A stretch of DNA of 64,000 nucleotides, taken from positions 4,530-68,529 of the forward strand of contig CAYZOI010000001.1 of assembly GCA_964480145.1 (NCBI GenBank), given 5' to 3'. Both the position numbers and the translations under genes were made by a program. Positions 1 through 64,000 of the stretch are shown in pieces (position 1 is the first letter of the stretch; every line of letters starts with the position of its first letter). The notes under the pieces were generated by a model. That model saw only the letters and a program-made list of their open reading frames with translations, searched no databases and was not told where the DNA came from. Source of the DNA: an uncultured Dehalococcoidaceae bacterium (GTDB taxonomy: Bacteria > Chloroflexota > Dehalococcoidia > Dehalococcoidales > RBG-16-60-22).

Positions 1-24
1 GCTAGTTTACATGGAAAAATAATG

Positions 25-33
25 TGGTATAAT
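25..33 (+). promoter_or_regulatory. extended -10 promoter element TGGTATAAT
   Basis: Read directly at 25-33, upstream of ATG54. No -35 can be assessed because the window starts here. Confidence 0.35.
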
Positions 34-53
34 CTGTGGAAAAGAGGTCTCAT

Positions 54-893
54 ATGCCAAGATGCCCTAATTGTGGTCGGGAGACACAGAGGACAGAGGA
101 CTGGGCCTGTCAGTGGTGCGGGCATCCGCTGCTATCCAGTGCTTTTAAGAGAATACCCAAAACCTACCGGGAGCTGCAGGAAGAGAGGTCGCCCAACGTG
201 AGGCTGGCCCCGGAAGAGGCGCCAGAGCCAGCACCGGTGCCGGAACCAACACCAGCACCGCCGGAAGCAGAAGCAGAGCCTGAACCACCACCTCCACTGG
301 AACCGGTCGCGGCAGTTGAAGCCGAGGCGGAGGTGGAGAGAGAGCCTGCGCCACCGCCTGAACTGGAACCCGGGACCATTGAGGGCAGCGAGCCGGTAAA
401 CGAACCGGAATCAGCACCGGTTGCCGAAGTTGAAGTGGCGCCAGCACCGGAGACGGAACCACCGCCGGAAGCAGAACCAGCCAAAGAGTCGGCAGCGGAA
501 GCTGAGCCCGAAGCAGCGGCGGTACCAGCACAGGAACCGGTAGCCGCGCCAACCCTGGAACCAGACCCAGCCACCGGCACCATAAACGCAACCGTGGAGG
601 AACTTAATGCCGCCTTCAATTCGGATAAGGCAGGCACGAATACTAAATTATTGAACAAGTTACTTAAAGTAACCGGACCCGTGCATAAAATATTTGCCAA
701 AGACAACCTGGATATCTTCTACATTATCCTGACCAGTGCCGGAAGACCATCGACCTGGCAGGTCCGCTGCACTTTCAGCCGCGAGCACGGTGCGTATTTA
801 TCGCGACTGACTGAAGGGCAGGAACAAACGGTACAGGGTACATATGTTGGCTACGAGAGGAATATCATTCTAAAAGAGTGCAGTCTGGTGTAG
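54..893 (+). CDS. Zn-ribbon protein with a long Pro/Glu/Ala-rich linker and a C-terminal OB-fold-like (tRNA_anti-like) domain
   Basis: ORF track 36..893. N-terminus CPNCG..x..CQWCG. About 170 aa of PEA low complexity, then a globular C-terminus. ATG54 is preferred over GTG36 because GTG36 lies 2 nt after the -10 element and AAGAGG (42-47) precedes ATG54. Confidence 0.7.
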   Translation: MPRCPNCGRETQRTEDWACQWCGHPLLSSAFKRIPKTYRELQEERSPNVRLAPEEAPEPAPVPEPTPAPPEAEAEPEPPPPLEPVAAVEAEAEVEREPAPPPELEPGTIEGSEPVNEPESAPVAEVEVAPAPETEPPPEAEPAKESAAEAEPEAAAVPAQEPVAAPTLEPDPATGTINATVEELNAAFNSDKAGTNTKLLNKLLKVTGPVHKIFAKDNLDIFYIILTSAGRPSTWQVRCTFSREHGAYLSRLTEGQEQTVQGTYVGYERNIILKECSLV

Positions 894-944
894 TGATATG
901 GCTAGATCTCTGAATTCCTAGTTGAAAGGAGGCAAAGTTTATCA

Positions 945-1028
945 ATGTCGACGACGCTGAGTATTGTTTTAATCGTTATCCTTGTTATCCTTGTCGTATT
1001 GTACTTCGTAATGAGGGGCAGGCGCTAG
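945..1028 (+). CDS. 27-aa hydrophobic micro-protein (MSTTLSIVLIVILVILVVLYFVMRGRR)
   Basis: Hand-translated and below the ORF-track cutoff. GGAGG lies 11 nt upstream of the ATG. One predicted TM helix with a basic tail. Confidence 0.35.
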   Translation: MSTTLSIVLIVILVILVVLYFVMRGRR

Positions 1029-1205
1029 AGCCGGCGTGGCTCGGTCCTTACTTAACTATCAATAGACGGCTACAGCACCTCCAGCCATATCGATAAAAAC
1101 CGGCTATTGGGAATAGCGCCTTTAGTGCTGCCCGGCCGACGTCTTTAATTGGCACTGAGTTTCGCCAAATGTCAAATAAGCGCCCACCGACCTGCCGATT
1201 TGCGG

Positions 1206-1234
1206 TGGACAGGTAAAACGGTTAGGTTTATAAT
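1206..1234 (+). promoter_or_regulatory. sigma70-like promoter for hpt (TGGACA, 17 nt spacer, TATAAT)
   Basis: -35 at 1206-1211 and -10 at 1229-1234, read directly. The hpt ATG is only 11 nt after the -10 and has no SD. Confidence 0.5.
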
Positions 1235-1245
1235 CTCAACTAGAT

Positions 1246-1779
1246 ATGAATTCCAAAGCAGAACTCCACGTCCTTTTCGACCGCCACGAGATTGAGACTG
1301 CTGTCAGGCGTCTCGCTTCCAAAATCAGTAAAGATTACCGCAACCAGAATCCTCTTCTGCTGGGCGTCCTCAGAGGCTCGTTTGTGTTTATGGCCGACCT
1401 CATCCGCCACCTCGATTTCCCTCTCGAGGTAGATTTCATCGGGCTATCCAGCTATGGCAGCAGTATGCAGAGCTCGGGCAAAATCAAAGTGGGCAAGCAT
1501 CTGGAGACGCCGGTACGGGAGAGGAATGTACTGGTCGTGGAGGACATTGTGGATACCGGCCTCACCACCGCCTTCCTCCTTCAGTACCTCAAAAGGCGAA
1601 AACCAGCTTCGGTGAAGCTCTGTGCCCTCACCGAAAAGCCCTCACGGCGGGAAGTTTCCGTGAACATTGACTACCTCGGTTTTACCGTGCCTGACAAGTT
1701 CCTCGTCGGTTACGGGCTGGATGCCAACCAGAAATGCCGCAACCTGCCCGATATCTGCTACCTGGAGGGCGAAACATAA
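1246..1779 (+). CDS. hpt: hypoxanthine-guanine phosphoribosyltransferase
   Basis: 177 aa. PRPP-binding motif VLVVEDIVDTGLT. Typical HPRT length and N-terminal region. Confidence 0.9.
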   Translation: MNSKAELHVLFDRHEIETAVRRLASKISKDYRNQNPLLLGVLRGSFVFMADLIRHLDFPLEVDFIGLSSYGSSMQSSGKIKVGKHLETPVRERNVLVVEDIVDTGLTTAFLLQYLKRRKPASVKLCALTEKPSRREVSVNIDYLGFTVPDKFLVGYGLDANQKCRNLPDICYLEGET

Positions 1780-3485
1780 TGGTATCCGGGCAGGCCAGAC
1801 TAATCGCGGTGGCCAGAGGAGACCAGCCCGCCGACCTCATCCTCGCCAATGCCGGGGTGGTAAATACCTTCACCGGTGAAGTCATAGCGGGCAACGTCGC
1901 CATCTGCGGTGACCGCATTGCCGGGGTGGGAGACTACCACGAAGCGAAGCAAACCCTGGACGTCTCCGGCAAGTACCTGTGCCCGGGTTTCATCGACGGC
2001 CACGTTCACCTGGAAAGCTCGATGCTTGATGTCGGCCAGTACGCGCAGGCAGTGGTGCCACGGGGCACGTCGGCCATCGTTACCGACCTGCATGAAATCG
2101 CCAATGTCTGCGGCCTGAAAGGGATGCGTTATGTGCTTGACTGCGTCCGCAAGCTGCCCCTCGACCTGTTCCTGATGGCGCCTTCCTGTGTGCCGGCAAC
2201 CCATCTGGAGACATCGGGAGCCAGCATCAGCCCCACAGACGTGCGCCAGATTATGCGCTGGCGGGAGACCATCGGTCTGGGGGAGGTTATGAACTTTCCC
2301 GGCGTCATCAACGGTGATGCCACGGTGCTGCACAAGATTGCCCTGAGCCGGAGAAAGATTATCGATGGGCATGCCCCTGGCGTCAGAGGAAAAGACCTCA
2401 GCGCCTACATCGCCGCCGGCATCGGCTCCGACCACGAATCAATGGCCCTTGAAGAGGCCAGGGAAAAACTGCAAAAGGGCATGTTCGTTATGATACGGGA
2501 AGGCTCTTCGGAAAAGAATCTGGAAGCCCTGCTGCCGCTGGTCACCGATAAGACCTATAAACGATGCCTCTTTGTCGTTGACGACCGCAGCGCTTCCGAC
2601 CTGCTTCACGACGGAGATATCGACGCCGTAGTGCGCAGGGCGATTAAACTCGGACTTGAGCCGGTGCGGGCCATCCAGCTGGCTACCATCAATGCCGCAG
2701 AGTATTTTCGCCTTGACGGCCTGGGGGCAATAGCTTCCGGCTACTTTGCCAATATTCTGGTGCTGGACGACCTGGATAACCTGTCGGTTAACACGGTCTT
2801 CTATCGCGGCCGACCGGTCGCCAGAGAAGGCAGGCCACTATTCCCACTACCGCAGGTGGATAACCGCACCGTAACCGGAACGGTAAATATAAAGCCGGTT
2901 ACCCTCGAAAAGCTGAGTTTGCCCGCTCCGTCAGCAGAACTGCCCGTCATTGAAGTCGTCCCGGGACAGATTGTTACCCGAAAGCGCTACCTTAAGGTCA
3001 GGACGGTCGATGGCCAGGTTATTTCTGATACGGAACGGGATATCCTGAAACTGGTGGTAGCCGAAAGGCACCGGGCAACCGGCAATGTGGGGCTGGGGAT
3101 GGTCACCGGCTTCGGGCTGAAGAAAGGAGCGCTCGCCTCCTCGGTTGCCCATGATTCGCACAACATCGTTGCCGTCGGGACAAGCGACGAAGATATAATG
3201 GCGGCGATTCAGGAAATCGAGCGCCTGCAGGGCGGTCTGGCGGCGGTGGCCGACGGCCAAATACTGGCCAGCCTGAGCCTGCCCATCGCCGGGCTACTTT
3301 CCGATGAACCGCTGGAAGCCGTGGTTGCCCAACTGGGCACGCTGGAGCAGAAAGCCAGGGAACTCGGCGCCAGGCTTCCCTCACCATTCGCCACCCTTTC
3401 TTTTCTCGCCCTGCCCGTGATTCCCGAACTCAAACTCACCGACCGGGGATTGGTGGATGTGACTGAATTCAGGCTAATCAGCTGA
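1779..3485 (+). CDS. ade: adenine deaminase
   Basis: Amidohydrolase motif GFIDGHVHLESS with adenine-deaminase-like length. Start moved from 1734 to ATG1779 (MVSGQARL), which overlaps the hpt TAA by 1 nt. Confidence 0.85.
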   Translation: MVSGQARLIAVARGDQPADLILANAGVVNTFTGEVIAGNVAICGDRIAGVGDYHEAKQTLDVSGKYLCPGFIDGHVHLESSMLDVGQYAQAVVPRGTSAIVTDLHEIANVCGLKGMRYVLDCVRKLPLDLFLMAPSCVPATHLETSGASISPTDVRQIMRWRETIGLGEVMNFPGVINGDATVLHKIALSRRKIIDGHAPGVRGKDLSAYIAAGIGSDHESMALEEAREKLQKGMFVMIREGSSEKNLEALLPLVTDKTYKRCLFVVDDRSASDLLHDGDIDAVVRRAIKLGLEPVRAIQLATINAAEYFRLDGLGAIASGYFANILVLDDLDNLSVNTVFYRGRPVAREGRPLFPLPQVDNRTVTGTVNIKPVTLEKLSLPAPSAELPVIEVVPGQIVTRKRYLKVRTVDGQVISDTERDILKLVVAERHRATGNVGLGMVTGFGLKKGALASSVAHDSHNIVAVGTSDEDIMAAIQEIERLQGGLAAVADGQILASLSLPIAGLLSDEPLEAVVAQLGTLEQKARELGARLPSPFATLSFLALPVIPELKLTDRGLVDVTEFRLIS

Positions 3486-3503
3486 AAAGAGGTACTGGCA
3501 AAG

Positions 3504-4205
3504 TTGAGTATGCGTCAAACCAGACAGGAACCAGTTTTCGAGAGCCGCTACGATGCCGGCCGACAGCTGGCGACCTGGCTGGCCGAGTACCGGAACCAGT
3601 CGGCCGTAGTGCTGGCAATTCCCAATGGCGGGGTACTGATCGGGCTGGGGGTGGCGCTGGCACTCAATGCCGAGTTCAATATCATCATCTCGCGTAAAAT
3701 CCCCCTGCCACTCAGCCCTGAGGGCGGCTTTGGCGCTGTAACCGATGATGGCACCACCATACTCAATGAGGATATGGTAAAGCGATTTAATCTGAGCCAG
3801 CAACAGATAAACTATCAGGTGAGCCAGGTAAGAACCGCCATCCGACAGCGAAGCCTGCTCTACCACGGCAAAAAACCTCCCTCTCTGGTCAAAGGCAAGA
3901 GGGTGATAATCGTGGATGACGGGCTGGCTTCCGGCTATACCATGATGGCCGCTGTAGAATCGATACGATATCGTCAGCCCCGGGAGATAATCGTCGCCGT
4001 GCCGGTGGCATCGGCCGCCGCATTGCCCAAGGTGGAAAAAGTGGCCAACAAGGTGATTGCCTGCGTGTCCGGTTTCGGCCCGGAATTTTATGTCTCCGAC
4101 TTCTACCGCTACTGGCATGATCCCAGCGACAAAGAAGTGCTCCAGTGTTTCAAGGAGTGGGGGCTCAGGCACCGCCCGGATATAGAATCACTGGGTAAAA
4201 AATAA
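3504..4205 (+). CDS. phosphoribosyltransferase-domain protein (substrate unknown)
   Basis: 233 aa. PRTase loop VIIVDDGLASGYTM. Lies in the same cluster as hpt and ade. Confidence 0.7.
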   Translation: MSMRQTRQEPVFESRYDAGRQLATWLAEYRNQSAVVLAIPNGGVLIGLGVALALNAEFNIIISRKIPLPLSPEGGFGAVTDDGTTILNEDMVKRFNLSQQQINYQVSQVRTAIRQRSLLYHGKKPPSLVKGKRVIIVDDGLASGYTMMAAVESIRYRQPREIIVAVPVASAAALPKVEKVANKVIACVSGFGPEFYVSDFYRYWHDPSDKEVLQCFKEWGLRHRPDIESLGKK

Positions 4206-4237
4206 ATAATCAGAAATCAGTATAGTCCGCTTATATT

Positions 4238-4981
4238 TTACAGTCCCCCCAGTCCCCCATCCACACCCAGAACCTGACCGGTGATATACCTCGCCTCTTC
4301 GGACGACAGAAACGCCACCGCCTCGGCCACATCGCGCGGCGTGCCCAGAAAGCCAAGCGGTATCCGTTTCAGCATCTCACTTTTCTGTTCCTCGCTCAGT
4401 TGCTCGGTCATTTTGGAGACAATAAAACCGGGAGCAATGGCGTTGACCGTAATGCCGCGCGAGCCAACCTCACGGGCCATGGTTTTGGTAAAGCCAATTA
4501 TCCCCGCTTTAGATGAAGCGTAGTTTGCCTGTCCGGGGTTGCCCACGATGCCCACGATGCTGGATATGCTGACAATGCGACCCCACCTCTGCTTGACCAT
4601 CTGACGCAGTACGGCGCGGGTGCACAGGAAAACGCTCTTCAAATTTACATTGAGCACCGTTTCCCAGTCCTCATCCGACATCCGCATTAAAAGCTGGTCG
4701 CGGGCAATGCCAGCGTTATTTACCAGAATATCAACCCGTCCGTATTCAGCGGTCACTTTTTCCACCATACCGGCCACATCAGACGCGGAGGTGACATCGG
4801 CCGCCACCGCCAGGCTCTTGCGGCCCATCTTCCTTATCTCCTCAGCCGCCGGCTCCGCATCGGCAACGTCACTGACGGCAACAGTCGCGCCGGCCTCGGC
4901 CAGCCTGAGCGCAATCTCCCTGCCAATGCCACGAGCACTGCCGGTGATAATGGCTACCTTGCCGGAAAGATCCATGTTCAC
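4238..4981 (-). CDS. fabG: 3-oxoacyl-ACP reductase (SDR family)
   Basis: 247 aa. TGSARGIG cofactor motif, NNAG, YASSK catalytic motif. Sits directly downstream of fabD. Confidence 0.85.
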   Translation of the reverse strand: MNMDLSGKVAIITGSARGIGREIALRLAEAGATVAVSDVADAEPAAEEIRKMGRKSLAVAADVTSASDVAGMVEKVTAEYGRVDILVNNAGIARDQLLMRMSDEDWETVLNVNLKSVFLCTRAVLRQMVKQRWGRIVSISSIVGIVGNPGQANYASSKAGIIGFTKTMAREVGSRGITVNAIAPGFIVSKMTEQLSEEQKSEMLKRIPLGFLGTPRDVAEAVAFLSSEEARYITGQVLGVDGGLGGL

Positions 4982-4990
4982 CTCCTCGGG

Positions 4991-5935
4991 TTATGTCAGG
5001 CGGCTGCTTACCGTCTGCGCATCTCCAATATTCAGGGTCTGTACCTCCCGGTTTATCCGCTTTACCAGGCCGGTAAGCACTTTTCCCGGACCTATCTCAA
5101 TAAACGCGTTCACGCCTTCATCGACCATGTATTCCACGGAACGCTGCCACTGGACACAATTGCACAGCTGATGGACAAGCTCTTCCTTTACTGCCTGCAC
5201 CGTGGTCAGGGGCTGAGCAGTGGTATTGGCGATGACGGGAATAGAAGGGTCAGCAAAAGCAGGCTGTGATATGATTGCTGTCATGCTCTCAACAACGGGC
5301 TGCATCAGCGGAGTGTGAAACGCCGCGCTTACCGGCAGTGGTATCACACGGGCGGCACCTTTTTCTCTGGCCAGCTCCATGGCTTCCGTCACGCCATCTT
5401 TATCGCCGCCTATAACCAGTTGCCCCGGCGAATTCACGTTCGCAATACAGGTTCCCGTCTGCTGGCATACCTCGCTCAGCACCGACTCTTCAAGACCGAT
5501 AACCGCCGCCATGCTCCCAGGACGAGTGGTGTTGGCCTCATGCATCAGACGACCCCGCTCCCTCGCCAGATAGACCGCAGTCTTGAAATCAAACACGCCG
5601 GATACAGCCAGCGCGGTATACTCACCAAGGCTGTGACCGGCAACAAACCTGGGCGGCGGCAGATTGGAATTGACCTCGCGGGCAGCTTCCAGGCAGGCAT
5701 AGCTGACGACCAGAATGGCTGGCTGGGCGTTTATGGTCTGCCGCAGTTCCTCCTCAGGGCCTTCAAAACATAGCCTTGAGAGAGGAAACCCCAGCACTTC
5801 ATCAGCCTGGTGGAAGACGGCCTTCGCTGAAGCGAAGGTCTCATAAAGGTCATGCCCCATGCCTGCCCGCTGCGCACCCTGACCGGGAAAGACGTAGGCT
5901 ATTTCAGTTGGTTCAACCATAGATTCCCACTGCAC
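4991..5935 (-). CDS. fabD: malonyl-CoA:ACP transacylase
   Basis: 314 aa. FPGQGAQ and GHSLGEYTA active-site motifs. The true start could be the internal Met at residue 6. Confidence 0.9.
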   Translation of the reverse strand: MQWESMVEPTEIAYVFPGQGAQRAGMGHDLYETFASAKAVFHQADEVLGFPLSRLCFEGPEEELRQTINAQPAILVVSYACLEAAREVNSNLPPPRFVAGHSLGEYTALAVSGVFDFKTAVYLARERGRLMHEANTTRPGSMAAVIGLEESVLSEVCQQTGTCIANVNSPGQLVIGGDKDGVTEAMELAREKGAARVIPLPVSAAFHTPLMQPVVESMTAIISQPAFADPSIPVIANTTAQPLTTVQAVKEELVHQLCNCVQWQRSVEYMVDEGVNAFIEIGPGKVLTGLVKRINREVQTLNIGDAQTVSSRLT

Positions 5936-5956
5936 ACTGAATCGGAGGGGAAGACC

Positions 5957-6157
5957 CTATTCAGACCTTCCTGATGGTCCCGGCATCTCAATGATCTCTC
6001 TGCCGGCGTAATTGCCACAGGTAGGGCAGGCGTGATGTGGCAGCTTCGGGTTATGGCACTGGGGGCAGTAATCAAACTGGGGGGGCTTCAATGCCAGATG
6101 GCTTCGCCTCTTACCACGGCGCGCCTTGGATAACTTTCTTTTTGGTAGTGCTCCCAT
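5957..6157 (-). CDS. rpmF: 50S ribosomal protein L32
   Basis: 66 aa. PKRKLSKARRGKRRSH N-terminus and a CPxC..CPxCG zinc-ribbon form. Confidence 0.9.
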   Translation of the reverse strand: MGALPKRKLSKARRGKRRSHLALKPPQFDYCPQCHNPKLPHHACPTCGNYAGREIIEMPGPSGRSE

Positions 6158-6177
6158 AATCTGCGTTTCCTCTTACT

Positions 6178-6705
6178 TTATTTGCCGAGCTGTGCCAGAT
6201 TCATCAGTTTCGACCAGCGCGGGTCAACTGTCCGCACGGGGCAACCGCAGGGTCCCTGGTTCAAATTGCGCCCGCACTCAGGGCATATCCCGGCACAGCC
6301 CTCGTGACACAGCGGTTTCATCGGTATCGCCAGCCATGCATACTGGCGTATGGCTTCACTCAAATCAATGACGTGATGCTCGTCAATGGCGAATGAACCG
6401 GGCTCACCGGAAGGCTCAAGCGGCAATCCGCTATTGACGTCGACGGTCTGCAGGTATTCCTCCTCCAAACTTATATCCAGCGGACAGTTAAAAGCGCTCA
6501 GGCAGCGGCTGCAGGTCAGTTCGAACTCGGTATGCAGTTTTCCCCTGACCAGAATGCCGCGATGCGTTCTGAGCAGGCTGACGTCGCCGCTTACCACGCT
6601 GTCACGCTCTTCGACAATATCAAGATTGTCGTCTATTTTATATTTACGGGATGACCCGATGGGTTCCTTGAGCAACTGGGAAACATTTATCTCCATAACA
6701 GCCAC
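6178..6705 (-). CDS. yceD: DUF177/YceD-family protein (large-subunit rRNA accumulation)
   Basis: 175 aa. C-terminal Cys cluster CxxxCxGxCxxCG. Conserved position upstream of rpmF. Confidence 0.8.
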   Translation of the reverse strand: MAVMEINVSQLLKEPIGSSRKYKIDDNLDIVEERDSVVSGDVSLLRTHRGILVRGKLHTEFELTCSRCLSAFNCPLDISLEEEYLQTVDVNSGLPLEPSGEPGSFAIDEHHVIDLSEAIRQYAWLAIPMKPLCHEGCAGICPECGRNLNQGPCGCPVRTVDPRWSKLMNLAQLGK

Positions 6706-6776
6706 CTCCTCACCAGCCAGTTCATTCCATTATAAGGCAAGCGGCGTATTCGCCGCAAGCTCGGTAAAGCGTGATA

Positions 6777-7379
6777 CTATGAGTTCATCGCTTTAATTAT
6801 GGTGATGAGTCCGTCGTTGAGATAATCTCTCCCGGCCTCGGCAAGCCGGTTTCTGGCCAAAAGCACTTCCAGCCCACCCTGCGCCAGGTAATCTCTGAAA
6901 CAACGATGATGATTTCTGCCGGCGAAAAATTCAAGAACCCTGACCAAGCGGGAGAACAGAGTATTGGGCAGTGGAACCTGAAAATCGAGGAAAATCAAAG
7001 CGCCGCCTTTCCTGACCACCCTTTTCATTTCGGCAATTATTTTATCCCGGGCGGCCCTCTCTTTTTCGTGCAGGGCGAAAGATATGGAGGCATAGTCAAA
7101 GCTGTTATCCTTGAATGGCATATAGCAGGCATCAGCTCGCTGAAATGAGACATTGTCCCTTTTTCTTTTATCTCTCCCTGCCAACTTGAGCATATTCGGA
7201 TCCAAGTCGATGCCCGTAGCCATGATACCAGCCCCAGCGTAATAAAAGGCCTGGTCTCCGGTCCCGCAGCAGACATCCAGGACCATGTCCCCGGCCTTCA
7301 TTCCGGAAAAGTATATGGTGTGAAGTCTGATGCCTCGCAGGAGGGGGTCTATCAAAGTTGAATAGTTTAGAAAAAGCAC
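6777..7379 (-). CDS. class I SAM-dependent methyltransferase
   Basis: 200 aa. SAM motif VLDVCCGTGD. Methyltransf_11-like layout. Confidence 0.75.
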   Translation of the reverse strand: MLFLNYSTLIDPLLRGIRLHTIYFSGMKAGDMVLDVCCGTGDQAFYYAGAGIMATGIDLDPNMLKLAGRDKRKRDNVSFQRADACYMPFKDNSFDYASISFALHEKERAARDKIIAEMKRVVRKGGALIFLDFQVPLPNTLFSRLVRVLEFFAGRNHHRCFRDYLAQGGLEVLLARNRLAEAGRDYLNDGLITIIKAMNS

Positions 7380-7383
7380 TGGA

Positions 7384-8379
7384 TTACCGCTTCTTCAGCT
7401 TTTCGATTAGCAGCGGCACTACCTGAAACAGGTCGCCGACGATGCCGTAGGTGGCCACTTCAAAGATGGGGGCATTGGGGTCGTCATTGATGGCAACGAT
7501 ACACCCGGAGGTCTGCATGCCCACCGTGTGTTGCAGGGCCCCGGAAATGCCCACGGCGATATACAGCCCGGGGCAGACCGTTTTCCCGGTCTGGCCTATC
7601 TGGTGCGAATAGGCAACCCACCCCTCGTCCACCGCCGCGCGTGTGGCGCCCACCGCCGCGCCCATGACCGAAGCCAGCTCATTGAGCATCTCGAAATTCT
7701 CCGCCTTTTCCAAGCCTCTACCCCCGGCAACGATGACGTCTGCTTCCTCAATCCTGACCGTTTCCGCAACTTCCTCAATAAAGTCGATAAGTTTTGTCCT
7801 TGAGGTGATGCTCTCTCGCTTGAAGTCTATTTTTATTATTTCCCCTTTTCGGCCGCCATCCGGTTCGCGCCGGGAAAAGACATGGGGTCGCACCGTCGCC
7901 ATCTGCGGTCGTGCTTCCGGGCAGGTTATGACGGCCATGATATTGCCGCCAAAGGTTGGCTTCGTCTGCAGGAGCAGCCTCTTCTCAGCATCGATATCCA
8001 GACCGATACAGTCGGCGGAGAGGCCGGTGGGCAATGCCGCCGCCACCCGGGGAACGAAGGCGCGTCCCAGCGCGGTGGCTCCAGCCAGAACTATCTCCGG
8101 TCGGTGCTGCTGAATCAGCTCGACGAGCTGCTGCGTCAGAAGGTCTTCCTGGTTGTTCGCCAGTTCGGGACTATCGACAAGATAGATTTTGTCGGCACCA
8201 TGGGCTATCAAACTGTTGACATCATCGACTTCATGTCCCAAACATACGGCGCTCAATTCCGCCTTTAAAGCATCCGCCAGGCTTCTTCCCCTGGCCAGGA
8301 GCTCATAGACGACGCCCCTGATTTCGCCGTTTCGCTGCTCGGCAAACACCCAGACTCCCTGATAATTCACGTTACTCAT
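7384..8379 (-). CDS. etfA: electron transfer flavoprotein alpha subunit
   Basis: 331 aa. FAD-binding C-terminal half (..IAVGISGALQH..) and pairing with etfB. Confidence 0.9.
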   Translation of the reverse strand: MSNVNYQGVWVFAEQRNGEIRGVVYELLARGRSLADALKAELSAVCLGHEVDDVNSLIAHGADKIYLVDSPELANNQEDLLTQQLVELIQQHRPEIVLAGATALGRAFVPRVAAALPTGLSADCIGLDIDAEKRLLLQTKPTFGGNIMAVITCPEARPQMATVRPHVFSRREPDGGRKGEIIKIDFKRESITSRTKLIDFIEEVAETVRIEEADVIVAGGRGLEKAENFEMLNELASVMGAAVGATRAAVDEGWVAYSHQIGQTGKTVCPGLYIAVGISGALQHTVGMQTSGCIVAINDDPNAPIFEVATYGIVGDLFQVVPLLIEKLKKR

Positions 8380-8390
8380 ACCTTTTAACT

Positions 8391-9176
8391 TCAGACCAGT
8401 CCATCATCTTTTAACCGGCCAATCAGGCAGTCCACCTGATTTTCTACATCTCCCTGAAATATCTCACCCTGATGTTCCTGCTGGGGAGAGAATATCCTGA
8501 TGACCCGGGTGAAAGAGCCCGCCATACCGACCCTGCCCGGGTCAATGTTTAACTCTTTGACTCCCCATACCGGTATGCTGGCGCTTTTCGAGCGGGCAAT
8601 GCCGCGCAGTGAGGGAAGACGCGGCGCGTTAATCTCTTTGACCACGGTGATAACGGCAGGGAGGGGGCTTTCCATGACCTCGTACCCGTCTTCAACCATG
8701 CGCCGGACACGTATCCCGCCATCAGCTATCTCCTCTATCTGGCTGACATAGGCGACAAACGGGAGGCAAAGCATCTCGGCGAGCTGTGGGCCCACCTGCC
8801 CGGTATCACCGTCCAGTGTCTGCCGACCGCAGACGATAAGGTCATACTGCTCCAGCTTGCGGAGCGCCATCGATAGCGTGCAGGAGGTCGCCCAGGTATC
8901 GGCACCGGCGAATGCCGGGTCGCTCAACAGAATGCCCTCGTCGGCACCGAGGGAGACGGCTTCCCTCAGGGCGGCTTCTGTTTGGGGTGGCCCCATGCTG
9001 ATGGCGGTTACCTTGCCGCCAAACCTCTCTCTCAGCCGGACGCCTTCTTCAATGGCGTAGGTATCAAAAGGGTTGATGATGTTCTCAATACCCTCACGGA
9101 TGAGGGTATTGGTCTCGGGGTCGATTTTTACCTGCGTGGTACCGGGCACCTGTTTCAGGCAGACGACGACGTTCAT
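8391..9176 (-). CDS. etfB: electron transfer flavoprotein beta subunit
   Basis: 261 aa. N-terminus MNVVVCLKQVPGT is typical of EtfB. Overlaps the acyl-CoA dehydrogenase stop by 4 nt. Confidence 0.9.
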   Translation of the reverse strand: MNVVVCLKQVPGTTQVKIDPETNTLIREGIENIINPFDTYAIEEGVRLRERFGGKVTAISMGPPQTEAALREAVSLGADEGILLSDPAFAGADTWATSCTLSMALRKLEQYDLIVCGRQTLDGDTGQVGPQLAEMLCLPFVAYVSQIEEIADGGIRVRRMVEDGYEVMESPLPAVITVVKEINAPRLPSLRGIARSKSASIPVWGVKELNIDPGRVGMAGSFTRVIRIFSPQQEHQGEIFQGDVENQVDCLIGRLKDDGLV

Positions 9177-10330
9177 TCCGTCTTTGCCTTCCGCTTTCTC
9201 AATTCAACGGCAATGGCATTGCGCAGGATTTGATTCGCGCCTTCATATATCTGGGTGATTTTGGCGTCCCGCATCATCTTCTCGACCGGATAATCCTTCA
9301 TGTAGCCGGCACCTCCACAGACCTGCAACGCATCCGTGGTTACCTTCATCGCCACGTCCGAGGCGAAAACCTTGGCCATGGCTGACTCCTCCGTAATCCT
9401 CTTAGCACCGCTGTCCCCCATCCTCGCTGCGGCATAGACCAGCGCCCGGGCCGCTTCAACCTGAATGGCCATTTCCGCCAGCATGTCCTGCACCACCGGC
9501 AGCGAGATAATCGGATGGTCAAACTGGACACGCTGCTGGGCATAATCCACCGCCGCCTCGAGCGCTCCTTGCGCTATGCCAACCGCCTGCGCTCCTATCC
9601 CCGGTCGCGAGCGGTCAAAAAGCCGCATCGCCTGGATAAACCCCAGGCCCTCCCTGCCGATGAGGTTCTCCTGCGGGACAAAGCAGTTGCGGAAAACGAG
9701 CTCTCCCGTGGCTGAGGCCCGGATGCCCATCTTTTTCTCTTTCTTGCCAAAAGTAAAGCCCGGTATGTCCTTTTCCACGAAGATAGCGCTGGCGCCACGG
9801 GCGCCTCTGGTCTTGTCGGTCAGGACAATTACCGTGTAGAGCTCCGCCTCGCCAGCGTTGGTGATGAACTGCTTGGTGCCGTTGAGTCGATAGCCACCTT
9901 CAACTTTGTCTGCAGTCATCTTGATGGCGCCGGCATCGCTGCCCGCCGTGGCCTCGCTGATGGCGAACGCGGTCAGTCTCTTTCCGGCGGCAATATCCGG
10001 GAGATATTTACGTTTCTGCTCTTCGGTACCATACTCTACCAGGGTGTAGGAGCCAAGCGCATTTACCGCGTAAGTGGCCGCCACGCCGCCGCACACCCGA
10101 CTCAACTCCTCTACCACCAGGCATAGTTCCAGGCAGCCACCACCCAGCCCCTCATACTCCTCCGGTACGAATACGCGAAACATATCGGCATCGGCCAGGT
10201 CTTTTATTATTGCCCAGGGGAACTCTTCCTTCTCGTCCAGTTCGGCCCGGACCGGCAGAATCTTCTCCTCGGCAATCTTCCTGGCCAGATTTTTTATGGT
10301 CTTCTGTTCTTCAGTTAAGAAATATTCCAA
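9173..10330 (-). CDS. acyl-CoA dehydrogenase (short/medium-chain type)
   Basis: 385 aa. ..TEATAGSDA.., C-terminal ..QIYEGANQI.. motif. First gene of the acd-etfB-etfA operon. Confidence 0.9.
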   Translation of the reverse strand: MEYFLTEEQKTIKNLARKIAEEKILPVRAELDEKEEFPWAIIKDLADADMFRVFVPEEYEGLGGGCLELCLVVEELSRVCGGVAATYAVNALGSYTLVEYGTEEQKRKYLPDIAAGKRLTAFAISEATAGSDAGAIKMTADKVEGGYRLNGTKQFITNAGEAELYTVIVLTDKTRGARGASAIFVEKDIPGFTFGKKEKKMGIRASATGELVFRNCFVPQENLIGREGLGFIQAMRLFDRSRPGIGAQAVGIAQGALEAAVDYAQQRVQFDHPIISLPVVQDMLAEMAIQVEAARALVYAAARMGDSGAKRITEESAMAKVFASDVAMKVTTDALQVCGGAGYMKDYPVEKMMRDAKITQIYEGANQILRNAIAVELRKRKAKTE

Positions 10331-10409
10331 GGAAATGCTCCTTTCCTACCCCTACGATAGCCTTATCCGAATGTCCAACCCTCGACCGATAACTTTGCGA
10401 GGCACTAAA

Positions 10410-10437
10410 AAAATATCCTGATTAATAAAAAAGTCAA
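10410..10437 (-). promoter_or_regulatory. possible promoter of the acd-etfBA operon (TTGACT, 16 nt spacer, TATTTT on the minus strand)
   Basis: Read from the reverse complement of 10410-10437. Weak -10. Confidence 0.3.
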
Positions 10438-10481
10438 ATAAAATTATAAGTAAATTACCTCATCAGCGTCAAGGCGATAGC

Positions 10482-10510
10482 TTGACAGAGCCCTTTGCAG
10501 TAGCTATACT
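10482..10510 (+). promoter_or_regulatory. sigma70-like promoter (TTGACA, 17 nt spacer, TATACT)
   Basis: -35 at 10482-10487 and -10 at 10505-10510, read directly, about 55 nt upstream of ATG10567. Confidence 0.55.
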
Positions 10511-10566
10511 ACCGATTGCGAAGTACAAGCAAGGGTGGGCAGATTGGTATAAAGGGGGTGTTTAAG

Positions 10567-10797
10567 ATGGCAGCCAAGGCGTTTGTTTTGATTGAAACAG
10601 AGGTGGGTAAAACCAGAGACGTCGTTAATGCACTGCAAAAATTGAAAGGTGTTAATTCAGTTGATACCGTGACGGGCCCCTACGATATCATTGCCATCCT
10701 GCAGGGTGATAGCCTGAATGATATCGGCAACCTGGTTACCGGGAAGATTCACCCTATTTCCGGTATATCCCGTACGGTGACCTGCCTGGCAATTTAA
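10567..10797 (+). CDS. stand-alone Lrp/AsnC ligand-binding (RAM) domain protein
   Basis: ORF track 10516..10797. Start moved to ATG10567 (MAAKAFVLIETE..) behind AAGGGGG. 76 aa, AsnC_trans_reg-like ..V.SV..VTGPYDII... Confidence 0.65.
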   Translation: MAAKAFVLIETEVGKTRDVVNALQKLKGVNSVDTVTGPYDIIAILQGDSLNDIGNLVTGKIHPISGISRTVTCLAI

Positions 10798-10798
10798 G

Positions 10799-11638
10799 TT
10801 ACGCTTTCAACGACTTCAACACTTCGTTAACCGTCTGCTCGTCAGTTGAAGCGCCGGCGGTTACGCCGATATGACGTTTGCCTTCCAGCCAGGAAGTCTG
10901 GATTTCAGCGGCGGTTTCTACCAGATGCGTCTTCGTTATCTGAGAGCATAACTCAGCCAGACGATTGGTATTAGCGCTGTGGTGCCCGCCGACAACAAGC
11001 ATCATGTCCATCTGGCCGGCCAGTTCGATGGCGGCTGCCTGACGTTCCCTTATATCGTGACAGATGGTGTCAATAAGACGCATCTCCGAATCCCGGATAA
11101 AAGCCGTATCAATCAGTTTCCTGATGAAAGCGGTGAATTGGATCGGCACCTGGGTGGTCTGGGATAAAATTCCGATGCGGCGCGGTACCTGCCCCAGATT
11201 GGCAACAAATTTGTCATCCAGTGCCGCTATACCCTTTCCTCTGGTCCAGCCAAGAATACCCCTGACCTCCGGATGTTCGGCACCACCGAAAATAACCACC
11301 AGAAAGCCGGCTTCCGTCAGCCTGCGAGCGGCCACCTGCGCCCGAAGTACAAACGGACAGGTGGTGCTGATGATTTCGATATGCCTGGCTCTGATTTCCT
11401 CCTCCATTTGCGGGCTTATGCCGTGAGAGCTGGTTACCACCACATCGCCGCGAATATCGACTACATTTTTGGCTACCTGCACACCGATTTCCGATAGCTT
11501 TTGTAATACCTGCCGGTTATGCACCACTGCCCCCAGTGTTTCCACACCGCCACGCTCGCGGGCCACTTTCTCCAGTATGTCAATGGCCCGCTTCACACCG
11601 AAGCAAAAACCTATCTTGTCCGCCTTTTCAATTATCAT
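10799..11638 (-). CDS. ispH: 4-hydroxy-3-methylbut-2-enyl diphosphate reductase
   Basis: IspH/LytB motifs (GFCFGVKRAI, ..VVHN.., ..TTCPFV.., ..SANT..). The internal Met (MIIEKADK) is preferred because the track start at 11698 overlaps plsC. Confidence 0.85.
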   Translation of the reverse strand: MIIEKADKIGFCFGVKRAIDILEKVARERGGVETLGAVVHNRQVLQKLSEIGVQVAKNVVDIRGDVVVTSSHGISPQMEEEIRARHIEIISTTCPFVLRAQVAARRLTEAGFLVVIFGGAEHPEVRGILGWTRGKGIAALDDKFVANLGQVPRRIGILSQTTQVPIQFTAFIRKLIDTAFIRDSEMRLIDTICHDIRERQAAAIELAGQMDMMLVVGGHHSANTNRLAELCSQITKTHLVETAAEIQTSWLEGKRHIGVTAGASTDEQTVNEVLKSLKA

Positions 11639-11642
11639 CCGG

Positions 11643-12314
11643 TCATTTTTGTCCGTCACTGTATTGCCCCCGGTACTCTTCGGGCAACAGTTCAGCAATA
11701 CGTCCCATTATGGAATGGGTGAACTCTGCAAGCTGCACCCGGGTCACTTTGCCGTTTACCGATGAAAGGTTAAACGGGCAACCGATATTCACCGTGACTT
11801 TGGGACGGCGCAACCACCAGGTCAAGCCCGTTATCTTTTCAGTGCCGTGAATTCCCACCGGCAATATAGGCACACCGTTACGCACCGCAATGAGCGCGGC
11901 GCCGGAAAAAGCGTCAATCATCTGCCCTTCCAGGCTGCGCCGGCCCTCCGGAAAGACAATCAGCGCCATTCCCTCGCCGAACCACCGCTCGGCAAAGCGC
12001 AGCACATCCCGGTTCATACCGCCGCGCCGTATCGGAAAAGCGCCGTAGTTGCCGACAATGTACTTCTTAATCCGGGTACGGAATAATTCCTCCTTGGCCA
12101 GAAACATCGACCGCCTTTTGATACTGAGGCCCATTATCGGCGGGTCGGTCAGGCTCATGTGGTTCGCCGCCACCAGTAACGGCCCCTCAGCCGGAATATG
12201 CTCCCGCCCCAGCACCCGCCAGCGAGTAAAGAGGAACAGAACCACCCGGGTAAAAAAACGGCCTACGTAATATATCCAGTGCATTTTGTACTCTACAAAA
12301 ACTGTACTTTTCAA
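11643..12314 (-). CDS. plsC: 1-acyl-sn-glycerol-3-phosphate acyltransferase
   Basis: 223 aa. HX4D motif NHMSLTD and FPEGRRS motif. The start may be the Met at residue 11. Confidence 0.85.
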   Translation of the reverse strand: MKSTVFVEYKMHWIYYVGRFFTRVVLFLFTRWRVLGREHIPAEGPLLVAANHMSLTDPPIMGLSIKRRSMFLAKEELFRTRIKKYIVGNYGAFPIRRGGMNRDVLRFAERWFGEGMALIVFPEGRRSLEGQMIDAFSGAALIAVRNGVPILPVGIHGTEKITGLTWWLRRPKVTVNIGCPFNLSSVNGKVTRVQLAEFTHSIMGRIAELLPEEYRGQYSDGQK

Positions 12315-12368
12315 TTATAACGGCGAGCCAGGCTAAAAACAATTGATAAGGGCAACCACGCATTAGAG

Positions 12369-14135
12369 CTAGAGAATCACGTTCAGCAGCCCGCCCACGG
12401 CGAGGGATGCGATAATCATGACGGCAGACGCTTTGAGCAGCCCCTTCACACCCAGCTCCCGGAAAAGCACCACGAAGGTGGCGATGCAGGGAAAGAACAT
12501 CGCCAGAACTACACAGCCGATAACCAGCTGCCCCGAGGTTAGCGCCAGCGGTGCCAGCATGCCCACGGCCACGTCTTTGCGCAGGAAGCCTACCGCCAGC
12601 GCCACCACCGCTTCCTTGGGCAAACCCAGCAGGCCGGTGACGACCGGTGCCGTGAAATTGGCGATAGCATCGAAAACACCCAGTGCGTACAGTATGTTTA
12701 TCACCAGAACGGCGCCCAGAATAATCGGGATGGCCTCGCGCAGAAAACCATGAACCCTGAGCCACAGCTTCTGCAGCACGGTCCGCCACGGCGGCATTCG
12801 ATAGGGCGGTATCTCGATTAACAGCTCGGGGCTGAATCCCTTAACCATGCGGTTGAGAATAAAGCCAAGGACTATCCAGACGAGAAACAGGGTGCCGTAG
12901 ACAATGGCAACATATTGCAGGCCCCGCTCCCCCACCAGGCCGAAGACCATTGCCTGCAACGCGGCACAGGGCACGGCGATAGAGATAAGCGTGGCCGCGA
13001 TGAACCTCTCCCGTTTGCTTTCCAGTATCCTTGTCGCCAGAACTGCCGGCACGTTGCAGCCGAGTCCCAGCAGCGTGGGAATAATAGCATAGCCGTGAAG
13101 TCCCAGCCGGTGCATGATGGTATCCATAAGCACGGCCAGACGCGGCAGGTAACCGACGTCCTCCAGCAGCCCGAGCACCAGATAGAAAGCGATGATATAG
13201 GGGAGTACCATGGCAAAAGGCACATAGAGCCCGGTGGTCAGCAGGCCAAACGATTCTATGTAATTGACTTCACCAACGATGGTACTGCCAAGCAGCACGT
13301 CATGGAGAATACCAGAGCCTCCCATAAGATTGCTGAAAAAAAGTATCACCGGCGTCCAGAGGTGCTCGAACAGGGGGTCCAGAACATAGCCAATCAGGCT
13401 CTCCCCGATGAAGCGGATGCCGAGGAACATGCCAACGAGAACCACCGCGGCGATTATAATTCCGGTAAAGGGACGGACACTGGCATCCTCCAGGCGCTCC
13501 AGCCAGGTATGGTGACGGTGGGTGACACGCTGCACGTGTTCCACAATGTTGCCAATCGCCTGCCAGCGCTCATCATGACTGCGAGGCGGCAATCCTGGCA
13601 CGCTGGCTACAGGAATACTCTCTACCAGTTCCTTTATTCCCTGCCCGGTTATCGCCACTGTGGGGATAACCGGGACGCCGAGCAGCTCTTCAAGCCGTTT
13701 TAAATCAATGCTTATGCCGCGGTGGCCGGTGTCGTCCCACATATTCAGGGCGACGACCATCGGAACGCCTTTTTCCAGCAACTGGAGCGTCAGGTTGAGG
13801 TTTCTCTCCAGGTTGGTGGCATCAACCACATTGATGACCACATCGCCGGTGGCGAGCATTCGCAAAGCGATTTCTTCCGCCTCACAGGTTGGTTCCAAGC
13901 CGTAGGTCCCGGGCACATCAACCACTTCCGCCGTATCGTCCCCGACCTTCATCTGTCCATGCGTGTAACCAACCGTGGTGCCGGGATAGTTGGAGGCGAT
14001 AACCCGCACGCCGGTCATTCGTGAAAAAACGACACTCTTGCCAACATTGGGGTTGCCCATGAGGAGGATTTGTTTCAGGCCGCCCTTCTTCCCCCGGCGC
14101 TTTTTAACGTGTTTTCCCGTGCCGTGACATGCCAT
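12369..14135 (-). CDS. feoB: ferrous iron transporter FeoB (G-domain plus permease)
   Basis: 588 aa. G1 GNPNVGKS, G3 DVPG, then a polytopic membrane domain. Confidence 0.9.
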   Translation of the reverse strand: MACHGTGKHVKKRRGKKGGLKQILLMGNPNVGKSVVFSRMTGVRVIASNYPGTTVGYTHGQMKVGDDTAEVVDVPGTYGLEPTCEAEEIALRMLATGDVVINVVDATNLERNLNLTLQLLEKGVPMVVALNMWDDTGHRGISIDLKRLEELLGVPVIPTVAITGQGIKELVESIPVASVPGLPPRSHDERWQAIGNIVEHVQRVTHRHHTWLERLEDASVRPFTGIIIAAVVLVGMFLGIRFIGESLIGYVLDPLFEHLWTPVILFFSNLMGGSGILHDVLLGSTIVGEVNYIESFGLLTTGLYVPFAMVLPYIIAFYLVLGLLEDVGYLPRLAVLMDTIMHRLGLHGYAIIPTLLGLGCNVPAVLATRILESKRERFIAATLISIAVPCAALQAMVFGLVGERGLQYVAIVYGTLFLVWIVLGFILNRMVKGFSPELLIEIPPYRMPPWRTVLQKLWLRVHGFLREAIPIILGAVLVINILYALGVFDAIANFTAPVVTGLLGLPKEAVVALAVGFLRKDVAVGMLAPLALTSGQLVIGCVVLAMFFPCIATFVVLFRELGVKGLLKASAVMIIASLAVGGLLNVIL

Positions 14136-14150
14136 TCTCCCTCTCCTTCA

Positions 14151-14396
14151 TCACTGCTCTAGCTCAACGATAATTTTACTCGCCATGCCGAAACCAATCG
14201 CCAGCCGGGTACTGCCCAGCTGCACAGTTACCGGCCCCCGCATCAGCATCGAACTGACCTTGGTAATCTTTTTACCCGGCCTGATACCCAGAGCGTTGAG
14301 ACGGCTCACCAGTCCTGCTCCACCATCGATTTGCATCACTCTGCCACTCTGGCCGGGATACATTTGCCTCAGATTTATCTGCTTTTTTTCGGTCAT
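14151..14396 (-). CDS. feoA: FeoA-family protein
   Basis: 81 aa. SH3-like FeoA pattern (..G..v.i......rL..LGi.pG..i.v..). Directly upstream of feoB. Confidence 0.85.
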   Translation of the reverse strand: MTEKKQINLRQMYPGQSGRVMQIDGGAGLVSRLNALGIRPGKKITKVSSMLMRGPVTVQLGSTRLAIGFGMASKIIVELEQ

Positions 14397-14427
14397 ATGT
14401 CACCTTTTCTACAGAACCACGTCGCCC

Positions 14428-14850
14428 CTACCGCCGGGCCCGCTGACACCGGGCGCAGTAGCCGGCAACACGTATTTCCGTTTCTTCAATTTCGAAGCCT
14501 TTTGCTTCCGGAACTTCCTTTTTCAGATAGCTCGACAATGGGTAGCTGAATTCAATAACGCGTCCACAGCCAAGGCAGACCAGATGATAGTGTTCCCTGG
14601 TCGGCTTTACCTCATAATGATGATGGTTCTCACCGAAATGCAGCTCATCTATCAGGTCCAGCTCCTTCATCATCTGCAGGGTGCGATAGACTGTGGAGAG
14701 GCTGAGGCGCGGCTCCTTTTCACGGGCGCGACGAAATATCTCATCGGCGTCAAGGTGCCCCTGCCCCCGACGGATAATATCCATAATCAGGGCTCGCTGG
14801 CGAGTAGACCTCTTCCCGGCCCCATTCAGTTTTCTGCTACCCGTTGTCAT
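14428..14850 (-). CDS. fur: Fur-family metalloregulator
   Basis: 140 aa. Winged-helix N-terminus, HHHYEV, CLGCG..x..CARC zinc sites. Confidence 0.85.
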   Translation of the reverse strand: MTTGSRKLNGAGKRSTRQRALIMDIIRRGQGHLDADEIFRRAREKEPRLSLSTVYRTLQMMKELDLIDELHFGENHHHYEVKPTREHYHLVCLGCGRVIEFSYPLSSYLKKEVPEAKGFEIEETEIRVAGYCARCQRARR

Positions 14851-14879
14851 TTCATTGCCACCCTTAATATCTTAATGCT

Positions 14880-14898
14880 ATTGCAAATCATTTGCAAT
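14880..14898. promoter_or_regulatory. Fur-box-like operator, a perfect 9-1-9 palindrome ATTGCAAATCATTTGCAAT
   Basis: Read directly. 19 bp, AT-rich, centred about 39 nt upstream of the fur ATG and 4 nt downstream of the -10. Confidence 0.65.
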
Positions 14899-14902
14899 AA
14901 TA

Positions 14903-14931
14903 ATTATATATCATATGCCGTTTCCCGTCAA
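14903..14931 (-). promoter_or_regulatory. fur-feoAB promoter (TTGACG, 17 nt spacer, TATAAT on the minus strand)
   Basis: Reverse complement of 14926-14931 is TTGACG, and of 14903-14908 is TATAAT. Confidence 0.5.
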
Positions 14932-14954
14932 TTGGAAAGCCTTTCCAGTGTTTA

Positions 14955-16187
14955 TCACCGCTTGTGCAGCGCCGAAGCCCAGGAGAAAATGATGATGGCG
15001 ATTACTATAACCACAGCCGAATTAACCAGCAGCATGGTTGGTGCTCCCCAGAAGCTGGCACCGGCGCCGGTGAGCAGGTTGCCCAGTGGCAGTGTGCCAA
15101 CGGCAAACGCACGTGCCCCGGAAACCCTGCCTCGCATTTCCTCCGTAGACCACATCAGCAGCAGTGACTGAATAAGCACCATGCACATCCCCTGATTCAG
15201 TCCGGCTACAACCAGAATAATCAGAGACAGGGAAAAGAGGCGCGAGAAGGCGAAGAGCACCAGCATGGTCGGCCAGGCAATGGTTACCGCCACCAGCAGC
15301 CTTCCTCGACGTATCGAATAGGGCATTATAGCGACCAGGAACGGACCAACCGTATTACCAAGTCCAATCGCCGCCATGAGCTGGCTATAGCCAATTACCC
15401 CGGTGTGCAGAACATCCCGGGCAAATACCGGAATCAGGGTGAACCAGTACGGAAAGACAAAGAGGTTCACCAGGGCCGCAATCAGTATCAGTGCGGAAAG
15501 AGCCCGGTCCTGTCCCAAGTAGCGGAAGTCTGCCACCAGGCTCTGCCACATTGATTCCCGAGCCACCGGCACGAGTGGAGGTTCGATTTTCATTGGCAAA
15601 AGAGATAGAAAAGATAAGCAGAAGCTGGCGGCAACCAAGGCGAAGCAACCGCTGGCCCCGATAACCTCGAGCAGGCTCCCGCCGAGAAGCGGCCCCAGTA
15701 TAGTGGTACTGCCCTGCGCTACAAACAGGAGAGAAATGGCCGCGACCACGTGGTGTCTTTTCACGATATCGGCAGCGGCGGCATGCCGGGTGGAATAATC
15801 AAATGTGTATGATACGCCACCTACCAGGGTGAACAGAAAGAGATGCCATACCTCAAGCTGTGAGGTCTGGAATAACGCCATGATAATCAGGGCGCTGACA
15901 GCGTAAACCACCTGCACTGCGATAAGAATCTTACGCCTGTTAAAGCGGTCGGCAATGGTACCACAGAAAGGTCCCAGCAGCATGGAAACAAAACGACAGG
16001 CCCCCAGCAGACCAACCAGCAAAGGGGAATCCGTCATCTCCAGAACCAGCCAGGCACCGACCACCGTTTCCATCCAGCGGCCAATAAAAGTACCCATTGA
16101 AGAGATGAAAAGAAGGCGGAACTGCGGATAGTGCCAGGCGGCCAGAAACTGGCGGCGTTCCGTGGAGGGGGCTTCAGCTTCAGACAA
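14955..16187 (-). CDS. MFS transporter (EntS / transmembrane-secretion-effector-like)
   Basis: 410 aa with about 12 hydrophobic segments. N-terminal ..FRLLFISS.GTFIGRWM.. resembles the MFS_3/EntS family. Confidence 0.75.
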   Translation of the reverse strand: MSEAEAPSTERRQFLAAWHYPQFRLLFISSMGTFIGRWMETVVGAWLVLEMTDSPLLVGLLGACRFVSMLLGPFCGTIADRFNRRKILIAVQVVYAVSALIIMALFQTSQLEVWHLFLFTLVGGVSYTFDYSTRHAAAADIVKRHHVVAAISLLFVAQGSTTILGPLLGGSLLEVIGASGCFALVAASFCLSFLSLLPMKIEPPLVPVARESMWQSLVADFRYLGQDRALSALILIAALVNLFVFPYWFTLIPVFARDVLHTGVIGYSQLMAAIGLGNTVGPFLVAIMPYSIRRGRLLVAVTIAWPTMLVLFAFSRLFSLSLIILVVAGLNQGMCMVLIQSLLLMWSTEEMRGRVSGARAFAVGTLPLGNLLTGAGASFWGAPTMLLVNSAVVIVIAIIIFSWASALHKR

Positions 16188-16205
16188 TATCAGCCCCCAC
16201 AGGCC

Positions 16206-17024
16206 TCAGGCCCCCAACCTGTTTTTAATTTCGGGCATGGCTTTTTGTGCCGCCAGTTCACCCTGCTTGATGCACTCCCGGGCATGATGGTAATCACCCG
16301 CCCCGATATGCGCAACGTCCGGTTCAATCACGACGTCGGCTTTTTCCAAACCCGACCTCACCAGCGAATAGGTGCCAATGTGTATGGATTGAACCAGGAC
16401 ATGGAGGATATTTGGCTCCCTGGCGCCCTTCGTGCTTCTCTCAATTGATTGGTGTGCCCGGTCAAGCACGTCGGGGATAACATTGACCGCAATGATGAAA
16501 TCGGCGCCCATTTCTCTGGCAAGGCTCACCGGCACCGGGTTGGTCAGGCTGCCATCCACCAGGTGTCTGCCTCTCCGCTTCACCACGGTGAATATCCCCG
16601 GCAGGGAAATGCTGGCCCTGACCGCTTCTACCACGGAACCCCGGTCGAGCACAACCGCTTCCCCGGTATCAATATCGGTCGCGGTGCAGGCGAACGGTAT
16701 CAGTAAATCGCTGAATTTGATATTGCCGCCGAGGAGCGAGGTCAGCAGGTTGCTGAACTTCTTCCCCTTGATGAGCCCGGTCCTGGGCAGGGCTGGGTCA
16801 ATGAACTGGGTCAGCCTGCGCCGTGAAAGTTCGATGGTTTTTTCTTTGATGAGGCCGACGTTTATGCCCCGCGCATAGAGCGAACCAACCGCGGCCCCGA
16901 CGCTCGTGCCGGCAATCAGGTCAATGGGAATGCCCTCTTTCTCCAGAACGGTCAGTACACCGATATGCGCCATTCCCCGCACCGCACCACCCCCCATTGC
17001 CAGTCCGACCTTTGGCTTCGGCAA
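16206..17024 (-). CDS. patatin-like phospholipase
   Basis: 272 aa. GGGAVRG oxyanion motif, GTSVGA serine lipase motif, DG(S) Asp motif. Confidence 0.85.
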   Translation of the reverse strand: MPKPKVGLAMGGGAVRGMAHIGVLTVLEKEGIPIDLIAGTSVGAAVGSLYARGINVGLIKEKTIELSRRRLTQFIDPALPRTGLIKGKKFSNLLTSLLGGNIKFSDLLIPFACTATDIDTGEAVVLDRGSVVEAVRASISLPGIFTVVKRRGRHLVDGSLTNPVPVSLAREMGADFIIAVNVIPDVLDRAHQSIERSTKGAREPNILHVLVQSIHIGTYSLVRSGLEKADVVIEPDVAHIGAGDYHHARECIKQGELAAQKAMPEIKNRLGA

Positions 17025-17504
17025 TTAACCCCTCCTCAAGAACCAGGGACTGATATTGACGATTTTGCCCCGGTAATAGAACAAAATCATGATGCCAAGG
17101 ATAAGCATCACAATATCGATATAAAGCGCGCCGGCGATAGACAGCTTTAACTGTACCCATCTTTCCGCCTCACCAAAACAGCCGCAGGGCTTGTCGCCAA
17201 GCCCCTGAATGAGCAGTATGGTGTTATTGGCAATCAGGCCGACGGTAAGTGCCAGCGCAAAGGAAGCCACCAGTCGGGCGATACTGCCGGTGATGAGGAG
17301 CACGCCAATTAAAATCTCGACGCTGGGCAACCACCGGAAAATGAACTTGTCCAGCGCGATGGGCAGGAACTCCGGAAAAACGAAAATGACAAACGAATCC
17401 GTCTGGCTGAGAGTTTTCCCCAGACCGGCGGCCAGAAAAATAAGGCCCAGAATAATACCCGCGCCGATAGCTAACCAGTTAGCACGTGTCATGATATCAC
17501 ACAC
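17025..17504 (-). CDS. MauE/DoxX-like integral membrane protein
   Basis: 159 aa with 4 hydrophobic segments and a CGCFG motif typical of MauE-type proteins. Abuts the patatin start codon. Confidence 0.5.
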   Translation of the reverse strand: MCDIMTRANWLAIGAGIILGLIFLAAGLGKTLSQTDSFVIFVFPEFLPIALDKFIFRWLPSVEILIGVLLITGSIARLVASFALALTVGLIANNTILLIQGLGDKPCGCFGEAERWVQLKLSIAGALYIDIVMLILGIMILFYYRGKIVNISPWFLRRG

Positions 17505-17540
17505 CTCAATTGTTTGTGTTTCCGGTGGCGGGCCAGCCCC

Positions 17541-19151
17541 TCATCCCCACAGTTCTTCGATGTCTTTTTCCGCCTGTTTCCCGCCTTCGGCCTTTCCCGC
17601 AGTAAGAAATTCCTTATAAGACTGTGGTGAGCCGTACTCCCTCGTCTGGATGACCACCGGCATCGGCACGGCATGTCCGAAAATGAGCGCCTGCTGTTTT
17701 GACTCCAGCCGGGAGAGCACCGATTTCAGAGCACCTTTGCCGGAAACACCGGCGAGGACACTGTCAACATCCCGCTCGTTGTCGAGCAGGCAGGTGATTT
17801 TGGTGCCCATCTGCGACATCACCTCAGCGTCTATGCCGCTGGGACGCTGGTCAATGACCAGCAGTGTTACATTGTATTTTCTCATCTCGCGGGCGATAGT
17901 GCCGAAAATGGTCCGGGCGGCAACCTCCGGGTTCAGAAACCGGTGTGCCTCTTCAATGGTTATGACCAGCGGCTTGGGCTTGGTGGTCTCCTCACCCATC
18001 GCCTTCTCCATCCGGTCGCGGTACTGGGAGTGAATCCGCCGCGTCAACAGATTGGCCACCAGAATGTAGGCGGTGGTATCGGTGTAGCGGCCAAACTCCA
18101 GGACGACGTTTATGCCCCGGTCAAGGTATTCCAGAACGCGCGCGACCGCATTATCCGGGGCCTGGGGCTCGATGAAAGGGAGGCGGCTTATCGTGGCCAG
18201 TCCCCTCTTTAAATTCTGAAAGGTGCTTTCGTGGATAGCCAACTCATTTAATAACCGACTGGTTTCCTCGGAATCGGGCATGTCTGCGGCCTGCTGCAGC
18301 CAGTTCCTGCCGAATCGACGCCGCAACTGGTAAATGGCTTCCACGGCCGGCTCGGTGAGGTTCAGGGTCTGGCGCAGCAGCGCCATGTCCTCCGGCTCTA
18401 TCTCATCGTAGCCAATCCGGACAACAAAATCGGTGCTCACCTTTCTCCGTCGCGAGCTTTCCTCGTCAAGGGTGAACACTGCCACCTTCGAGGGAAATAG
18501 CTGCTTCAATCCCTTGACGGAACGCCCCCCCTCGCTCGTCCCCGCCCAGCCGTACTCGTTGTGCATGTCGAAAATCAAATTCACCGCGGCGCTCTTCTGC
18601 AGCATGCCGATGAGCAGGATGCGGGTGAGGAATGTCTTGCCCGTGCCGCTCTTGCCGAAGATGCCGTTGGAGCGTTTGACCAGTTCCGGCAGGTCGAGGC
18701 ATATCTTGGTCTCCATATCGAGCGGCGTTCCCACGTAAAACCTCTTTTCGTCCTCGCCGCCGAAGACGAGCTCAACATCCGCCTGCGAGGCCAGGTTGAC
18801 CACCGAGAAATGGCTGGGCACGGTTTTTACCGGCTTCGGCCCTTCTACCAGGTCCGCCACGTCGCCGCTGATGGTGAGCATGGGTAGTACGTGCAGGATA
18901 CCGTAGGTGCTCGTGCCGGAGAGCACTTCAGAAACAAAGGGATCTGTAATATCGGGCGGCGTCAGCGTAAACCGCGGGTCAATGACGCCCAGCTCGATAT
19001 CGGTTATCATGCCGAAAAAGCGCTGTCTCTGCCCCTCTATGGTGACGTAGCGACCTACCGCCATGTCCTCCACCGATACCGTCCCATCGAGCTTTACCTC
19101 AACGCCGCTCTCCAGCGAGCCGGAGACAACAACGCCCAATCTATCCGTCAT
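17541..19151 (-). CDS. herA: HerA-like (DUF87) hexameric ATPase/translocase
   Basis: 536 aa. N-terminal beta-barrel-like segment (GVVVSGS..VGRYVTIEG..FFGMITDI), Walker A GKSGTGKT, Walker B ITIEEAHRF, VIDQRPSGID. Confidence 0.8.
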   Translation of the reverse strand: MTDRLGVVVSGSLESGVEVKLDGTVSVEDMAVGRYVTIEGQRQRFFGMITDIELGVIDPRFTLTPPDITDPFVSEVLSGTSTYGILHVLPMLTISGDVADLVEGPKPVKTVPSHFSVVNLASQADVELVFGGEDEKRFYVGTPLDMETKICLDLPELVKRSNGIFGKSGTGKTFLTRILLIGMLQKSAAVNLIFDMHNEYGWAGTSEGGRSVKGLKQLFPSKVAVFTLDEESSRRRKVSTDFVVRIGYDEIEPEDMALLRQTLNLTEPAVEAIYQLRRRFGRNWLQQAADMPDSEETSRLLNELAIHESTFQNLKRGLATISRLPFIEPQAPDNAVARVLEYLDRGINVVLEFGRYTDTTAYILVANLLTRRIHSQYRDRMEKAMGEETTKPKPLVITIEEAHRFLNPEVAARTIFGTIAREMRKYNVTLLVIDQRPSGIDAEVMSQMGTKITCLLDNERDVDSVLAGVSGKGALKSVLSRLESKQQALIFGHAVPMPVVIQTREYGSPQSYKEFLTAGKAEGGKQAEKDIEELWG

Positions 19152-19753
19152 TTCAGCCTCCCCAGAATCGCTCTGAGCTGATTGAACTGCCCGCCGAGCA
19201 TAACGGCCAGCTCTTTGCCCGCCGCCACCAGAAAGCCGCGCGGGTCTTCCTGCGACTGGCTCATCAGGCGCAGGGCAGCGGGCACGATTTCGTCAACGGC
19301 TACGGGCAGATGAGCGCTCACCAGCATATTTAGAAACGCCAGCGACCGCCCAAACTCTTTTATCTCATCGGTAGAACACTGATAGACAAAGTCGTGGAGT
19401 CGCGCCGGACCGGGCGGCAGGTACTGGTTTATATTGTCCCCTATTTTATGTCCCACCACCAGCGCGCTGAACTCGCTGCGGAGCAGTTTTGAAAGCTGAG
19501 GGCTGGACTGGTAGATGGCCGCCTCGCTATCCTCATCTTTGCCGCGGGCGATGGGCCTTCTCCCCGGCTCCAGGCTGCCGGTGGTAGCGTGGTAGACGAT
19601 GCCGTAGATGTCCAGCTCACCGTCTTTCGTTTTCACCAGGCTGCCCAGAGGCGGCAGCTCATAAAGCTCGTAGCACTGCGCGGTAAAGCCCGCCGTGCTG
19701 GCTTCTATAATTTCACCGACTCTATCTGCTAAACTGGAGTTAATCAGTCTCAC
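19148..19753 (-). CDS. hypothetical 201-aa protein with a HAS-barrel-like N-terminus, coupled to herA
   Basis: ATGA stop/start overlap with herA at 19148-19151. N-terminus VGEIIEASTAGFTAQ..LGSLVKT..IYGIVYH fits a small beta-barrel pattern. The GTG start is embedded in AGGAGGTGA, so the exact start is uncertain. Confidence 0.6.
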   Translation of the reverse strand: MRLINSSLADRVGEIIEASTAGFTAQCYELYELPPLGSLVKTKDGELDIYGIVYHATTGSLEPGRRPIARGKDEDSEAAIYQSSPQLSKLLRSEFSALVVGHKIGDNINQYLPPGPARLHDFVYQCSTDEIKEFGRSLAFLNMLVSAHLPVAVDEIVPAALRLMSQSQEDPRGFLVAAGKELAVMLGGQFNQLRAILGRLK

Positions 19754-19770
19754 CTCCTGTGGTACTCTAT

Positions 19771-19855
19771 TCCCTCTTTGGAAAAGGGGGATAAAGGGGG
19801 ATTTGCAATCCCTCTCAATCTCCCTTCAGGAAAGGGAGAGGTCAAATCTCTCTTA
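19771..19855. repeat. G/C-tract hairpin repeat element (left flank of the low-GC cassette)
   Basis: Hairpins TCCCTCTTTggaAAAGGGGGA (19771-19791) and TCTCCCTTcaggaAAGGGAGA (19819-19839). Tandem AAAGGGGGAT x2 (19783-19802). The 3' part (19831-19855) resembles 21189-21215. Confidence 0.55.
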
Positions 19856-19867
19856 TTCTACTGTCTC

Positions 19868-19933
19868 TTACTTCCCTTTCTTGTCTTTCTTCTGCTTGGC
19901 TTTCTTTACGTTTTTTCTGCCTTTACTGCCCAT
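19868..19933 (-). CDS. 21-aa lysine-rich micro-ORF (MGSKGRKNVKKAKQKKDKKGK)
   Basis: Hand-translated. AGGAG lies 8 nt upstream of the ATG, and the ORF starts 23 nt after the DUF2130 stop. No homology is known to me. Confidence 0.25.
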   Translation of the reverse strand: MGSKGRKNVKKAKQKKDKKGK

Positions 19934-19956
19934 TTTATATCTCCTGACTTGACTTG

Positions 19957-21081
19957 TTAATTACTCTCAGAATCATTACCTGACGCAAGTAGCTGTAAAC
20001 CTTTGATCTGAGGTAGTAATGCTCGGCCAATTATGCCTCTTATGTCTGAATAGAATCCCGTTGCCCCTTTGATAGCCTTTTCTATTTCCTTCTTTCGTGT
20101 ATTCCAAATGCCCTCCATGGCACGTCTCTCTTGGTCAATGTCTTCCTGCATTGCGAGAAGTGCTTCCACAACAGGTTCTATTCTTTGTTTGAATTCTGGG
20201 CCTGCGAAGTAAGCATAAAGAGCTTCTATCTTTTGGTCTCTACCTTCCAAAGAAAGCCGATTATTAGTTATTTCGATTAAGCTAAACCTAAGAACATCAG
20301 AAAGGCAACACGCTACTGGTAGGCGTGCAACCCATACATTTTCAACCATACCAAAAGTCGTTACATTTTCTGGAGTCACTATGGAAGCGATGGCGGCAAT
20401 ATCAGCTTTTTTATCTCTTTGGTCGTTCTTTAGTTTTGGTATCCAACTAGTGTTCCAACTCGCAGTATTCTTGGATTCCCAGAGGATAGTTCCACATAAT
20501 TGCATATTATTATTTTTGTCTTTTACTTTCTGTATTATATCAGCACCTTTTGCTCCCCTTTTTACAATTTCTATATCATCTTCTGGGAAACTGGACTCAA
20601 GCATCCGCTCGAGCTCATACTGTAAGGCGTCGCCTTTAATTTGAGGTGAAATTTGTTCGGATTTCTCTTGGAGTTCTTTAATTTTTGTCAGAAGTTCCTT
20701 ATTCTCATAATCTTTCTCCACGATTTTTTTATTATACTCATCACTAAGTTTTTTCTTTTCTTCATCTACTTTACGGTCGACTTCCAAATCAAGTTCCTTT
20801 TCTCTGGCGTCTACTTTCTTAAGTCTATTTCTTAAACTACGCTCAACGTCTTGTGACTCTTTGAGTTTCTTTTCAGATTGATTTAGTTCGCTCTGAAGTT
20901 CTTCAATAGCCCGATTTGCTTCCTTCGTAGCCTTTTCCTTCTCTGCATCCAATTTCGGTTTCAACCCAGCTTCCCATTGCTTTTTCCACTCTTGTTGAAA
21001 TGGATAAAGAACTGTATCTGCTAGTTGAAACTCTGCTCCACATTTAGGGCAAGTGATTAGATTACTCGTTGTCTTAACCAT
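19957..21081 (-). CDS. DUF2130-type protein: N-terminal Zn ribbon, long K/E coiled coil, conserved C-terminal domain
   Basis: ORF track 19957..21105. ATG21081 (MVKTTSNLITCPKCGAEF) is preferred because GGAGG lies inside the longer version. C-terminus ..GAKGADIIQKV..GTILWESKNT..W..WIPKLKNDQ.. matches my memory of DUF2130. The gene is conspicuously AT-rich. Confidence 0.7.
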   Translation of the reverse strand: MVKTTSNLITCPKCGAEFQLADTVLYPFQQEWKKQWEAGLKPKLDAEKEKATKEANRAIEELQSELNQSEKKLKESQDVERSLRNRLKKVDAREKELDLEVDRKVDEEKKKLSDEYNKKIVEKDYENKELLTKIKELQEKSEQISPQIKGDALQYELERMLESSFPEDDIEIVKRGAKGADIIQKVKDKNNNMQLCGTILWESKNTASWNTSWIPKLKNDQRDKKADIAAIASIVTPENVTTFGMVENVWVARLPVACCLSDVLRFSLIEITNNRLSLEGRDQKIEALYAYFAGPEFKQRIEPVVEALLAMQEDIDQERRAMEGIWNTRKKEIEKAIKGATGFYSDIRGIIGRALLPQIKGLQLLASGNDSESN

Positions 21082-21158
21082 TGCTCTTTTCCCTCCTTTT
21101 CCCACTTATGCTATTTTTTAAGGCAAGCTTAAAGTGGTTTAGCCCCTTCAAAACTTAT

Positions 21159-21215
21159 CCTCCCCCTCTCCTCCTAGGATAGGGGGGCAAAGAGGGTGAG
21201 GCCAAAATTCTCTTA
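21159..21215. repeat. G/C-tract hairpin repeat element (right flank of the low-GC cassette)
   Basis: Imperfect hairpin CCTCCCCCTCT (21159-21169) / AGAGGGTGAGG (21191-21201). 21189-21215 (AAAGAGGGTGAGGCCAAAATTCTCTTA) aligns by hand with 19831-19855. Confidence 0.5.
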
Positions 21216-21353
21216 CCCTGCCGCCTGTCCCAGGTAGAAAGGCCAGACCACTATCCCCAGGATAATCTTCCACCATACCAGCTCCGCATAGCCGATGGTG
21301 AACAGCCAGCCGATGAACCATATAATGCCGAATCCGGGTCCACTGTGCTTCAT
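21213..21353 (-). CDS. 46-aa membrane micro-protein (MKHSGPGFGIIWFIGWLFTIGYAELVWWKIILGIVVWPFYLGQAAG)
   Basis: Hand-translated. AGGAGG lies 7 nt upstream of the ATG. Two hydrophobic, Trp-rich segments. Different frame from the listed 75-aa ORF 21148..21375. Confidence 0.55.
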   Translation of the reverse strand: MKHSGPGFGIIWFIGWLFTIGYAELVWWKIILGIVVWPFYLGQAAG

Positions 21354-21396
21354 TTTTTCCCTCCTTCTTTAACATCGCGGTGAGTTTAATAATATA

Positions 21397-22596
21397 TTAC
21401 ACCCACCTCGTCCGCTTGCTAAAACTCTTGGCGGAGGTGAGGGTGGGGATTTTTTCCTCAACGCAGAGTGCTTCCACCAGCTGCCAGAACTCGGCGCGGT
21501 CGGCACCGGTGACCACCGCCTGCTCGTGGGCCTCACTCAAAGCCACCGGGTAGCCCTGCCCCCTCTGGCACTGGTCAAGGAGCAAAGCGTGCGCCGTGTC
21601 CAGCAAGTCTGGGTTTTCCGCCACCCAGCGCGGCAGCTCCACCCGCGCCACCTCTTCCTCAAGCCGTATGTAAAAGAAATAAACCCTGTGTTCGCCGTAA
21701 CGTTCCTTCGTTATCTTGGACGGGCTTACGAACAGCGCCGACCTCTCGCCCGGCTCTAATACATCCATGAAGAGTTCACGGTCGGTTACGCCGGCCACGC
21801 CTTCGCAGTCCCTATCTTTATTGGGCGGGCAGAAGCGGTCGCAGTCGGCCACCTCGTGCGGGCAGATGGCCACCCGCAGGACGTTGACCACATCTGTACT
21901 CCTGGGAAAACTGATGTAGCTGGCCAGCGCCATCTTCTTATCCCGGTTTTGCTTTCTCATCTCTTCCAAGCAAAGTAAAAAGCCATTGCCCAGCAGCGCC
22001 TCGGTGACGAAGTCGGGAAACGCCTCCAGTCCCCAAAGAATCAAAGTGCCATCGAGCAGCGCCAGAGTGCTGCTGCCCGGGGGCTGTTCCGCAGCCAGCG
22101 CAGACAGGTGGCGGCATTCCTCAACGGCGCGCTTGATGCCGAGCAATGTTCCTTCCACCACCTGCTCACGACCGCTCGCCGCCGCCGGCTTTATCACCAG
22201 GTCTTCATCTTCAGCGTAGAGGTGCGGGGCACTATCCAGCAGGGCATCTGGTTCGTCGCCGTACCTGAGAGCAACGGTACCGATGTTTATCAGGTAGCAC
22301 CGCGTGGAACGATGCCGGTCAACGTCAATATGGGAGCCATCGGCAGCCATCACGCTGAACGCGGCGGGGAGGGGCGGCGCCGGGTATCGTTCCGCCAGTC
22401 CGTCGCACAGCTCCGCCACCAGCCACGTGGTCCGGCTGGCCGCGACTTTCCTCTTCAGTTTCTCCAGGTCAATGGCTTCATCGCCAAAGATTTGCCGCGC
22501 GTACTGAAGTCGCTGCTGCCTTTCGGCACGGCCTTCCTTCAGGCGCACCACCATGTTGCTGGCCTGCGAGGCTATCTTGGTTAAATCCAGTGACAC
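21397..22596 (-). CDS. nurA: NurA-domain 5'-3' nuclease-like protein
   Basis: 399 aa. ..VMAADGSHIDVDRH.. (NurA D-G-S motif) and C-terminal ..GQGYPVALSEAHEQAVV.. (NurA GYP..L..AH motif). GTG start. Confidence 0.7.
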   Translation of the reverse strand: MSLDLTKIASQASNMVVRLKEGRAERQQRLQYARQIFGDEAIDLEKLKRKVAASRTTWLVAELCDGLAERYPAPPLPAAFSVMAADGSHIDVDRHRSTRCYLINIGTVALRYGDEPDALLDSAPHLYAEDEDLVIKPAAASGREQVVEGTLLGIKRAVEECRHLSALAAEQPPGSSTLALLDGTLILWGLEAFPDFVTEALLGNGFLLCLEEMRKQNRDKKMALASYISFPRSTDVVNVLRVAICPHEVADCDRFCPPNKDRDCEGVAGVTDRELFMDVLEPGERSALFVSPSKITKERYGEHRVYFFYIRLEEEVARVELPRWVAENPDLLDTAHALLLDQCQRGQGYPVALSEAHEQAVVTGADRAEFWQLVEALCVEEKIPTLTSAKSFSKRTRWV

Positions 22597-22696
22597 CCTT
22601 TTTCCCTCTACGGCAAAGTATAATTCATCACTGGAATGAACTCAAGCCAGTAAGACACCGAAAGCAAGGGTATGATATGATGAGAGGGAGGTTCAC

Positions 22697-23308
22697 ATGC
22701 TTCCAATCCTGCTGAGCGTTGCCGTTATCTCCTTCTCCGGGGTAATGATGCCCGGCCCCATGCTCGCCGTCACCCTGGCGAAAAGCTACAGGTCACCGTG
22801 GGCGGGAGTCTGGATTTCCCTCGGGCACGCCGTTATTGAAGTCCCTCTAATACTACTCATCTACTTCGGTTTCGCCCAGTTCTTTCAGGTTACTGTTGTG
22901 CGGCTGGCGCTGAGCGTGGCGGGCAGCGGCATGATAATCTGGATGGGCGTGAGCATGTTCCGCGCCCGCAGCGAGGTTGCCAGAAAAAGGAAGGACCTGC
23001 CTTACAACGCCTTCGCCGCCGGCATTCTGACCAGCGTCTTCAACCCTTTTTTTCTGGTCTGGTGGGCGACCATCGGCAGCATGCTCATTATGCGCATCCT
23101 CGAATTCGGCACGATGGGTCTTATTGTCTTCACCATGGTGCACTGGCTGTGCGACCTCACCTGGCTGACACTGGTATCCAACGTTATTTACCGGACGCAC
23201 GCCTTCTGGAACCAGCGCGTGCAGGAGTGGCTTTTCATTGCCTGCAGCCTGCTACTGGTTGGCTTCGGCATCTGGTTTCTGGTGTCGGGCATCAGGCTTG
23301 TGATTTAG
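22697..23308 (+). CDS. LysE/RhtB-family amino-acid exporter
   Basis: 203 aa with 5-6 TM segments. N-terminal ..PGPM.. and ..NP..W.. motifs. Confidence 0.8.
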   Translation: MLPILLSVAVISFSGVMMPGPMLAVTLAKSYRSPWAGVWISLGHAVIEVPLILLIYFGFAQFFQVTVVRLALSVAGSGMIIWMGVSMFRARSEVARKRKDLPYNAFAAGILTSVFNPFFLVWWATIGSMLIMRILEFGTMGLIVFTMVHWLCDLTWLTLVSNVIYRTHAFWNQRVQEWLFIACSLLLVGFGIWFLVSGIRLVI

Positions 23309-23317
23309 AGGTGAATT

Positions 23318-24352
23318 ATGAAAGCGGGTTATGTTTACGACCCCATATATCTGAAGCATGAAACCGGCTATCACCCGGAAAATGCCAAACGCCTGGAAGC
23401 GGTTATGGCTCACCTTGAGGAAACGGGGCTGATAGAGCAGCTAACGCCGGTCAACCCTCGCCCGGCCACCGCGGAAGAGCTGAATTATGTCCACCGGGCA
23501 TCGTATGTCTCGCGCATCAAGGATGCGGCGTCAGAGGGCATTGACTGGCTTGACGCCGACACGGTAATGTCGCCGGACTCCTACGATGCCGCGCGGTATG
23601 CCGCCGGCGGCGCCATTGAGGCAACCGATGCCGTCATCAGCGGCAAGGTGAGCAGTGCTTTTGCCCTGGTCAGACCCCCCGGCCACCACGCCACTGCAAC
23701 GGCGGCCATGGGTTTCTGCCTCTTCAACAACATCGCCATCGCCGCCCGGCATGCCCTCAAGAAACAAAAGCTGGAAAAAGTCGCCATCATCGATTTTGAC
23801 GTGCATCACGGCAATGGCACCCAGGAAGCCTTCGACAGCGACCCTCAGGTCCTTTATATCTCTGCCCACCAGTACCCTCACTATCCGGGCAGCGGGACCA
23901 TTTACGAGACCGGGAGCGGTGCCGCGCAGGGCAGCAAGGTCAACATCCCCCTGCCCGCTGGTTCCGGCGATGATGAATACCGGCAGGTTTTTGAGCAAAT
24001 CATCGTGCCGGTTACCAAACGTTTCCGCCCTGAGCTTATCCTGGTGTCCGCCGGCTATGACCCGCACCGGGCAGACCACCTGGCCATGATGGAGGTCAGC
24101 GTCACCGGCTTCGCCGAGATGGTAAGAACCATCAAGGGACTGGCCGACGAATTCTGCGCTGGGAAACTAGTTTTCACTCTTGAGGGCGGCTACAACCTGA
24201 AAGCGCTGGCGACGTCGGTGAAGGCCACCTTCGATGTCCTCCTCGGCAATCCGGATATCGAAGACCCGCTGGGGCCACCGAAGCGCCGGTGGGCAGCGCC
24301 GGACATCAGCTCACTGATTAAGGAGATAAAGAAAATACATAAAATTGCCTGA
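23318..24352 (+). CDS. histone-deacetylase-family (Zn-dependent) deacetylase, AcuC/HDAC-like
   Basis: 344 aa. RPPGHHA, DFDVHHGNGTQ, ..EGGY.. motifs. Confidence 0.85.
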   Translation: MKAGYVYDPIYLKHETGYHPENAKRLEAVMAHLEETGLIEQLTPVNPRPATAEELNYVHRASYVSRIKDAASEGIDWLDADTVMSPDSYDAARYAAGGAIEATDAVISGKVSSAFALVRPPGHHATATAAMGFCLFNNIAIAARHALKKQKLEKVAIIDFDVHHGNGTQEAFDSDPQVLYISAHQYPHYPGSGTIYETGSGAAQGSKVNIPLPAGSGDDEYRQVFEQIIVPVTKRFRPELILVSAGYDPHRADHLAMMEVSVTGFAEMVRTIKGLADEFCAGKLVFTLEGGYNLKALATSVKATFDVLLGNPDIEDPLGPPKRRWAAPDISSLIKEIKKIHKIA

Positions 24353-24373
24353 GGTATTCTAAAGAGTAATAAG

Positions 24374-24520
24374 ATGCTCAAGGATTTGATATTTTATACG
24401 GTTGCCGCTAATGTGATTGCCCTAATTGCAGTACTTGTCGGGGCAAGTCTGGCTGTAATACTGTTTTCGTCTTTGCTGATTCCGCCGGTTATTCTTATTG
24501 TCTGGAGAATTATCCGCTGA
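24374..24520 (+). CDS. possible 48-aa membrane micro-protein
   Basis: Hand-translated as MLKDLIFYTVAANVIALIAVLVGASLAVILFSSLLIPPVILIVWRIIR. The SD is weak, so this is speculative. Confidence 0.2.
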   Translation: MLKDLIFYTVAANVIALIAVLVGASLAVILFSSLLIPPVILIVWRIIR

Positions 24521-24572
24521 ACAGACTGCCCTCAGTGGCCACCGCATTCCTGCGCAGCATAAAAAGCCTGCC

Positions 24573-25487
24573 TCAGGGCTTATCATGCCGCAAATCCGGC
24601 GGGATGGGGCACCGCTCACACTTCTCCTCGCAGGGTTCAACATGAATTACCACGCTGGCATGCTGTAATTTGCTCTTGATATCCCGTTCCAGATGGTCAC
24701 ACATCTGGTGCGCTTTTTCGATGCTGATATTTTTCGGCATTACCAGATGCAAATCAATGTAACGCTGCCTGCCCGCTTTCCGGGTACGCAGGGCATGAAA
24801 ATCAACCAGTTCCCCGATATGCTCCATTATGGCTGCTTTGACAATATTTTCTTCGTCTTCCGGCAACTTGACATCAATCAGCCCGCCGAATGACTTTTTC
24901 ATCACGTCATAACCTGACTTAAAAATGACCAGAGAAACCAGCAGCGCAATTATCGGGTCAATGATGGCGAGGCTGGTGAAACGGATGATAATCAGCCCCA
25001 CCAGTACGCCCGCTGCCGAGTAAACATCCGCGGCAATATTACGAGCATTGGCCTCGAATGCCACCGAATCGGTGGTCTTTGCTACTTTGAGCAGGTACTT
25101 TGACAGGAAAACGCTGACAATGATGGAAACCAGCATCATGCCTATACCGGCTTCCGTCAATTCAAGGGTTGCCCCGGTGATAATGCGGCGTATCGCTGAA
25201 TATATAATCAGGCCGCCGGCGGCAAAAATCAGTGTCGCCTGCGCCACCGCCGCTATATTTTCCACTTTGCCATGGCCGAAAGGGTGCTCTTCATCAGCGG
25301 GCCTGGCAGCGACCACAACGGCAAAAAAGGTAATGGTGATGGCGAACAAATCCAGAAAACTGTCTGCCGCCTGGGCAAGAACACTGATGCTCCCCGTGAT
25401 GACCCCCACCGCCACCTTGAACACTATCAGTCCTGTAACTACGCCCAGAGAAAGCTTGGCGGCGCCTCTTCTGGTGGCAAGCATCAT
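24573..25487 (-). CDS. cation diffusion facilitator (CDF) metal efflux transporter
   Basis: 304 aa with 6 TM segments and a cytoplasmic C-terminal domain. ..DSFLD.. and ..HGKVE.. motifs. Confidence 0.85.
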   Translation of the reverse strand: MMLATRRGAAKLSLGVVTGLIVFKVAVGVITGSISVLAQAADSFLDLFAITITFFAVVVAARPADEEHPFGHGKVENIAAVAQATLIFAAGGLIIYSAIRRIITGATLELTEAGIGMMLVSIIVSVFLSKYLLKVAKTTDSVAFEANARNIAADVYSAAGVLVGLIIIRFTSLAIIDPIIALLVSLVIFKSGYDVMKKSFGGLIDVKLPEDEENIVKAAIMEHIGELVDFHALRTRKAGRQRYIDLHLVMPKNISIEKAHQMCDHLERDIKSKLQHASVVIHVEPCEEKCERCPIPPDLRHDKP

Positions 25488-25494
25488 TCCCTAC

Positions 25495-26418
25495 CTATTT
25501 CACGGCTTTTGCCCGCGCGAAGGGCAGCCAGCTGATGAACCGCCTCCACTCCCTCTTATCCCAGACCACCAGCATCGTCGGGGCTATGCAGATGGAACTG
25601 AATGTCCCGGCGATAATGCCAATGATGAGAACAGCAACCAGGTTCTGGATGGTGGCGCCAACGAAGAACAGCAGCGCCAGGACTACAATCATCGTGGTAA
25701 GGCTGGTGTTGACAGAGCGCCCGAGCGTTTCTACAAGGCTGTTGTTGACCACCGCCTCAAAGTTAACGCTGATGTCCAGTCGCAGGTTTTCCCTTATCCG
25801 GTCAAAGATGACCACGGTGTTATTTACGCTGTAGCCAATCACCGCCAGAATACCGGTGATGAACATCATGTTTACCTGCCAGTTCAGTATGCCGCCGAGA
25901 ATGGAGAAAACTCCCAGCGCCACCACCGCATCGTGAACGAGGGCGATGATGGCACAGGTGCCGTAGTGGAAAGGCTTGGGCATGCGGCGGAACGCCCAGG
26001 TTACGTACAGCAGTATACCCAGCGCCGCCACCGCCACCGCGATAACCGCCGTCCGCACCGTCTCGGTGGCTATCAGCGGTGATACCGATGAGAACTCGGG
26101 CTCGGTGAGCTGGCCAAACCTGGCTTCAAGCCCGGCTTCCAGCGCTTCCTTATCCTCTGCGTTCAGCTCTATGGTACGTATCAGGTAGTCGCCGGCACCG
26201 GTGCGCTGTACAATCACGTTATCATGACCGAGGTCAGCCAGCGCCACTTCAAGTTCGCCCTGTTCGACTTCCTGCTCAAAGTCGACGGTGAGCATCGAGC
26301 CGCTGCTGAATTCAATTCCCGTTTTCAGGCCGAAGGTCAGCAGGGAGAGAACCCCGAGAAGGATAACCACTCCCGATATCAGAAAGAACCTGAATCTTTT
26401 ACCGACAATATCAAACAT
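25495..26418 (-). CDS. secF: protein translocase subunit SecF
   Basis: 307 aa. SecD/SecF family C-terminal 6-TM core. Overlaps the secD end by 8 nt. Confidence 0.9.
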   Translation of the reverse strand: MFDIVGKRFRFFLISGVVILLGVLSLLTFGLKTGIEFSSGSMLTVDFEQEVEQGELEVALADLGHDNVIVQRTGAGDYLIRTIELNAEDKEALEAGLEARFGQLTEPEFSSVSPLIATETVRTAVIAVAVAALGILLYVTWAFRRMPKPFHYGTCAIIALVHDAVVALGVFSILGGILNWQVNMMFITGILAVIGYSVNNTVVIFDRIRENLRLDISVNFEAVVNNSLVETLGRSVNTSLTTMIVVLALLFFVGATIQNLVAVLIIGIIAGTFSSICIAPTMLVVWDKREWRRFISWLPFARAKAVK

Positions 26419-27733
26419 CTTTCTTACCCACCGATACGCTGAAAAGACGCGTCCTCTTCGACAGCGGACCGCCGACGAACAGTCGCAGCAAGGTTCGGGT
26501 CACCACGATGGCGGAGAACATGCTAACGGCAACACCGATACCCAATGTAACAGCAAAACCTTTTACCGCTGCCCCGCCGACAATGCTATTCCCTACCCAG
26601 AACAGTATGATACATACAATAAAAGTGGTAATATTACTATCCCGGATGGCATTCCAGGCGCGGTTGAAACCGGCTTCGATGGCCGCCCCCAGGGTACGGC
26701 CGGTCCTGACTTCCTCTTTCATCCGCTCAAAGATGAGCACGTTGGCGTCCACCGCCATGCCAATCGACAGTATAAACCCGCCAAGCCCGGCTAACGTTAG
26801 AACAACACCAAACAGCTTGAATACGGCCAGCACTATGGCTCCGTAGAAAACAAGCGAGAGACTGGCCAGAAAGCCGGATACGCGGTAGTACGCCATCATG
26901 AAGAGCATCACCAGAAGTATGCCGATGATGCCCGCTTTTATGCTCATATCGATGAAATCGGCACCCAGTATGGGGGAGACGGTCTGGTCGTAGATAGGGT
27001 TAAGTGGCAGCGGTATGCGCCCGGCATTGAGCAACTGGGACATCTCCTGCGCTTCATTCGGGCTCAGGCCTTCAATCTGCCCGCTATCGATAATCTTGGC
27101 ACGGACGATAGGGGTAATCGGCTCGCCGTCATCCCCAAGAAGCGGTTCCCCGCTTATGAAAATGCCTAGCGGCTCCCCGATAAGTCTGCCGGTAACTTCC
27201 TCGGAGATTTTCCTCCCCTCGCTGTCCCACTCAAAGATGAGCAGCATCTCACCAAACTGACCGGTGGTGACATACGTATTCTCCCGGAAGTAGGAGCTGT
27301 TCAGTTCCTTTTCCTGTCCGCCGATGACGGCGGTTGCCGGCACCCATTCCTCCTCCCCATCATCTTTGACTTTAAGCTCGCGGAATTCGATGAGCGCCGT
27401 CTCTTTAATTCGCTTCTTAGCTTTATCGGCCTCGCTGATGCCCGGCAGCTCCACGATGATACGGTCAGTGCCCTGCTTCTGTACTACCGGTTCTTCTACC
27501 CCAAAGACATTTATCCGCCGCTCGATGACGGCAACAGCGCCGTCAATGGCCTCGCCCTCTTTCTCCGGCTCAATATCCGAGAAATCAGCCTGATAGACCA
27601 AATGGATGCCGCCGCTCAGGTCAAGACCCAGGCGCATTGCCTCCCTGCCCCACAGCGGATACAGGAGAGCAATAATGGCAAAGGCAAAGAGGGCCATTAC
27701 TACGGACATGGTAACCAGGTTTTTCGTGGTCAT
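26411..27733 (-). CDS. secD: protein translocase subunit SecD
   Basis: 440 aa. LGLDLSGG periplasmic-domain motif plus the SecDF membrane core. Confidence 0.9.
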   Translation of the reverse strand: MTTKNLVTMSVVMALFAFAIIALLYPLWGREAMRLGLDLSGGIHLVYQADFSDIEPEKEGEAIDGAVAVIERRINVFGVEEPVVQKQGTDRIIVELPGISEADKAKKRIKETALIEFRELKVKDDGEEEWVPATAVIGGQEKELNSSYFRENTYVTTGQFGEMLLIFEWDSEGRKISEEVTGRLIGEPLGIFISGEPLLGDDGEPITPIVRAKIIDSGQIEGLSPNEAQEMSQLLNAGRIPLPLNPIYDQTVSPILGADFIDMSIKAGIIGILLVMLFMMAYYRVSGFLASLSLVFYGAIVLAVFKLFGVVLTLAGLGGFILSIGMAVDANVLIFERMKEEVRTGRTLGAAIEAGFNRAWNAIRDSNITTFIVCIILFWVGNSIVGGAAVKGFAVTLGIGVAVSMFSAIVVTRTLLRLFVGGPLSKRTRLFSVSVGKKDV

Positions 27734-27745
27734 AGCTTCGAAACG

Positions 27746-29260
27746 CTACTTATCCTTTCGCAAAGAGATATTTAGAGTATGCTGAATATACTGTAAAGCT
27801 TCTTCTCTTGTGGTCACTTCTCCGGCTGCCTGCGCCTCCCGTACCGCCTCAAGTATTTCCGCGAAGCGTGGCCCCGGGCTCAGGCCGGAAAGGTTGATTA
27901 AGTCGTGACCATCCACCAGCTTTGGCGGTGCTGTCAGTTTATCTTCCTCGGCATGTCTGGCCAGCACGTGGGCTATAAGTTCCGCGTGTTCCCGCCAGTG
28001 AGCCATATCAAGGTTCTCTCCCCTCGTGGCCAGATGGTCGGCCAGGCTGAGGAAAAGGATATCAATCCCCGCCTCGCCGGCATCACGGAAGTAACGGTAA
28101 ATCGCCCGGTTGGTCGGCAGGCCCTCATGGCTCATCTGCGTTGGCCGGAGGTGATACCTCACCATTATCTCCACCAGCTTTATCTCCCTGGTGCTGAACC
28201 TCAGCCTCTCCATTATATCAGCCACCGCGAGGGCGCCCTCCTGGGGGTGACCGAGGAAACGCGTCCGTCCGGTCTGCTCAACCATCTTCGTCTGCGGTTT
28301 GGCGATATCGTGCAGCAACGCTGCCAGTCGAAGCAGCGCTTTCCTGATGCTGCTGTGGCCGACTTCGCGTGAAAAGTGCTGTGCCAGTTCCAATGACCAG
28401 GGAACGGCTTCCAGAGCTTCCGCGTCAGCGTATTCCCAGTCGCCTTCTCGGAGCAGAAAATCCACCGCTTTTACCGTACGCAGCGAGTGCACAAAAACAT
28501 CCCAGCAATGCTCCTTCGGCTGCGTCACCCCTTTTGTTTGCACCAGCTCGGGGAAGATACTATCCAGCAGCCCCAAATCCTCAAGAGATTCGAGGTGCCG
28601 ACCCCCACCCGGCAAAACCAGCAGCCGGAGCAGTTCCTCTCTTACCCGCTCACCGGCTACGCTGCCAATAAGATGAGCATAGTGCTTGATGAGCCTTTCT
28701 GTGTCCTCGTCTATCACGAAGGAAAGCTCAGCCGCCAGGCGGACCGCCCGCAGCAGGCGGATGGGGTCATCACCAAAAGCCGACTCACTGACCACCCTTA
28801 TAACACCGCGATTGCAATCCTCCTGCCCGCCGGACGGGTCGATAAGCACCGGAGACTGCGGATTACGGAGCAGCTCTTCCATCTCGATAGCCATGGCATC
28901 TACGGTGAAGTCCCGCCGCGCCAGGTCCGGCTCAATGCCGCCTTCAATGGTGGAAAAATCGAGCTCCCGCTTCCTGTCCTCCACACTGAGCACTACCCTG
29001 CCCACGCCGTGGTCCTCATCCAGTGGCACGTATTTGCCATGCAGGTCGTCAGCCATTCTGGAGGCTACTTCAAGCGCATCATGGGCAACGGCAATATCAA
29101 TATCCTCCACCTGACGCCCGAGCATCATATCACGCACCACGCCGCCGACAAGATACGCGGTTATACCACGGTCGGTAAGATAGTGGTTAACTCGTTTCAG
29201 CAGGGACAGAATGTCCGGTGCGATGTCTGTTTTCACTTCTGTCGTCACTAAAGAGTACAT
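27746..29260 (-). CDS. cca: CCA-adding tRNA nucleotidyltransferase / poly(A) polymerase family with an HD domain
   Basis: 504 aa. LVGGVVRD..DIDI motifs, RRDFT, C-terminal HD (..LLHDIAKP..). Confidence 0.8.
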   Translation of the reverse strand: MYSLVTTEVKTDIAPDILSLLKRVNHYLTDRGITAYLVGGVVRDMMLGRQVEDIDIAVAHDALEVASRMADDLHGKYVPLDEDHGVGRVVLSVEDRKRELDFSTIEGGIEPDLARRDFTVDAMAIEMEELLRNPQSPVLIDPSGGQEDCNRGVIRVVSESAFGDDPIRLLRAVRLAAELSFVIDEDTERLIKHYAHLIGSVAGERVREELLRLLVLPGGGRHLESLEDLGLLDSIFPELVQTKGVTQPKEHCWDVFVHSLRTVKAVDFLLREGDWEYADAEALEAVPWSLELAQHFSREVGHSSIRKALLRLAALLHDIAKPQTKMVEQTGRTRFLGHPQEGALAVADIMERLRFSTREIKLVEIMVRYHLRPTQMSHEGLPTNRAIYRYFRDAGEAGIDILFLSLADHLATRGENLDMAHWREHAELIAHVLARHAEEDKLTAPPKLVDGHDLINLSGLSPGPRFAEILEAVREAQAAGEVTTREEALQYIQHTLNISLRKDK

Positions 29261-29343
29261 CCGTTAAACTATACTGGAAGCGGCGTATTTTATCAAGTCT
29301 GGCTAGCTTGACGCTGGCCTTTGAAGTTGGTTAAGATGGGCCA

Positions 29344-30654
29344 ATGGTAGTCAGAGATTCCCGATTTTCCTACGCTTGGGTCATTGTCGGCATCGTCGTT
29401 ATCAGCATGACATTGATTTATGGCATCAGGCATTCCTTCGCCGTCTTTTTCCCTTCCATTCTGGAAGAATTCGGCTGGAGCCGCGGCAGCACTGCCTTCA
29501 TGCTTTCCCTGAACCTGCTGGTATATGGTTTTCTGGCGCCCCTCGCCGGCAGCCTCGGCGACCGCTGGAAGCCGCAACGCGTCATGCCCATCGGCCTCAT
29601 CGTTCTGGGTCTGGCAACGGTGGGCTGCGCCTTTGCCCGCGAGCTGTGGCATTTCTATTTGCTCCTCGGCGTTGTGGCCGCAATCGGCATGTCCTTCGCC
29701 GGCTGGCCACTGCTGGGTCCGGCGCTGGCCAACTGGTTTTCCCGGAAGCGAGGACTGGCCATGGGGCTGGCACAGACGGGGGCCGGCCTCAGTTTCACCT
29801 ACGGTTTGTACGCCGACTTCGCCATATCGCAGCTGGGCTGGCGCCACGCCTATTTCGTGCTGGCGGGCACGCTCTGGGTAATACTCCTGCCTCTCTACTT
29901 CCTCTTCTTCCGCTTCCGCCCGGAGGGCAAAGGATTAAAAGCCTACGGCGCGGACGAAATTGCACTGGCCAAAGATGAAGCACCTGAAGCGCCTGAAAGC
30001 AAACAGGCCCTATCAGGCGACTGGACTCTCAGGCAGGCAATCGGTACCTATCAGCTCTGGCTGCTGATGCTGACTTATTTCCTCTTCTGGGGCATCGGCG
30101 CCTACATGGTAATCGCGCACCAAGTAAAGTTCGCCGAGGATGTTGGCTACAGCAGCACCTTTGCCACCTCAATCTTTGCCCTTTACGGCTTCAGCCTGAT
30201 GGGGGGGAACCTTTCCGGTGGCATATCAGACCGTATCGGTCGGGAGATGACAATTACGCTGGCCTCCTCGTTGACGATTATTGCCCTTATCGCTCTGGTT
30301 TCAGTCCAAGACACTTCCCAGCCGTGGCTTCTCTATATCTACGCCGTCTGCTTCGGTTACGGAGGCGGCTTTTTCACTCCCACCATGACCGCCGGCGCGG
30401 CGGATATCTTCCACGGGAAGCACTTTGGCGCCATCGCCGGCATACTGCTTACCGGTATGGGAATCGGCGGGGTGATTGGGCCATGGCTGGGTGGCTTAAT
30501 ATACGATATTACCGGCAGCTATACATTCGCTTTTTTCCTCTGTATGACAGCCTTTGCCCTGGCCTGCACCGCGTTCTGGATTGCCGCACCGCGAAACGCA
30601 GACAAACTGAATGTGAAAATGATGAAAATATCCGCAACACCCGACCGGCGTTAA
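29344..30654 (+). CDS. MFS transporter (oxalate/formate-antiporter-like)
   Basis: 436 aa with 12 predicted TM segments and a GDRWKPQR loop motif. Confidence 0.75.
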   Translation: MVVRDSRFSYAWVIVGIVVISMTLIYGIRHSFAVFFPSILEEFGWSRGSTAFMLSLNLLVYGFLAPLAGSLGDRWKPQRVMPIGLIVLGLATVGCAFARELWHFYLLLGVVAAIGMSFAGWPLLGPALANWFSRKRGLAMGLAQTGAGLSFTYGLYADFAISQLGWRHAYFVLAGTLWVILLPLYFLFFRFRPEGKGLKAYGADEIALAKDEAPEAPESKQALSGDWTLRQAIGTYQLWLLMLTYFLFWGIGAYMVIAHQVKFAEDVGYSSTFATSIFALYGFSLMGGNLSGGISDRIGREMTITLASSLTIIALIALVSVQDTSQPWLLYIYAVCFGYGGGFFTPTMTAGAADIFHGKHFGAIAGILLTGMGIGGVIGPWLGGLIYDITGSYTFAFFLCMTAFALACTAFWIAAPRNADKLNVKMMKISATPDRR

Positions 30655-30658
30655 TGCC

Positions 30659-31459
30659 ATGTTATTCCAGAGTGATAAGCCAGTAGACAACCGGACTTTA
30701 GACCAGCTCGCCGAACGGGCGGCAGCACTGGTTGCCGGGGCGGAAAAAATCGTGGTTTTCACCGGCGCCGGCGTCAGCACCGAATCGGGCATACCTGATT
30801 TCCGCAGCCCGGGCGGTATCTGGGACCGCTTTGACCCGGATGATTTTACCTACCAGAAGTTCATCAGCAGTGCCAGTGCCCGGCAAAGACAGTGGCAGTT
30901 GCTCTGGAAAGAGCACCTGACGGAGACAGTGAAGCCAAATCTCGCCCACCATGCCATTGCCGAGCTACACAGATTAAATAAACTCGACTGCGTGATTACC
31001 CAGAACGTGGACAGTCTGCACCAGGTCGCCGGAGTCCCGGATGATAAGGTGTTCGAGCTTCACGGCAGCATGCGCCGGGTAATCTGCCTGCAGTGCCACC
31101 GGAGGTACACTATGCCGGAAGTCAAAGAGCGACTGGATGCCGGCGAGGAAGTCCCTGATTGCGAGGCATGCCACGGTATACTGAAACCGGATATCGTACT
31201 CTTCGGGGAGATGCTGCCGGACGAAGTATTTTCAGAAGCAGCCTCCCGTGCCGAGAATTGCGACCTTTTCATCGTCGTCGGTTCCAGCCTGGTCGTCTAT
31301 CCCGCGGCGCTGCTGCCGAGCTACGCCACCGATGCCGGTACCGAGCTGATAATCATAAACCTGAGCGAAACGCCCATGGACCAGCAGGCGAGCATAATTA
31401 TCAGGGCCAAGGCTGGAGAAGCGATGTCACGAATAATGCGGAAGCTTGCCGGGAAATGA
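30659..31459 (+). CDS. cobB: NAD-dependent protein deacylase (Sir2 family)
   Basis: 266 aa. GAGVSTESGIPDFRS, QNVDSLH, CxxC..CxxC zinc module. Confidence 0.9.
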   Translation: MLFQSDKPVDNRTLDQLAERAAALVAGAEKIVVFTGAGVSTESGIPDFRSPGGIWDRFDPDDFTYQKFISSASARQRQWQLLWKEHLTETVKPNLAHHAIAELHRLNKLDCVITQNVDSLHQVAGVPDDKVFELHGSMRRVICLQCHRRYTMPEVKERLDAGEEVPDCEACHGILKPDIVLFGEMLPDEVFSEAASRAENCDLFIVVGSSLVVYPAALLPSYATDAGTELIIINLSETPMDQQASIIIRAKAGEAMSRIMRKLAGK

Positions 31460-31532
31460 ACGGTTGAATTGACGCCACTCTTCAACTATAATTTAGTGGC
31501 TCTTAAATTTAACGCCTTTTAATGTCCTGTTA

Positions 31533-32507
31533 ATGAAAGCTAAACTTGCCAGCAAAGTGCTTTCCGGCGATACCATCGCCGCCGCCAAGCTCATCAGTGG
31601 CATAGCCGACGAAGCGCCCGGCGCCTTCGAGGAGATGAGCCACATCTATCCCCATACCGGAAAAGCGTACATCATTGGCGTTACCGGCTCACCGGGTGCC
31701 GGCAAGAGCACCCTGACCAGCAACCTCATCGGCCATTTTCGCAAAGAGCCCATGACCATCGGCGTTATCGCCATTGACCCGACGAGCGCCTTCACCGGCG
31801 GAGCATTGCTGGGTGACCGAATCAGGATGCAGCAGCACGGCGAGGATAAAGACGTCTTCATCCGCAGCCTAGCGACACGAGGTTTGCAGGGCGGTCTGGC
31901 CAAAGCCACCATCGAGACCATTCACATCATGGACGCGATGGGCAAAGACATCATCCTTGTTGAGACCGTTGGTTCAGGGCAGATAGAAATAGACATCACC
32001 AGAGTGGCCGATACCACCCTGTTCGTCATGACACCGGAGGCCGGCGACGCCATTCAGATGATGAAAGCGGGCATCCTGGAAGCCACCGATATTTTTGTCA
32101 TCAACAAGGCAGACAGGGGAAATGCCGACATTATCCAGACCGACCTCCAGACAATGCTCTCGATGAGGAACTGGCTTCCTGACGAATGGCAGCCCGGCAT
32201 AGTCTTCACCGAAGCCATCTATGACAAGGGTACCGCAGAGCTGGCGGCTGAAATATCCAGGCACCGGGAGCACCTCACCGTAACCGGCGAGCTGCAGAAA
32301 CGGAAGAAACTGAGATTGAGGCTGGAGCTGATGGAAACGGTGGAAGGGCTCATCAAAGACAGCATCGCCAACATCGACCAAGGCAAGTATCTGGACAAGC
32401 TGATTGACGAGCTGCTCAAGGGAAAATTAAACCCTCAGGCGGCGGCACAACAGCTGGTCAAAAGACTGGCCAGCGACCTTGGCCACGTTAAAAATAACCC
32501 GCAGTAG
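31533..32507 (+). CDS. meaB: MeaB/ArgK-type G3E GTPase (methylmalonyl-CoA mutase accessory)
   Basis: 324 aa. GVTGSPGAGKST, VETVGSGQ, NKAD motifs. Confidence 0.85.
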   Translation: MKAKLASKVLSGDTIAAAKLISGIADEAPGAFEEMSHIYPHTGKAYIIGVTGSPGAGKSTLTSNLIGHFRKEPMTIGVIAIDPTSAFTGGALLGDRIRMQQHGEDKDVFIRSLATRGLQGGLAKATIETIHIMDAMGKDIILVETVGSGQIEIDITRVADTTLFVMTPEAGDAIQMMKAGILEATDIFVINKADRGNADIIQTDLQTMLSMRNWLPDEWQPGIVFTEAIYDKGTAELAAEISRHREHLTVTGELQKRKKLRLRLELMETVEGLIKDSIANIDQGKYLDKLIDELLKGKLNPQAAAQQLVKRLASDLGHVKNNPQ

Positions 32508-32526
32508 ACTTCGTTAGGAGGCAGAG

Positions 32527-33672
32527 ATGGATTTTTCCCTGACCGAAGAGCAGAAGATGCTCAAAGCAATGGTCGCCGATTTTGCTGCCAAGGAACTGGA
32601 GCCAATTGCCGCTCAAATCGATGAAGAGTCCAGGTTCCCTGCGGAAAGCATTCCGAAGATGGCGAGGCTCGGACTCCCCGGGGTCGGTTTTCCCGAGGAG
32701 TACGGCGGCAGCGGCGGCGGTGCCACCGAGTTCTGCCTCGTTATCGAGGAAATCAGTCACGCCTGTGCTGCCACCGCCGCTATTCTCCTGGCCAGCTCCG
32801 GCCTGGTTGCAGAACCGGTCTTTATGCACGGCAGTGAATCGCAGAAAAAACGTTTTGTATCCCCCATCGCCAGTGGTCAGATGCTTGGCGCTTTCGCGCT
32901 GACGGAAGCGGGCGCGGGCAGCGACCCCGCCGCAATGGAGACCACCGCCACCCCCAAAGATAACGGCTATATTCTCAACGGCACCAAGATTTTCATCACC
33001 AATGGCGCTGAAGCCGGCCTCATCCTGGTTTTCGCCACCACTGATAAATCGCTGCGCCACAAAGGGGTTACCGCCTTTGTCGTGGAAAAAGACACCCCCG
33101 GTCTTTCCGTGGGCAAACACGAGCACAAGATGGGCATACGGGGGTCATCAACCGTGGAGCTGGTTTTCGAGGACTGTTTTGTGCCTGAAGAAAATCGCCT
33201 CGGCAACGAAGGTGACGGTTTCAGAATCGCCATCAGCACCATAGACGCCAGCCGGGTCGTGGTCGCCGCTCAGGCGCTGGGCATCGCCCAGGCAGCTTTT
33301 GATCGTGCACTGGCGTACGCCAAAGAACGACAGCAGTTCGGCCAGCCGATAATCAATTTCCAGGCGATTCAGTGGATGCTGGCCGATATGGCCACGCAGA
33401 TTGATGCCGCCAGGCTGCTTATCTACCGCGCCGCTTACCTGCAGGACCAGGGTCAGCCTTTCATCAAAGAGGCATCAATGGCCAAGGTCTATGCCGCGGA
33501 GACCTCCTCGTTCGTGACCAACAAAGCCATCCAGATATTCGGCGGCTACGGCTACGTTAAGGAATACCCGGTGGAACGTTATCTGAGAGATGCCAAAATC
33601 ACCGAAATCTACGAGGGCACCTCCGAGATGCAGCGCATGACCATTGCCCGTCAGCTTATGAAAGAAGGGTGA
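32527..33672 (+). CDS. acyl-CoA dehydrogenase
   Basis: 381 aa. Paralogue of 9173..10330. ..LTEAGAGSD.., ..EIYEGTSEMQ... Confidence 0.9.
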   Translation: MDFSLTEEQKMLKAMVADFAAKELEPIAAQIDEESRFPAESIPKMARLGLPGVGFPEEYGGSGGGATEFCLVIEEISHACAATAAILLASSGLVAEPVFMHGSESQKKRFVSPIASGQMLGAFALTEAGAGSDPAAMETTATPKDNGYILNGTKIFITNGAEAGLILVFATTDKSLRHKGVTAFVVEKDTPGLSVGKHEHKMGIRGSSTVELVFEDCFVPEENRLGNEGDGFRIAISTIDASRVVVAAQALGIAQAAFDRALAYAKERQQFGQPIINFQAIQWMLADMATQIDAARLLIYRAAYLQDQGQPFIKEASMAKVYAAETSSFVTNKAIQIFGGYGYVKEYPVERYLRDAKITEIYEGTSEMQRMTIARQLMKEG

Positions 33673-33865
33673 GGGAGAGGCGATTATCCCTTCTTGTCCA
33701 GTCCCTTTTCCTTCATCATTGCCTTGGTTCGCTTGCTTATCTCATCAGCTTTGGCAAGCAGCCATATCATGATACCCAGACATAGAAGGAAAATGCCAAC
33801 GCCGATGGGCCCTGTCCAGAACAGAATAAGTCACAAGTTGTCCATCTCTTCCCCCTTATTTTAGT

Positions 33866-34282
33866 CTAAACCTCCAGAACAAAGGCAGGGCTGGCGCCCT
33901 CTCCGGCGGAATACTTATCGCCGGCGAAAACACTGGTCTCGGTCATTTTGACCTTTTTACCCATCAGCGCTTCCATGGTCGTCTTCTCCGGTGCAACGCC
34001 GACCAGGTTGCCCATTATCCAGGGCCCTTCGTCAAGCTCAACCAGCAGAATGGTATAGGGCACTTCGTCCTCGCGCCCTTCGGCGGCAACGTTACAGGTG
34101 GTAAAGGTCTGTATCTTGCCGTTGCCTTTCAGTTCCATAACCTCCAGGTCCGGACTGGCACAGCTGCGGCATACCATCTTGGGAGGCACGGTCACGATGC
34201 CACAATTCTCACACTTCAATCCCAGCAGTTTGTTCTGCTTCAGCGCTTCGCTGTATTCTTTATAGCTCAGCTTATATTCCAT
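33866..34282 (-). CDS. DUF35 Zn-ribbon/OB-fold protein (thiolase partner)
   Basis: 138 aa. CxxCG..x..CxxC rubredoxin-like ribbon followed by an OB-fold-like segment. Downstream of the thiolase gene. Confidence 0.8.
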   Translation of the reverse strand: MEYKLSYKEYSEALKQNKLLGLKCENCGIVTVPPKMVCRSCASPDLEVMELKGNGKIQTFTTCNVAAEGREDEVPYTILLVELDEGPWIMGNLVGVAPEKTTMEALMGKKVKMTETSVFAGDKYSAGEGASPAFVLEV

Positions 34283-34311
34283 CTTGGCCTCCAGATATTA
34301 AACAATTCTTA

Positions 34312-35490
34312 TTACCAGCCCCGCTGGAAAATCATATTGACCAGCGTGCAGCCATCCCCGCCCAGGGTATCAGTCATGCCGACCCTGGCGCCCTCAACCT
34401 GACGCTCCGGCTCCACCTCTCCCCTCAGCTGCTTGGCTATCTCATAAACCTGTCCGGCACCGGTGGCACCGATGGGATGCCCTTTCGATTTCAGCCCGCC
34501 GGAAGGATTGATAGCAACTTTTCCGCCGATGCCGGCCTCGCCCTTCACCCAGGCCTCACCAGACGTACCGAAATCGAAAAAGCCGAGACTCTCGGCAGAG
34601 ATGAGGCTGGCGATGCTGAAACAGTCGTGTAGCTCGCAGATATCGATATCCCCGGGTTTGACTCCGGCCATGTCGTAAGCCTGCTGTGCGGATAATTCCC
34701 TGGACCTGAATCGCGGCAGGTACTCCTGCTGGTTGGCCAGAGTTCCGTTGGAAGCCTGTCCCGTGCCGATGACGAAAACCGGCTTATCGGTCAGTTTCTT
34801 AGCGGCCTCCTCCGATGCCAACACCAGAGCAGCGGCGCCATCGGAAAACGGGCAGCAGTCATGCAACTGTATCGGCGTGCTCACCATGAAAGATTTCAGC
34901 ACCGCCTCCATGGTCACCTCTTTGCGCAGATGTGCCTTCGGGTTGAACATGCCATGCTTGTAAGACTGCAATGAAACGGCGGCCATTTGCTCCTTCAACT
35001 TCGGCAGCGGTATGCCGTATTTCGCCGAGTACAGGTGAGCCAGCATGGCGAAGACGGCCGGAAAGGTCAGGCCCGAGGCAAACTCGTAGCGTGAATCACT
35101 GAACATGGCAAAAGTGCGCGTGGCCAGCGGTGTTCCCATGGTGGCCGCCCGCTCCACGCCACCGGTCAGAACCACGTCATAGAAACCGGAAGCCACCCAC
35201 ATCCAGGCATCCCGCACCGCCATGCTCGCCGAGGCGCAAGCGCCTTCATATCGATTGGCCGGCACGTTAAAGCAGCCGATGTTCTCGGCAGCAAAAGCCT
35301 GTACCGAGCCCTGTCCTTCCGTAAAATCCCCCAGCGCGTTGCCCAGGAAAAGGGCCTGAATATCTTTCGGCTTCAGATTTGATTCCGCGAGCGCTTCCGC
35401 AGCCGCTTCGGCAAAGAGCTCAACACTCGTTTTTTCCTGCGGGCCGCTGAAGTTCGTTTCCCCCACGCCAACTACCGCTACTTTGCGCAT
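34312..35490 (-). CDS. thiolase-domain protein (SCP-x / non-specific acyltransferase type)
   Basis: ORF track 34312..35508. ATG35490 (MRKVAVVGVG) is preferred, sitting behind AGGAGGGGAG. Thiolase motifs ..CASASMAV.., ..GHPIGATG... Confidence 0.85.
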   Translation of the reverse strand: MRKVAVVGVGETNFSGPQEKTSVELFAEAAAEALAESNLKPKDIQALFLGNALGDFTEGQGSVQAFAAENIGCFNVPANRYEGACASASMAVRDAWMWVASGFYDVVLTGGVERAATMGTPLATRTFAMFSDSRYEFASGLTFPAVFAMLAHLYSAKYGIPLPKLKEQMAAVSLQSYKHGMFNPKAHLRKEVTMEAVLKSFMVSTPIQLHDCCPFSDGAAALVLASEEAAKKLTDKPVFVIGTGQASNGTLANQQEYLPRFRSRELSAQQAYDMAGVKPGDIDICELHDCFSIASLISAESLGFFDFGTSGEAWVKGEAGIGGKVAINPSGGLKSKGHPIGATGAGQVYEIAKQLRGEVEPERQVEGARVGMTDTLGGDGCTLVNMIFQRGW

Positions 35491-35557
35491 ATCTCCCCTC
35501 CTGTTCAAAGTCTCCCTCTAAATATAACTTACAATATTCCCGATATACCGTCAAACG

Positions 35558-37606
35558 TCAGGATAGCGCCTTCATTACCAGCTCGGCGATGTCCATAGTC
35601 CTGACCGATTCCGCCGCCTCTTTGGTCTGTATCCCGTCCTCAAACATCTGCAGGCAGTAGGGACAGGCCGTGGCAATGACCCCGGCTTTTGTCGCCAGCG
35701 CCTGCTCGGTACGCATTTCATTGATTCTCTCGCCCGTCTTCTGCTCTTCCAGCCACAGGTGCCCGCCGCCGGCACCGCAGCAGAAGCCGTGTTCCAGATT
35801 GCGTGCCATCTCCACCAGCTTCACCCCGCCGAGACGGCGCAGAACCTGCCGCGGCGCATCATAAATGCTGTTATACCGCCCCAGATAGCACGAGTCATGG
35901 TAGGTAACCAGACCGGGCATTTCCTTGATGCCCGGCAGTTTGCCTTCCTCGATCAGGCGGTTAATCAACTCGGTATGATGCAAAACCTCAAACCTGCCGC
36001 CAAACTGGGGATACTCATTTTTCAATGTATTGAAGCAGTGGGGGCAGCCGGTAACTATCCTTTTGATTCCGTAGTTATTCAGCAGTTCAATGTTCTGCTG
36101 CGCCTGCATCTGGAAAAGGTACTCGTTGCCCAGCCGACGTGCCGGGTCGCCGCAGCACACCTCTTCCGCCCCCAGGATGCCGAAGTTCACACCCGCCATT
36201 TTCAGTATCCCGACAATAGCCTGAGCCACCCGGGTGCTTCTTTCCTCCAGAGCCTCGGTGCAGCCGACCCAGAACAGCAGGTCAACATCACTATCGTCAG
36301 CCAGCGTTTTGACCCCAAGCCCCTCTGCCCAGTCGGTGCGGCTCAGTGTAGTCCCCCGCCACGGGTGCCCCCTGGTCTCAAGGCATTTCAGGGCGCCCTC
36401 CCCGGTCTCGGGAATAGTTGCCCGTTCCATCACCAGATTTCTCCTCATCTCAATGAGCTTGGCCATGGGTTCTACGTATACCGGACAGACTTCCTGGCAG
36501 GCATGGCAGGTGGTGCAGTTCCATATTTCGTCCTCGACCACCACTCCACCAATCATCCGCCCATTATCTTCCGGGGTTTCTTCCTCAGTTTTCCGTTTCC
36601 GCAACGCCGGTGCCCGCTCCAGCAGGTGTCCCCTCAGGTCCTGGATTACCTTCTTCGGGCTCAGCGGCTTGCCGCTGAGGTAAGCGGGGCAGCTGTCCTG
36701 GCAGCGCCCACAGCGCGTGCAAGCATCAAGGTCCAGCAGGTGCTTCCAGGTGAAATTCTGAATACGGTCGACCCCGAAGGTCTCCGCTGCCTCCATATCA
36801 ATCGGCACCAGGGCACCTCGTGCCTCAAGATTGCGGAAAAAGACATTTAGCGGCGAAACGATGATGTGCCATAATCGATTCCAGGTCAGTGAGATGTAAA
36901 TAATCGCGCCTAGCGCTAAAATAACATGCAGCCACCAGATAACCTGGTGCCAGGAAAGCAATGCCGACTGGCCCAGTCCTTTGAGCCCCAAAGCGACGAG
37001 GTAACCGCCGGGCGACCACGCTGCCCATTCCGGGCTGGTCTCCAGCTCGGTGGCGGCGATGCGTAACCCTTCAACGACAAAGCCGCTGAACGCCACCACG
37101 AGAAGAAGCAGCAAGGCAATCAGGTCTTCCAGCCGGTTATCCAGTCGGTCCGGTCTTTGAACGTAGCGCCGGTACATGGCCATAAGAACCCCGACAATGA
37201 GCAGCAGGCCAAAGATATCGAGAACCAGCGAGACACCAAGATAAACGTTGCCTTCCAGAAAGTCATAAACGTAATGGCTCACGGCTACCAGCACCGTCCC
37301 CATGAACAGGACAACACAGCCCGAAAAGATGAGGAAATGAATGACTCCCGGATACAATTCCCGGAAATGCGCTCCCCTGGTCACACCGAAGAGTTTGCCG
37401 TGCAACAAGAGGTGTACCACCGTGTAGGCCAGAAATGCCCGCACTCTTCTTCCCAGCTGGCCGAACCGGTCATCCGGTCGGCCGACTTTCCAGAGCCTTA
37501 CCCGGCGGTAGAATGCGTAAATAAAAATGCCGACCGCCACCGCGGCCAGCACATCCATAATAACGCCAAGCTGAATATTCCAGAATACTTCTCTCGTTGG
37601 CTCCAT
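35558..37606 (-). CDS. membrane-bound FeS oxidoreductase: NarI/DsrM-like TM domain fused to an HdrD/DsrK-like 2x[4Fe-4S] plus 2xCCG domain
   Basis: 682 aa. About 5-6 N-terminal hydrophobic segments. CTRCGRCQDSCP and CTTCHACQEVCP ferredoxin motifs. CCG motifs VCCGDP and FCCGAGGG. Confidence 0.8.
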   Translation of the reverse strand: MEPTREVFWNIQLGVIMDVLAAVAVGIFIYAFYRRVRLWKVGRPDDRFGQLGRRVRAFLAYTVVHLLLHGKLFGVTRGAHFRELYPGVIHFLIFSGCVVLFMGTVLVAVSHYVYDFLEGNVYLGVSLVLDIFGLLLIVGVLMAMYRRYVQRPDRLDNRLEDLIALLLLLVVAFSGFVVEGLRIAATELETSPEWAAWSPGGYLVALGLKGLGQSALLSWHQVIWWLHVILALGAIIYISLTWNRLWHIIVSPLNVFFRNLEARGALVPIDMEAAETFGVDRIQNFTWKHLLDLDACTRCGRCQDSCPAYLSGKPLSPKKVIQDLRGHLLERAPALRKRKTEEETPEDNGRMIGGVVVEDEIWNCTTCHACQEVCPVYVEPMAKLIEMRRNLVMERATIPETGEGALKCLETRGHPWRGTTLSRTDWAEGLGVKTLADDSDVDLLFWVGCTEALEERSTRVAQAIVGILKMAGVNFGILGAEEVCCGDPARRLGNEYLFQMQAQQNIELLNNYGIKRIVTGCPHCFNTLKNEYPQFGGRFEVLHHTELINRLIEEGKLPGIKEMPGLVTYHDSCYLGRYNSIYDAPRQVLRRLGGVKLVEMARNLEHGFCCGAGGGHLWLEEQKTGERINEMRTEQALATKAGVIATACPYCLQMFEDGIQTKEAAESVRTMDIAELVMKALS

Positions 37607-37633
37607 ATATATCCCTTCCGAGGTAATATATTA

Positions 37634-38119
37634 TCAGCGCAGTCGGGTAACGGCAAAGTAAACGCCGAGTGCCACTGATATCAGGTCAAACAAAATATGA
37701 AGAATGCCAGCAGGAAGTCCGAAAAATAAAAAGATGCTGACCAGGTAACTGATGATAACACCCGTGCCGGCTACCGCCGCCAACCCTCTGCCTCGTTTCC
37801 GGTTGACGGCCCGACCGACCACCTCACCGATGGCATAGCCGACGCCGGCACCGATTAACAGATTTAAGAAGAAAAAGGAGATAAAAGTATTCGTCAGCCC
37901 CCAGAGCACACCGCTGACCAGTGCCATGCCCAGGGCAGTGCCGACCGCCCTGAGGTAATATTTAGTGGAGACACGGTAGGTCGGCAATTTATATAATCGG
38001 GCACATTCCGGGCATCTGGCACCCACCAGTGTCTGCACCATGCACCTGGGGCAAATCGGCTTCCCGCATTTACTGCACCTGAGATTCGTTTCCACTCTGG
38101 GATGAGCCGCACACTTCAT
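37634..38119 (-). CDS. B-box/Zn-ribbon membrane protein, function unknown
   Basis: 161 aa. N-terminus CAAH..CSKCGKPICPRC..CPEC, then 3-4 TM segments. Shares 1 nt (38119) with the end of plsY. Confidence 0.6.
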   Translation of the reverse strand: MKCAAHPRVETNLRCSKCGKPICPRCMVQTLVGARCPECARLYKLPTYRVSTKYYLRAVGTALGMALVSGVLWGLTNTFISFFFLNLLIGAGVGYAIGEVVGRAVNRKRGRGLAAVAGTGVIISYLVSIFLFFGLPAGILHILFDLISVALGVYFAVTRLR

Positions 38120-38829
38120 CAGTCAATCTCGTCCCTTAATTCTTTGATAATCTCTGATTTGAAAGGGCGCCGATACATCCATGCTTTTCGATCCATTATA
38201 TCCCGGTCAAAAAGCAGGCGGTTCAGCAGCACTCTTTTCCTGCTAATTGAGGTGGCCTCAACCGCTCTTGGCGCCACCAGGCGTTTTATCACCACTATCA
38301 AAAAGATGGCCAGGAATCCCAGCGTCGTCGTCACCGGCTCGTAAATGGCGCTGACCACGGGCAACGAGGTAATGCTGACCAGCACCGGCAGCGGCGAGCT
38401 TCGCAGTACAATGACGCCAATGGCAAGACAGGCCAAACAGGTGACCGCCAGCCACGGCGTTATCGCATTGATTAACGGGAGGATAAGGACAACCCCAATT
38501 GCGGTGGCGATACCCCGGCCGCCACCGAAACGGCAAAAGATAGACCAGTTATGCCCTATGACTGCCGCCGCACCCACCATCAGCTGCTGGGCTACGCTCA
38601 GTCCCAGGGCCTGTGCCACCCAGACCATCAGTATCCCTTTGCCTAAGTCAAAAGCGCCGACTGGCAAACCGAGTTTCCAGGAGGTCATCCGCCAGAGGTT
38701 GCCACCTCCAATCTGACCCGTGCCGTACTGCCTGATGTCTATGCCGCGGACCAGCTTGGCCACGATATACGCGGCCGGGACGGAACCCAGAAGATAGGCT
38801 GCCAGCATTAAGGCAAACCAGATAGCCAT
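38119..38829 (-). CDS. plsY: glycerol-3-phosphate acyltransferase PlsY (acyl-phosphate dependent), with an extended C-terminus
   Basis: 236 aa. LLGSVPAAYIV.., ..HNWSIFCRFGGGRGIAT.. match PlsY motifs. About 40 extra basic C-terminal residues. Confidence 0.75.
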   Translation of the reverse strand: MAIWFALMLAAYLLGSVPAAYIVAKLVRGIDIRQYGTGQIGGGNLWRMTSWKLGLPVGAFDLGKGILMVWVAQALGLSVAQQLMVGAAAVIGHNWSIFCRFGGGRGIATAIGVVLILPLINAITPWLAVTCLACLAIGVIVLRSSPLPVLVSITSLPVVSAIYEPVTTTLGFLAIFLIVVIKRLVAPRAVEATSISRKRVLLNRLLFDRDIMDRKAWMYRRPFKSEIIKELRDEID

Positions 38830-38849
38830 AGACTCTCCGCAGGAATAAC

Positions 38850-39704
38850 TTACTGCAAATAGGCCAACTTTATCATTTTTGGCTCGGCCTGTGCAATCAA
38901 TCTGTCTACCGCCTCCATGGGTACCTCCACCCCTCCTATCAAGGTCTCTTTGCTCTCATCCAGACCGTGATAATCGCTGCCACCGGTAACCAGCAGCCCG
39001 TGGTTTTTCGCCAGGGCGATGAGGGTGCCTGTCTCTTCACCGGTATGATTGCCATAATAGGCTTCAATGCCCGCCATCCCGGCGGCCTTCATCTCCGCAA
39101 TCGTCGCTTCAGGCTCAGGAACGGTAAACGGGTGCGCCATAACGGCCACACCGCGGCTGCGCAATATCAGCTGCACCGCCTCCACCGGGGTCATCTTTTC
39201 CCGCTCCACATAGGCCGGGCCGTCACGTGCAATATACCTGTCAAACGCTTCCCCTATGGAACTGATATACCTTTTCTCCAGCATCGCCTGCGCGACGTGA
39301 GGTCGGCCGACGGCACCACTGCCGGCGATTTCCCGGACACGCTCCCAGCTTATGTGGACGCCGAGCTTGGAGAGCCTGTCCACCATACCCTGCGCCCGTC
39401 CTACCCGGGAATCACGAAATCTTTCCAGCGCTGCAGCCAGCTCTTCGCTGGTGTAATCAATAAAATAGCCGAGCACATGTACTTCGCCGCTGGGAACGTC
39501 CGTGCTCACCTCCACCGCCGGAATGAACTTAAGCCGGTCCAGTTTTCTGGCTTCTTCAAGAGCCGGCGCTATCCCGTCAACAGAATCGTGGTCGGTCAGG
39601 GCAATGACTTCCAGACCAAGGCCTGCCGCCTTGCGGACGATTTCCTGCGGACTGTGTCTTCCGTCCGAGGCCGTGGAATGAATATGCAGGTCAACCTTGC
39701 TCAC
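38850..39704 (-). CDS. PHP-domain metal-dependent phosphoesterase (TrpH/YciV-like)
   Basis: 284 aa. DLHIHSTASDG, ..LTDHD.., C-terminal ..GGSDYHG... Confidence 0.8.
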   Translation of the reverse strand: MSKVDLHIHSTASDGRHSPQEIVRKAAGLGLEVIALTDHDSVDGIAPALEEARKLDRLKFIPAVEVSTDVPSGEVHVLGYFIDYTSEELAAALERFRDSRVGRAQGMVDRLSKLGVHISWERVREIAGSGAVGRPHVAQAMLEKRYISSIGEAFDRYIARDGPAYVEREKMTPVEAVQLILRSRGVAVMAHPFTVPEPEATIAEMKAAGMAGIEAYYGNHTGEETGTLIALAKNHGLLVTGGSDYHGLDESKETLIGGVEVPMEAVDRLIAQAEPKMIKLAYLQ

Positions 39705-40474
39705 TATTTCTCCAGCTGCCGATATATGCGTTCAATACTTATTGCCCGGCCGCTGTCCTCATCCACATCAACCAGCATGGCATTGAGAACCGGCCGCCCC
39801 TTTCCCACGGGAAGACGGTGGGGCATCCCAGTGAGAAAACGTTTCAGGACTGATGCCACGTCATTGCCGATGATGGAATCAGTGGGGCCGGTCATACCGA
39901 TATCAGTGACATAAGCCGTGCCCTGGGGCAGTATCTGTGCGTCAATGGTACCGACGTGGGTGTGGGTGCCCAGAACAGCACTGACCCTGCCGTCCAGATA
40001 CCATCCCATGGCCATTTTCTCCGAGGTTGCTTCAGCGTGAAAATCAACAATTATCACCGGTGGCCTGTCCCCGGTCTCTTCAAGAAGCCTGTCCATTGCC
40101 CGGAACGGACAGTCGATATCATTCATAAAAGTCCGGCCCATCAGGTTGACCACCATCGTCTTACCAGTGATGAGGTAACCCCTCCCCGGTGCTCCCGGAG
40201 GATAGTTCAGCGGACGCAGAACCGGTATTCCACTGTCCAGTTCAGGAATGATATCCTTTTGCGCCCAGATATGATTCCCTGACGTCAGCACGTGAACGCC
40301 AATCTCAATGAACTCCTGGGCAATGGCCGGGGTCAGCCCGAAACCGCCGGCGGCATTTTCGGCATTGACAATGACCATGTCCAGCTTGTACTGCTGGCGC
40401 AATAGCGGCAGGACCTCATGTACCGCCTTTCTGCCGGGCTGGCCAACTATATCACCAATTACCAGTACTAACAT
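39704..40474 (-). CDS. ymdB: YmdB-family metallophosphoesterase (2',3'-cyclic nucleotide phosphodiesterase)
   Basis: 256 aa. LVIGDIVG, ..VNAENAAGG.., ..GNHIW.., conserved position after rny. Confidence 0.85.
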   Translation of the reverse strand: MLVLVIGDIVGQPGRKAVHEVLPLLRQQYKLDMVIVNAENAAGGFGLTPAIAQEFIEIGVHVLTSGNHIWAQKDIIPELDSGIPVLRPLNYPPGAPGRGYLITGKTMVVNLMGRTFMNDIDCPFRAMDRLLEETGDRPPVIIVDFHAEATSEKMAMGWYLDGRVSAVLGTHTHVGTIDAQILPQGTAYVTDIGMTGPTDSIIGNDVASVLKRFLTGMPHRLPVGKGRPVLNAMLVDVDEDSGRAISIERIYRQLEK

Positions 40475-40483
40475 CTATGTCCT

Positions 40484-42028
40484 TTACTTCGCGAAGTCAA
40501 CGGCCCTGGTTTCCCTCATTACGGTGACCTTTATCTGCCCCGGATACTCCAGGCCTTCTTCTATCCTCTTCACGATGTCCCGGGCAAGCCGCATCGCGCC
40601 CAGGTCATCAATTTCCTCCGGCTTGACCAGGATGCGGATTTCCCGTCCGGCCTGGATGGCGTAAGATTTCTCCACACCCTTGAAGTCGTTGGCAATATCT
40701 TCCAGCGCTTTCATTCGCTTCAGGTAGTTCTCCAGCGACTCCCGCCGGGCGCCCGGCCGGGCGCTGCTTATGGCGTCTGCCGCCGAGATGACGAAACCCC
40801 ACATGCTGACGCTCTCCGTCTCCATGTGGTGCTCAGCAATGCCCTGCACCACTTCCGGCGACTTGTCCCACTGCCTTACCAGGTCGGCACCGATCTGGGC
40901 ATGAGTGCCTTCCACTTCACGGTCAACCGCCTTGCCAAGGTCATGCAGGAGCCCGGCCCTTTTAGCGATGTCCACATTAGCCCCCAGCTCGGAGGCAATC
41001 ATTCCAGCTATGTAGGCAGTTTCAATACTGTGCGCCAGGCTATTCTGACCATAGCTGGTGCGGTATTTCAATCGTCCCAGCAGCCGGACAATCTCCGGTC
41101 GCAGCCCGTGCACACCAACCTGATAGGCTGCCTGCTCTCCGGCGCTATTGATATCAGCCTCCACCTCATCTTTCGCCTTGGCGACCACCTCCTCAATGCG
41201 TGCCGGGTGGATGCGCCCGTCCAGGATTAGCTTGCGCAATGCGTTGCGGGCGATTTCCCGCCGTACCGGGTCAAAACTGGATACGGTAACCGCCTCAGGA
41301 GTATCGTCGATTATCAGGTCCACGCCGGTCGCCTGTTCCAGAGCCCTGATATTGCGTCCTTCGCGGCCGATGAGTCTCCCTTTCATTTCGTCACTGGGCA
41401 GCGGCACCGCAGCTACCGTAGACTCAGTAACTATCTCTGAGGCACTGCGCTGAATCGCCTGTGACAGGATTTCTTGAGCCCTCCCATTGGCTTCTTCTTT
41501 CAGCTTGGCTTCCCACTCGCGAAGCCGCCTCGAGGTCTCCTGCCCCATCTCCACCTGCATGGCATCAACCAGCTGCTGACGTGCTTCGGCACTCGACATA
41601 CCCGAAATCAGTTCAAGCTGCTTTAACTGCCTGTCTCTTAGTTCACCAAGCTGGCCGCGTATCGAATCGATTTCCTTTTCCTTGCCGGCCATATTTCTCT
41701 CCCGCTGCTCGACGCCTTCAAGCTTCCGGTCCAGGTTTTCTATTTTCTGGCTCAAACGGTTTTCCTGGCGCTGCAGTTCGGAACGCCGCTCCCGGTATTC
41801 GGCGTCAACCGTGGCTTTAGTCCTTTTCGCCTCCTCCTGCGCATTGCCTAGAACCACCCTGGCTTCATCTCCGGCTCCGGCAATCATCTTGGCCGCCCTG
41901 CGTTCGGCAATGCGTATCTGCCGGTTGAACATTACCCGGCGGAAAATAAAGGCCGCCATACCGCCAAAGACGGCGCCAATGACAAAGGCAAAGAATATCG
42001 CCAGTATTACAATAAGATCCAAGCCCAT
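40484..42028 (-). CDS. rny: ribonuclease Y
   Basis: 514 aa. N-terminal TM anchor, coiled coil, KH domain (..[11 protein letters not shown]..), HD domain (..LLHDLGKA..). Confidence 0.9.
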
Positions 42029-42111
42029 TGTGTTACCCCCTTTTCTTTAAATTTCTATCCAGCGGGGGAAGCTTGAGATAGCTGTGCCACCGAGTTTTAT
42101 TGCTCCATAGG

Positions 42112-42756
42112 CTATCCCGAGCTATTCCCTCGTTCCTGCCATATCCTTTCCACTGTATGGCTGATGACTTCGTAGTTAAAACCGCGACGCCTGAGATAGT
42201 CACCCAGTCGACGTCGAAAGCTCTGATAGTCGGCTGGTGTACAGCAGTGTGTCTTCTGCAGTGCTGCCCGATAGGCGTTTTCCTCATCATCTACACCGGC
42301 TACCACCTTCTCGATAACGTCGTTCACGACCCCCATCCGTTTTAATTCCAGCCCGGTGAGCCACCGGCTTCGCGGGCGGAATGACTCCCGATTCTCCTTC
42401 CAGAACCGGGCAAAGGCCTCGTCATCCAGCAGTGCCTGCTCTCTCAGCCGGGTGATGGCCGCATCTATGATTTCCGCGGCAAAGCCGCGGCGTTGCATTC
42501 GCTCTCTGATTTCAGACTCGCTGCGCGGACGGTAGCCGAGGTAACGATAAGCCGCCTCCAGGCAGCGCTGAACCTCATCGTTACCGGCCAGCGACTCTAT
42601 CTGGTTGCTGGAGAGCTCCTGGCCTACCTGGAGGTTTTCTTTCGCCACAACCTCAGCCCCGAGGCTGAAGGCAAATCTGCCGTCCAGAAATATGTTCAGC
42701 CTCTTATCTCTCCGCTTCCCTGTGCGCAGGTCGGTAATCTTATTCACCCTATCCAT
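42112..42756 (-). CDS. recX: RecA regulator RecX
   Basis: 214 aa. Repeated three-helix RecX pattern (..YLGYRPRSE.E.R..) and position downstream of recA. Confidence 0.8.
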   Translation of the reverse strand: MDRVNKITDLRTGKRRDKRLNIFLDGRFAFSLGAEVVAKENLQVGQELSSNQIESLAGNDEVQRCLEAAYRYLGYRPRSESEIRERMQRRGFAAEIIDAAITRLREQALLDDEAFARFWKENRESFRPRSRWLTGLELKRMGVVNDVIEKVVAGVDDEENAYRAALQKTHCCTPADYQSFRRRLGDYLRRRGFNYEVISHTVERIWQERGNSSG

Positions 42757-42763
42757 TCCTTTT

Positions 42764-42801
42764 CAAAAAACACAAGGCCGAAACCTATGCCTCAGCCTTG
42801 T
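42764..42801 (-). terminator. intrinsic terminator/attenuator between recA and recX
   Basis: Minus strand reads ACAAGGC-(16 nt)-GCCTTGT followed by GTTTTTT. The recX SD/ATG follows 8 nt later. Confidence 0.6.
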
Positions 42802-42842
42802 ACACTCTACGGTATTCTGTTTTCTATTATTTTAATATGCCC

Positions 42843-43883
42843 TTATTTATCGGGCACGGCAAGATGAGTGTTACCGGCTGAGGACCTGATTCTCTGCTCC
42901 ATTTCCTGGGCAAGTTCCAGATTCTGCGCCAGAAATTGCCTGGCCGCTTCCCTGCCCTGTCCGAGGCGGACATCGCCGTAAGAGAGAAAGGCACCAGCCT
43001 TACTGACCAGTCCCATTTCCAGACCGAGGTCGATAAGATTGCCCTCTTTGCTTATGCCGTGGTCAAACATGATGTCAAATTCGGCATTTCGGAATGGTGG
43101 GGCAACCTTATTCTTGACAACCTTGGCCCTGACGTGGTTTCCGATGGCTTCGTTACCCTGCTTGATGGTTTCAACACGCCTTAGGTCAATCCGCACCGAG
43201 CTGTAAAACTTGAGCGCCCTGCCGCCGGGCGTTACCTCCGGATTGCCGAAGACAATGCCGACCTTCTCCCGCAGCTGATTGATGAATATGACCGCCGTCC
43301 CAGAACGGCCAATCGCCGCCGCCAGCTTGCGCAGGGCTTGTGACATCAGGCGCGCCTGCAGACCTATCTGTGGCTCCCCCATATCCCCCTCAATCTCAGC
43401 CCGGGGTACCAGAGCCGCCACGCTGTCAATCACAATGACGTCAACAGCGCTGCTCCTCACCAGTGCCTCGCAGATTTCCAGTGCCTGCTCCCCGGTATCT
43501 GGCTGGGAGATAAGCATCTCCTCTACATTAACACCACACTTTGCCGCATAGGATGGGTCTAGCGCATGTTCAGCATCAATATAGGCAACCAAACCGCCGC
43601 GTTTCTGTGATTCCGCAATGATGTGCTGGGCCAGGGTAGTCTTCCCGGAGGATTCCGGACCAAATATCTCCGTTATCCGACTCCTGGGAACGCCGCCCAC
43701 GCCCAAGGCCAAGTCCAGAGCCAGCGAGCCACTGGGGATAGCCTCCACGGGAGATATGCCCGCAGATTCTCCCATCTTCATGATGGAGCCCTTGCCGAAC
43801 TTTTTTTCAATCTGGCCAATCGCCAGCTCCAGTGCCTTTTCTCTTTCGGTAGTCATCTGCCTCTTTAACATAATAGCAGACAA
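42843..43883 (-). CDS. recA: recombinase RecA
   Basis: 346 aa. Walker [10 protein letters not shown], ..IDAEHALD.., L2 region. The start may be the Met at residue 10 (MTTEREKAL). Confidence 0.95.
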
Positions 43884-43943
43884 ACTTTAACAAAACAAGG
43901 GGATTAAATACCACTGCAGGTTGTTAATTGGGTGAAAAATTTT

Positions 43944-44672
43944 TCAAAAATCCGGCATCGGGGGGAGTGAGCGCTTGTGGGCGCTGCCGGCCATCATCTT
44001 TTCAATTTTCTGGCGCACTTCCTCTGATGCTTCGCCGGTGAGCACGTATCCATCAAGTTCTTCATAGCTCACGCGCATCTCGGCTTCATCCGTCTGCCCC
44101 TCCCACAACCCCGCCGAGGGGGGTTTATCGATAATTGCTTTGGGGACGCCGAGGTGGCGCGCCAGCTCTCGCACCTGAGACTTGACCAGATTGCCCAGCG
44201 GCATGATGTCCACCCCACCATCGCCGTGCTTGGTGAAGTAGCCGATGGCAATCTCGCTCCGGTTGCCTGAGCCGGCCACCATGTATCGGCGCTGGTTGGC
44301 GATATAGTAAAGCGCGGCCATCCTCAATCTTGGTTTCAGGTTGGCCTGGGCCAGATGCTTCAGCTCTGGATTATCCTTGAATTCAGGCAGTTCCCCCATG
44401 AAAGCTTCATAAGTCGAGTCAAGAGCCACCTCTACCGTGGGAATAGCGAATTTCTCCGCCACCGCCAGCGCGTGCGCTTTATCATCAGGGTTGCTGTGGC
44501 AGGGCATCATCACACCCAGCGTGCTCTCCGGAAAGGCGCGCTGGCACAATACCGCCAGCACCGCGGAGTCAATGCCGCCGCTCATGCCTATTACCACGCC
44601 CCGGCACCCTCTCGCGGTTACTTCATCTCTTATCCATGAGGTTAACTTATCCGCCAAAGCCTCGATACTCAT
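43944..44672 (-). CDS. nadE: ammonia-dependent NAD+ synthetase
   Basis: 242 aa. PP-loop GMSGGIDSAV and ..GDGG.D..P... Confidence 0.85.
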   Translation of the reverse strand: MSIEALADKLTSWIRDEVTARGCRGVVIGMSGGIDSAVLAVLCQRAFPESTLGVMMPCHSNPDDKAHALAVAEKFAIPTVEVALDSTYEAFMGELPEFKDNPELKHLAQANLKPRLRMAALYYIANQRRYMVAGSGNRSEIAIGYFTKHGDGGVDIMPLGNLVKSQVRELARHLGVPKAIIDKPPSAGLWEGQTDEAEMRVSYEELDGYVLTGEASEEVRQKIEKMMAGSAHKRSLPPMPDF

Positions 44673-44799
44673 CCATACCTCCGTGGTGGTTCTGCGTTAT
44701 CGCCAGTATACTACGGCACGGTTGAGCGGTCAAAATGGTGGTGTATTTTTTGTCCCTATTTATTATATACTCTATATACTCTGCACAGGAGGTGACGAC

Positions 44800-45948
44800 A
44801 TGCCTTTAAGCCACCGCGAAAGGGTGCTCAAAGCACTGAACCACCAGGAACCGGATAGAGTGCCTGTTGACCTTGGCAGCACTATCTGTACCAGCGCCCA
44901 TATGGCAACGTATCAAAAACTGAAAGCCCATTTCGGCATAGACGCCGAGGATACCATCATCAATAAAATGATGCAGACCGCCGCCGTGCACGAGCCCATC
45001 CTTCAGGCCCTGGACATTGACCTCCGTGCCGTGCTTCCCGGAGCACCGGACAGCAAACCGGTAAAGCAAGTTGGTGAAGACGGCTACCAGGACGAATACG
45101 GCGTGGTACGCCGCAAGCCGGCCAGTTCATTCTACTACGACCTGATAAAGTGCCCCCTTGCCGGCCCGATTACCATTCAGGATATAATGAACTTCCCCTG
45201 GCCTGACCCCGCCGACCCCGGTTATACCCGTGGACTGCGCGAACGTCTTTTATACTATCGGGAGAACACGGATTATGCCACCGTATTGCGCCTGCCGGTG
45301 CCCTTTGTCCATACCTCCCAGTTCCTGCGCGGCTTTGAAGACTGGTTCATCGACCTGGCAGCGGATAAAAAACTGGCCGGAGTCCTGTTTGACGCCTGCG
45401 TGGAACATAACGCCGCCGTGGCCGAGGAGATCCTGAAAGCAGCCGGTGACCTGGCCGACGTGGTGGCTTTCAGCGAAGACCTGGGATTCCAGAACGGACT
45501 TATCATCTCCCCGGAGCTTTACCGGGAGCTATTCAAGCCCCGCCATAAGAAATTCTTTGACACGGTCAAGAAGCACACCTCCGCTTTCATTCACCTGCAT
45601 TCCTGTGGCTCTATCTATAAAGTAATACCGGACCTGATTGAGCTTGGAACCGATGTCCTCAACCCGGTACAGGTCGCCGCCAGAGATATGGACTCAGGCA
45701 AGCTGGCTGCCGAGTTCGGCGACCGGCTGAGCTTCTGGGGCGGAATCGATACCCAGACCGTGCTGCCGAAGGGAACCACCGACGACGTTAAAGCCGACGT
45801 CAGGCGGCGCATCAGCGACCTCGCTCCCGGCGGCGGCTACATACCTTGCGCGGTGCACAATATCCAACCCGACGTGCCGGTGGCGAACATTCTTGCCATG
45901 TACGAAGCGGCCAAAGAGTACGGCAAATACCCTATTTCTCCGCATTGA
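44800..45948 (+). CDS. uroporphyrinogen-decarboxylase (URO-D) family protein, MtaA/CmuA-like methyltransferase type
   Basis: The track ORF 44437..45948 overlaps nadE antisense. ATG44800 (MPLSHRERVLKALNHQEPDRVP) sits behind CAGGAGG. 382 aa with a URO-D-like N-terminal motif. Confidence 0.7.
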   Translation: MPLSHRERVLKALNHQEPDRVPVDLGSTICTSAHMATYQKLKAHFGIDAEDTIINKMMQTAAVHEPILQALDIDLRAVLPGAPDSKPVKQVGEDGYQDEYGVVRRKPASSFYYDLIKCPLAGPITIQDIMNFPWPDPADPGYTRGLRERLLYYRENTDYATVLRLPVPFVHTSQFLRGFEDWFIDLAADKKLAGVLFDACVEHNAAVAEEILKAAGDLADVVAFSEDLGFQNGLIISPELYRELFKPRHKKFFDTVKKHTSAFIHLHSCGSIYKVIPDLIELGTDVLNPVQVAARDMDSGKLAAEFGDRLSFWGGIDTQTVLPKGTTDDVKADVRRRISDLAPGGGYIPCAVHNIQPDVPVANILAMYEAAKEYGKYPISPH

Positions 45949-46017
45949 GACAACTTATAGTAAATTAAATTGACCCGCAGGCGACGGAAGACGTAAAATT
46001 AGAGTGGGAGTACAAAA

Positions 46018-46254
46018 ATGCCCATTTATGAATACACCTGTGCCGATTGCGAGCTTACTTTTGAATTGATGAAGCCATTCAACGAGGCGGATAAAGATGC
46101 TTCCTGCCCCCGCTGTCACAAACAGGCCAGACGAATCATGTCGCCCTGCGTTTGCCTTTCCAAGAACGGCAGCGGGGAAATGTCCCGGGTTTCCGGCACC
46201 GGGAGTTCATGCGCCAGCTGCGGTGCCAGCAGTTGCGCTACCTGCGGTCACTAG
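46018..46254 (+). CDS. FmdB-family Zn-ribbon protein
   Basis: 78 aa. MPIYEYTCADC..x..CPRC signature and a Cys/Ser-rich tail. Confidence 0.8.
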   Translation: MPIYEYTCADCELTFELMKPFNEADKDASCPRCHKQARRIMSPCVCLSKNGSGEMSRVSGTGSSCASCGASSCATCGH

Positions 46255-46352
46255 CGTGAAGAAATAGGCTTCAAACCGACTTAACCACATTAGTTGAAAA
46301 CCTATTACGTCGTAACTGCATTCCGCGCGGACACGAGCCAAAGCAGGCAACC

Positions 46353-47417
46353 TTATTTCTTCTTATATTGTTTCATCGCAGACTTAATGAATTGTCCGAA
46401 TTTCCTATCCTTTTTTCGTTTTTCAATATAAGACATTTGATAGTGTTCGGATTCTTTTTTTAACTTGAGGAAGCTTTGATAGTGAGTTTCACTTATGTCG
46501 CCACTTTGAACGGCTCTCAGCACTGAACAGCCGGCTTCATGCGTATGAGTACAATCATTGAAACAGCATTCTTTGGACAAGTTTTGAATATCTGAAAAGC
46601 TCTCCTCAATACCCGACTCGACACCGATATTACCTAATTCTCTCATGCCTGGAGTATCGATTATCATTGCTCCTTGGTCAAGGACTACTAATTGTCGACG
46701 AGCTGTTGTATGTCTTCCCTTCCCGTCCTTCTCTCTGACCAAGTTTATTTTAAATGCGCCGCGCCCAATCAGACGATTTAGGAGAGTAGTTTTACCCACT
46801 CCAGATGAACCAAGCAGACAATAAGTTCTACCAGGCTCCAGCACCTGCTGGATTTCGGATAACCCTAAACCAGTTTCAATACTGTAGGCAATGGTTTTAC
46901 ATTTGATACCTGTATTTCTTATCTCTGAGATATTACTCTCCAATTCTTTTTGGCTGACCAGGTCACTCTTACTCAATAGAATCACAGGCTCGATATAACT
47001 ATCGTTTACCATCACCAGGTATCGTTCTAGTCTGCGCAGATTGAAATTGAAATCACATGACTGAACAATAAATGCCACATCGATGTTCGAAGCAATTATC
47101 TGATAATCGACTTTCTTACCGGCGATCTTACGTCTTAGTATTGTTTTCCTCGGTAATAGGTCGTAAATAATAGCGAATGTATTATCGTTGTAGTATTGAA
47201 CAAATGCCCAATCTCCAACCGCAGGATATTTGATTATCGACTCTGCGGAAAACCTGAATTCGCCCGCAAGTTCGGATAGGACTTCGCTATGTTCATTCCT
47301 AACAAGATAGCTACCTTTGTTGACAGCTGTAATGCGGGCTATGCTGTGGTCAGGTTTGCTTGATTCCTTCTGCCTCTGCTTAAACCAGTCATTGAATCCG
47401 AGAGTCTGCAATTCCAT
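46353..47417 (-). CDS. rsgA: ribosome small-subunit-dependent GTPase A (circularly permuted GTPase)
   Basis: 354 aa. Order G4 (LSKSD), G1 (GSSGVGKTTL), G3 (DTPG), then C-terminal Zn cluster CxFxDCxHxxExxC. The gene is strikingly AT-rich. Confidence 0.85.
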   Translation of the reverse strand: MELQTLGFNDWFKQRQKESSKPDHSIARITAVNKGSYLVRNEHSEVLSELAGEFRFSAESIIKYPAVGDWAFVQYYNDNTFAIIYDLLPRKTILRRKIAGKKVDYQIIASNIDVAFIVQSCDFNFNLRRLERYLVMVNDSYIEPVILLSKSDLVSQKELESNISEIRNTGIKCKTIAYSIETGLGLSEIQQVLEPGRTYCLLGSSGVGKTTLLNRLIGRGAFKINLVREKDGKGRHTTARRQLVVLDQGAMIIDTPGMRELGNIGVESGIEESFSDIQNLSKECCFNDCTHTHEAGCSVLRAVQSGDISETHYQSFLKLKKESEHYQMSYIEKRKKDRKFGQFIKSAMKQYKKK

Positions 47418-47428
47418 AGTAATTGTAG

Positions 47429-48088
47429 CTACGCTATCCCCTCAAGCCCCCTGACCACGTCATTGAGGTCATTGAAGGGCGTGCACTTCAAACCATTTTG
47501 CTGGTAGTGGGCCAGCAGGTCATCGCGGGCAAAGACATAGTGGGACAGACTGGCCGGCATTATATCCGAATACCCGTCGCCAATGTAGGCCACGCGGTAG
47601 CCCTGACTCAAATGCCGTTCCACGTATGATTGCTTAAATTTATCCAGCACTTGCTGACCATTCGGGCCGATGTAAGTAATCTTGAGTCCATCAGGGTTAA
47701 ACTCGGTATGCGCGGCAAAGACCTCTATACCCGTAACGCCCTCACGTTTCAGGATAGCATCGATGTAAAACTTCAGTCCGTTGCTGACGATGATAAATTC
47801 AAAGCCCTTTCGCGAACATAAGTCCAGCAGCTCCTTGAATCCGGGGCGGATGCTTACCCGTTTGCCGATAAAAAGATAATCAACCATCGTCGCCTCATCG
47901 GCTTTAATCATGTTGAAAGTCCTCTGGCTGAAGACGCCGACCGGTATCTTATGCTCACGATACTCCTGCAAAATCTGCCGCCAGTCGCCGTCGGCAAAGG
48001 CATCGAGGAGCATAAAGCTCACATCAAATTCGGCGATGGTGTTGTCAAAGTCGCATTGAACCAGTGTTTTAACTTCGGTGGAACTCAT
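47429..48088 (-). CDS. HAD-IB phosphatase (MtnX / phosphoserine-phosphatase-like)
   Basis: 219 aa. Motif I CDFDNTI, motif II VSNG, motif IV GDGYSD. Confidence 0.75.
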   Translation of the reverse strand: MSSTEVKTLVQCDFDNTIAEFDVSFMLLDAFADGDWRQILQEYREHKIPVGVFSQRTFNMIKADEATMVDYLFIGKRVSIRPGFKELLDLCSRKGFEFIIVSNGLKFYIDAILKREGVTGIEVFAAHTEFNPDGLKITYIGPNGQQVLDKFKQSYVERHLSQGYRVAYIGDGYSDIMPASLSHYVFARDDLLAHYQQNGLKCTPFNDLNDVVRGLEGIA

Positions 48089-48236
48089 GTTTTCTCCGGT
48101 AGTCGGTGATAATTTTGCGGTATCGGCTGCAAACCAGATGGTAAACAGCGTTCCCCATACAAGATACCATTGAAGCAGCGTGGAAGTCTATCCGCCGAGG
48201 TGTTAAAATGAAATCGGGCATTGGAAGGAGACATGA

Positions 48237-49055
48237 TTGGCTGGTAATTCCTACAGACTTCTGGCGCTGGACATTGACGGCACGCTGGTAAATCGACACG
48301 GCACAATTTCGGACAGGGACAAAGAGGCATTGTCCCGCGCCCGCGAATCAGGAATACAGGTGGCGCTGTCCACCGGTCGCGGCCTTCAGGCTACCACAGA
48401 TGTTATCACGGAGCTTTCACTTGACAGCTACCATATTTCTTTTGATGGTGCGCTGGTCAGCCACCCCGGTTCCAGCGATGAAATATACGCAAACCCCATC
48501 AGCAAGGAACTGGTGAGGCAGATGATTGATGCCGCTCACGATTGCGGCGTTGACCTTGAGCTTTTCACCGTGACCCACTACTTCGTAGAGCGGGAGACGT
48601 GGTCTACCGAAGCCCACCGCGACTTCTTCAATACGCCCGCAACAATCGTCGACTTCCATCAGGTCTGGGAGTGGGAGAGGGTCATCAAAGGCGGGCTGGT
48701 GAGCACCAGCCCCGAGGAAGCGTCCAAGGTCACCGGTTTCCGCCGCCGACTTGACCACCAGCTTCACTTTTCACTGGCCAAAGCTCCGGCCTTTCCCGAG
48801 GTGGATTTCACCAACGTTCTCTCCCTTGGCGTCTCCAAAGGGAAGGCTCTGGAAAAGCTGGCCGCCCATCTGCAGGTGCCTCTCGGCGAGGTTATTGCCA
48901 TTGGGGACGGCACCAACGATATCTCACTGCTGACAGTGGCAGGGGTAGCCATCGCCATGGGTAATGCCGCGGACGAGGTGAAAGCAATCGCCGATTACGT
49001 TACCCTTGACGTTGACCACAGCGGACTGGCGGCAGCCATCGACAAATACATCTAG
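48237..49055 (+). CDS. Cof-type HAD-IIB hydrolase
   Basis: 272 aa. LALDIDGTL, ..STGR.., ..GDGTND... Confidence 0.8.
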   Translation: MAGNSYRLLALDIDGTLVNRHGTISDRDKEALSRARESGIQVALSTGRGLQATTDVITELSLDSYHISFDGALVSHPGSSDEIYANPISKELVRQMIDAAHDCGVDLELFTVTHYFVERETWSTEAHRDFFNTPATIVDFHQVWEWERVIKGGLVSTSPEEASKVTGFRRRLDHQLHFSLAKAPAFPEVDFTNVLSLGVSKGKALEKLAAHLQVPLGEVIAIGDGTNDISLLTVAGVAIAMGNAADEVKAIADYVTLDVDHSGLAAAIDKYI

Positions 49056-49882
49056 CCCAGAAACCGCACCAGCAGGTCTGAAAATTCACCAATTCTCTGC
49101 CGGTAAACACTGTGCCCGGAATTCTGGAAAACGCTCACCTGACAGTTCGGAATTTGCTCAGCAGCGAGGAAAGCATGGTGAACCGGGACGATATTATCCT
49201 TGGCGCCCCAGACCAGCAATGTTGGCATCAGTAACTCGGAAAGCTGGTTCAGAAGAACCGTGGTCTGACCCTTCACCGTCATCACGCTCTTCCCGATGCT
49301 CATCCTGAGAAGAGAAGGCGGGGTTATTTTTTCCAGCGGGCAGTGCAGGTTCCTGGTCAGCCACCCTATTGCCCGGAATACACCGACGACGGTCTTCCTG
49401 GCAATGCGGTAAAACACGGGCAGAGACATAATTCTGGCCCAGAGCGCGATTTCTCTTCCCAGGCAGAGGCTGCTGACCAGGACCAGCCGCTTGATGCGAT
49501 GTGGAAAATCCAGCGCGTAGCGCAGGGCGATTCCCCCGCCCAGCGAATGCCCGACAAGGTGAAAGTGCCCCAGCCCCAGACTGCGGGAGAAGTCCTCCAC
49601 GAACGTGACATATGAAGACAGGTCAAAGTCCTCTTCAGCGGCTTTGCTGCGACCGAAACCGGGGAGGTCCGGCAGATAGACCTGATAATACTTGGAGAGC
49701 TCAGCGACATTTTTCAGCCAGGCATGACCACTGTCACCGCCGCCATGAATCACAATCAATGGTTCACCTTCCCCGCCGGTTAAATAGTGGATATCAAGGT
49801 GCCCCACTTTAATGCGGCCCGGACGCAGGCTAACCTCATCAAAGCCGGGGCATTCCTTTTCAGTTAGATTACGCTTTGCCAT
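49052..49882 (-). CDS. alpha/beta-fold hydrolase
   Basis: 276 aa. HGGG oxyanion region and nucleophile elbow GHSLGG. Confidence 0.8.
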   Translation of the reverse strand: MAKRNLTEKECPGFDEVSLRPGRIKVGHLDIHYLTGGEGEPLIVIHGGGDSGHAWLKNVAELSKYYQVYLPDLPGFGRSKAAEEDFDLSSYVTFVEDFSRSLGLGHFHLVGHSLGGGIALRYALDFPHRIKRLVLVSSLCLGREIALWARIMSLPVFYRIARKTVVGVFRAIGWLTRNLHCPLEKITPPSLLRMSIGKSVMTVKGQTTVLLNQLSELLMPTLLVWGAKDNIVPVHHAFLAAEQIPNCQVSVFQNSGHSVYRQRIGEFSDLLVRFLG

Positions 49883-49967
49883 CCAACGCTCCTGTCTCCA
49901 CCCATCCGTTTGACCAAAGTTGTTTTTTAAATCCTATACCGAAAAGGCTGAAGAAACGCTAAATAAC

Positions 49968-49996
49968 CATTGCCAAAAGCTTACAAAATGGCAATG
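49968..49996. promoter_or_regulatory. inverted repeat CATTGCCA, 13 nt spacer, TGGCAATG (operator-like)
   Basis: Read directly in the divergent intergenic region between the hydrolase gene and the flavin reductase / Mo-enzyme genes. Confidence 0.3.
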
Positions 49997-50048
49997 AATA
50001 AAACATTAAATAACATCGCACAAGATGAATGTTCACCGGGCGCGCGTA

Positions 50049-50057
50049 TGTTATAAT
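50049..50057 (+). promoter_or_regulatory. extended -10 element TGTTATAAT
   Basis: Read directly, about 145 nt upstream of ATG50202. No good -35. Confidence 0.35.
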
Positions 50058-50088
50058 TAAGATGCTCGGGATTTTCCATGCAAAAAGA

Positions 50089-50111
50089 AAGGCGGGCGCC
50101 TTCGCCGCCTT
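50089..50111. terminator. orphan GC-rich hairpin AAGGCGG-(9 nt)-CCGCCTT with T-rich flanks on both strands
   Basis: On the minus strand it is followed by TCTTTTT. On the plus strand it is followed by CTATATATATTTT. It lies in a 5' leader / divergent region and is not downstream of any gene. Confidence 0.35.
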
Positions 50112-50201
50112 CTATATATATTTTAACCTAATCGAGTCGCTGACTTCAAACCGCGGCTCTTCATTGAAATCTGTCGAATATCATTGTAAGGAGGTACATA
50201 T

Positions 50202-50780
50202 ATGGCCAAAGTTCAAATGGGTCCCGGACACAATATTTACCCGATGCCCACGCTCCTGGTCGGCGCCAATGTCAATGGCAAGCCAAACTTCATGACCGTG
50301 GCGTGGGGTAATATCGCCAATGCCGAACCACCCATGGCGGCAGTCGCCATACGGGTCAAACGCTATACTCGCATTGGCATTGAGCAGAACAGGACTTTCT
50401 CCGTCAATATCCCTTCTGCCGACCTGGTGAAAGAGGCCGACTACTGCGGCATTGTCTCTGGCGCCAAGGTAGATAAAGTTCAAGCCTGCCATTTCACCAC
50501 GTTTTACGGCAAGCTGGGCACGGCGCCGATGATTGAACAGTGCCCGATAAATCTGGAGTGCAGTGTTGTGCATTCTTTGGAGCTGGGCAGCCATTTCCTC
50601 TATATTGGGCGGATTGAGGAGGTCCATGTCTCCAGCGACTATCTTACTGAAGGCAGGATTGACCTGGACAAAGTTAAGCCCCTGGCCCACATGGCAGAGC
50701 CTTTGCGGCAGTATCACACCATGGGCGAGTTTCAGGGAAAGGCATTCAACATCGGCCTGGAACTCAAAGGAAAAGAATAG
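50202..50780 (+). CDS. flavin reductase-like FMN-binding protein
   Basis: 192 aa. Flavin_Reduct-type beta-barrel pattern (..PTLLVGANVNGKPNFMTVAW..). Strong SD AAGGAGG. Confidence 0.75.
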   Translation: MAKVQMGPGHNIYPMPTLLVGANVNGKPNFMTVAWGNIANAEPPMAAVAIRVKRYTRIGIEQNRTFSVNIPSADLVKEADYCGIVSGAKVDKVQACHFTTFYGKLGTAPMIEQCPINLECSVVHSLELGSHFLYIGRIEEVHVSSDYLTEGRIDLDKVKPLAHMAEPLRQYHTMGEFQGKAFNIGLELKGKE

Positions 50781-50790
50781 ATATTTTTCC

Positions 50791-52932
50791 ATGGAAAGCG
50801 ATAGAGCCGATGCCGAGAGCAGGGTGGTGACCACCAGTTGTGATTACGACTGCGGCGGCCGCTGCCTCCTGAAGATACACGTTAATAAAGGCGAAATCAC
50901 CCGAATCGACGCCGGGGAAGGGCCGTTGCCCGGCCTGAAAGCCTGTCCCCGGGGTCTGGCTCAGAAAGAGGTCGTGTACGCGAAAGACCGCCTCAGGCAA
51001 CCATTGCAAAGAGTGGGGAAAAGGGGCAGCGGGGAATTCAAGCCAATCTCATGGGAAGAAGCACTCGGCGTCGTGGCACGAGAAGTCCAGAGAGTTAAAG
51101 ACCAGTACGGAACCAGCGCCATATTTCTCATGGACCACACTGGCTCCATGAGTCCTTTGCATGGTACTTTTCAGAAAATTGGCCGCCGCTTTTTCTCCTT
51201 TCTGGGAGATTATACTACCTGGTGGGGCAATACCTCTTTAGAAGCCGCCGTTTTTTCCTCCCTTTTTACCTTTGGCGACACCTTTACCGGGACCAGCCGG
51301 GATAACTTCCTCCACTCCAGGCTAATCATCATGTGGGGCTGGAATCCGGTGGTCACCCGCTTCGGCCCCGATACCACTCACTACCTGTCCCAGGCAAAGA
51401 AAGCGGGAGCCAGAATTATCTGCGTTGACCCGAGATACACCATCTCAGCGAAGGCTCTGGCTGAGCAGTGGATACCGATAAAGCCGGGGACGGACACCGC
51501 CATGCTCCTGGCCATGGCCTACGTTATGATTGATGAGGCAACTTATGACCACCATTTCATAGACACCTACACTGTGGGCTTCGAGAAATTCAAAGATTAT
51601 GTCAAGGGCGAAGAAGACGGGGTGCCCAAAACACCTCACTGGGCTGAGGGTATCACCGGCGTGCCCGCGGAGACTATAAAACAGTTAGCCCGGGACTACG
51701 CTACTCTCAAACCAGCCGCCCTTTATGCCAGCTGGGCGCCGGGGCGGACGGCCTTCGGCGAGCAATATCACCGGGCGGCAAGCACTCTGGCAGCTATGAC
51801 CGGCAATATCGGCGTCACCGGCGGTTTTGCGTCGGGGGGTACCGGTCGAATCCCCCTTGGTTTGCTCAGCAAGACTTTACCCGTGCCGAAAAGTCCATCT
51901 CATTTTGTACATGTCACCGATATTTATGATGCCCTGTTAGAAGGGAAAGCCGGCGGCTACCCGAGTGATATCAAACTGCTCTATATCATCGGCTGCAATT
52001 TATTGAACCAGTTTTTGAATACCAATAAAGGCGTATCGGCACTTCAGAGACCGGAGTTCATCGTGGCGCATGAGCTTTTTCTCACCCCCACCGCCCGCTA
52101 TGCTGATATTGTTCTGCCCGTCACCACCGCCCTTGAGCGCACAGATATCGGGCAACCCTGGACCGGAGGGCCTTATTTTATTCATATGGACAAGGCCATA
52201 GAGCCATTACCGCAAACCAAATCAGATTTGGCCATCTTCACTGAGCTGGCTTCCCGGCTGGGTATACCAGATTATAATGACAACTCAGAAGAAGACTGGC
52301 TCAGGGAGTTTGCCGCGGCCACTCCAGACCTTCCCGAATACGAGGTTTTCAAACGTGCAGGAGTTCACCGCATCCCTCTGGAACAGCCCTGGGTCGCCTT
52401 CAGGGAACAGATTGAGGACCCGGCCCATCACCGCTTCCCCACACCCTCTGGCAAGATAGAAATATACAGCCAGCAGCTGGCGGAAAGGCAGGACCCGCTG
52501 CTTCCCCCCATCCCCAAATACATTCCACCCTGGGAAGGCCCGGATGACCCCGCTACAAGCAAGTTCCCCATTCAGATGGTGACTCCCCACTCAAGGGCGC
52601 GGGTTAACTCACAGTGGCACGGTATCTCCCGGCTGGATGCGCTGGCAGATGATACCGTCTGGTTAAATCCCGGCGACGCACGGTCACGAGGTATTATCGA
52701 TGGCAACAGGGTGAAAATTCACAATGGCCGCGGGCAACTTCTTACCACCGCCAGGGTAACCGAGCATGTTATGCCCGGGGTCGCCAGTCTGGATGCAGGC
52801 GCCTGGTTTGAGCCGGACAGCGAGGGCATTGACCGCGGGGGCTGCGTCAATGTACTCACCAGAGACAAATCTTCCCCCGGAGGTTCTTTTGCCTGCAATA
52901 GCTGTCTGGTGGAAATAGAGAAAGCTGTATAA
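50791..52932 (+). CDS. molybdopterin (bis-MGD) oxidoreductase catalytic subunit, cytoplasmic type
   Basis: The track ORF 50563.. overlaps the flavin reductase. ATG50791 (MESDRADAESRVVTTSCDYDCGGRC) is preferred. 713 aa with DMSO-reductase-family length and layout. No twin-arginine signal is visible. Confidence 0.8.
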   Translation: MESDRADAESRVVTTSCDYDCGGRCLLKIHVNKGEITRIDAGEGPLPGLKACPRGLAQKEVVYAKDRLRQPLQRVGKRGSGEFKPISWEEALGVVAREVQRVKDQYGTSAIFLMDHTGSMSPLHGTFQKIGRRFFSFLGDYTTWWGNTSLEAAVFSSLFTFGDTFTGTSRDNFLHSRLIIMWGWNPVVTRFGPDTTHYLSQAKKAGARIICVDPRYTISAKALAEQWIPIKPGTDTAMLLAMAYVMIDEATYDHHFIDTYTVGFEKFKDYVKGEEDGVPKTPHWAEGITGVPAETIKQLARDYATLKPAALYASWAPGRTAFGEQYHRAASTLAAMTGNIGVTGGFASGGTGRIPLGLLSKTLPVPKSPSHFVHVTDIYDALLEGKAGGYPSDIKLLYIIGCNLLNQFLNTNKGVSALQRPEFIVAHELFLTPTARYADIVLPVTTALERTDIGQPWTGGPYFIHMDKAIEPLPQTKSDLAIFTELASRLGIPDYNDNSEEDWLREFAAATPDLPEYEVFKRAGVHRIPLEQPWVAFREQIEDPAHHRFPTPSGKIEIYSQQLAERQDPLLPPIPKYIPPWEGPDDPATSKFPIQMVTPHSRARVNSQWHGISRLDALADDTVWLNPGDARSRGIIDGNRVKIHNGRGQLLTTARVTEHVMPGVASLDAGAWFEPDSEGIDRGGCVNVLTRDKSSPGGSFACNSCLVEIEKAV

Positions 52933-52942
52933 GAGAGTCCGG

Positions 52943-53644
52943 TCAGGCTTCTTCAGGTCGGTATTTTTTTACCGCTTCCGGGTCGTAGGGCGCCCTTCGC
53001 CCGATGCATTGCTCCCGCGGACATAGCTGGCAGCTCTCAAAGCTGACCTCAGTGGGGAAAAATATCCCGGATATCGACTTGATAGGTACCATCAGGAAAG
53101 TATCGGTGAGCCTGACACCGATGAGTTCCTCGACCTTTTCCCTTCCCCCGAAGATGGAGAACAGTTCCATTTGCTGCGTTATTGGCCAGTCAATTTCGGC
53201 ACCGGCCCCCGGTGCCATTCTGGATAATTGCCCCAGAGCATACCTTTTCTTTAAGTAGCTCTCAACCTGTTGCCGGGCCAGTACCAGCGCCGTCTCTTTT
53301 ATCTGGTCAAGATAATATCCCTTGATGAAATCGGTAGACGGTATATCAATCTCTTCAAGTTCCCGACCGCAGGTGATGATGTAAGGAAAGACACGCTCCA
53401 CTTTGTCCAGATTCACCCGGAGGACCCGGCTGGTAAATTTAACACCGCCGATTTGCAGCGAGTCCTCGTTCTTATTCTCAACATAGGAAACCTCGTAGAC
53501 TGCCTTCGGTCTGGCGATAGGGGCGGCAATATCCAGCATCTCCCGTATATTGTCCAAAATATTGTCGTTCCTTTTGCGGAGGCGCATCCGTTTTATAACG
53601 GCTTCAAGTTCCAGTTCAATCGGGATACTGTTCAATACTTCCAT
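52943..53644 (-). CDS. methionine-synthase activation-domain-like protein (Met_synt_B12-like)
   Basis: 233 aa. ..SRMAPGAGAEIDWPITQQMELFSIFG..IGVRLTDTFLMVPIKSISGIFFP.. resembles the MetH reactivation domain. C-terminal CQLCPREQC. Confidence 0.55.
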   Translation of the reverse strand: MEVLNSIPIELELEAVIKRMRLRKRNDNILDNIREMLDIAAPIARPKAVYEVSYVENKNEDSLQIGGVKFTSRVLRVNLDKVERVFPYIITCGRELEEIDIPSTDFIKGYYLDQIKETALVLARQQVESYLKKRYALGQLSRMAPGAGAEIDWPITQQMELFSIFGGREKVEELIGVRLTDTFLMVPIKSISGIFFPTEVSFESCQLCPREQCIGRRAPYDPEAVKKYRPEEA

Positions 53645-53724
53645 TGTGCTACCTCAAAAAACAGGCGCTATGCTTGATAAAGAGATTTATTCCCGGGCAA
53701 ACAGGTACCGGGTTGTATGCGAGA

Positions 53725-54081
53725 TTAGTGCAGGCGCTCGCGGATGGCCTTGCGCACGGCGTCCTCTATCGTTTCCTCAACTTTCCGGGTACGCTCGTAT
53801 TCCAGTCTGGCCAGCTCTTCCTCACAGAAGCGTTCAAACATCTGTCTCCCCTGTCTCCAGCCAGTAAGCCACACCATGCCCAATCCGAAGGCGGCCAGCG
53901 GCGCTACGATTTCAAGGACGACTCCCTGAAAGAGCAGGATAATGACGATTATCAGAACGACAAAGAGAAAAATGGCGATATTAAGATCCCATCTGGCCGT
54001 GCGTGCCCTGTCTTTTGCCCTCTGGATGGCAAGCCGTTCCTTCTCTTTGTTTCCACGCTCGGAAGCCTGCTCCTCTTCCAA
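53725..54081 (-). CDS. hypothetical membrane protein (2 TM segments, charged termini)
   Basis: 118 aa. Central hydrophobic segments are flanked by K/R/E-rich helices. No recognisable family. Confidence 0.5.
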   Translation of the reverse strand: MEEEQASERGNKEKERLAIQRAKDRARTARWDLNIAIFLFVVLIIVIILLFQGVVLEIVAPLAAFGLGMVWLTGWRQGRQMFERFCEEELARLEYERTRKVEETIEDAVRKAIRERLH

Positions 54082-54235
54082 CGTATCACCTCTTCTTTTC
54101 CCAAGACAAACGTCTCAGGGTTCCCTTGCCAGACTGCCTCCCCACCCCCATACTTATATGCTATTTTCCCCTAATGCTCCACTCCTGTCAAGCAGAACGG
54201 TGGCCGGCTAAAGCATCTCGCGCATAGCTGAGTGC

Positions 54236-54460
54236 TTACCTCTTCCAAAAAGTGAACAGGCGTTTCCACCAGGGATTCCTCTCTCCCAATCCCTGGATGG
54301 CAAATATATGTTCGCATTTACCACAACGCCAGGTCCGGAACTGCTCGTTGTAGTATGTTCTAGAGCTGCCGCAGCGGGGGCACGTGGTGCGTATCCTGGC
54401 CTCAGTTTCCTTATCCATATTTCGCCAGTATCGGTCATACCAGCCCGGGCGTGATGGCAT
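54236..54460 (-). CDS. hypothetical Zn-ribbon protein
   Basis: 74 aa. CPRCG..x..CGKC ribbon and a Trp/Arg-rich composition. Confidence 0.5.
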   Translation of the reverse strand: MPSRPGWYDRYWRNMDKETEARIRTTCPRCGSSRTYYNEQFRTWRCGKCEHIFAIQGLGERNPWWKRLFTFWKR

Positions 54461-54481
54461 ATCAGTCTCCTGTAAATGAAA

Positions 54482-54943
54482 TTAAGCTTTCAGTCGATTC
54501 CCGATTGTGATGCCAAAGTCCTGACATCTGGGTAGCTCACCTTCGGTGATTGGTCCTTTCATCCCTTCGACCCTGACAGATAGTCCGGGTGCCATGAGTG
54601 ATAGCGACGGTGCCTTTTCACCTATCTGCTTTTCCATCTTTTTCATCGCTTTCTCTAAATCCCGGCCCATATACGTATCGAAAACCGCCGCCAGCTTTCC
54701 CTCAAAACTGAACTCAGCAAGTCCATCAATGAATTTCCTGATGCTCCTGGTGGCATTACCCATGTGGTTGGGCGAACCGATAACGATGGCATCAAATTCG
54801 GTAAGCCCTTCGGGATTTACCTCCTTCAGTTCACGTACCTCAGGTTCAACACCGGAAGCCTGTCTTATACCTTCGGCAATCGTTTCGGCAACCAGTCGGG
54901 TGTTGCCATACTTTGACTCATAGATGACTATCGCCCTGGCTAT
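54482..54943 (-). CDS. flavodoxin-like protein (N-terminus lacks a canonical start codon)
   Basis: The track lists only the C-terminal 93 aa (54482..54763). The same frame stays open to 54970 and encodes (I)ARAIVIYESKYGNTRLVAETIA..AIVIGSPNH. There is no ATG/GTG/TTG there. ATA at 54941-54943 follows GGGAGTGG. Confidence 0.55.
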   Translation of the reverse strand: MARAIVIYESKYGNTRLVAETIAEGIRQASGVEPEVRELKEVNPEGLTEFDAIVIGSPNHMGNATRSIRKFIDGLAEFSFEGKLAAVFDTYMGRDLEKAMKKMEKQIGEKAPSLSLMAPGLSVRVEGMKGPITEGELPRCQDFGITIGNRLKA

Positions 54944-54993
54944 TTTACCACTCCCTTTTATGACATTTACTCAAACAACTATATAAGGACAGA

Positions 54994-55965
54994 CTACATA
55001 TGCAGCTCTATGATATCGCCGTCCTGCAGGACATGGTCGCGCTTCACCATGATGCCATCGTGCTTGCCCGAGCCCCACAGTCGAGCGAATTTGAGCCTGG
55101 CCCTGAAGTCCTTGTGCACCGCTTCGGCCGCGTCGGTCAGCGTGCTTCCCCGCCCCAAGATGATAGGGTCGGTCATATCCGGCTTCTGGCCGGGGGTCTT
55201 GGTGTACACGCGGATAATCTCAAGCAACCGGAAGACCTGCCTCTTCATCTCCTCCAGACCAGCTCCGTCCCTGGCCGAGATGGAAACAAGCGGCAGTTTA
55301 GCACCATATCCGGCCTGCAATGACTTAAATCCGACATCGGTGCCGGGAATGTCCGCCTTGTTGCCCGCCACCAGGACCCTCTGCCGGCTCAGGATTCCCT
55401 CTTCGTTTTCGTTTCGATTAAGGCTGATTCTCATCTGCCACAGCTGCTCGATTGCTGACGCCATCTGTTCCCCAGGAGCATCGTTCAAATCAACTACCAT
55501 GAGCAGGGCATCCGCCCGCCGCAGCATAGGCGGCAGCCACCATTCAATCATCTGGGGCACCAGGGGCGGGGTATCAAGCAGCTGTATCTGTATGTTTTCA
55601 AAGGGCATCATGCCCGGACTGGCGGCATAGGTGGTGCAAGGGTAGTCGGCCACTGTCGGCGAGGCGTTGGTCACACTGGCCACAAGCTGTGATTTACCGG
55701 CGTTGGGCAGCCCGACCACGGCCACCTGAGCGGCGCCTTCTTTCTCAATCGCCATGGTCATCCGCTGGGCGCCGCTTTTCTTGCCCGCCTGCTGTGTCAG
55801 CTTGGCAATTCGACTTCTCAGCTCGGCTCGCAGGTGGTCAGTGCCCTTGTGCTTGGGCATAATCGCCAGCATCTCTTCCAGCGCGGCGATTTTCTCGGCC
55901 GGGGTCTTCGCCGCCCGGAAGTTTTTCTCGGCATCGAAATACTGTGGTGGCAGGTTGGCTGGCAT
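54994..55965 (-). CDS. DRG/Rbg-type OBG-family GTPase with a C-terminal TGS domain
   Basis: 323 aa. N-terminal ..KHKGTDHLRAELRSRIAKL.., G1 GLPNAGKS, G3 DTPP, G4 NKAD, TGS-like C-terminus. Confidence 0.75.
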   Translation of the reverse strand: MPANLPPQYFDAEKNFRAAKTPAEKIAALEEMLAIMPKHKGTDHLRAELRSRIAKLTQQAGKKSGAQRMTMAIEKEGAAQVAVVGLPNAGKSQLVASVTNASPTVADYPCTTYAASPGMMPFENIQIQLLDTPPLVPQMIEWWLPPMLRRADALLMVVDLNDAPGEQMASAIEQLWQMRISLNRNENEEGILSRQRVLVAGNKADIPGTDVGFKSLQAGYGAKLPLVSISARDGAGLEEMKRQVFRLLEIIRVYTKTPGQKPDMTDPIILGRGSTLTDAAEAVHKDFRARLKFARLWGSGKHDGIMVKRDHVLQDGDIIELHM

Positions 55966-55966
55966 C

Positions 55967-57796
55967 TTACAGTGACTCCTTTACTTTTCTGGCCAGCTTT
56001 TCCGTCATGCCGCTGGTTGCCGCCATTTCGTCAACCGATGCCTCTCTTACCGCCTGAACCGAGCCAAATTTCTTCAGGAGGGCGCGCCGGCGCCTGGGCC
56101 CGATGCCCGTTATACCATCAAACGCCGAGGTGAATGATTCCCGGCGGCGCACGTTGTGATAATACCCCAGAGCAAACCGGTGCGCTTCGTCACGAAGTCG
56201 CTGCAACAGCTTGAGCCCCGGAGAACGGCGCGGGAGAACAATCGGCTTCGCCTTCCGCGGCACGTAAACCTCTTCATTTTCCTTGGCTAGGCTGGCCACC
56301 GGCACCGACGTTACGCCCATCTCACCCAACGCCGACAGCGCGGCATTGAGCTGGCCCTTGCCGCCATCGATGAGTACTAGGTCAGGGACGATTGCCCAGG
56401 CATCCGGCACGGATTTTTCCTCGCCGAGGTGCTTGAACCTTCGCCTTAGAACCTCCTCAAGCATGGCGTAATCATTGGCCCCCGACACCGTTTTAATCCG
56501 AAAGCGCCGGTAGTGGGCCGGCTTTGATTTTCCCTTTTCAAAGACCACCATGCTGCCCACCGCCGCTTTCCCCTGAATATCGGAGATATCATAGGCTTCC
56601 ATGCGCAACGGCGGCTGGGGCAGGTGCAGTTCTTTCTCTATCTCGTCAATGGCTGCCTCCAGCTCTTTCGGCGTGGCGAGCTGTCTGATTTTCAGTTGCT
56701 CCAGCCCCTGTCTGGCGTTCTCGGCAACGATGTCCACCAGCTGCTTCCGGCTGCCGCGGCGCGGCACCCGGATATCAACCCGACCGCCCCGCCTGCCCTG
56801 CAACCAGCCCTTGAGCACCGCCGTATCTTCAACTGGATACTGCAGGAGCAGCCTGGGCGGTATGTTCGGGCTGGAACTGTAAAACTGCTTGATGAAGCCG
56901 GTGATAATCTGTCGCGGCTCTTCCTGCTGCGTGCCCTGCATCACAAAGCTCTCCCGTCCGGTCAGCTTGCTGTTGCGGATGAAGAAAACCTGGACATAAG
57001 CCTGGTCTCCATCCTGAGAAAAAGCGATGACGTCCTGCTCGCCGCTGACCGCAGCGGCGATTCTCTGCCCTTCCACAACTTTGTCCATGGCCTGAACCTG
57101 GTCGCGGTAAAGCGCCGCCTTCTCAAAGTCCAGCGCTGCCGCCGCCCGGTCCATCTTGTTCTGAAGGCTCCTGATAACCTTAGCCTGCTTCCCTTCCAGG
57201 AACATAATGACCTGTTTGACGACCTCGGCGTATTCCTTTCGGCTCACCGCTCCGATACAGGGCCCGAGGCACCGACCTATATAATACTCCAGGCACGCCC
57301 GCGAATCGGTGCCGGTAATCGTTTTCTTGCAGTAACGGAATGGAAAGATACCCTTGAGCACTTTCACTGTCTGGCGCACGGACCTGGCGCTGGCAAACGG
57401 TCCAAAGTAGCGCGAGCCATCCTCCTCCAGGCGCCGGGTGGTATGAACCCTAGGCCATTCTTCTTTGACGTTAATCTTGAGATAGGGAAAAGATTTGTCA
57501 TCTTTCAGCCTGACGTTATAGCGGGGGTGGTGACGCTTTATAAGGTTGAGTTCCAAAATCAGCGCTTCCTGCTCCGAGGATGTTACGTAGAAATCGATGT
57601 CAGCCACCCTGGAGACCATCTTCAGCAGCTTGGGCGACAGCTTCTGGCCGGCGGCACCGAAATACGACCTGACCCGGTGGCGGAGGCTGGCGGCTTTGCC
57701 CACATACAGGATTGTCCCTTCCGCATCCCGAAGCAGATATACGCCGGGACTGTCCGGCAACCGGTTTAATTGCTCTTCAATCAGTACGCTGACCAA
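55967..57796 (-). CDS. uvrC: excinuclease ABC subunit C
   Basis: 609 aa. GIY-YIG N-terminus (GVYLLRD..ILYVGKA), UvrBC domain, RNase-H-like endonuclease, C-terminal (HhH)2. Confidence 0.95.
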   Translation of the reverse strand: MVSVLIEEQLNRLPDSPGVYLLRDAEGTILYVGKAASLRHRVRSYFGAAGQKLSPKLLKMVSRVADIDFYVTSSEQEALILELNLIKRHHPRYNVRLKDDKSFPYLKINVKEEWPRVHTTRRLEEDGSRYFGPFASARSVRQTVKVLKGIFPFRYCKKTITGTDSRACLEYYIGRCLGPCIGAVSRKEYAEVVKQVIMFLEGKQAKVIRSLQNKMDRAAAALDFEKAALYRDQVQAMDKVVEGQRIAAAVSGEQDVIAFSQDGDQAYVQVFFIRNSKLTGRESFVMQGTQQEEPRQIITGFIKQFYSSSPNIPPRLLLQYPVEDTAVLKGWLQGRRGGRVDIRVPRRGSRKQLVDIVAENARQGLEQLKIRQLATPKELEAAIDEIEKELHLPQPPLRMEAYDISDIQGKAAVGSMVVFEKGKSKPAHYRRFRIKTVSGANDYAMLEEVLRRRFKHLGEEKSVPDAWAIVPDLVLIDGGKGQLNAALSALGEMGVTSVPVASLAKENEEVYVPRKAKPIVLPRRSPGLKLLQRLRDEAHRFALGYYHNVRRRESFTSAFDGITGIGPRRRRALLKKFGSVQAVREASVDEMAATSGMTEKLARKVKESL

Positions 57797-58019
57797 GTTT
57801 GCTTCTCCCCTGCATATTTTAACACAGCCGATATGGGGGACAAAGCAGAGCCGTTAACTACAAAGGAACGATTATAGGTAGGAAACAGCCCCTTTATGAT
57901 TGAAAATAAAAGCCCTACAGAAAAGGATGCAACGGATAATCCCAGAACGTTTGACGCTCAGAAAGGAAATGCCATATTATGAGACACAATGGATGTTATC
58001 AGGTTACTGGAGGTAAATC

Positions 58020-58826
58020 ATGGTTCAATCCATTATTAAACCAAGCGTGCATAAAGTTGGCTTCATTTCGCCGCCAGCCTGGTTTGACATATCACCAACT
58101 GAGTTCCTGCGTATTGCTCCAAAAAATACAATTGTTATGCAAACAGTCATGCGGCTACCGGATTTTGACTATAAAGTAGACAGAGTGGAACAATTTATAA
58201 ATTCTGTACCAGAGTTGGGTGCGTGTTTTAATTCTCTAGCAGAAGCCGGAGCTGACGTTGTAACCCAGTTTGGATACCCTTTTTCCTTAGCTCATGGGTG
58301 GGAAAAGGCTCAAAAGGTTTATAAAAGTATTCAGAAAAACAGCGAAACTAGCTTTGTAATGATGGGCGTGGAAATAGTATACGCCATGAAACATCTCAAC
58401 TGTAAATCAATCGCTATCGCATCTACATACTATTCTGGAAAGATGTCGAAAATACTTTATGAATATCTGATAGAGGCCGGTTTCAACATTTTGCATTCCG
58501 AAAACTGGCAATCACAGGGTATAGCAGAAGAGACAGATTCTAATTTATTTATCGGAGAGGGAGAATTAGACCCTATAAACTGGAAAACCCCCGTGTATGC
58601 TATTGAAAAAGCGGTCAGGAATGTCTCGAAAAATGCTCCTGATGCAGATTGTATTTTAGTTTCCGGTGGTGGCATGAGGTTGCTGGACGTCGTTGAGAGA
58701 CTGGAGAAAGAAACAGGCAAACCCATTATTGGTGGAGATTTGGCTATATACTGGGGAATTCTCAGGCGACTCGGTATCAAAGAAAGCGTTCGCGGACACG
58801 GGAAATTGCTAGCTAATCTGGTTTAG
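58020..58826 (+). CDS. arylmalonate decarboxylase / maleate isomerase (Asp/Glu-racemase superfamily) homologue
   Basis: 268 aa. VGFISPPAW.., ..SIAIASTYY.., ..DCILVSGGGMRLLDV..GKPIIGG.. parallel AMDase/MaiA blocks as I remember them. The gene is AT-rich. Confidence 0.55.
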   Translation: MVQSIIKPSVHKVGFISPPAWFDISPTEFLRIAPKNTIVMQTVMRLPDFDYKVDRVEQFINSVPELGACFNSLAEAGADVVTQFGYPFSLAHGWEKAQKVYKSIQKNSETSFVMMGVEIVYAMKHLNCKSIAIASTYYSGKMSKILYEYLIEAGFNILHSENWQSQGIAEETDSNLFIGEGELDPINWKTPVYAIEKAVRNVSKNAPDADCILVSGGGMRLLDVVERLEKETGKPIIGGDLAIYWGILRRLGIKESVRGHGKLLANLV

Positions 58827-58861
58827 TTATTTATGCCCAACTTCCTGAATCTAATTTTCAG

Positions 58862-59452
58862 TCATAACAAAGAGGCTAACTGTCTTCCGAGGTTCTCTGC
58901 TTGCTCAAGGATTTTCGGGTATTCCCTTACTTTCCCCTTTTGAAAAATACCAAGTACCGGCAGTTCACCAATCACTTCATGACCAAGAGCTTTGATAGAA
59001 CGACGCATAGTCTCTAACGTCAAGTCCATTCCTCCCTCCTCAAGACTAGCCTGCTCGCCGACAACAGCGATTGCCGCTTTTCGACCCTGGCCTTCTAATC
59101 GGCTAGACCAATATCCAGGGCGTTCATCACTGAAGTGATAGAATGAATATAAGCGGTCTATGAAGGATTTCATGAGAGCAGTCATATTGTAACTATATAC
59201 AGGAGATATCAGAACCAGTCCCAGGGCTTCCTCGATTTTCGGGTATATGAGTTGCATTCCATCTTGAAGACCTGTGCACCGTTTGTCTTTACGACATCGC
59301 TCACAACCAATGCACGGTTGGAACTGATAGTCTCGAAGCTGCACCTCCTCAATAACAGCTTCATTCCTTGCTCCCTTGAGTATATGATGCATTAATATAT
59401 CTGAGTTACCTCCTCTGCGAGGGCTACCCCCGATACCCAGTACCTTTTTCAT
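58862..59452 (-). CDS. NADPH-dependent FMN reductase / iron-sulfur flavoprotein-like
   Basis: ORF track 58862..59488. ATG59452 (MKKVLGIGGSPRRGGNS) is preferred, sitting behind GAGGAG. CIGCERC..C cluster. The gene is AT-rich. Confidence 0.75.
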   Translation of the reverse strand: MKKVLGIGGSPRRGGNSDILMHHILKGARNEAVIEEVQLRDYQFQPCIGCERCRKDKRCTGLQDGMQLIYPKIEEALGLVLISPVYSYNMTALMKSFIDRLYSFYHFSDERPGYWSSRLEGQGRKAAIAVVGEQASLEEGGMDLTLETMRRSIKALGHEVIGELPVLGIFQKGKVREYPKILEQAENLGRQLASLL

Positions 59453-59629
59453 TGCTTTCTTCTCCTCTGTACTATTATTTAAACCCAATTCATATATTGG
59501 GATTAGAGTTTGGTTACCTGATAAGGGTGTGTTAATACGGGAAACGCGGCTCCATTCGTAACAATGATAAGATTGGGACTAAAGGCTGTCAACTATATAG
59601 CATAAAAGGAACTAATTTAGCTTTTTGAC

Positions 59630-59657
59630 TTGACATATTATTGATTTATGTTAAAAT
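59630..59657 (+). promoter_or_regulatory. sigma70-like promoter upstream of xerD (TTGACA, 16 nt spacer, TAAAAT with TGT extension)
   Basis: -35 at 59630-59635 and -10 at 59652-59657, read directly. Confidence 0.45.
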
Positions 59658-59677
59658 GTTTAACGTTATGTTAAAAT
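59646..59677 (+). repeat. direct repeat TTATGTTAAAAT x2 (period 20 nt)
   Basis: Copies at 59646-59657 and 59666-59677, read directly. The motif matches the E. coli dif XerD arm TTATGTTAAAT except for one extra A. Confidence 0.6.
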
Positions 59678-59708
59678 ATATGGGCGATGCCTGTTTAGAG
59701 GAGGCGCG

Positions 59709-60617
59709 GTGAAAGAAGAAATCAACGGCTTTTTGAATTATTTGACCGTGGAGAAGGGATTTTCAGAGAACACTCTGGATGCTTACCGGAACGATTTACA
59801 ACAGCTGGCCAGCTTCGCCGGGGAAGAGGCGGCAAAGCAAGGGAGCATCCCCTCATGGGAAAATTTCAGCCGCCAGGTAATGCTGGCCTACATGCTTAAT
59901 CTAAAGGAGCGGAATTACGCGGCAACCACCATTGCCCGCAAGGTGGCGGCGACGCGTTCTTTCTTTGGCTTCTTGAAGTCCGAGGGCATCATCAAGACTG
60001 ACCCGACCGAGAACATGAGCTCGCCAAGCGTGGGGAAGTCGCTGCCCAAGCCAATTACCATCAGCCAGGTGCGCCAACTGCTGGAACAGCCGACCAAGCT
60101 GAATACGCTGGAAGCGAAGAGAGATAAAGCAATGCTGGAACTGCTCTATGCCTCCGGCATGCGGATAAGCGAGCTGGTCGGCCTTAATCTGGGCGATGTC
60201 AACACCGAAGAGGGATTTGTAAGATGTTTCGGCAAGGGACACAAGGAACGCATCGTGCCAATCTACGAGCAGGCCGCCCGGTTGGTCAAGGAGTATATCG
60301 GGGAAACACGCCCCAAACTGGCTCGTAAAAAGGATGAAGTCGCCCTCTTTCTCAATCCCCGCGGCGACCGCCTGACCAGGCAGGGTTTCTGGCAGAAGTT
60401 GAAAGAGTACGCCAAATCGGCGGGACTGAACACCCAGATCAGCCCGCATACACTGAGACACAGCTTTGCCACCCACATGCTGAGCGGTGGTGCCGACCTG
60501 CGCGCTGTTCAGGAGTTGCTCGGGCATGCCAATATCTCCACCACACAGGTTTATACCCACCTCACCAGCGAGCACGTCCGGCGCACCTATGAGAGGTCGC
60601 ACCCGAGGGCCAAGTAG
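59709..60617 (+). CDS. xerD: tyrosine recombinase XerD/XerC
   Basis: 302 aa. SAM-like N-domain (..YL.VEKGFSENTLDAYRNDL..), catalytic R..HxLRHSFATH..GH..Y. Confidence 0.85.
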   Translation: MKEEINGFLNYLTVEKGFSENTLDAYRNDLQQLASFAGEEAAKQGSIPSWENFSRQVMLAYMLNLKERNYAATTIARKVAATRSFFGFLKSEGIIKTDPTENMSSPSVGKSLPKPITISQVRQLLEQPTKLNTLEAKRDKAMLELLYASGMRISELVGLNLGDVNTEEGFVRCFGKGHKERIVPIYEQAARLVKEYIGETRPKLARKKDEVALFLNPRGDRLTRQGFWQKLKEYAKSAGLNTQISPHTLRHSFATHMLSGGADLRAVQELLGHANISTTQVYTHLTSEHVRRTYERSHPRAK

Positions 60618-60656
60618 CCGAATATTGACACTTTAACAGGATACAGGAGAATCTAA

Positions 60657-60917
60657 ATGCCGAAGAAACCAAGACGTGGCAAAATGTTCCAGAGTAAAAA
60701 GAGAAGAGTCAGGCAACCGGCTATCTCCAGACCTGCGGCACCGCCGGTAGCCGCTCAGGAAGATATACGCGCTGTTGCAACTCCGGCATCCGGTGCGGTT
60801 ACGAAACCGAAAACCTCTGCCGTGAAATACCCGTACGTTACGGCCGAACTGCGCCGAATCGGTATTCTGGCCGGGGCGATAGTGGTCATTCTCGTTGTGC
60901 TGGCACTGGTACTGTAA
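60657..60917 (+). CDS. hypothetical basic protein with a C-terminal TM anchor
   Basis: 86 aa. K/R-rich N-terminus, Pro/Ala linker, terminal hydrophobic helix. Confidence 0.5.
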   Translation: MPKKPRRGKMFQSKKRRVRQPAISRPAAPPVAAQEDIRAVATPASGAVTKPKTSAVKYPYVTAELRRIGILAGAIVVILVVLALVL

Positions 60918-60935
60918 TATTTTTACCTGGCGGTA

Positions 60936-61577
60936 ATGATGGACTTTGAGGCCGAAAGAGCCAGGTTAATTGAGCACCTTAGCAGGGAAATAAAGGACAG
61001 GCGTGTCCTCGAGGCCATGGCCCGCACGCCACGAGAGCAATTCGTGCCGAAGGAAAGCCGCCACCTCGCCTACGAGGATATTCCACTGCCCATCGGCCTG
61101 GAACAGACCATCTCTCAGCCCTTTATTATTGCCCTGATGACCGAGGCGCTGGAACTGACCGGCGCGGAAAAAGTGCTGGAAGTCGGGACGGGCAGCGGCT
61201 ATCAGGCGGCGATTCTCGCGGCGCTAACCCGCCGCGTGGTTACCGTGGAGCGCTTACCGAAGCTGGCGGAGACAGCCAGAAAGGTACTGGATAGCCTGGA
61301 ATATCGCAATATTGAAATACACCTCTCCGCGGAAACCATTGGCTGTCCGGAAGAAGCCCCCTTTGAGGCGATATTGGTCACCGCCGGCGCACCCAGCGTG
61401 CCGCCGGAGCTAGTATCGCAACTGGCCCTCGGCGGACGTATGGTCATACCGGTCGGCTCACGTTACCTTCAGGAACTGGTAAAAATTACCCGTCAGAGGA
61501 AGAAAAACAGGGTTGAGAACCTGGGCGGCTGCCGCTTCGTCTCACTTATAGGCAAGGGCGCCTGGGACAAAGAATAG
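60936..61577 (+). CDS. pcm: protein-L-isoaspartate O-methyltransferase
   Basis: 213 aa. ..TISQPFIIA.., SAM motif LEVGTGSGYQAA. Confidence 0.9.
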   Translation: MMDFEAERARLIEHLSREIKDRRVLEAMARTPREQFVPKESRHLAYEDIPLPIGLEQTISQPFIIALMTEALELTGAEKVLEVGTGSGYQAAILAALTRRVVTVERLPKLAETARKVLDSLEYRNIEIHLSAETIGCPEEAPFEAILVTAGAPSVPPELVSQLALGGRMVIPVGSRYLQELVKITRQRKKNRVENLGGCRFVSLIGKGAWDKE

Positions 61578-61596
61578 AAATCATCGATAAGGAGGC

Positions 61597-62148
61597 TTGA
61601 TGGAAGTCCTGGAAGCAATTAAAACCCGGAGGAGCATTCGCAAGTACAAATCCGACCCGGTGGATGACGAAACGCTGGAGAAGGTGCTTGAAGCCGCGCG
61701 CCAAGCACCATCGTGGGCAAACACTCAATGCTGGCAATTTGTGGCCGTGCGGGATGCGGAAACCAAAGGCAAGCTCTCCGACACGTTGAGCGAGACCAAC
61801 CCGGCCCGGGATGCCGTACGCAATGCACCAATAGCCGTAGTTGCCTGCGCCGAAATGGGCAGGGCCGGCTACAAGAGCGGCGAGGTGACCACGGACAAGG
61901 GCGACTGGTTCATGTTCGATGTTGCTCTGGCGATGCATAACCTGGTGCTGGCCGCTCACGCCCTCGGGCTGGGCACGGTTTATGTCGGGCTATTTGACGC
62001 GAAAAAGGCCGCCAGCATCCTGTCAGTACCCGAAGGATACCGCGCGGTGGCGATTACACCACTCGGTTACCCCGACGAAATAAAAGAGGCCCGGTCAAGA
62101 AAAGAGCTTGCCGAGTTTGTCCATTACGACAAATGGGGTGCCGGATAG
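61597..62148 (+). CDS. nitroreductase-family protein
   Basis: 183 aa. ..RRSIRKY.., ..APSWANTQCW... Confidence 0.85.
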   Translation: MMEVLEAIKTRRSIRKYKSDPVDDETLEKVLEAARQAPSWANTQCWQFVAVRDAETKGKLSDTLSETNPARDAVRNAPIAVVACAEMGRAGYKSGEVTTDKGDWFMFDVALAMHNLVLAAHALGLGTVYVGLFDAKKAASILSVPEGYRAVAITPLGYPDEIKEARSRKELAEFVHYDKWGAG

Positions 62149-62160
62149 GGCACAGTTTCG

Positions 62161-62715
62161 ATGAGCTACCGAGTGTGGGTTCTGGTTGCCGCGGGGTTGT
62201 TCGCTACCGGCATGTTGCTTGGTCTGGCCATGCCCGATGACACAGGCGACTTCTTCGCCGGGGACATAGCAACTCTTGAAGAACTGGCCAAATTATTAGA
62301 CCTCAGCCCCTTTACAGTATCGACGGCGGTTTTCATCTTTCTGAAAAACACGTCGGCTCTGGTCTTCAGCTTCATCCTCAGCCCGCTTCTCTGCCTGGTA
62401 CCCATCATTGCGTTAATAGTCAACGGGGGACTTATCTCATTCGTCTCCATTACCATTATAGAACAGGAGTCGGTCGGTCTGCTCCTGGCCGGACTGCTGC
62501 CCCACGGTATATTTGAGCTTCCGGCGCTGATTATCGGCGAGGCAGCCGCACTCAGCTTCGGCGCGATGGCGATTATCGCCCTTATTTCCAAGAAGCGAAG
62601 AAGCCAGCTATACCCCAACCTGAAACAGAATATAAAGTACATGGCGCTGGCCTTTGCCCTGCTGCTGCCGGCGGCCATAATCGAAACCTATATCACGCCA
62701 CTATTTCTACGCTAA
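62161..62715 (+). CDS. SpoIIM-like (DUF95) membrane protein
   Basis: 184 aa with 5 TM segments and a ..LPHGIFELPALIIGEAAAL.. motif. Confidence 0.7.
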   Translation: MSYRVWVLVAAGLFATGMLLGLAMPDDTGDFFAGDIATLEELAKLLDLSPFTVSTAVFIFLKNTSALVFSFILSPLLCLVPIIALIVNGGLISFVSITIIEQESVGLLLAGLLPHGIFELPALIIGEAAALSFGAMAIIALISKKRRSQLYPNLKQNIKYMALAFALLLPAAIIETYITPLFLR

Positions 62716-62729
62716 GGAGGTGGACAACA

Positions 62730-63215
62730 ATGAATGAGCTTGGTCTGGCAATTCCCTTCTGGGTTCTGGCGCTCATCTGGATGGCGAAGACCATCTGGCT
62801 GGTCATCATCTGCGTCCTGCTCGCCTGGCTTGGTATCCGTGCCTTTGACGCGCTCACCCCCCACATCCCACACCGCCAGCGCATCGGTGAAAGCCCGGTG
62901 GCCACCGGACTGTTCATCGCCGGTTTTTTCATCCTCACCGGCCTGGTTATCCACGGAGCGCTGACGGCACCGACGGTAATTGGCGGCCCGCTGCTCACTT
63001 ACTTCTTCGACTTCAGGAGGCTGGGGCTGCTGGCACTGAGCTTTGTGGTGAGCCTGCTGGTCGGCATCGCCCTGTTCTACATCGTGGACAAGCTGACCCC
63101 GAAAATTCCCTTCGCCGGTATTGAACCCGAGCCAGTGGCCGTGGGCATCAACGTTTTCGGCTATCTGGTCTTCTTTGGCCTGATACTCCACGCCGCACTG
63201 ACTATGCCACTATGA
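62730..63215 (+). CDS. DUF350-like membrane protein (two internal repeats)
   Basis: 161 aa. Repeated ..D.LTP.IP..I...PVA.G... modules with 4 TM segments. Confidence 0.55.
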   Translation: MNELGLAIPFWVLALIWMAKTIWLVIICVLLAWLGIRAFDALTPHIPHRQRIGESPVATGLFIAGFFILTGLVIHGALTAPTVIGGPLLTYFFDFRRLGLLALSFVVSLLVGIALFYIVDKLTPKIPFAGIEPEPVAVGINVFGYLVFFGLILHAALTMPL

Positions 63216-64000
63216 AAAAAATGGGGCTTTTTCTTATACTAGCTATAATGCTGGGTTCCACTCTGGCCGCCAGCGGGTATGCCTGGGCTACCAGCTCCGA
63301 GGGATTCCGCACCGTAGACCAGGATGTCTTTGATGACTGGGACATAAGCCGCACCCGGGCGGTTGGTGCCGATGGTTTCTATCAGGTATGCGAAACGGGG
63401 TTCCGCCCGGTCATTGCCTACGAAAGCCTGGGAGAAGAGGCCAACACAGCCTACCACATGGGCGAACAGATGCTAGGGCAATACCCGGACCGGATACAGA
63501 GAGCGGAAAAGATTTTTTACTATGTGCGCGACCGCGTCAGATACACACCGGACAAGGACCAGTTCCAGTACGACGAGTTTGCCCAGAATGCTGATGAACT
63601 GGCCGATAAAATAGCGCAAAATGGCTTTGGTCACGGCGACTGTGAGGACAGCGCCATACTGTTGGCCGTCATGTACAAAGGTGCCGGCTACCGTTCCGCA
63701 ATTGCCATCGCCCCCGGTCATACCGCCGCCATGGTCTATCTGCCGGAATATAAAAAGGGAAGCAGCTTTAAGATGAACGGCGAGGAGGGCTGGTTCTGGG
63801 CGGAAGCTACGGGCAAGAAAAACCCGCTGGGGTGGGTAGCCCAGGATTTAATCGCGGAAGAGCTTTACGCCTATGAAATAACCGATGAGCGCGTTACCCG
63901 TGCCGAGCCAACCGAAGCGCCGGCTACCATCATTACCGGCGGTGGTGGAGGCAGCGCCTCATTTCCCGTCCCGTTCTTCAGCATCATCATATTTTTATGG
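63212..64000 (+). CDS. secreted/anchored transglutaminase-like cysteine-protease-fold protein (3' partial)
   Basis: Not in the ORF track because it runs off the window. ATG63212 overlaps the DUF350 TGA (ATGA). Signal-peptide-like MKKMGLFLILAIMLGSTLAASG. ..GHGDCEDSAILLAVMYK..GH..A.. resembles a Cys-His-Asp transglutaminase core. Confidence 0.6.
   Translation, partial: MKKMGLFLILAIMLGSTLAASGYAWATSSEGFRTVDQDVFDDWDISRTRAVGADGFYQVCETGFRPVIAYESLGEEANTAYHMGEQMLGQYPDRIQRAEKIFYYVRDRVRYTPDKDQFQYDEFAQNADELADKIAQNGFGHGDCEDSAILLAVMYKGAGYRSAIAIAPGHTAAMVYLPEYKKGSSFKMNGEEGWFWAEATGKKNPLGWVAQDLIAEELYAYEITDERVTRAEPTEAPATIITGGGGGSASFPVPFFSIIIFLW

Follow-up and report, generated by a model that had tools for sequence, protein, structure and literature searches.

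A conserved free-standing HAS-barrel protein encoded between nurA and herA, a possible third component of the bacterial NurA–HerA machine

The HAS-barrel (PF09378) is the N-terminal domain of the HerA-type ATPases. HAS stands for HerA-ATP synthase, and the crown of the F1/V1-ATPases is the domain class from which the name is derived. This crown, formed by the N-terminal β-barrels of the α- and β-subunits, is a ring-shaped collar above the ATPase tier, as described in PMC3326311. In the solved archaeal and Deinococcus complexes, the HAS-barrel face of HerA is the docking surface for the NurA dimer, and a keyword search of PMC3326311 and PMC9960219, in which this docking is described, finds no mention of a third subunit. 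HerA hexamers are also found in the anti-phage complexes Sir2–HerA/Nezha (8J4U, 8SUB) and DUF4297–HerA (8ZIQ, 9C1M), where the hexamer is combined with a partner from an adjacent gene. Throughout the structural and biochemical literature that was found, HerA–NurA is taken as a two-protein machine, and no account of a third subunit or of a stand-alone HAS-barrel was found in it; Iyer et al. are said to have defined the HAS-barrel in 2004 (in NAR), and that paper might mention solo barrels.

A widespread bacterial lineage departs from this two-protein picture. The window, which is the whole stretch of 64,000 nucleotides of an uncultured Dehalococcoidaceae bacterium that was analysed, shares the core genes herA and nurA with the HerA–NurA systems of S. 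solfataricus (4D2I), D. radiodurans (7WRW) and T. kodakarensis (9X1M). Unlike these two-component systems, it has a third conserved gene between nurA and herA, which is coupled to herA (Table 1). What sets it apart is a nonenzymatic gene retained between those for nuclease and motor, the product of which appears to be a free copy of the surface on which NurA usually docks.

Table 1. Positions of the features of the nurA–herA locus in the window
Feature	Position	Strand	Description and basis
herA-like ATPase gene	17541..19151	-	536 aa; own HAS-barrel (residues 6-98), DUF87 central domain, Walker A GKSGTGKT
Small gene	19148..19753	-	Free-standing HAS-barrel protein; 201 aa from GTG 19753, 198 aa if ATT 19744 is the start
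ATGA, small-gene stop codon that overlaps the herA start codon	19148..19151	-	Translational coupling (sequence)
C-terminal five-helix bundle	19154..19372	-	Residues 128-200; AlphaFold2 secondary structure
GGGGAGG, Shine-Dalgarno for herA	19157..19163	-	Within the conserved C-terminal codons of the small gene (LGRLK)
N-terminal HAS-barrel domain	19379..19723	-	About residues 11-125; Pfam and Foldseek
ATT, probable near-cognate start	19742..19744	-	5 nt past the AGGAGGTGA motif; locus comparison
AGGAGGTGA, Shine-Dalgarno-like motif	19750..19758	-	Holds the sole canonical in-frame start, GTG
Micro-ORF MGSKGRKNVKKAKQKKDKKGK	19868..19933	-	21 aa, lysine-rich; a short distance upstream of the small gene; translation
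nurA nuclease gene	21397..22596	-	399 aa; Pfam NurA 1.5e-27

The front half of the small protein is predicted to copy the HAS-barrel of HerA, and this is supported at the level of the family and of the fold. The Pfam HAS-barrel model matches residues 12–77 of the window protein with E = 0.014 and 15.9 bits (gathering cut-off 25.2 bits). When 73 diverse relatives are compared with the model, 33 match it at E ≤ 0.1, the strongest at 2e-9, and the relative P0247 scores above the gathering cut-off, with 27.1 bits. Many distant relatives also carry a precomputed PF09378 match. The AlphaFold2 model, calculated with an alignment of the 73 diverse sequences (pLDDT 95.5, pTM 0.89), supersedes an earlier run on 34 close homologues (pLDDT 69); in this model the barrel strands are formed by residues 11–18, 22–27, 39–43, 47–60, 91–104, 107–109 and 122–125, with residues 77–90 being helical. 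When compared with the PDB by Foldseek, the best 50 matches are all HerA chains (E from 9e-7 to 2e-4, 126–150 aligned columns), among them those of the T. kodakarensis HerA–NurA complex (9e-7), of S. solfataricus HerA (2e-6) and of D. radiodurans HerA (4e-5), and none of the 50 is an ATP-synthase chain. The HerA chains of the anti-phage complexes are also among the best structural matches, and superimposing the model on the HerA N-domains 8zit_Q, 8ziq_N and 9c1m_Q gives rmsd values of 2.1–2.5 Å for about 130 residues (2.3 Å over 132 columns for 8zit_Q). No match at E ≤ 0.001 is found among viral structures (BFVD). The β-barrel resembling HerA N-domains, which had been suggested as a check in the preliminary description of this locus, is clearly present in the predicted structure.

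The likeness to the N-terminus of the adjacent HerA, which was the starting point of that description, holds at the level of the family and the fold and not pairwise. BLASTP gives no in-register match between the two proteins (best E = 0.82, with unrelated segments), so that a recent duplication of the 5' end of the adjacent herA is rejected. By profile comparison the similarity is marginal: hhalign pairs the N-domain (residues 8–118) with residues 1–109 of HerA at E = 0.013, and the family profile pairs residues 35–63 with HerA residues 31–59 at E = 0.015, in the same pairing as noted earlier. Sequence searches of the PDB, using either the single protein or the 73-sequence family profile, give nothing meaningful. 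The family also differs from the PF09378 barrels by a loop of its own, PGRRPxARG, which is basic, invariant and the most conserved loop of the family (PGRRPIARG, residues 63–71 of the barrel domain of the window protein).

The view that the protein is a HAS-barrel and nothing else is correct for the N-terminal part, and the remaining residues are predicted to form a separate bundle of five helices. For this bundle no relative is found by PDB sequence search, Pfam or NCBIfam, and the possibility that it is a fragment of HerA is rejected, because hhalign finds no match between it and full-length HerA. In HerA and ATP synthase the HAS-barrel heads an ASCE P-loop ATPase domain, whereas in the small protein no P-loop or ATPase domain is detected with Pfam or NCBIfam and the helical bundle is found instead.

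Homologues of the small protein number 3324, in 737 clusters at 50% identity, and the full-length homologues, which are counted in thousands, come from no fewer than three or four phyla, including Dehalococcoidia, SAR202 and other Chloroflexota, Dadabacteria, Thermodesulfobacteriota and some Armatimonadota. The dN/dS of the gene is 0.10–0.20 when compared with six close loci; it is under purifying selection and is a real gene. The protein family is unnamed at present, and neither Pfam nor NCBIfam contains a curated model for the whole protein. Some NCBI records title relatives "HAS-barrel domain-containing protein". Two relatives resemble chimeric or read-through gene calls and have been left out of the evidence for fusion: P0247, in which the C-terminus of NurA shares a single ORF with the small protein, and P0216, which carries a periplasmic-binding-protein tail.

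The TGA of the 201-residue reading frame (19150–19148) overlaps the ATG of herA (19151–19149), and the GTG at 19753–19751 lies inside a perfect AGGAGGTGA (19758–19750), both as originally described. The doubt that had been raised about the start codon is justified, and the comparison of loci favours a start further downstream. The GGRGGTGAG motif is conserved in 15 window-type loci. At L023, L130 and L046 it is in a different frame, with the GTG out of frame, and at L023 and L046 the TGA of the motif is an in-frame stop; at all three, the sole in-frame start candidate upstream of the conserved domain is an ATA at the position of ATT 19744. This position is ATT, ATC or ATA in 15/15 window-type loci. 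From the sequence comparison it is probable that the near-cognate ATT 19744, rather than GTG 19753, is the real start. At the other end of the protein, residues A195–R199 are invariant among close homologues. A sole canonical start buried in a Shine-Dalgarno-like motif, and relatives with no canonical start at all, would also fit an ORF that is untranslated, or one that is left over from a duplication of the 5' end of herA and now decays without a function of its own. Either case is highly improbable in view of the low dN/dS, the thousands of full-length homologues in several phyla, the very confident AlphaFold2 model, the conserved C-terminal domain, which is absent from HerA, and the conserved translational coupling.

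The HerA of the window matches the Pfam models DUF87 (1e-30) and HAS-barrel (6e-9), and its sequence relatives in the PDB are all HerA; its scores are far under the NCBIfam equivalog cut-offs, and it thus belongs to a divergent subfamily. The co-occurrence of the small protein with this HerA subfamily, proposed earlier as a test, is near-absolute in both directions. In 77/78 genome loci herA is immediately downstream of the small gene, with an NTGA overlap in 57 of the 78 (44 ATGA, 13 GTGA) and a spacing of −8 to +12 nt in about 10 more, and in 69/71 herA-seeded metagenome loci the small gene is upstream of herA. At L026 no herA follows the small gene; at L169 the gene order is small–97aa–herA.

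The preliminary description regarded the small protein as a partner of HerA alone; its view of a free-standing HAS-barrel partner that is translationally coupled to HerA is retained, but nurA, which had been overlooked, is an equally faithful neighbour. It precedes the small gene at 96 related loci, and where the two genes are contiguous they always overlap or abut, with overlaps of 1–4 nt at L081, L085, L086 and L170. In the window, nurA and the small gene are ancestrally contiguous genes that have been parted by an inserted gene, and nurA is 1.6 kb upstream because of this 1.27-kb insertion. Elsewhere in the Chloroflexota nurA is often displaced by 1–4 kb of unrelated inserts, and at five Chloroflexota loci it is not found in the ~6 kb upstream of the small gene. 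The order at the distant locus L170 is nurA–small–herA–Mre11-like–Rad50-like, and its nurA–herA–mre11–rad50 cluster resembles the archaeal operon; in the ORF list of the window (12000–27000) no Mre11 or Rad50 genes adjoin the cluster. In four loci of Dadabacteria/Thermodesulfobacteriota there is a nurA–small unit (overlap of 4 nt at L085 and of 1 nt at L081, L082 and L086) with a convergent next gene, and no DUF87/HerA gene is present in the 6–10 kb downstream or in the upstream sequence examined. The NurA of these four loci is about 40% identical to that of the window, which is equal to the identity of a distant Chloroflexota locus. Within 6–8 kb of the small gene, neither nurA nor herA is found at the Armatimonadota-type loci. 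As nurA is upstream in 96 loci and is the sole neighbourhood partner in the Dadabacteria/Thermodesulfobacteriota clade, the small protein appears to be a partner of the NurA–HerA pair and not of HerA alone.

As a partner of HerA alone, as first proposed, the small protein would supply free HAS-barrels that stack on the hexamer as a ring or cap, regulating its assembly, pore or ATPase independently of NurA. This is in agreement with the ATGA coupling and the near-absolute adjacency to herA, with HerA barrels being the closest structures to the barrel of the small protein, and with the five nurA-less small–herA loci and the arrangement at L169. We nevertheless find it quite unlikely, as it leaves unexplained both the nurA–small units without a neighbouring herA and the overlaps of the small gene with nurA. 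According to PMC3326311, HerA without its HAS-barrel still forms hexamers, so that HAS-barrels by themselves are not known to promote assembly of the ring.

It is also conceivable that the small protein is primarily a partner of NurA, its HerA-mimicking barrel being bound to the HerA-binding surface of NurA, either as a decoy or regulator that restrains the nuclease until HerA engages, or as a passive platform on which NurA could act without an ATPase in lineages with no herA nearby. The four units lacking a neighbouring herA, whose NurA is so similar to that of the window, point in this direction, as does the binding of NurA to the HAS-barrel of HerA reported in PMC3326311 and PMC9960219. In the Chloroflexota, however, the tight, translationally coupled unit is small–herA, and nurA is often 1–4 kb away or absent from the ~6 kb examined, which makes a primary association with NurA somewhat unlikely.

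The HerA-like barrel, together with the near-constant place between nurA and herA, suggests that the small protein is probably a third part of a DNA-end-processing machine. More specifically, we tentatively favour a third, noncatalytic adaptor subunit of the bacterial NurA–HerA DNA-end-resection machine; its physical binding, its stoichiometry and its effect on resection are what we infer from the observed fold, conservation and genetic linkage to both partners. Such a subunit would be made together with HerA through translational coupling. Its site of action would be the side of the HerA hexamer that carries the HAS-barrels, where it would serve as an adaptor or collar in contact with NurA as well as HerA, using the barrel for one contact and the helical bundle for the other. 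In this model the basic, invariant PGRRPxARG loop is a candidate for contacting DNA or a partner. Several observations speak against an adaptor. The adjacent HerA already possesses a full HAS-barrel, so that nothing obvious is missing for the small protein to supply, and the characterised NurA–HerA complexes of Sulfolobus, Deinococcus and Thermococcus function with two components. The lone Armatimonadota-type genes, L026, the five nurA-less Chloroflexota loci and the marginal similarity to HerA are further points of this kind. As an adaptor or regulator, the small protein would have a bearing on how the two-fold NurA dimer is matched to the six-fold HerA ring and how this is controlled, and adding or omitting one small protein would be a simple handle in vitro.

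A more specific form of the adaptor proposal is that of a stoichiometric third subunit, for example with 6:6:2 HerA:HAS-barrel:NurA, in which a second barrel ring would lie between the motor and the nuclease, and which in Dadabacteria would be a HerA-independent, ATPase-less platform for NurA. We consider this unlikely; in comparison with the crown of the F1/V1-ATPases, a stand-alone ring of the small protein is hypothetical. Were the 6:6:2 assembly or the platform true, it would be the first example known in which the docking domain of an ATPase has been set free to act as a ring or adaptor protein in its own right.

By its genes, with a HerA and a partner encoded next to it, the locus is also similar to the Sir2–HerA and DUF4297–HerA systems, and the small protein could be the sensor or effector adaptor of a HerA-based anti-phage defence of this type rather than a DNA repair component. 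The window HerA gives partial matches to the PADLOC HerA models (best 6e-31), many of the Foldseek matches are defence HerAs, and mobile-looking inserts are present in the nurA/small-gene spacer (DUF2130 in the window, NTase/HEPN pairs at L087). A defence function is nevertheless very unlikely, since PADLOC and PHROGs give no match for either NurA or the small protein. The partners of the anti-phage HerAs are enzymes (NADase, nuclease), whereas the small protein lacks any catalytic domain, being by prediction a copy of the docking domain of HerA itself. Unlike the anti-phage systems, the window locus is conserved and chromosomal, with no Sir2/DUF4297 or PADLOC-matched partner. Its housekeeping synteny is conserved across Dehalococcoidia, with LysE, deacetylase and patatin-like genes flanking it in many of the ~80 related genome loci, and one relative (L170) is found within a nurA–herA–mre11–rad50 operon.

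In the region 17000–23000 an Rfam scan finds nothing, and the leader from the lysine-rich micro-ORF to the small gene is not predicted to fold more stably than shuffled sequences (z = −1.4), so that a structured RNA is not proposed. The micro-ORF has no Pfam match and is possibly in one operon with the small gene; micro-ORFs beginning with MG[ST]KGRKNVKKPK are present at the equivalent position in 27 related loci.

It is found that the small ORF between nurA and herA is a real gene. A search of a collection of 5.8 billion proteins gives 3324 homologues of its product (E ≤ 1e-3), which form 737 clusters at 50% identity and are nearly always about 190–205 residues long, and its dN/dS, calculated versus six close loci, is 0.10–0.20. 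Every organism-named homologue in this set belongs to Dehalococcoidia, SAR202 or other Chloroflexota. A distant clade (about 33–39% identity) is present in Candidatus Dadabacteria, Thermodesulfobacteriota and Armatimonadota, and some of its members are already named 'HAS-barrel domain-containing protein' by the NCBI pipeline. No model in Pfam or NCBIfam covers the whole protein.

The front two-thirds of the protein is predicted to be a HerA-type HAS-barrel, as indicated by the Pfam matches of the family and by the comparison of its model with known structures. The Pfam HAS-barrel model is matched by 33 of 73 diverse relatives (best 2e-9), the window protein itself scoring E = 0.014 and 15.9 bits, under the 25.2-bit cut-off. 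A first AlphaFold2 model, calculated with 34 close homologues, was poor (pLDDT 69); the second, calculated with 73 diverse representatives (pLDDT 95.5, pTM 0.89), has a β-barrel (residues about 11–125) that contains a short helical insertion, followed by five helices (128–200). When this model is compared with the PDB using Foldseek, the top 50 matches are all HerA chains, including HerA-NurA of T. kodakarensis (9.4e-7), HerA of S. solfataricus (2.4e-6), DUF4297-HerA (rmsd 2.1–2.5 Å over about 132 columns) and HerA of D. radiodurans (4e-5). Each top alignment spans about 126–150 columns, being the barrel; for the C-terminal bundle there is no PDB match by sequence, none to HerA and none among viral structures. 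The β-barrel expected from the preliminary description is thus seen in the model. The resemblance to the N terminus of the adjacent HerA, which that description had also noted, lacks significance in a pairwise BLASTP comparison and is marginal in profile-profile comparisons (residues 35–63 versus HerA 31–59, E = 0.015; residues 8–118 versus HerA 1–109, E = 0.013). On these grounds, a recent origin of the gene by copying of its neighbour herA was rejected.

On the minus strand of the window, nurA, a DUF2130 gene, the small gene and herA are four consecutive genes. The ORF coordinates, the overlap with herA and the position of the GTG codon inside AGGAGGTGA had been described correctly.

Features of the nurA–herA region in the window (whole-stretch numbering)
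Feature	Position	Strand	Remarks
nurA	21397-22596	-	Pfam NurA 1.5e-27
Spacer insert, 1.27 kb	21208-19934	-	carries DUF2130; 39% GC versus 58-61% in flanking genes
DUF2130 gene	19957-21105	-	ORF call and Pfam
Lysine-rich micro-ORF MGSKGRKNVKKAKQKKDKKGK	19868-19933	-	just upstream of small gene
Small ORF, 201 codons	19148-19753	-	
Candidate near-cognate start ATT	19744-19742	-	would give 198 aa
herA Shine-Dalgarno GGGGAGG	19157-19163	-	5 nt upstream of herA, within last codons of small gene
ATGA, small-ORF stop overlapping herA start	19151-19148	-	
herA-like ATPase	17541-19151	-	DUF87 1e-30; own HAS-barrel 6e-9; Walker A GKSGTGKT

The association with this HerA subfamily is seen from both sides. 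Of 80 genome loci fetched with the small protein, 78 have enough downstream DNA, and in 77 of these a herA of the same subfamily follows immediately, the single exception being L026. The two genes share a 4-nt NTGA overlap in 57 of those loci (44 ATGA, 13 GTGA); in the others the spacing is within −8 to +12 nt (about 10 loci) or there is a gap of 150–770 nt (nine loci). Among 80 metagenome loci fetched with HerA (54–94% identity), the small gene is directly upstream of herA in 69 of the 71 that could be assessed, and the two herA loci lacking it are among those with the most divergent HerAs. In one of these two, L159, a locus having no nurA match anywhere, a 280-residue ORF (4067–4909) with apparent DnaQ-like exonuclease motifs (DVETTG...) takes the place of the small gene. 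The small protein ends in an invariant ILGRLK, whose Gly-Arg codons give the GGGGAGG element, and since these codons supply the herA Shine-Dalgarno sequence, this peptide end may be under both a coding and a ribosome-binding constraint.

The ambiguity of the start codon, pointed out previously, is real. Most relatives start with ATG or TTG, 2–7 codons ahead of the conserved R11 (numbered from GTG 19753), whereas for fifteen loci, the window among them, the only such codon is a GTG lying within GGRGGTGAG; in the window, GTG 19753 is the sole canonical start, inside AGGAGGTGA (19758–19750). Three related loci (L023, L130, L046) keep the motif with its GTG out of frame, its TGA being an in-frame stop in L023 and L046; from the preceding stop to the conserved domain no canonical in-frame start is present, and the sole remaining in-frame candidate is an ATA, 4 nt past the motif. 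ATT, ATC or ATA is present at the same position in all window-type loci. As judged from these sequences, GGRGGTGAG is most likely a Shine-Dalgarno sequence and the true start a near-cognate AUH codon about 3–4 nt later. Residues 1–10 are poorly conserved and modelled with low confidence, so the fold assignment is independent of this choice.

The preliminary description overlooked NurA; in 96 loci nurA precedes the small gene. The spacer between them (median about 0.9 kb; shorter than 150 nt in 16 loci and 1 kb or longer in 44, up to 4.4 kb) is an insertion hot spot, gathering unrelated genes: NTase/HEPN toxin-antitoxin-like pairs and a CoA ligase in L087 (6788–9735) and a cNMP-binding gene in L026 (4219–5377). 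The DUF2130 segment, inserted between nurA and the micro-ORF, is absent from all 80 genome loci fetched first; L002 and L088, the closest relatives, have about 56 nt instead of it, and similarity begins again precisely at the ATG of the micro-ORF. With nothing inserted between them, nurA and the small gene overlap by 1–4 nt or abut (L081, L082, L085, L086, L170, L171). In L170, a distant relative, nurA, the small gene, herA, an Mre11-like gene (Metallophos) and a Rad50-like gene (SMC_N, zinc hook) form a five-gene operon (1316–8741), being an archaeal-type DSB-repair cluster with an added HAS-barrel gene. Four Dadabacteria/Thermodesulfobacteriota loci have a nurA-small unit followed by a convergent gene, with no herA within the 6–10 kb examined downstream. 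This arrangement favours a decoy or platform directed at NurA, one of the two main alternatives to the adaptor reading given below and less likely than that reading. In Armatimonadota-type loci the small gene stands alone, with neither nurA nor herA nearby; in L083 (1896–4868) and L172 (3795–6764) it is preceded by three paralogous ORFs in tandem (285–350 residues), which have only weak 4Fe-4S-like matches.

NurA, HAS-barrel and HerA are regarded as encoded by a three-gene module, the small gene being flanked by a nuclease gene on one side and a motor gene on the other in a conserved, chromosomal setting; the domain itself is recognised by automated annotation in some relatives. Flanking LysE, deacetylase and patatin-like genes recur across Dehalococcoidia, and PADLOC finds no defence-system signature for the small protein or NurA. 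No paper on a third subunit or stand-alone HAS-barrel beside nurA and herA was found in a search that did not include the 2004 domain-defining paper. NurA is established to dock on HerA at the face formed by the HAS-barrels, and a HerA deprived of this domain no longer binds NurA and is still a hexamer (PMC3326311, PMC9960219). Because NurA docks on this face, a HAS-barrel that stands free and carries an additional helical domain suggests, as the simplest though tentative reading, a non-catalytic adaptor or collar, which would be produced together with HerA and act at the NurA–HerA interface. A cap acting on HerA only, as proposed in the preliminary description and the second main alternative, is improbable.

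The micro-ORF occurs in 27 related loci (including L001, L003, L005–L007, L016, L019, L026, L029, L045 and L054), encoding 18–28 residues with a nearly invariant N terminus, MG[ST]KGRKNVKKPK, and having no Pfam match. Some copies end merely about 10 nt before the start of the small gene, and the operon may include the micro-ORF as a fourth, DNA-binding component.

Follow-up and report, generated by a model that had tools for sequence, protein, structure and literature searches.

The DUF2130 gene between nurA and herA of an uncultured Dehalococcoidaceae bacterium: a low-GC module in a variable slot

How did a gene of foreign composition come to lie between nurA and herA, the products of which form an end-resection complex in Deinococcus radiodurans (PMC9960219)? 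The 64,000-nucleotide stretch analysed here (hereafter the window), from an uncultured Dehalococcoidaceae bacterium, encodes NurA together with a HerA protein that comprises a HAS-barrel and a DUF87 ATPase domain and thus a NurA-HerA system, the synteny of which is kept in more than 40 loci. A previous reading of the sequence alone (the sequence-only reading) had proposed that a horizontally acquired module was inserted here at a terminator-like hairpin repeat, part of which was duplicated in the process. Our analysis points instead to a one-gene accessory module, consisting of a leader element and the gene for a 374-aa DUF2130 protein, that was laterally exchanged into a hypervariable slot of a conserved Dehalococcoidales locus with the order nurA-(p46)-slot-Lys micro-ORF-p201-herA (Table 1), a reading to which we assign a probability of roughly 0.6. 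As horizontal transfer goes, the case is an ordinary one.

Table 1. Features of the nurA-herA locus (positions in the window)
Feature	Position	Strand	Remarks
nurA	21397..22596	-	PF09376, 97.1 bits
p46, 46-aa hydrophobic micro-protein	21213..21353	-	host composition, GC3 0.72
R2, hairpin element from the stop codon of the 46-aa gene; right "border repeat"	21150..21215	-	kept without DUF2130
Putatively acquired segment	19936..21175	-	window-specific relative to the L002 empty site; DUF2130 gene, leader and 23-nt 3' spacer
U1 leader, TTTTGAAGGGGC..hairpin..AAGCTTGCCTTAA	21101..21152	-	upstream of DUF2130
DUF2130/COG4487 gene, 374 aa	19957..21081	-	PF09903
C11-P-K-C14 codons, single conserved CxxC knuckle	21040..21051	-	subfamily alignment
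Long K/E-rich helix, residues 20-144, presumed coiled coil	20650..21024	-	AlphaFold2 model
Predicted PD-(D/E)xK nuclease core, residues 152-273	20263..20628	-	invariant residues and model
D181	20539-20541	-	invariant; strand 2 of model
E202-S-K204	20470-20478	-	invariant; strand 3 of model
Lys-rich micro-ORF, 21 aa, MGSKGRKNVKKAKQKKDKKGK	19868..19933	-	conserved locus resident
R1, three-hairpin element after the micro-ORF; left "border repeat"	19771..19855	-	conserved without the cassette
p201, 201-aa conserved protein	19148..19753	-	stop overlaps herA start
herA (HAS-barrel and DUF87 ATPase)	17541..19151	-	PF01935 107.9 bits, PF09378 36.3 bits

The low-GC segment and its product

The inserted cassette has a G+C content of 39%, as opposed to 58-61% in the flanking genes, and the GC3 of the DUF2130 gene (0.32) lies far from that of its neighbours (0.74 for both nurA and herA, 0.72 for the 46-aa gene and 0.69 for the 201-aa gene; flanking range 0.69-0.74). 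In a sliding window, GC drops from about 0.58-0.61 to values of 0.36-0.41 over the region from roughly 19700 to 21100, and of all 1-kb windows in the 64 kb the three poorest in G+C are located at the cassette (window mean 0.545, sd 0.040). Codon usage differs strongly as well: the CTT:CTG ratio is 13:1 in the DUF2130 gene versus 10:69 in the flanks. The sharp drop that the sequence-only reading had derived from hand counts, both of which are exact (20/60 G+C at 20641-20700 and 41/60 at 19201-19260), is thus borne out by the sliding-window and codon-usage comparison it had called for. The segment therefore deviates from its host in composition and codon use, as do genomic islets, and the DUF2130 gene is compositionally foreign.

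The extent of the insertion was determined by comparison with an empty site, that of locus L002. Blastn alignment of the window to L002 yields two blocks of homology, 22700..21176 (92.9% identity) and 19935..17502 (94.2%), which are separated by 1,240 bp in the window and by 50 bp in L002. Both genomes have the whole R2 hairpin, and the true left edge of the segment is accordingly placed between 21150 and 21175. The interval 19771-21215 originally assigned to the cassette is therefore too wide, the inserted DNA running from 19936 to about 21150-21175. Within it we found a single ORF, that of DUF2130, and neither a transposase nor an integrase gene.

The DUF2130-type assignment of the product is confirmed by a match to PF09903 of 168.5 bits (cut-off 26.7) over model positions 2-241 of 255, and all 14 of the 14 subfamily members match the same model. 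The ORF as listed, with a GTG start at 21105, is probably too long: the ATG at 21081, which is preceded by GGAGG 10 nt upstream, is equivalent to the start in all homologues and is the one selected by gene callers, and an exact look-up found the 374-aa ATG form on record, the 382-aa GTG-start product being absent.

The protein is a full-length match to the family, with its architecture of a single N-terminal CxxC, a long helix and a D...ExK core. The CPKCG motif, taken previously for a Zn ribbon, does contain a CxxC, in which C11, C14 and G15 are invariant across the subfamily alignment, and a single CxxC is also present in 12 distant family members. It is, however, the only conserved N-terminal Cys pair, and zinc-ribbon Pfam models align by their first knuckle only (positions 3-17 of 36) and below their cut-offs, so that a single knuckle is found in place of the two-knuckle, four-ligand arrangement of a ribbon. 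Similarly, the K/E-rich coiled coil estimated at about 170 aa corresponds in the AlphaFold2 model (m75e8dfbab2fa) to a long helix over residues 20-144 (pLDDT about 74-87), presumed to form a coiled coil but only some 125 residues long. PADLOC matches of the protein to the LmuB and JetC models are of the coiled-coil type and were dismissed as coiled-coil-driven.

The remainder of the protein resembles a nuclease. Residues E156 (helix 1), D181, E202 and K204 are invariant in the subfamily alignment; the predicted core has the order alpha-beta-beta-beta-alpha-beta, with D181 on the strand formed by residues 179-188 and E202/K204 on that formed by residues 194-204. The predicted structure thus displays the PD-(D/E)xK signature, an acidic residue in strand 2 followed by (D/E)xK in strand 3. 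Foldseek searches with the model returned weak matches to the nuclease domains of Cap4, MspJI and SPARDA (E 0.013-0.13), and the subfamily profile, searched against PDB sequences, yielded coiled-coil noise only. RmuC (PF02646), with which the sequence-only reading had compared the product, is a recombination-limiting protein that combines a coiled coil with a PD-(D/E)xK domain. The comparison holds for the succession of an N-terminal helical or coiled-coil region and a PD-(D/E)xK domain (alignment, model and PMC3424549), and DUF2130 was placed in the PD-(D/E)xK superfamily by Steczkiewicz et al. 2012 (PMC3424549). It does not extend to family membership, as none of the 14 subfamily members matches PF02646 at E <= 1, and the protein has a CxxC knuckle where RmuC has a membrane anchor. 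We infer that the product is a Mg-dependent PD-(D/E)xK DNA nuclease, predicted to dimerise via its long helix, in which case the two single CxxC knuckles of the dimer possibly share one Zn; its predicted role is that of an accessory, defence-type or DNA-end-processing nuclease. A phage origin of the gene is unsupported, because PHROGs contain nothing for the protein and the matches in phages and viral contigs are distant (39% identity to one viral contig; 30% to seven phage records across 64% of the protein).

The slot in close and distant relatives

Close relatives with an empty site are 93-94% identical to the window at the nucleotide level. The DUF2130 gene is absent from all nine of the close relatives in which the slot is covered (L002, L003, L004, L006, L008, L009, L012, L053 and L151). 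The slot is empty in L002 and L004, the flanking proteins of which share 92-97% amino-acid identity with those of the window, and in L151, which encodes an identical p46 protein, and it is filled by other genes in L003, L006, L008, L009 and L053. This cargo is heterogeneous and mostly low in GC, including an HSDR_N nuclease, DUF4328, 23S_rRNA_IVP, LOG, HicA and membrane proteins. The locus thus combines an empty site between conserved flanks with different cargo at the same site in relatives, which is the pattern of an islet at a hotspot. The empty site for which the sequence-only reading had suggested a search therefore exists in close relatives, albeit with both hairpins and not the single one that had been envisaged.

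The same DUF2130 subfamily occupies the same slot in more distant Dehalococcoidales. Five other lineages encode the nearest homologues (56-63% identity) there, likewise upstream of the micro-ORF, with the orders NurA-...-DUF2130-micro-ORF-...-p194-HerA (L060), NurA-p44-DUF2130-micro-ORF (L062/63), p56-DUF2130-micro-ORF-...-HerA (L064/65), NurA-DUF2130-micro-ORF-p196-HerA (L066) and NurA-DUF2130 (L067). In L068, the DUF2130-micro-ORF pair lies between coaBC and valS, in a low-GC island with hairpins on both sides. Members of this Dehalococcoidales subfamily are 56-63% identical to each other and at most 43% identical to other sequences; the best homologue of the window's protein reaches 63%, and no donor was identified. 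The sequence-only reading had named beforehand an outcome that would speak against acquisition, namely that all relatives have the gene at this site and in host-like composition; this was encountered for some distant relatives only and not for the close ones. The proposal of horizontal acquisition is thus favoured by the foreign composition of the gene and its absence from the covered close relatives, but needs to be qualified in that the cargo is not arbitrary, homologues being present in the same slot of five other Dehalococcoidales lineages.

The window lineage, then, has a gene that its closest sequenced relatives lack, and the module is accompanied neither by a duplication nor, among the neighbours in the gene tables, by a recombinase. 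On the reading that we favour, another genome of Dehalococcoidales type would have supplied the gene recently by lateral exchange, through recombination in sequence common to donor and recipient. One recombination arm might have been the R2 hairpin, p46 or the 3' end of nurA, and the other the highly conserved Lys micro-ORF. Because exchange would have proceeded through these shared flanks, the gene would always be found in the same place. The slot is therefore probably a recombination hotspot in which an accessory nuclease is exchanged through shared flanking sequence. The two arms are deduced from sequence conservation, and the flanks show no visible donor-derived tract.

Could the gene instead be an ancestral resident, present in the nurA-herA locus of the common ancestor, inherited vertically in the window lineage and repeatedly deleted or replaced elsewhere? 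Its low GC would then be intrinsic to the gene, for example through selection for AT-rich codons or for low expression of a toxic nuclease. Consistent with this possibility, six lineages share the slot, the leader element and the downstream micro-ORF, and the GC3 of the DUF2130 gene is low in every lineage (0.32-0.42, with 0.45-0.74 in the flanks). The window's DUF2130 protein is 61-62% identical to the L060 and L062 copies and NurA and p201 are 65-68% identical; having diverged about as much as these flanking proteins, it is by identity alone compatible with vertical descent. However, absence of the gene from all nine covered close relatives would require many independent losses, and over such a time span the gene would hardly have stayed 0.40 below the other members of its operon in GC3. 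The position of L066 is moreover incongruent: its DUF2130 protein is 73-75% identical to those of L060 and L062, which share 74% identity with each other, whereas the NurA proteins of L060 and L062 share only 57% identity with that of L066. The occurrence of the gene pair at a different locus in L068 is also difficult to reconcile with an ancestral position, and we regard this explanation as unlikely. The GC3 of the gene, low in each lineage irrespective of the flanks, agrees with lateral exchange, but could also reflect a gene-specific constraint and not repeated transfer.

The leader element U1 is conserved upstream of DUF2130 in L063, L060 and L066 despite protein identities of about 61%, and is absent from empty sites; judged from this distribution of the sequence, it travels with the DUF2130 gene. 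The junction of the empty site weakly resembles U1, and a remnant of the leader may thus persist there, as an ancestral resident would lead one to expect. The resemblance could represent a deletion scar.

Hairpin elements at the locus

Both quoted repeat strings are found where the sequence-only reading had located them (19831-19855 and 21189-21215), and their cores are indeed alike, with 19 of 23 positions matching in an ungapped minus-strand alignment of TAAGAGAGATTTGACCTCTCCCT and TAAGAGAATTTTGGCCTCACCCT; none of 5000 shuffles of the second string reaches the R1/R2 match score. TAAGAGA likewise overlaps the stop codon of the 46-aa ORF and recurs twice after the Lys-rich ORF on the minus strand, as had been described. 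Apart from itself, R1 matches R2 best in the window, by the small margin of a score of 15 versus 14 for an unconvincing match at about 54.9 kb, which looks like chance. A degenerate 18-mer of the repeats occurs at two places only in the 64 kb, R1 and R2, and motif searches of the window for a genome-wide repeat family returned just these two local copies.

R1 is 92-96% identical in L024 and in the cassette-free relatives L002, L003, L005, L008 and L053. R2 follows the 46-aa gene in L002, L006, L009 and L151, all of which are devoid of DUF2130, and is likewise found in the DUF2130-bearing lineages L063, L065 and L066. Single-sequence folding of R1 and of R2 with U1 is unexceptional (z = -1.8 and -1.1, respectively), and RNAalifold detected no compensatory changes among seven R1 copies, because the copies are too similar. 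A consensus scan of the R1/R2 region gave no promoter-like matches above those in shuffled sequences.

These palindromes raise the possibility that R1, R2 and U1 are the sites of an integron-like or REP/MITE-like site-specific recombination that shuffles the genes of the slot. A palindrome follows almost every small slot gene; R1 is 90-93% identical across lineages with a protein identity of about 66%, and L062 has an inverted copy between nurA and p44; hairpins border the displaced pair of L068 on both sides; and the cargo, consisting of small, low-GC genes, toxin-antitoxin and membrane proteins among them, is reminiscent of integrons. Like REP/BIME and MITE-like elements, R1 and R2 are short GC-rich imperfect palindromes that follow stop codons, occur in both orientations and show stronger conservation than the genes around them. 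Unlike those families, however, their motifs are not dispersed, being confined to the locus in the 64 kb and nearly confined to it in 517 kb from related loci, and no RAYT-type transposase was seen. Recombinase genes are likewise lacking within about 8 kb in the direction of nurA and about 4 kb in that of herA, where the neighbours in the gene tables belong to non-recombinase families or are small ORFs without a family match. Neither strand of the R1 and R2+U1 regions contains an attC core site (GTTRRRY, RYYYAAC), and an Rfam search of positions 19000-22000 at E <= 1 returned nothing. A hairpin-directed cassette system is accordingly quite improbable.

Still less can be said for the model of the sequence-only reading, in which the two hairpin repeats would be the borders of a mobile module that entered a terminator-like repeat and thereby copied a portion of it. 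The similarity of R1 and R2 (19/23), their common orientation and their position in the flanks agree with it, and the cassette does lie directly after a hairpin element, namely R2. A target-site duplication would, however, be expected once in empty and twice in occupied sites, whereas both elements are present, and equally similar to each other, in L002 and L008, which have no DUF2130 gene. Both therefore predate the insertion, and nothing was duplicated upon it. Moreover, R1 does not border the insert, from which it is separated by the conserved Lys micro-ORF, the segment encodes no transposase or integrase, and neither R1 nor R2 was recognised as a terminator in a consensus scan; we consider this scenario scarcely credible. 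The motif MG[ST]KGRKNVKKPKQ of the micro-ORF recurs in more than 45 loci of Dehalococcoidales, whether or not these contain DUF2130, and is missing from all distant DUF2130 loci; by sequence conservation both the micro-ORF and R1 are host sequence outside the cassette.

An assembly chimera or contaminant, suggested by the metagenomic assembly of the contig and the abrupt change in composition, can be dismissed, since an identical arrangement, with an identical DUF2130 protein, occurs on 11 contigs from at least five metagenome samples, independently collected and obtained with different assemblers, which differ by 1-19 substitutions over 4.2-9.1 kb with none in the cassette, and the homologous gene order recurs in other lineages.

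Known systems and the possible role of DUF2130

The resident genes of the locus set the context in which the nuclease would act. The p46 protein, probably a two-helix membrane protein, is conserved in L002, L004, L006, L008, L009, L062 and L064, and its family search returned no match. The p201 protein has 3,324 homologues, none of which is annotated, and is encoded next to herA in nearly all loci. Its similarity to the HAS-barrel is sub-threshold in 17 of 20 members, its AlphaFold model is poor (pLDDT 51) and it has no sequence relatives in the PDB; it is possibly a stand-alone HAS-barrel partner of HerA.

In archaea, herA and nurA belong to the operon herA-mre11-rad50-nurA. The window resembles this operon and the NurA-HerA complex in that nurA and herA are clustered on the same strand, and a CxxC coiled-coil nuclease encoded between them loosely recalls Rad50, with its zinc hook and coiled coil, combined with the nuclease Mre11. 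The DUF2130 protein, however, has no ABC ATPase heads, its CxxC is N-terminal and not at the apex of the coiled coil, and its predicted nuclease is of the PD-(D/E)xK type whereas Mre11 is a phosphoesterase. In addition, the DUF2130 gene is dispensable, being missing from most relatives, and the locus adds p46, the micro-ORF and p201.

DUF2130/COG4487 is a widespread uncharacterised bacterial family (more than 800 matches among the scored candidates; 513 confirmed in the first 600 metagenome pattern matches). The window's subfamily is set apart by its tie to nurA-herA and the Lys micro-ORF, seen in none of the other sampled members: a NurA or p201 neighbour is found at 0 of 76 distant DUF2130 loci. 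The distant genes keep other company, lying directly upstream of Sir2-HerA in L140 and L141 (PADLOC 336-755 bits) and adjoining PDC-S06 in L146, OLD-helicase fusions in 8 loci and a PHP-domain ATPase in 5 loci (a partial match to the PADLOC Ppl model). The window's own HerA partially matches the models of the Sir2-HerA anti-phage system, but at 105 bits and in its C-terminal part only (residues 389-506), compared with 525-755 bits in real members, and scores 78 bits against NCBIfam HerA_antiphage, the cut-off of which is 800. No Sir2 or DUF4297 partner is present at the locus, where the partner of HerA is NurA, and the locus is thus not a Sir2/DUF4297-HerA system.

It is conceivable, though rather doubtful, that DUF2130 is an optional subunit of an extended Dehalococcoidales NurA-HerA machine or an exchangeable effector of a HerA-based defence module. 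As a subunit it would be the fourth or fifth of a machine comprising NurA, p46, DUF2130, the Lys micro-ORF product, the HAS-barrel-like p201 and HerA, in which a CxxC-dimerised coiled-coil nuclease would take the place of Mre11-Rad50, to which it is not homologous, and tether or cut DNA ends on behalf of the HerA motor. The distant DUF2130 genes beside HerA ATPases (L135, L140 and L141) would then point to a general DUF2130-HerA partnership. The locus in any case supplies two concrete contexts for the family, a lineage-specific, position-fixed link to NurA-HerA and, in other phyla, an association with Sir2-HerA and other defence ATPases.

The slot itself is comparable to core-gene hotspots (genomic islets and defence islands) in its conserved flanks, empty sites and varying low-GC cargo, which includes defence-type genes (HSDR_N nuclease, HicA and DUF2130). 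It differs from them in lying inside an apparent single operon, without an integrase or tRNA, and documents a small recombination hotspot within an operon of apparently essential type in an uncultured group.

The locus furthermore contains three unannotated conserved features, the 21-aa Lys-rich micro-ORF, the R1 hairpin element and the HerA-coupled p201. The titles and abstracts returned by our literature search contain no mention of p46, the micro-ORF or p201. We considered the micro-ORF as a classic attenuation leader; its N-terminus is kept at the amino-acid level, and the hairpins downstream of it vary between lineages.

The nurA-herA locus and its low-GC cassette

The low-GC cassette of the window, a DUF2130/COG4487 gene with its leader, is best read (probability roughly 0.6) as a laterally exchanged accessory gene for a predicted nuclease of an uncharacterised family. 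The gene occupies a fixed, hypervariable position in the Dehalococcoidales nurA-herA locus, beside pre-existing hairpins and a conserved micro-ORF. All genes of interest, from nurA through herA, lie on the minus strand, and the locus is flanked by housekeeping-type genes: LysE, a histone-deacetylase-family gene, a cation efflux protein and SecDF on one side, MauE, patatin and MFS on the other. The public genomes closest to the window are Dehalococcoidales metagenome-assembled genomes. As a kind of event, lateral gene exchange is ordinary here; the moderate interest of the case comes from the nurA-herA-specific association and from unannotated conserved features of the locus.

Features of the window and of compared loci from other genomes or contigs (L-numbers)
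Feature	Coordinates	Strand	Remark
nurA	22596-21397	minus	
p46	21353-21213	minus	hydrophobic ORF, 46 aa
U1 leader	21101-21152		TTTTGAAGGGGC..AAGCTTGCCTTAA
DUF2130 gene	21081-19957	minus	374 aa
Lys-rich micro-ORF	19933-19868	minus	21 aa, peptide MGSKGRKNVKKAKQKKDKKGK
R1	19771-19848	minus	three hairpins, ~78 nt
p201 gene	19753-19148	minus	201 aa; stop codon overlaps herA start
herA	19151-17541	minus	
Low-GC gene	46353-47417	minus	~40-43% G+C
Low-GC gene	58020-58826	plus	~40-43% G+C
Empty-site junction	L002:3344-3393; L151:770-826		
R1, inverted	L062:5064-5125		between nurA and p44
R1 in L024	L024:1780-1853		
Example defence contexts	L140:1231-5717; L141:6001-10072; L146:485-4105; L087:6001-13228; L098:6001-10349		

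The composition anomaly and the repeats described in the sequence-only reading stand, whereas its borders, its "zinc ribbon" and above all its duplication do not. Both hand counts of G+C, in the cassette and in the flank, were exact on recount, and G+C falls from ~0.6 to 0.36-0.41 across the DUF2130 gene. The three lowest-GC 1-kb windows of the 64 kb (mean 0.545, sd 0.040) are those of the cassette region. GC3 is 0.32 in the DUF2130 gene versus 0.69-0.74 in nurA, p46, p201 and herA, and synonymous codon choice is reversed (CTT:CTG 13:1, versus 10:69 in the flanks).

A one-genome-per-species scan with p201 yielded 53 related loci, none of which carries the DUF2130 gene (tblastn map). In the closest, L002 and L004, whose flanking proteins show 92-97% amino-acid identity, no more than a few dozen bases separate p46 and its hairpin from the micro-ORF, after which come the three-hairpin element and p201; a third empty site, L151, was reached via the exact p46 protein. 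By blastn, the window and L002 are homologous over 22700..21176 (92.9%) and 19935..17502 (94.2%), between which the window carries 1,240 bases (19936-21175) and L002 carries 50. The interval 19771-21215, earlier taken as the cassette, is therefore too wide. Because R2, the hairpin at the p46 stop, is complete in both, the left edge of the insert lies within 21150-21175; on the right, the insert ends two bases before the start codon of the micro-ORF. Both the micro-ORF and R1, the left repeat, belong to the host. The empty sites L002 and L151 share the junction GTGTAGA(G/T)GAGATTTAATTTTAC(C/T)GGGAGG, which bears a faint likeness to the hairpin in the U1 leader of DUF2130 and may be the scar of a deletion.

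The flanking palindromes

Both repeat strings quoted in the sequence-only reading were found where it had placed them, and their cores match at 19 of 23 positions, a value equalled by none of 5000 shuffles of the second string. Within the window the motif occurs in two places only, and its score is barely above the best chance match elsewhere (15 versus 14). The R1 and R2 regions, which had been called terminator-like, are neither classical terminators nor unusually well folded, and have no match in Rfam. Nor was the repeat duplicated on insertion: L002, L003, L005, L008 and L053, all without the DUF2130 gene, have R1 at 92-96% identity, and R2 lies 3' of p46 in L002, L006, L009 and L151. Since both are kept in loci without the gene, their similarity is inherited and not made by the insertion; judged from these comparisons, R1 and R2 are older than the insertion.

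The two elements are members of a single family of GC-tract palindromes (a GACCTC(A/T)CCC box, then CCCTTTATCCCCC-loop-GGGGG), which in 517 kb of related loci is almost confined to the nurA-p201 interval. R1 recurs inverted, at 90% identity, in L062/L063, and is 93% identical in L024 versus only 66% for p201; between lineages it is 90-96% identical, with neighbouring proteins only 66-84% identical. No covariation is visible in R1. Two readings of R1 fit: a cis element under strong constraint, or a small palindrome that is mobile.

A hypervariable slot with a recurrent gene

The slot, i.e. the variable interval between nurA (or p46) and the micro-ORF or p201, is a hotspot. Relatives have in it genes for an HSDR_N-type nuclease, DUF4328, a 23S-rRNA-IVP four-helix protein, a LOG-family protein, HicA, flavodoxin and numerous small membrane proteins, mostly of low GC. 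The Dehalococcoidales nurA-herA cluster is interrupted by one or two hypervariable stretches, 0.2-2.8 kb long, between nurA and p201 (L002-L053) and also between p201 and herA (L016, L030, L031, L034, L039, L041, L046); their mostly low-GC cargo, which includes a methyltransferase, is unrelated.

The DUF2130 gene is not random cargo of the slot. Its nearest homologues (56-63% identity), each one with enough context, lie in the same slot of other Dehalococcoidales lineages, in the orders NurA-flavodoxin-Zn-ribbon protein-DUF2130-micro-ORF-p81-HicA-p194-HerA (L060), NurA-p44-DUF2130-micro-ORF (L062/L063), p56-DUF2130-micro-ORF-...-p195-transglutaminase-like-HerA (L064/L065), NurA-DUF2130-micro-ORF-p196-HerA (L066) and NurA-DUF2130 (L067). 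The one exception is L068, where the micro-ORF again lies 3' of DUF2130 and the pair sits between coaBC and valS, as a low-GC island with hairpins on either side. The conserved U1 leader, absent from the empty sites, precedes DUF2130 both in the window and in L060, L063 and L066. NurA or p201 is a neighbour in none of the 76 loci whose DUF2130 genes are distant (32-43% identity).

The gene probably arrived by lateral exchange. It is missing from all nine close relatives in which the slot is covered, and these have different slot contents. GC3 of the gene differs by 0.40 from that of genes of the same operon. In the DUF2130 genes of L055, L060, L062, L064, L066, L067 and L068, GC3 is 0.32-0.42 in every lineage, whatever the flank GC3 (0.45-0.74). 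The gene looks compositionally foreign in each lineage where it is found. DUF2130 of L066 is 73-75% identical to those of L060 and L062, which are 74% identical to each other, whereas the NurA of L066 shares only 57% identity with its counterparts there. These observations argue for lateral arrival and make pure vertical retention unlikely, even though the window DUF2130 (61-62% identical to the L060 and L062 copies) has diverged about as far as NurA and p201 (65-68% identical), and the empty-site junction shows a faint likeness to U1, both of which speak for retention. An assembly artefact is dismissed by the identical cassette arrangement on 11 contigs from at least 5 samples; the contigs compared differ by only 1-19 substitutions over 4.2-9.1 kb, with none in the cassette.

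The window-specific segment has a single ORF, with no recombinase gene in the neighbourhood gene tables, no duplication at the insert and no attC core sites. The micro-ORF is nearly invariant in nucleotides across lineages, and p46, R2 and the nurA 3' end are common to donor-type and recipient-type loci. Exchange may have proceeded by recombination within these shared sequences, which would account for DUF2130 always landing directly upstream of the micro-ORF. No donor tract is visible.

The predicted nuclease, the defence context of its distant relatives, and neighbouring genes

The cassette protein matches Pfam DUF2130 with 168.5 bits, a family listed as PD-(D/E)XK of unknown function (Steczkiewicz et al. 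2012, PMC3424549). E156, D181, E202 and K204 are invariant in the subfamily alignment. The AlphaFold2 model (mean pLDDT 73) has an N-terminal short β-hairpin with C11 and C14, a single helix (residues 20 to 144), an αβββαβ core (152-273) in which D181 and E202/K204 lie on adjacent strands, and C-terminal helices. In Foldseek against the PDB, nuclease domains of Cap4, MspJI and SPARDA are near the top, with weak scores (E 0.013-0.13). A single CxxC is conserved across the whole family, and the proposed Zn ribbon is therefore not a four-ligand one; that both chains of a coiled-coil dimer share one Zn is a fair guess, no more. Membership of the RmuC family fails.

At the 76 distant loci the next gene downstream lies ~90 bp away on the same strand, and three groups recur: an OLD-type AAA_15-TOPRIM protein fused to a DUF4011 helicase (8 loci), a PHP-domain SMC-like ATPase with a partial PADLOC Ppl match (5 loci) and an AAA_13/PDC-S06 candidate defence protein (4 loci). 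A full Sir2-HerA system lies 3' of DUF2130 in L140 and L141 (PADLOC 336-755 bits), and a HerA-like ATPase precedes the gene in L135. Such recurring neighbours, repeatedly P-loop motors, point to a defence-island life style of the family, a setting that would fit an accessory or defence nuclease. A direct DUF2130-HerA partnership is rather improbable.

p201 is likely a third component of the NurA-HerA system of the window. It has 3,324 unannotated homologues and no Pfam family, a similarity to the HAS-barrel shows below threshold in 17 of 20 members, and its AlphaFold model is poor (pLDDT 51). The micro-ORF, mostly overlooked by gene callers, has an N-terminus, MG[ST]KGRKNVKKPKQ, conserved across >45 Dehalococcoidales nurA-herA loci. 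The two other low-GC genes of the window may also have been acquired; from their sequences, one may encode an RsgA-like GTPase and the other a 268-aa protein of the Asp/Glu-racemase or maleate-isomerase type.
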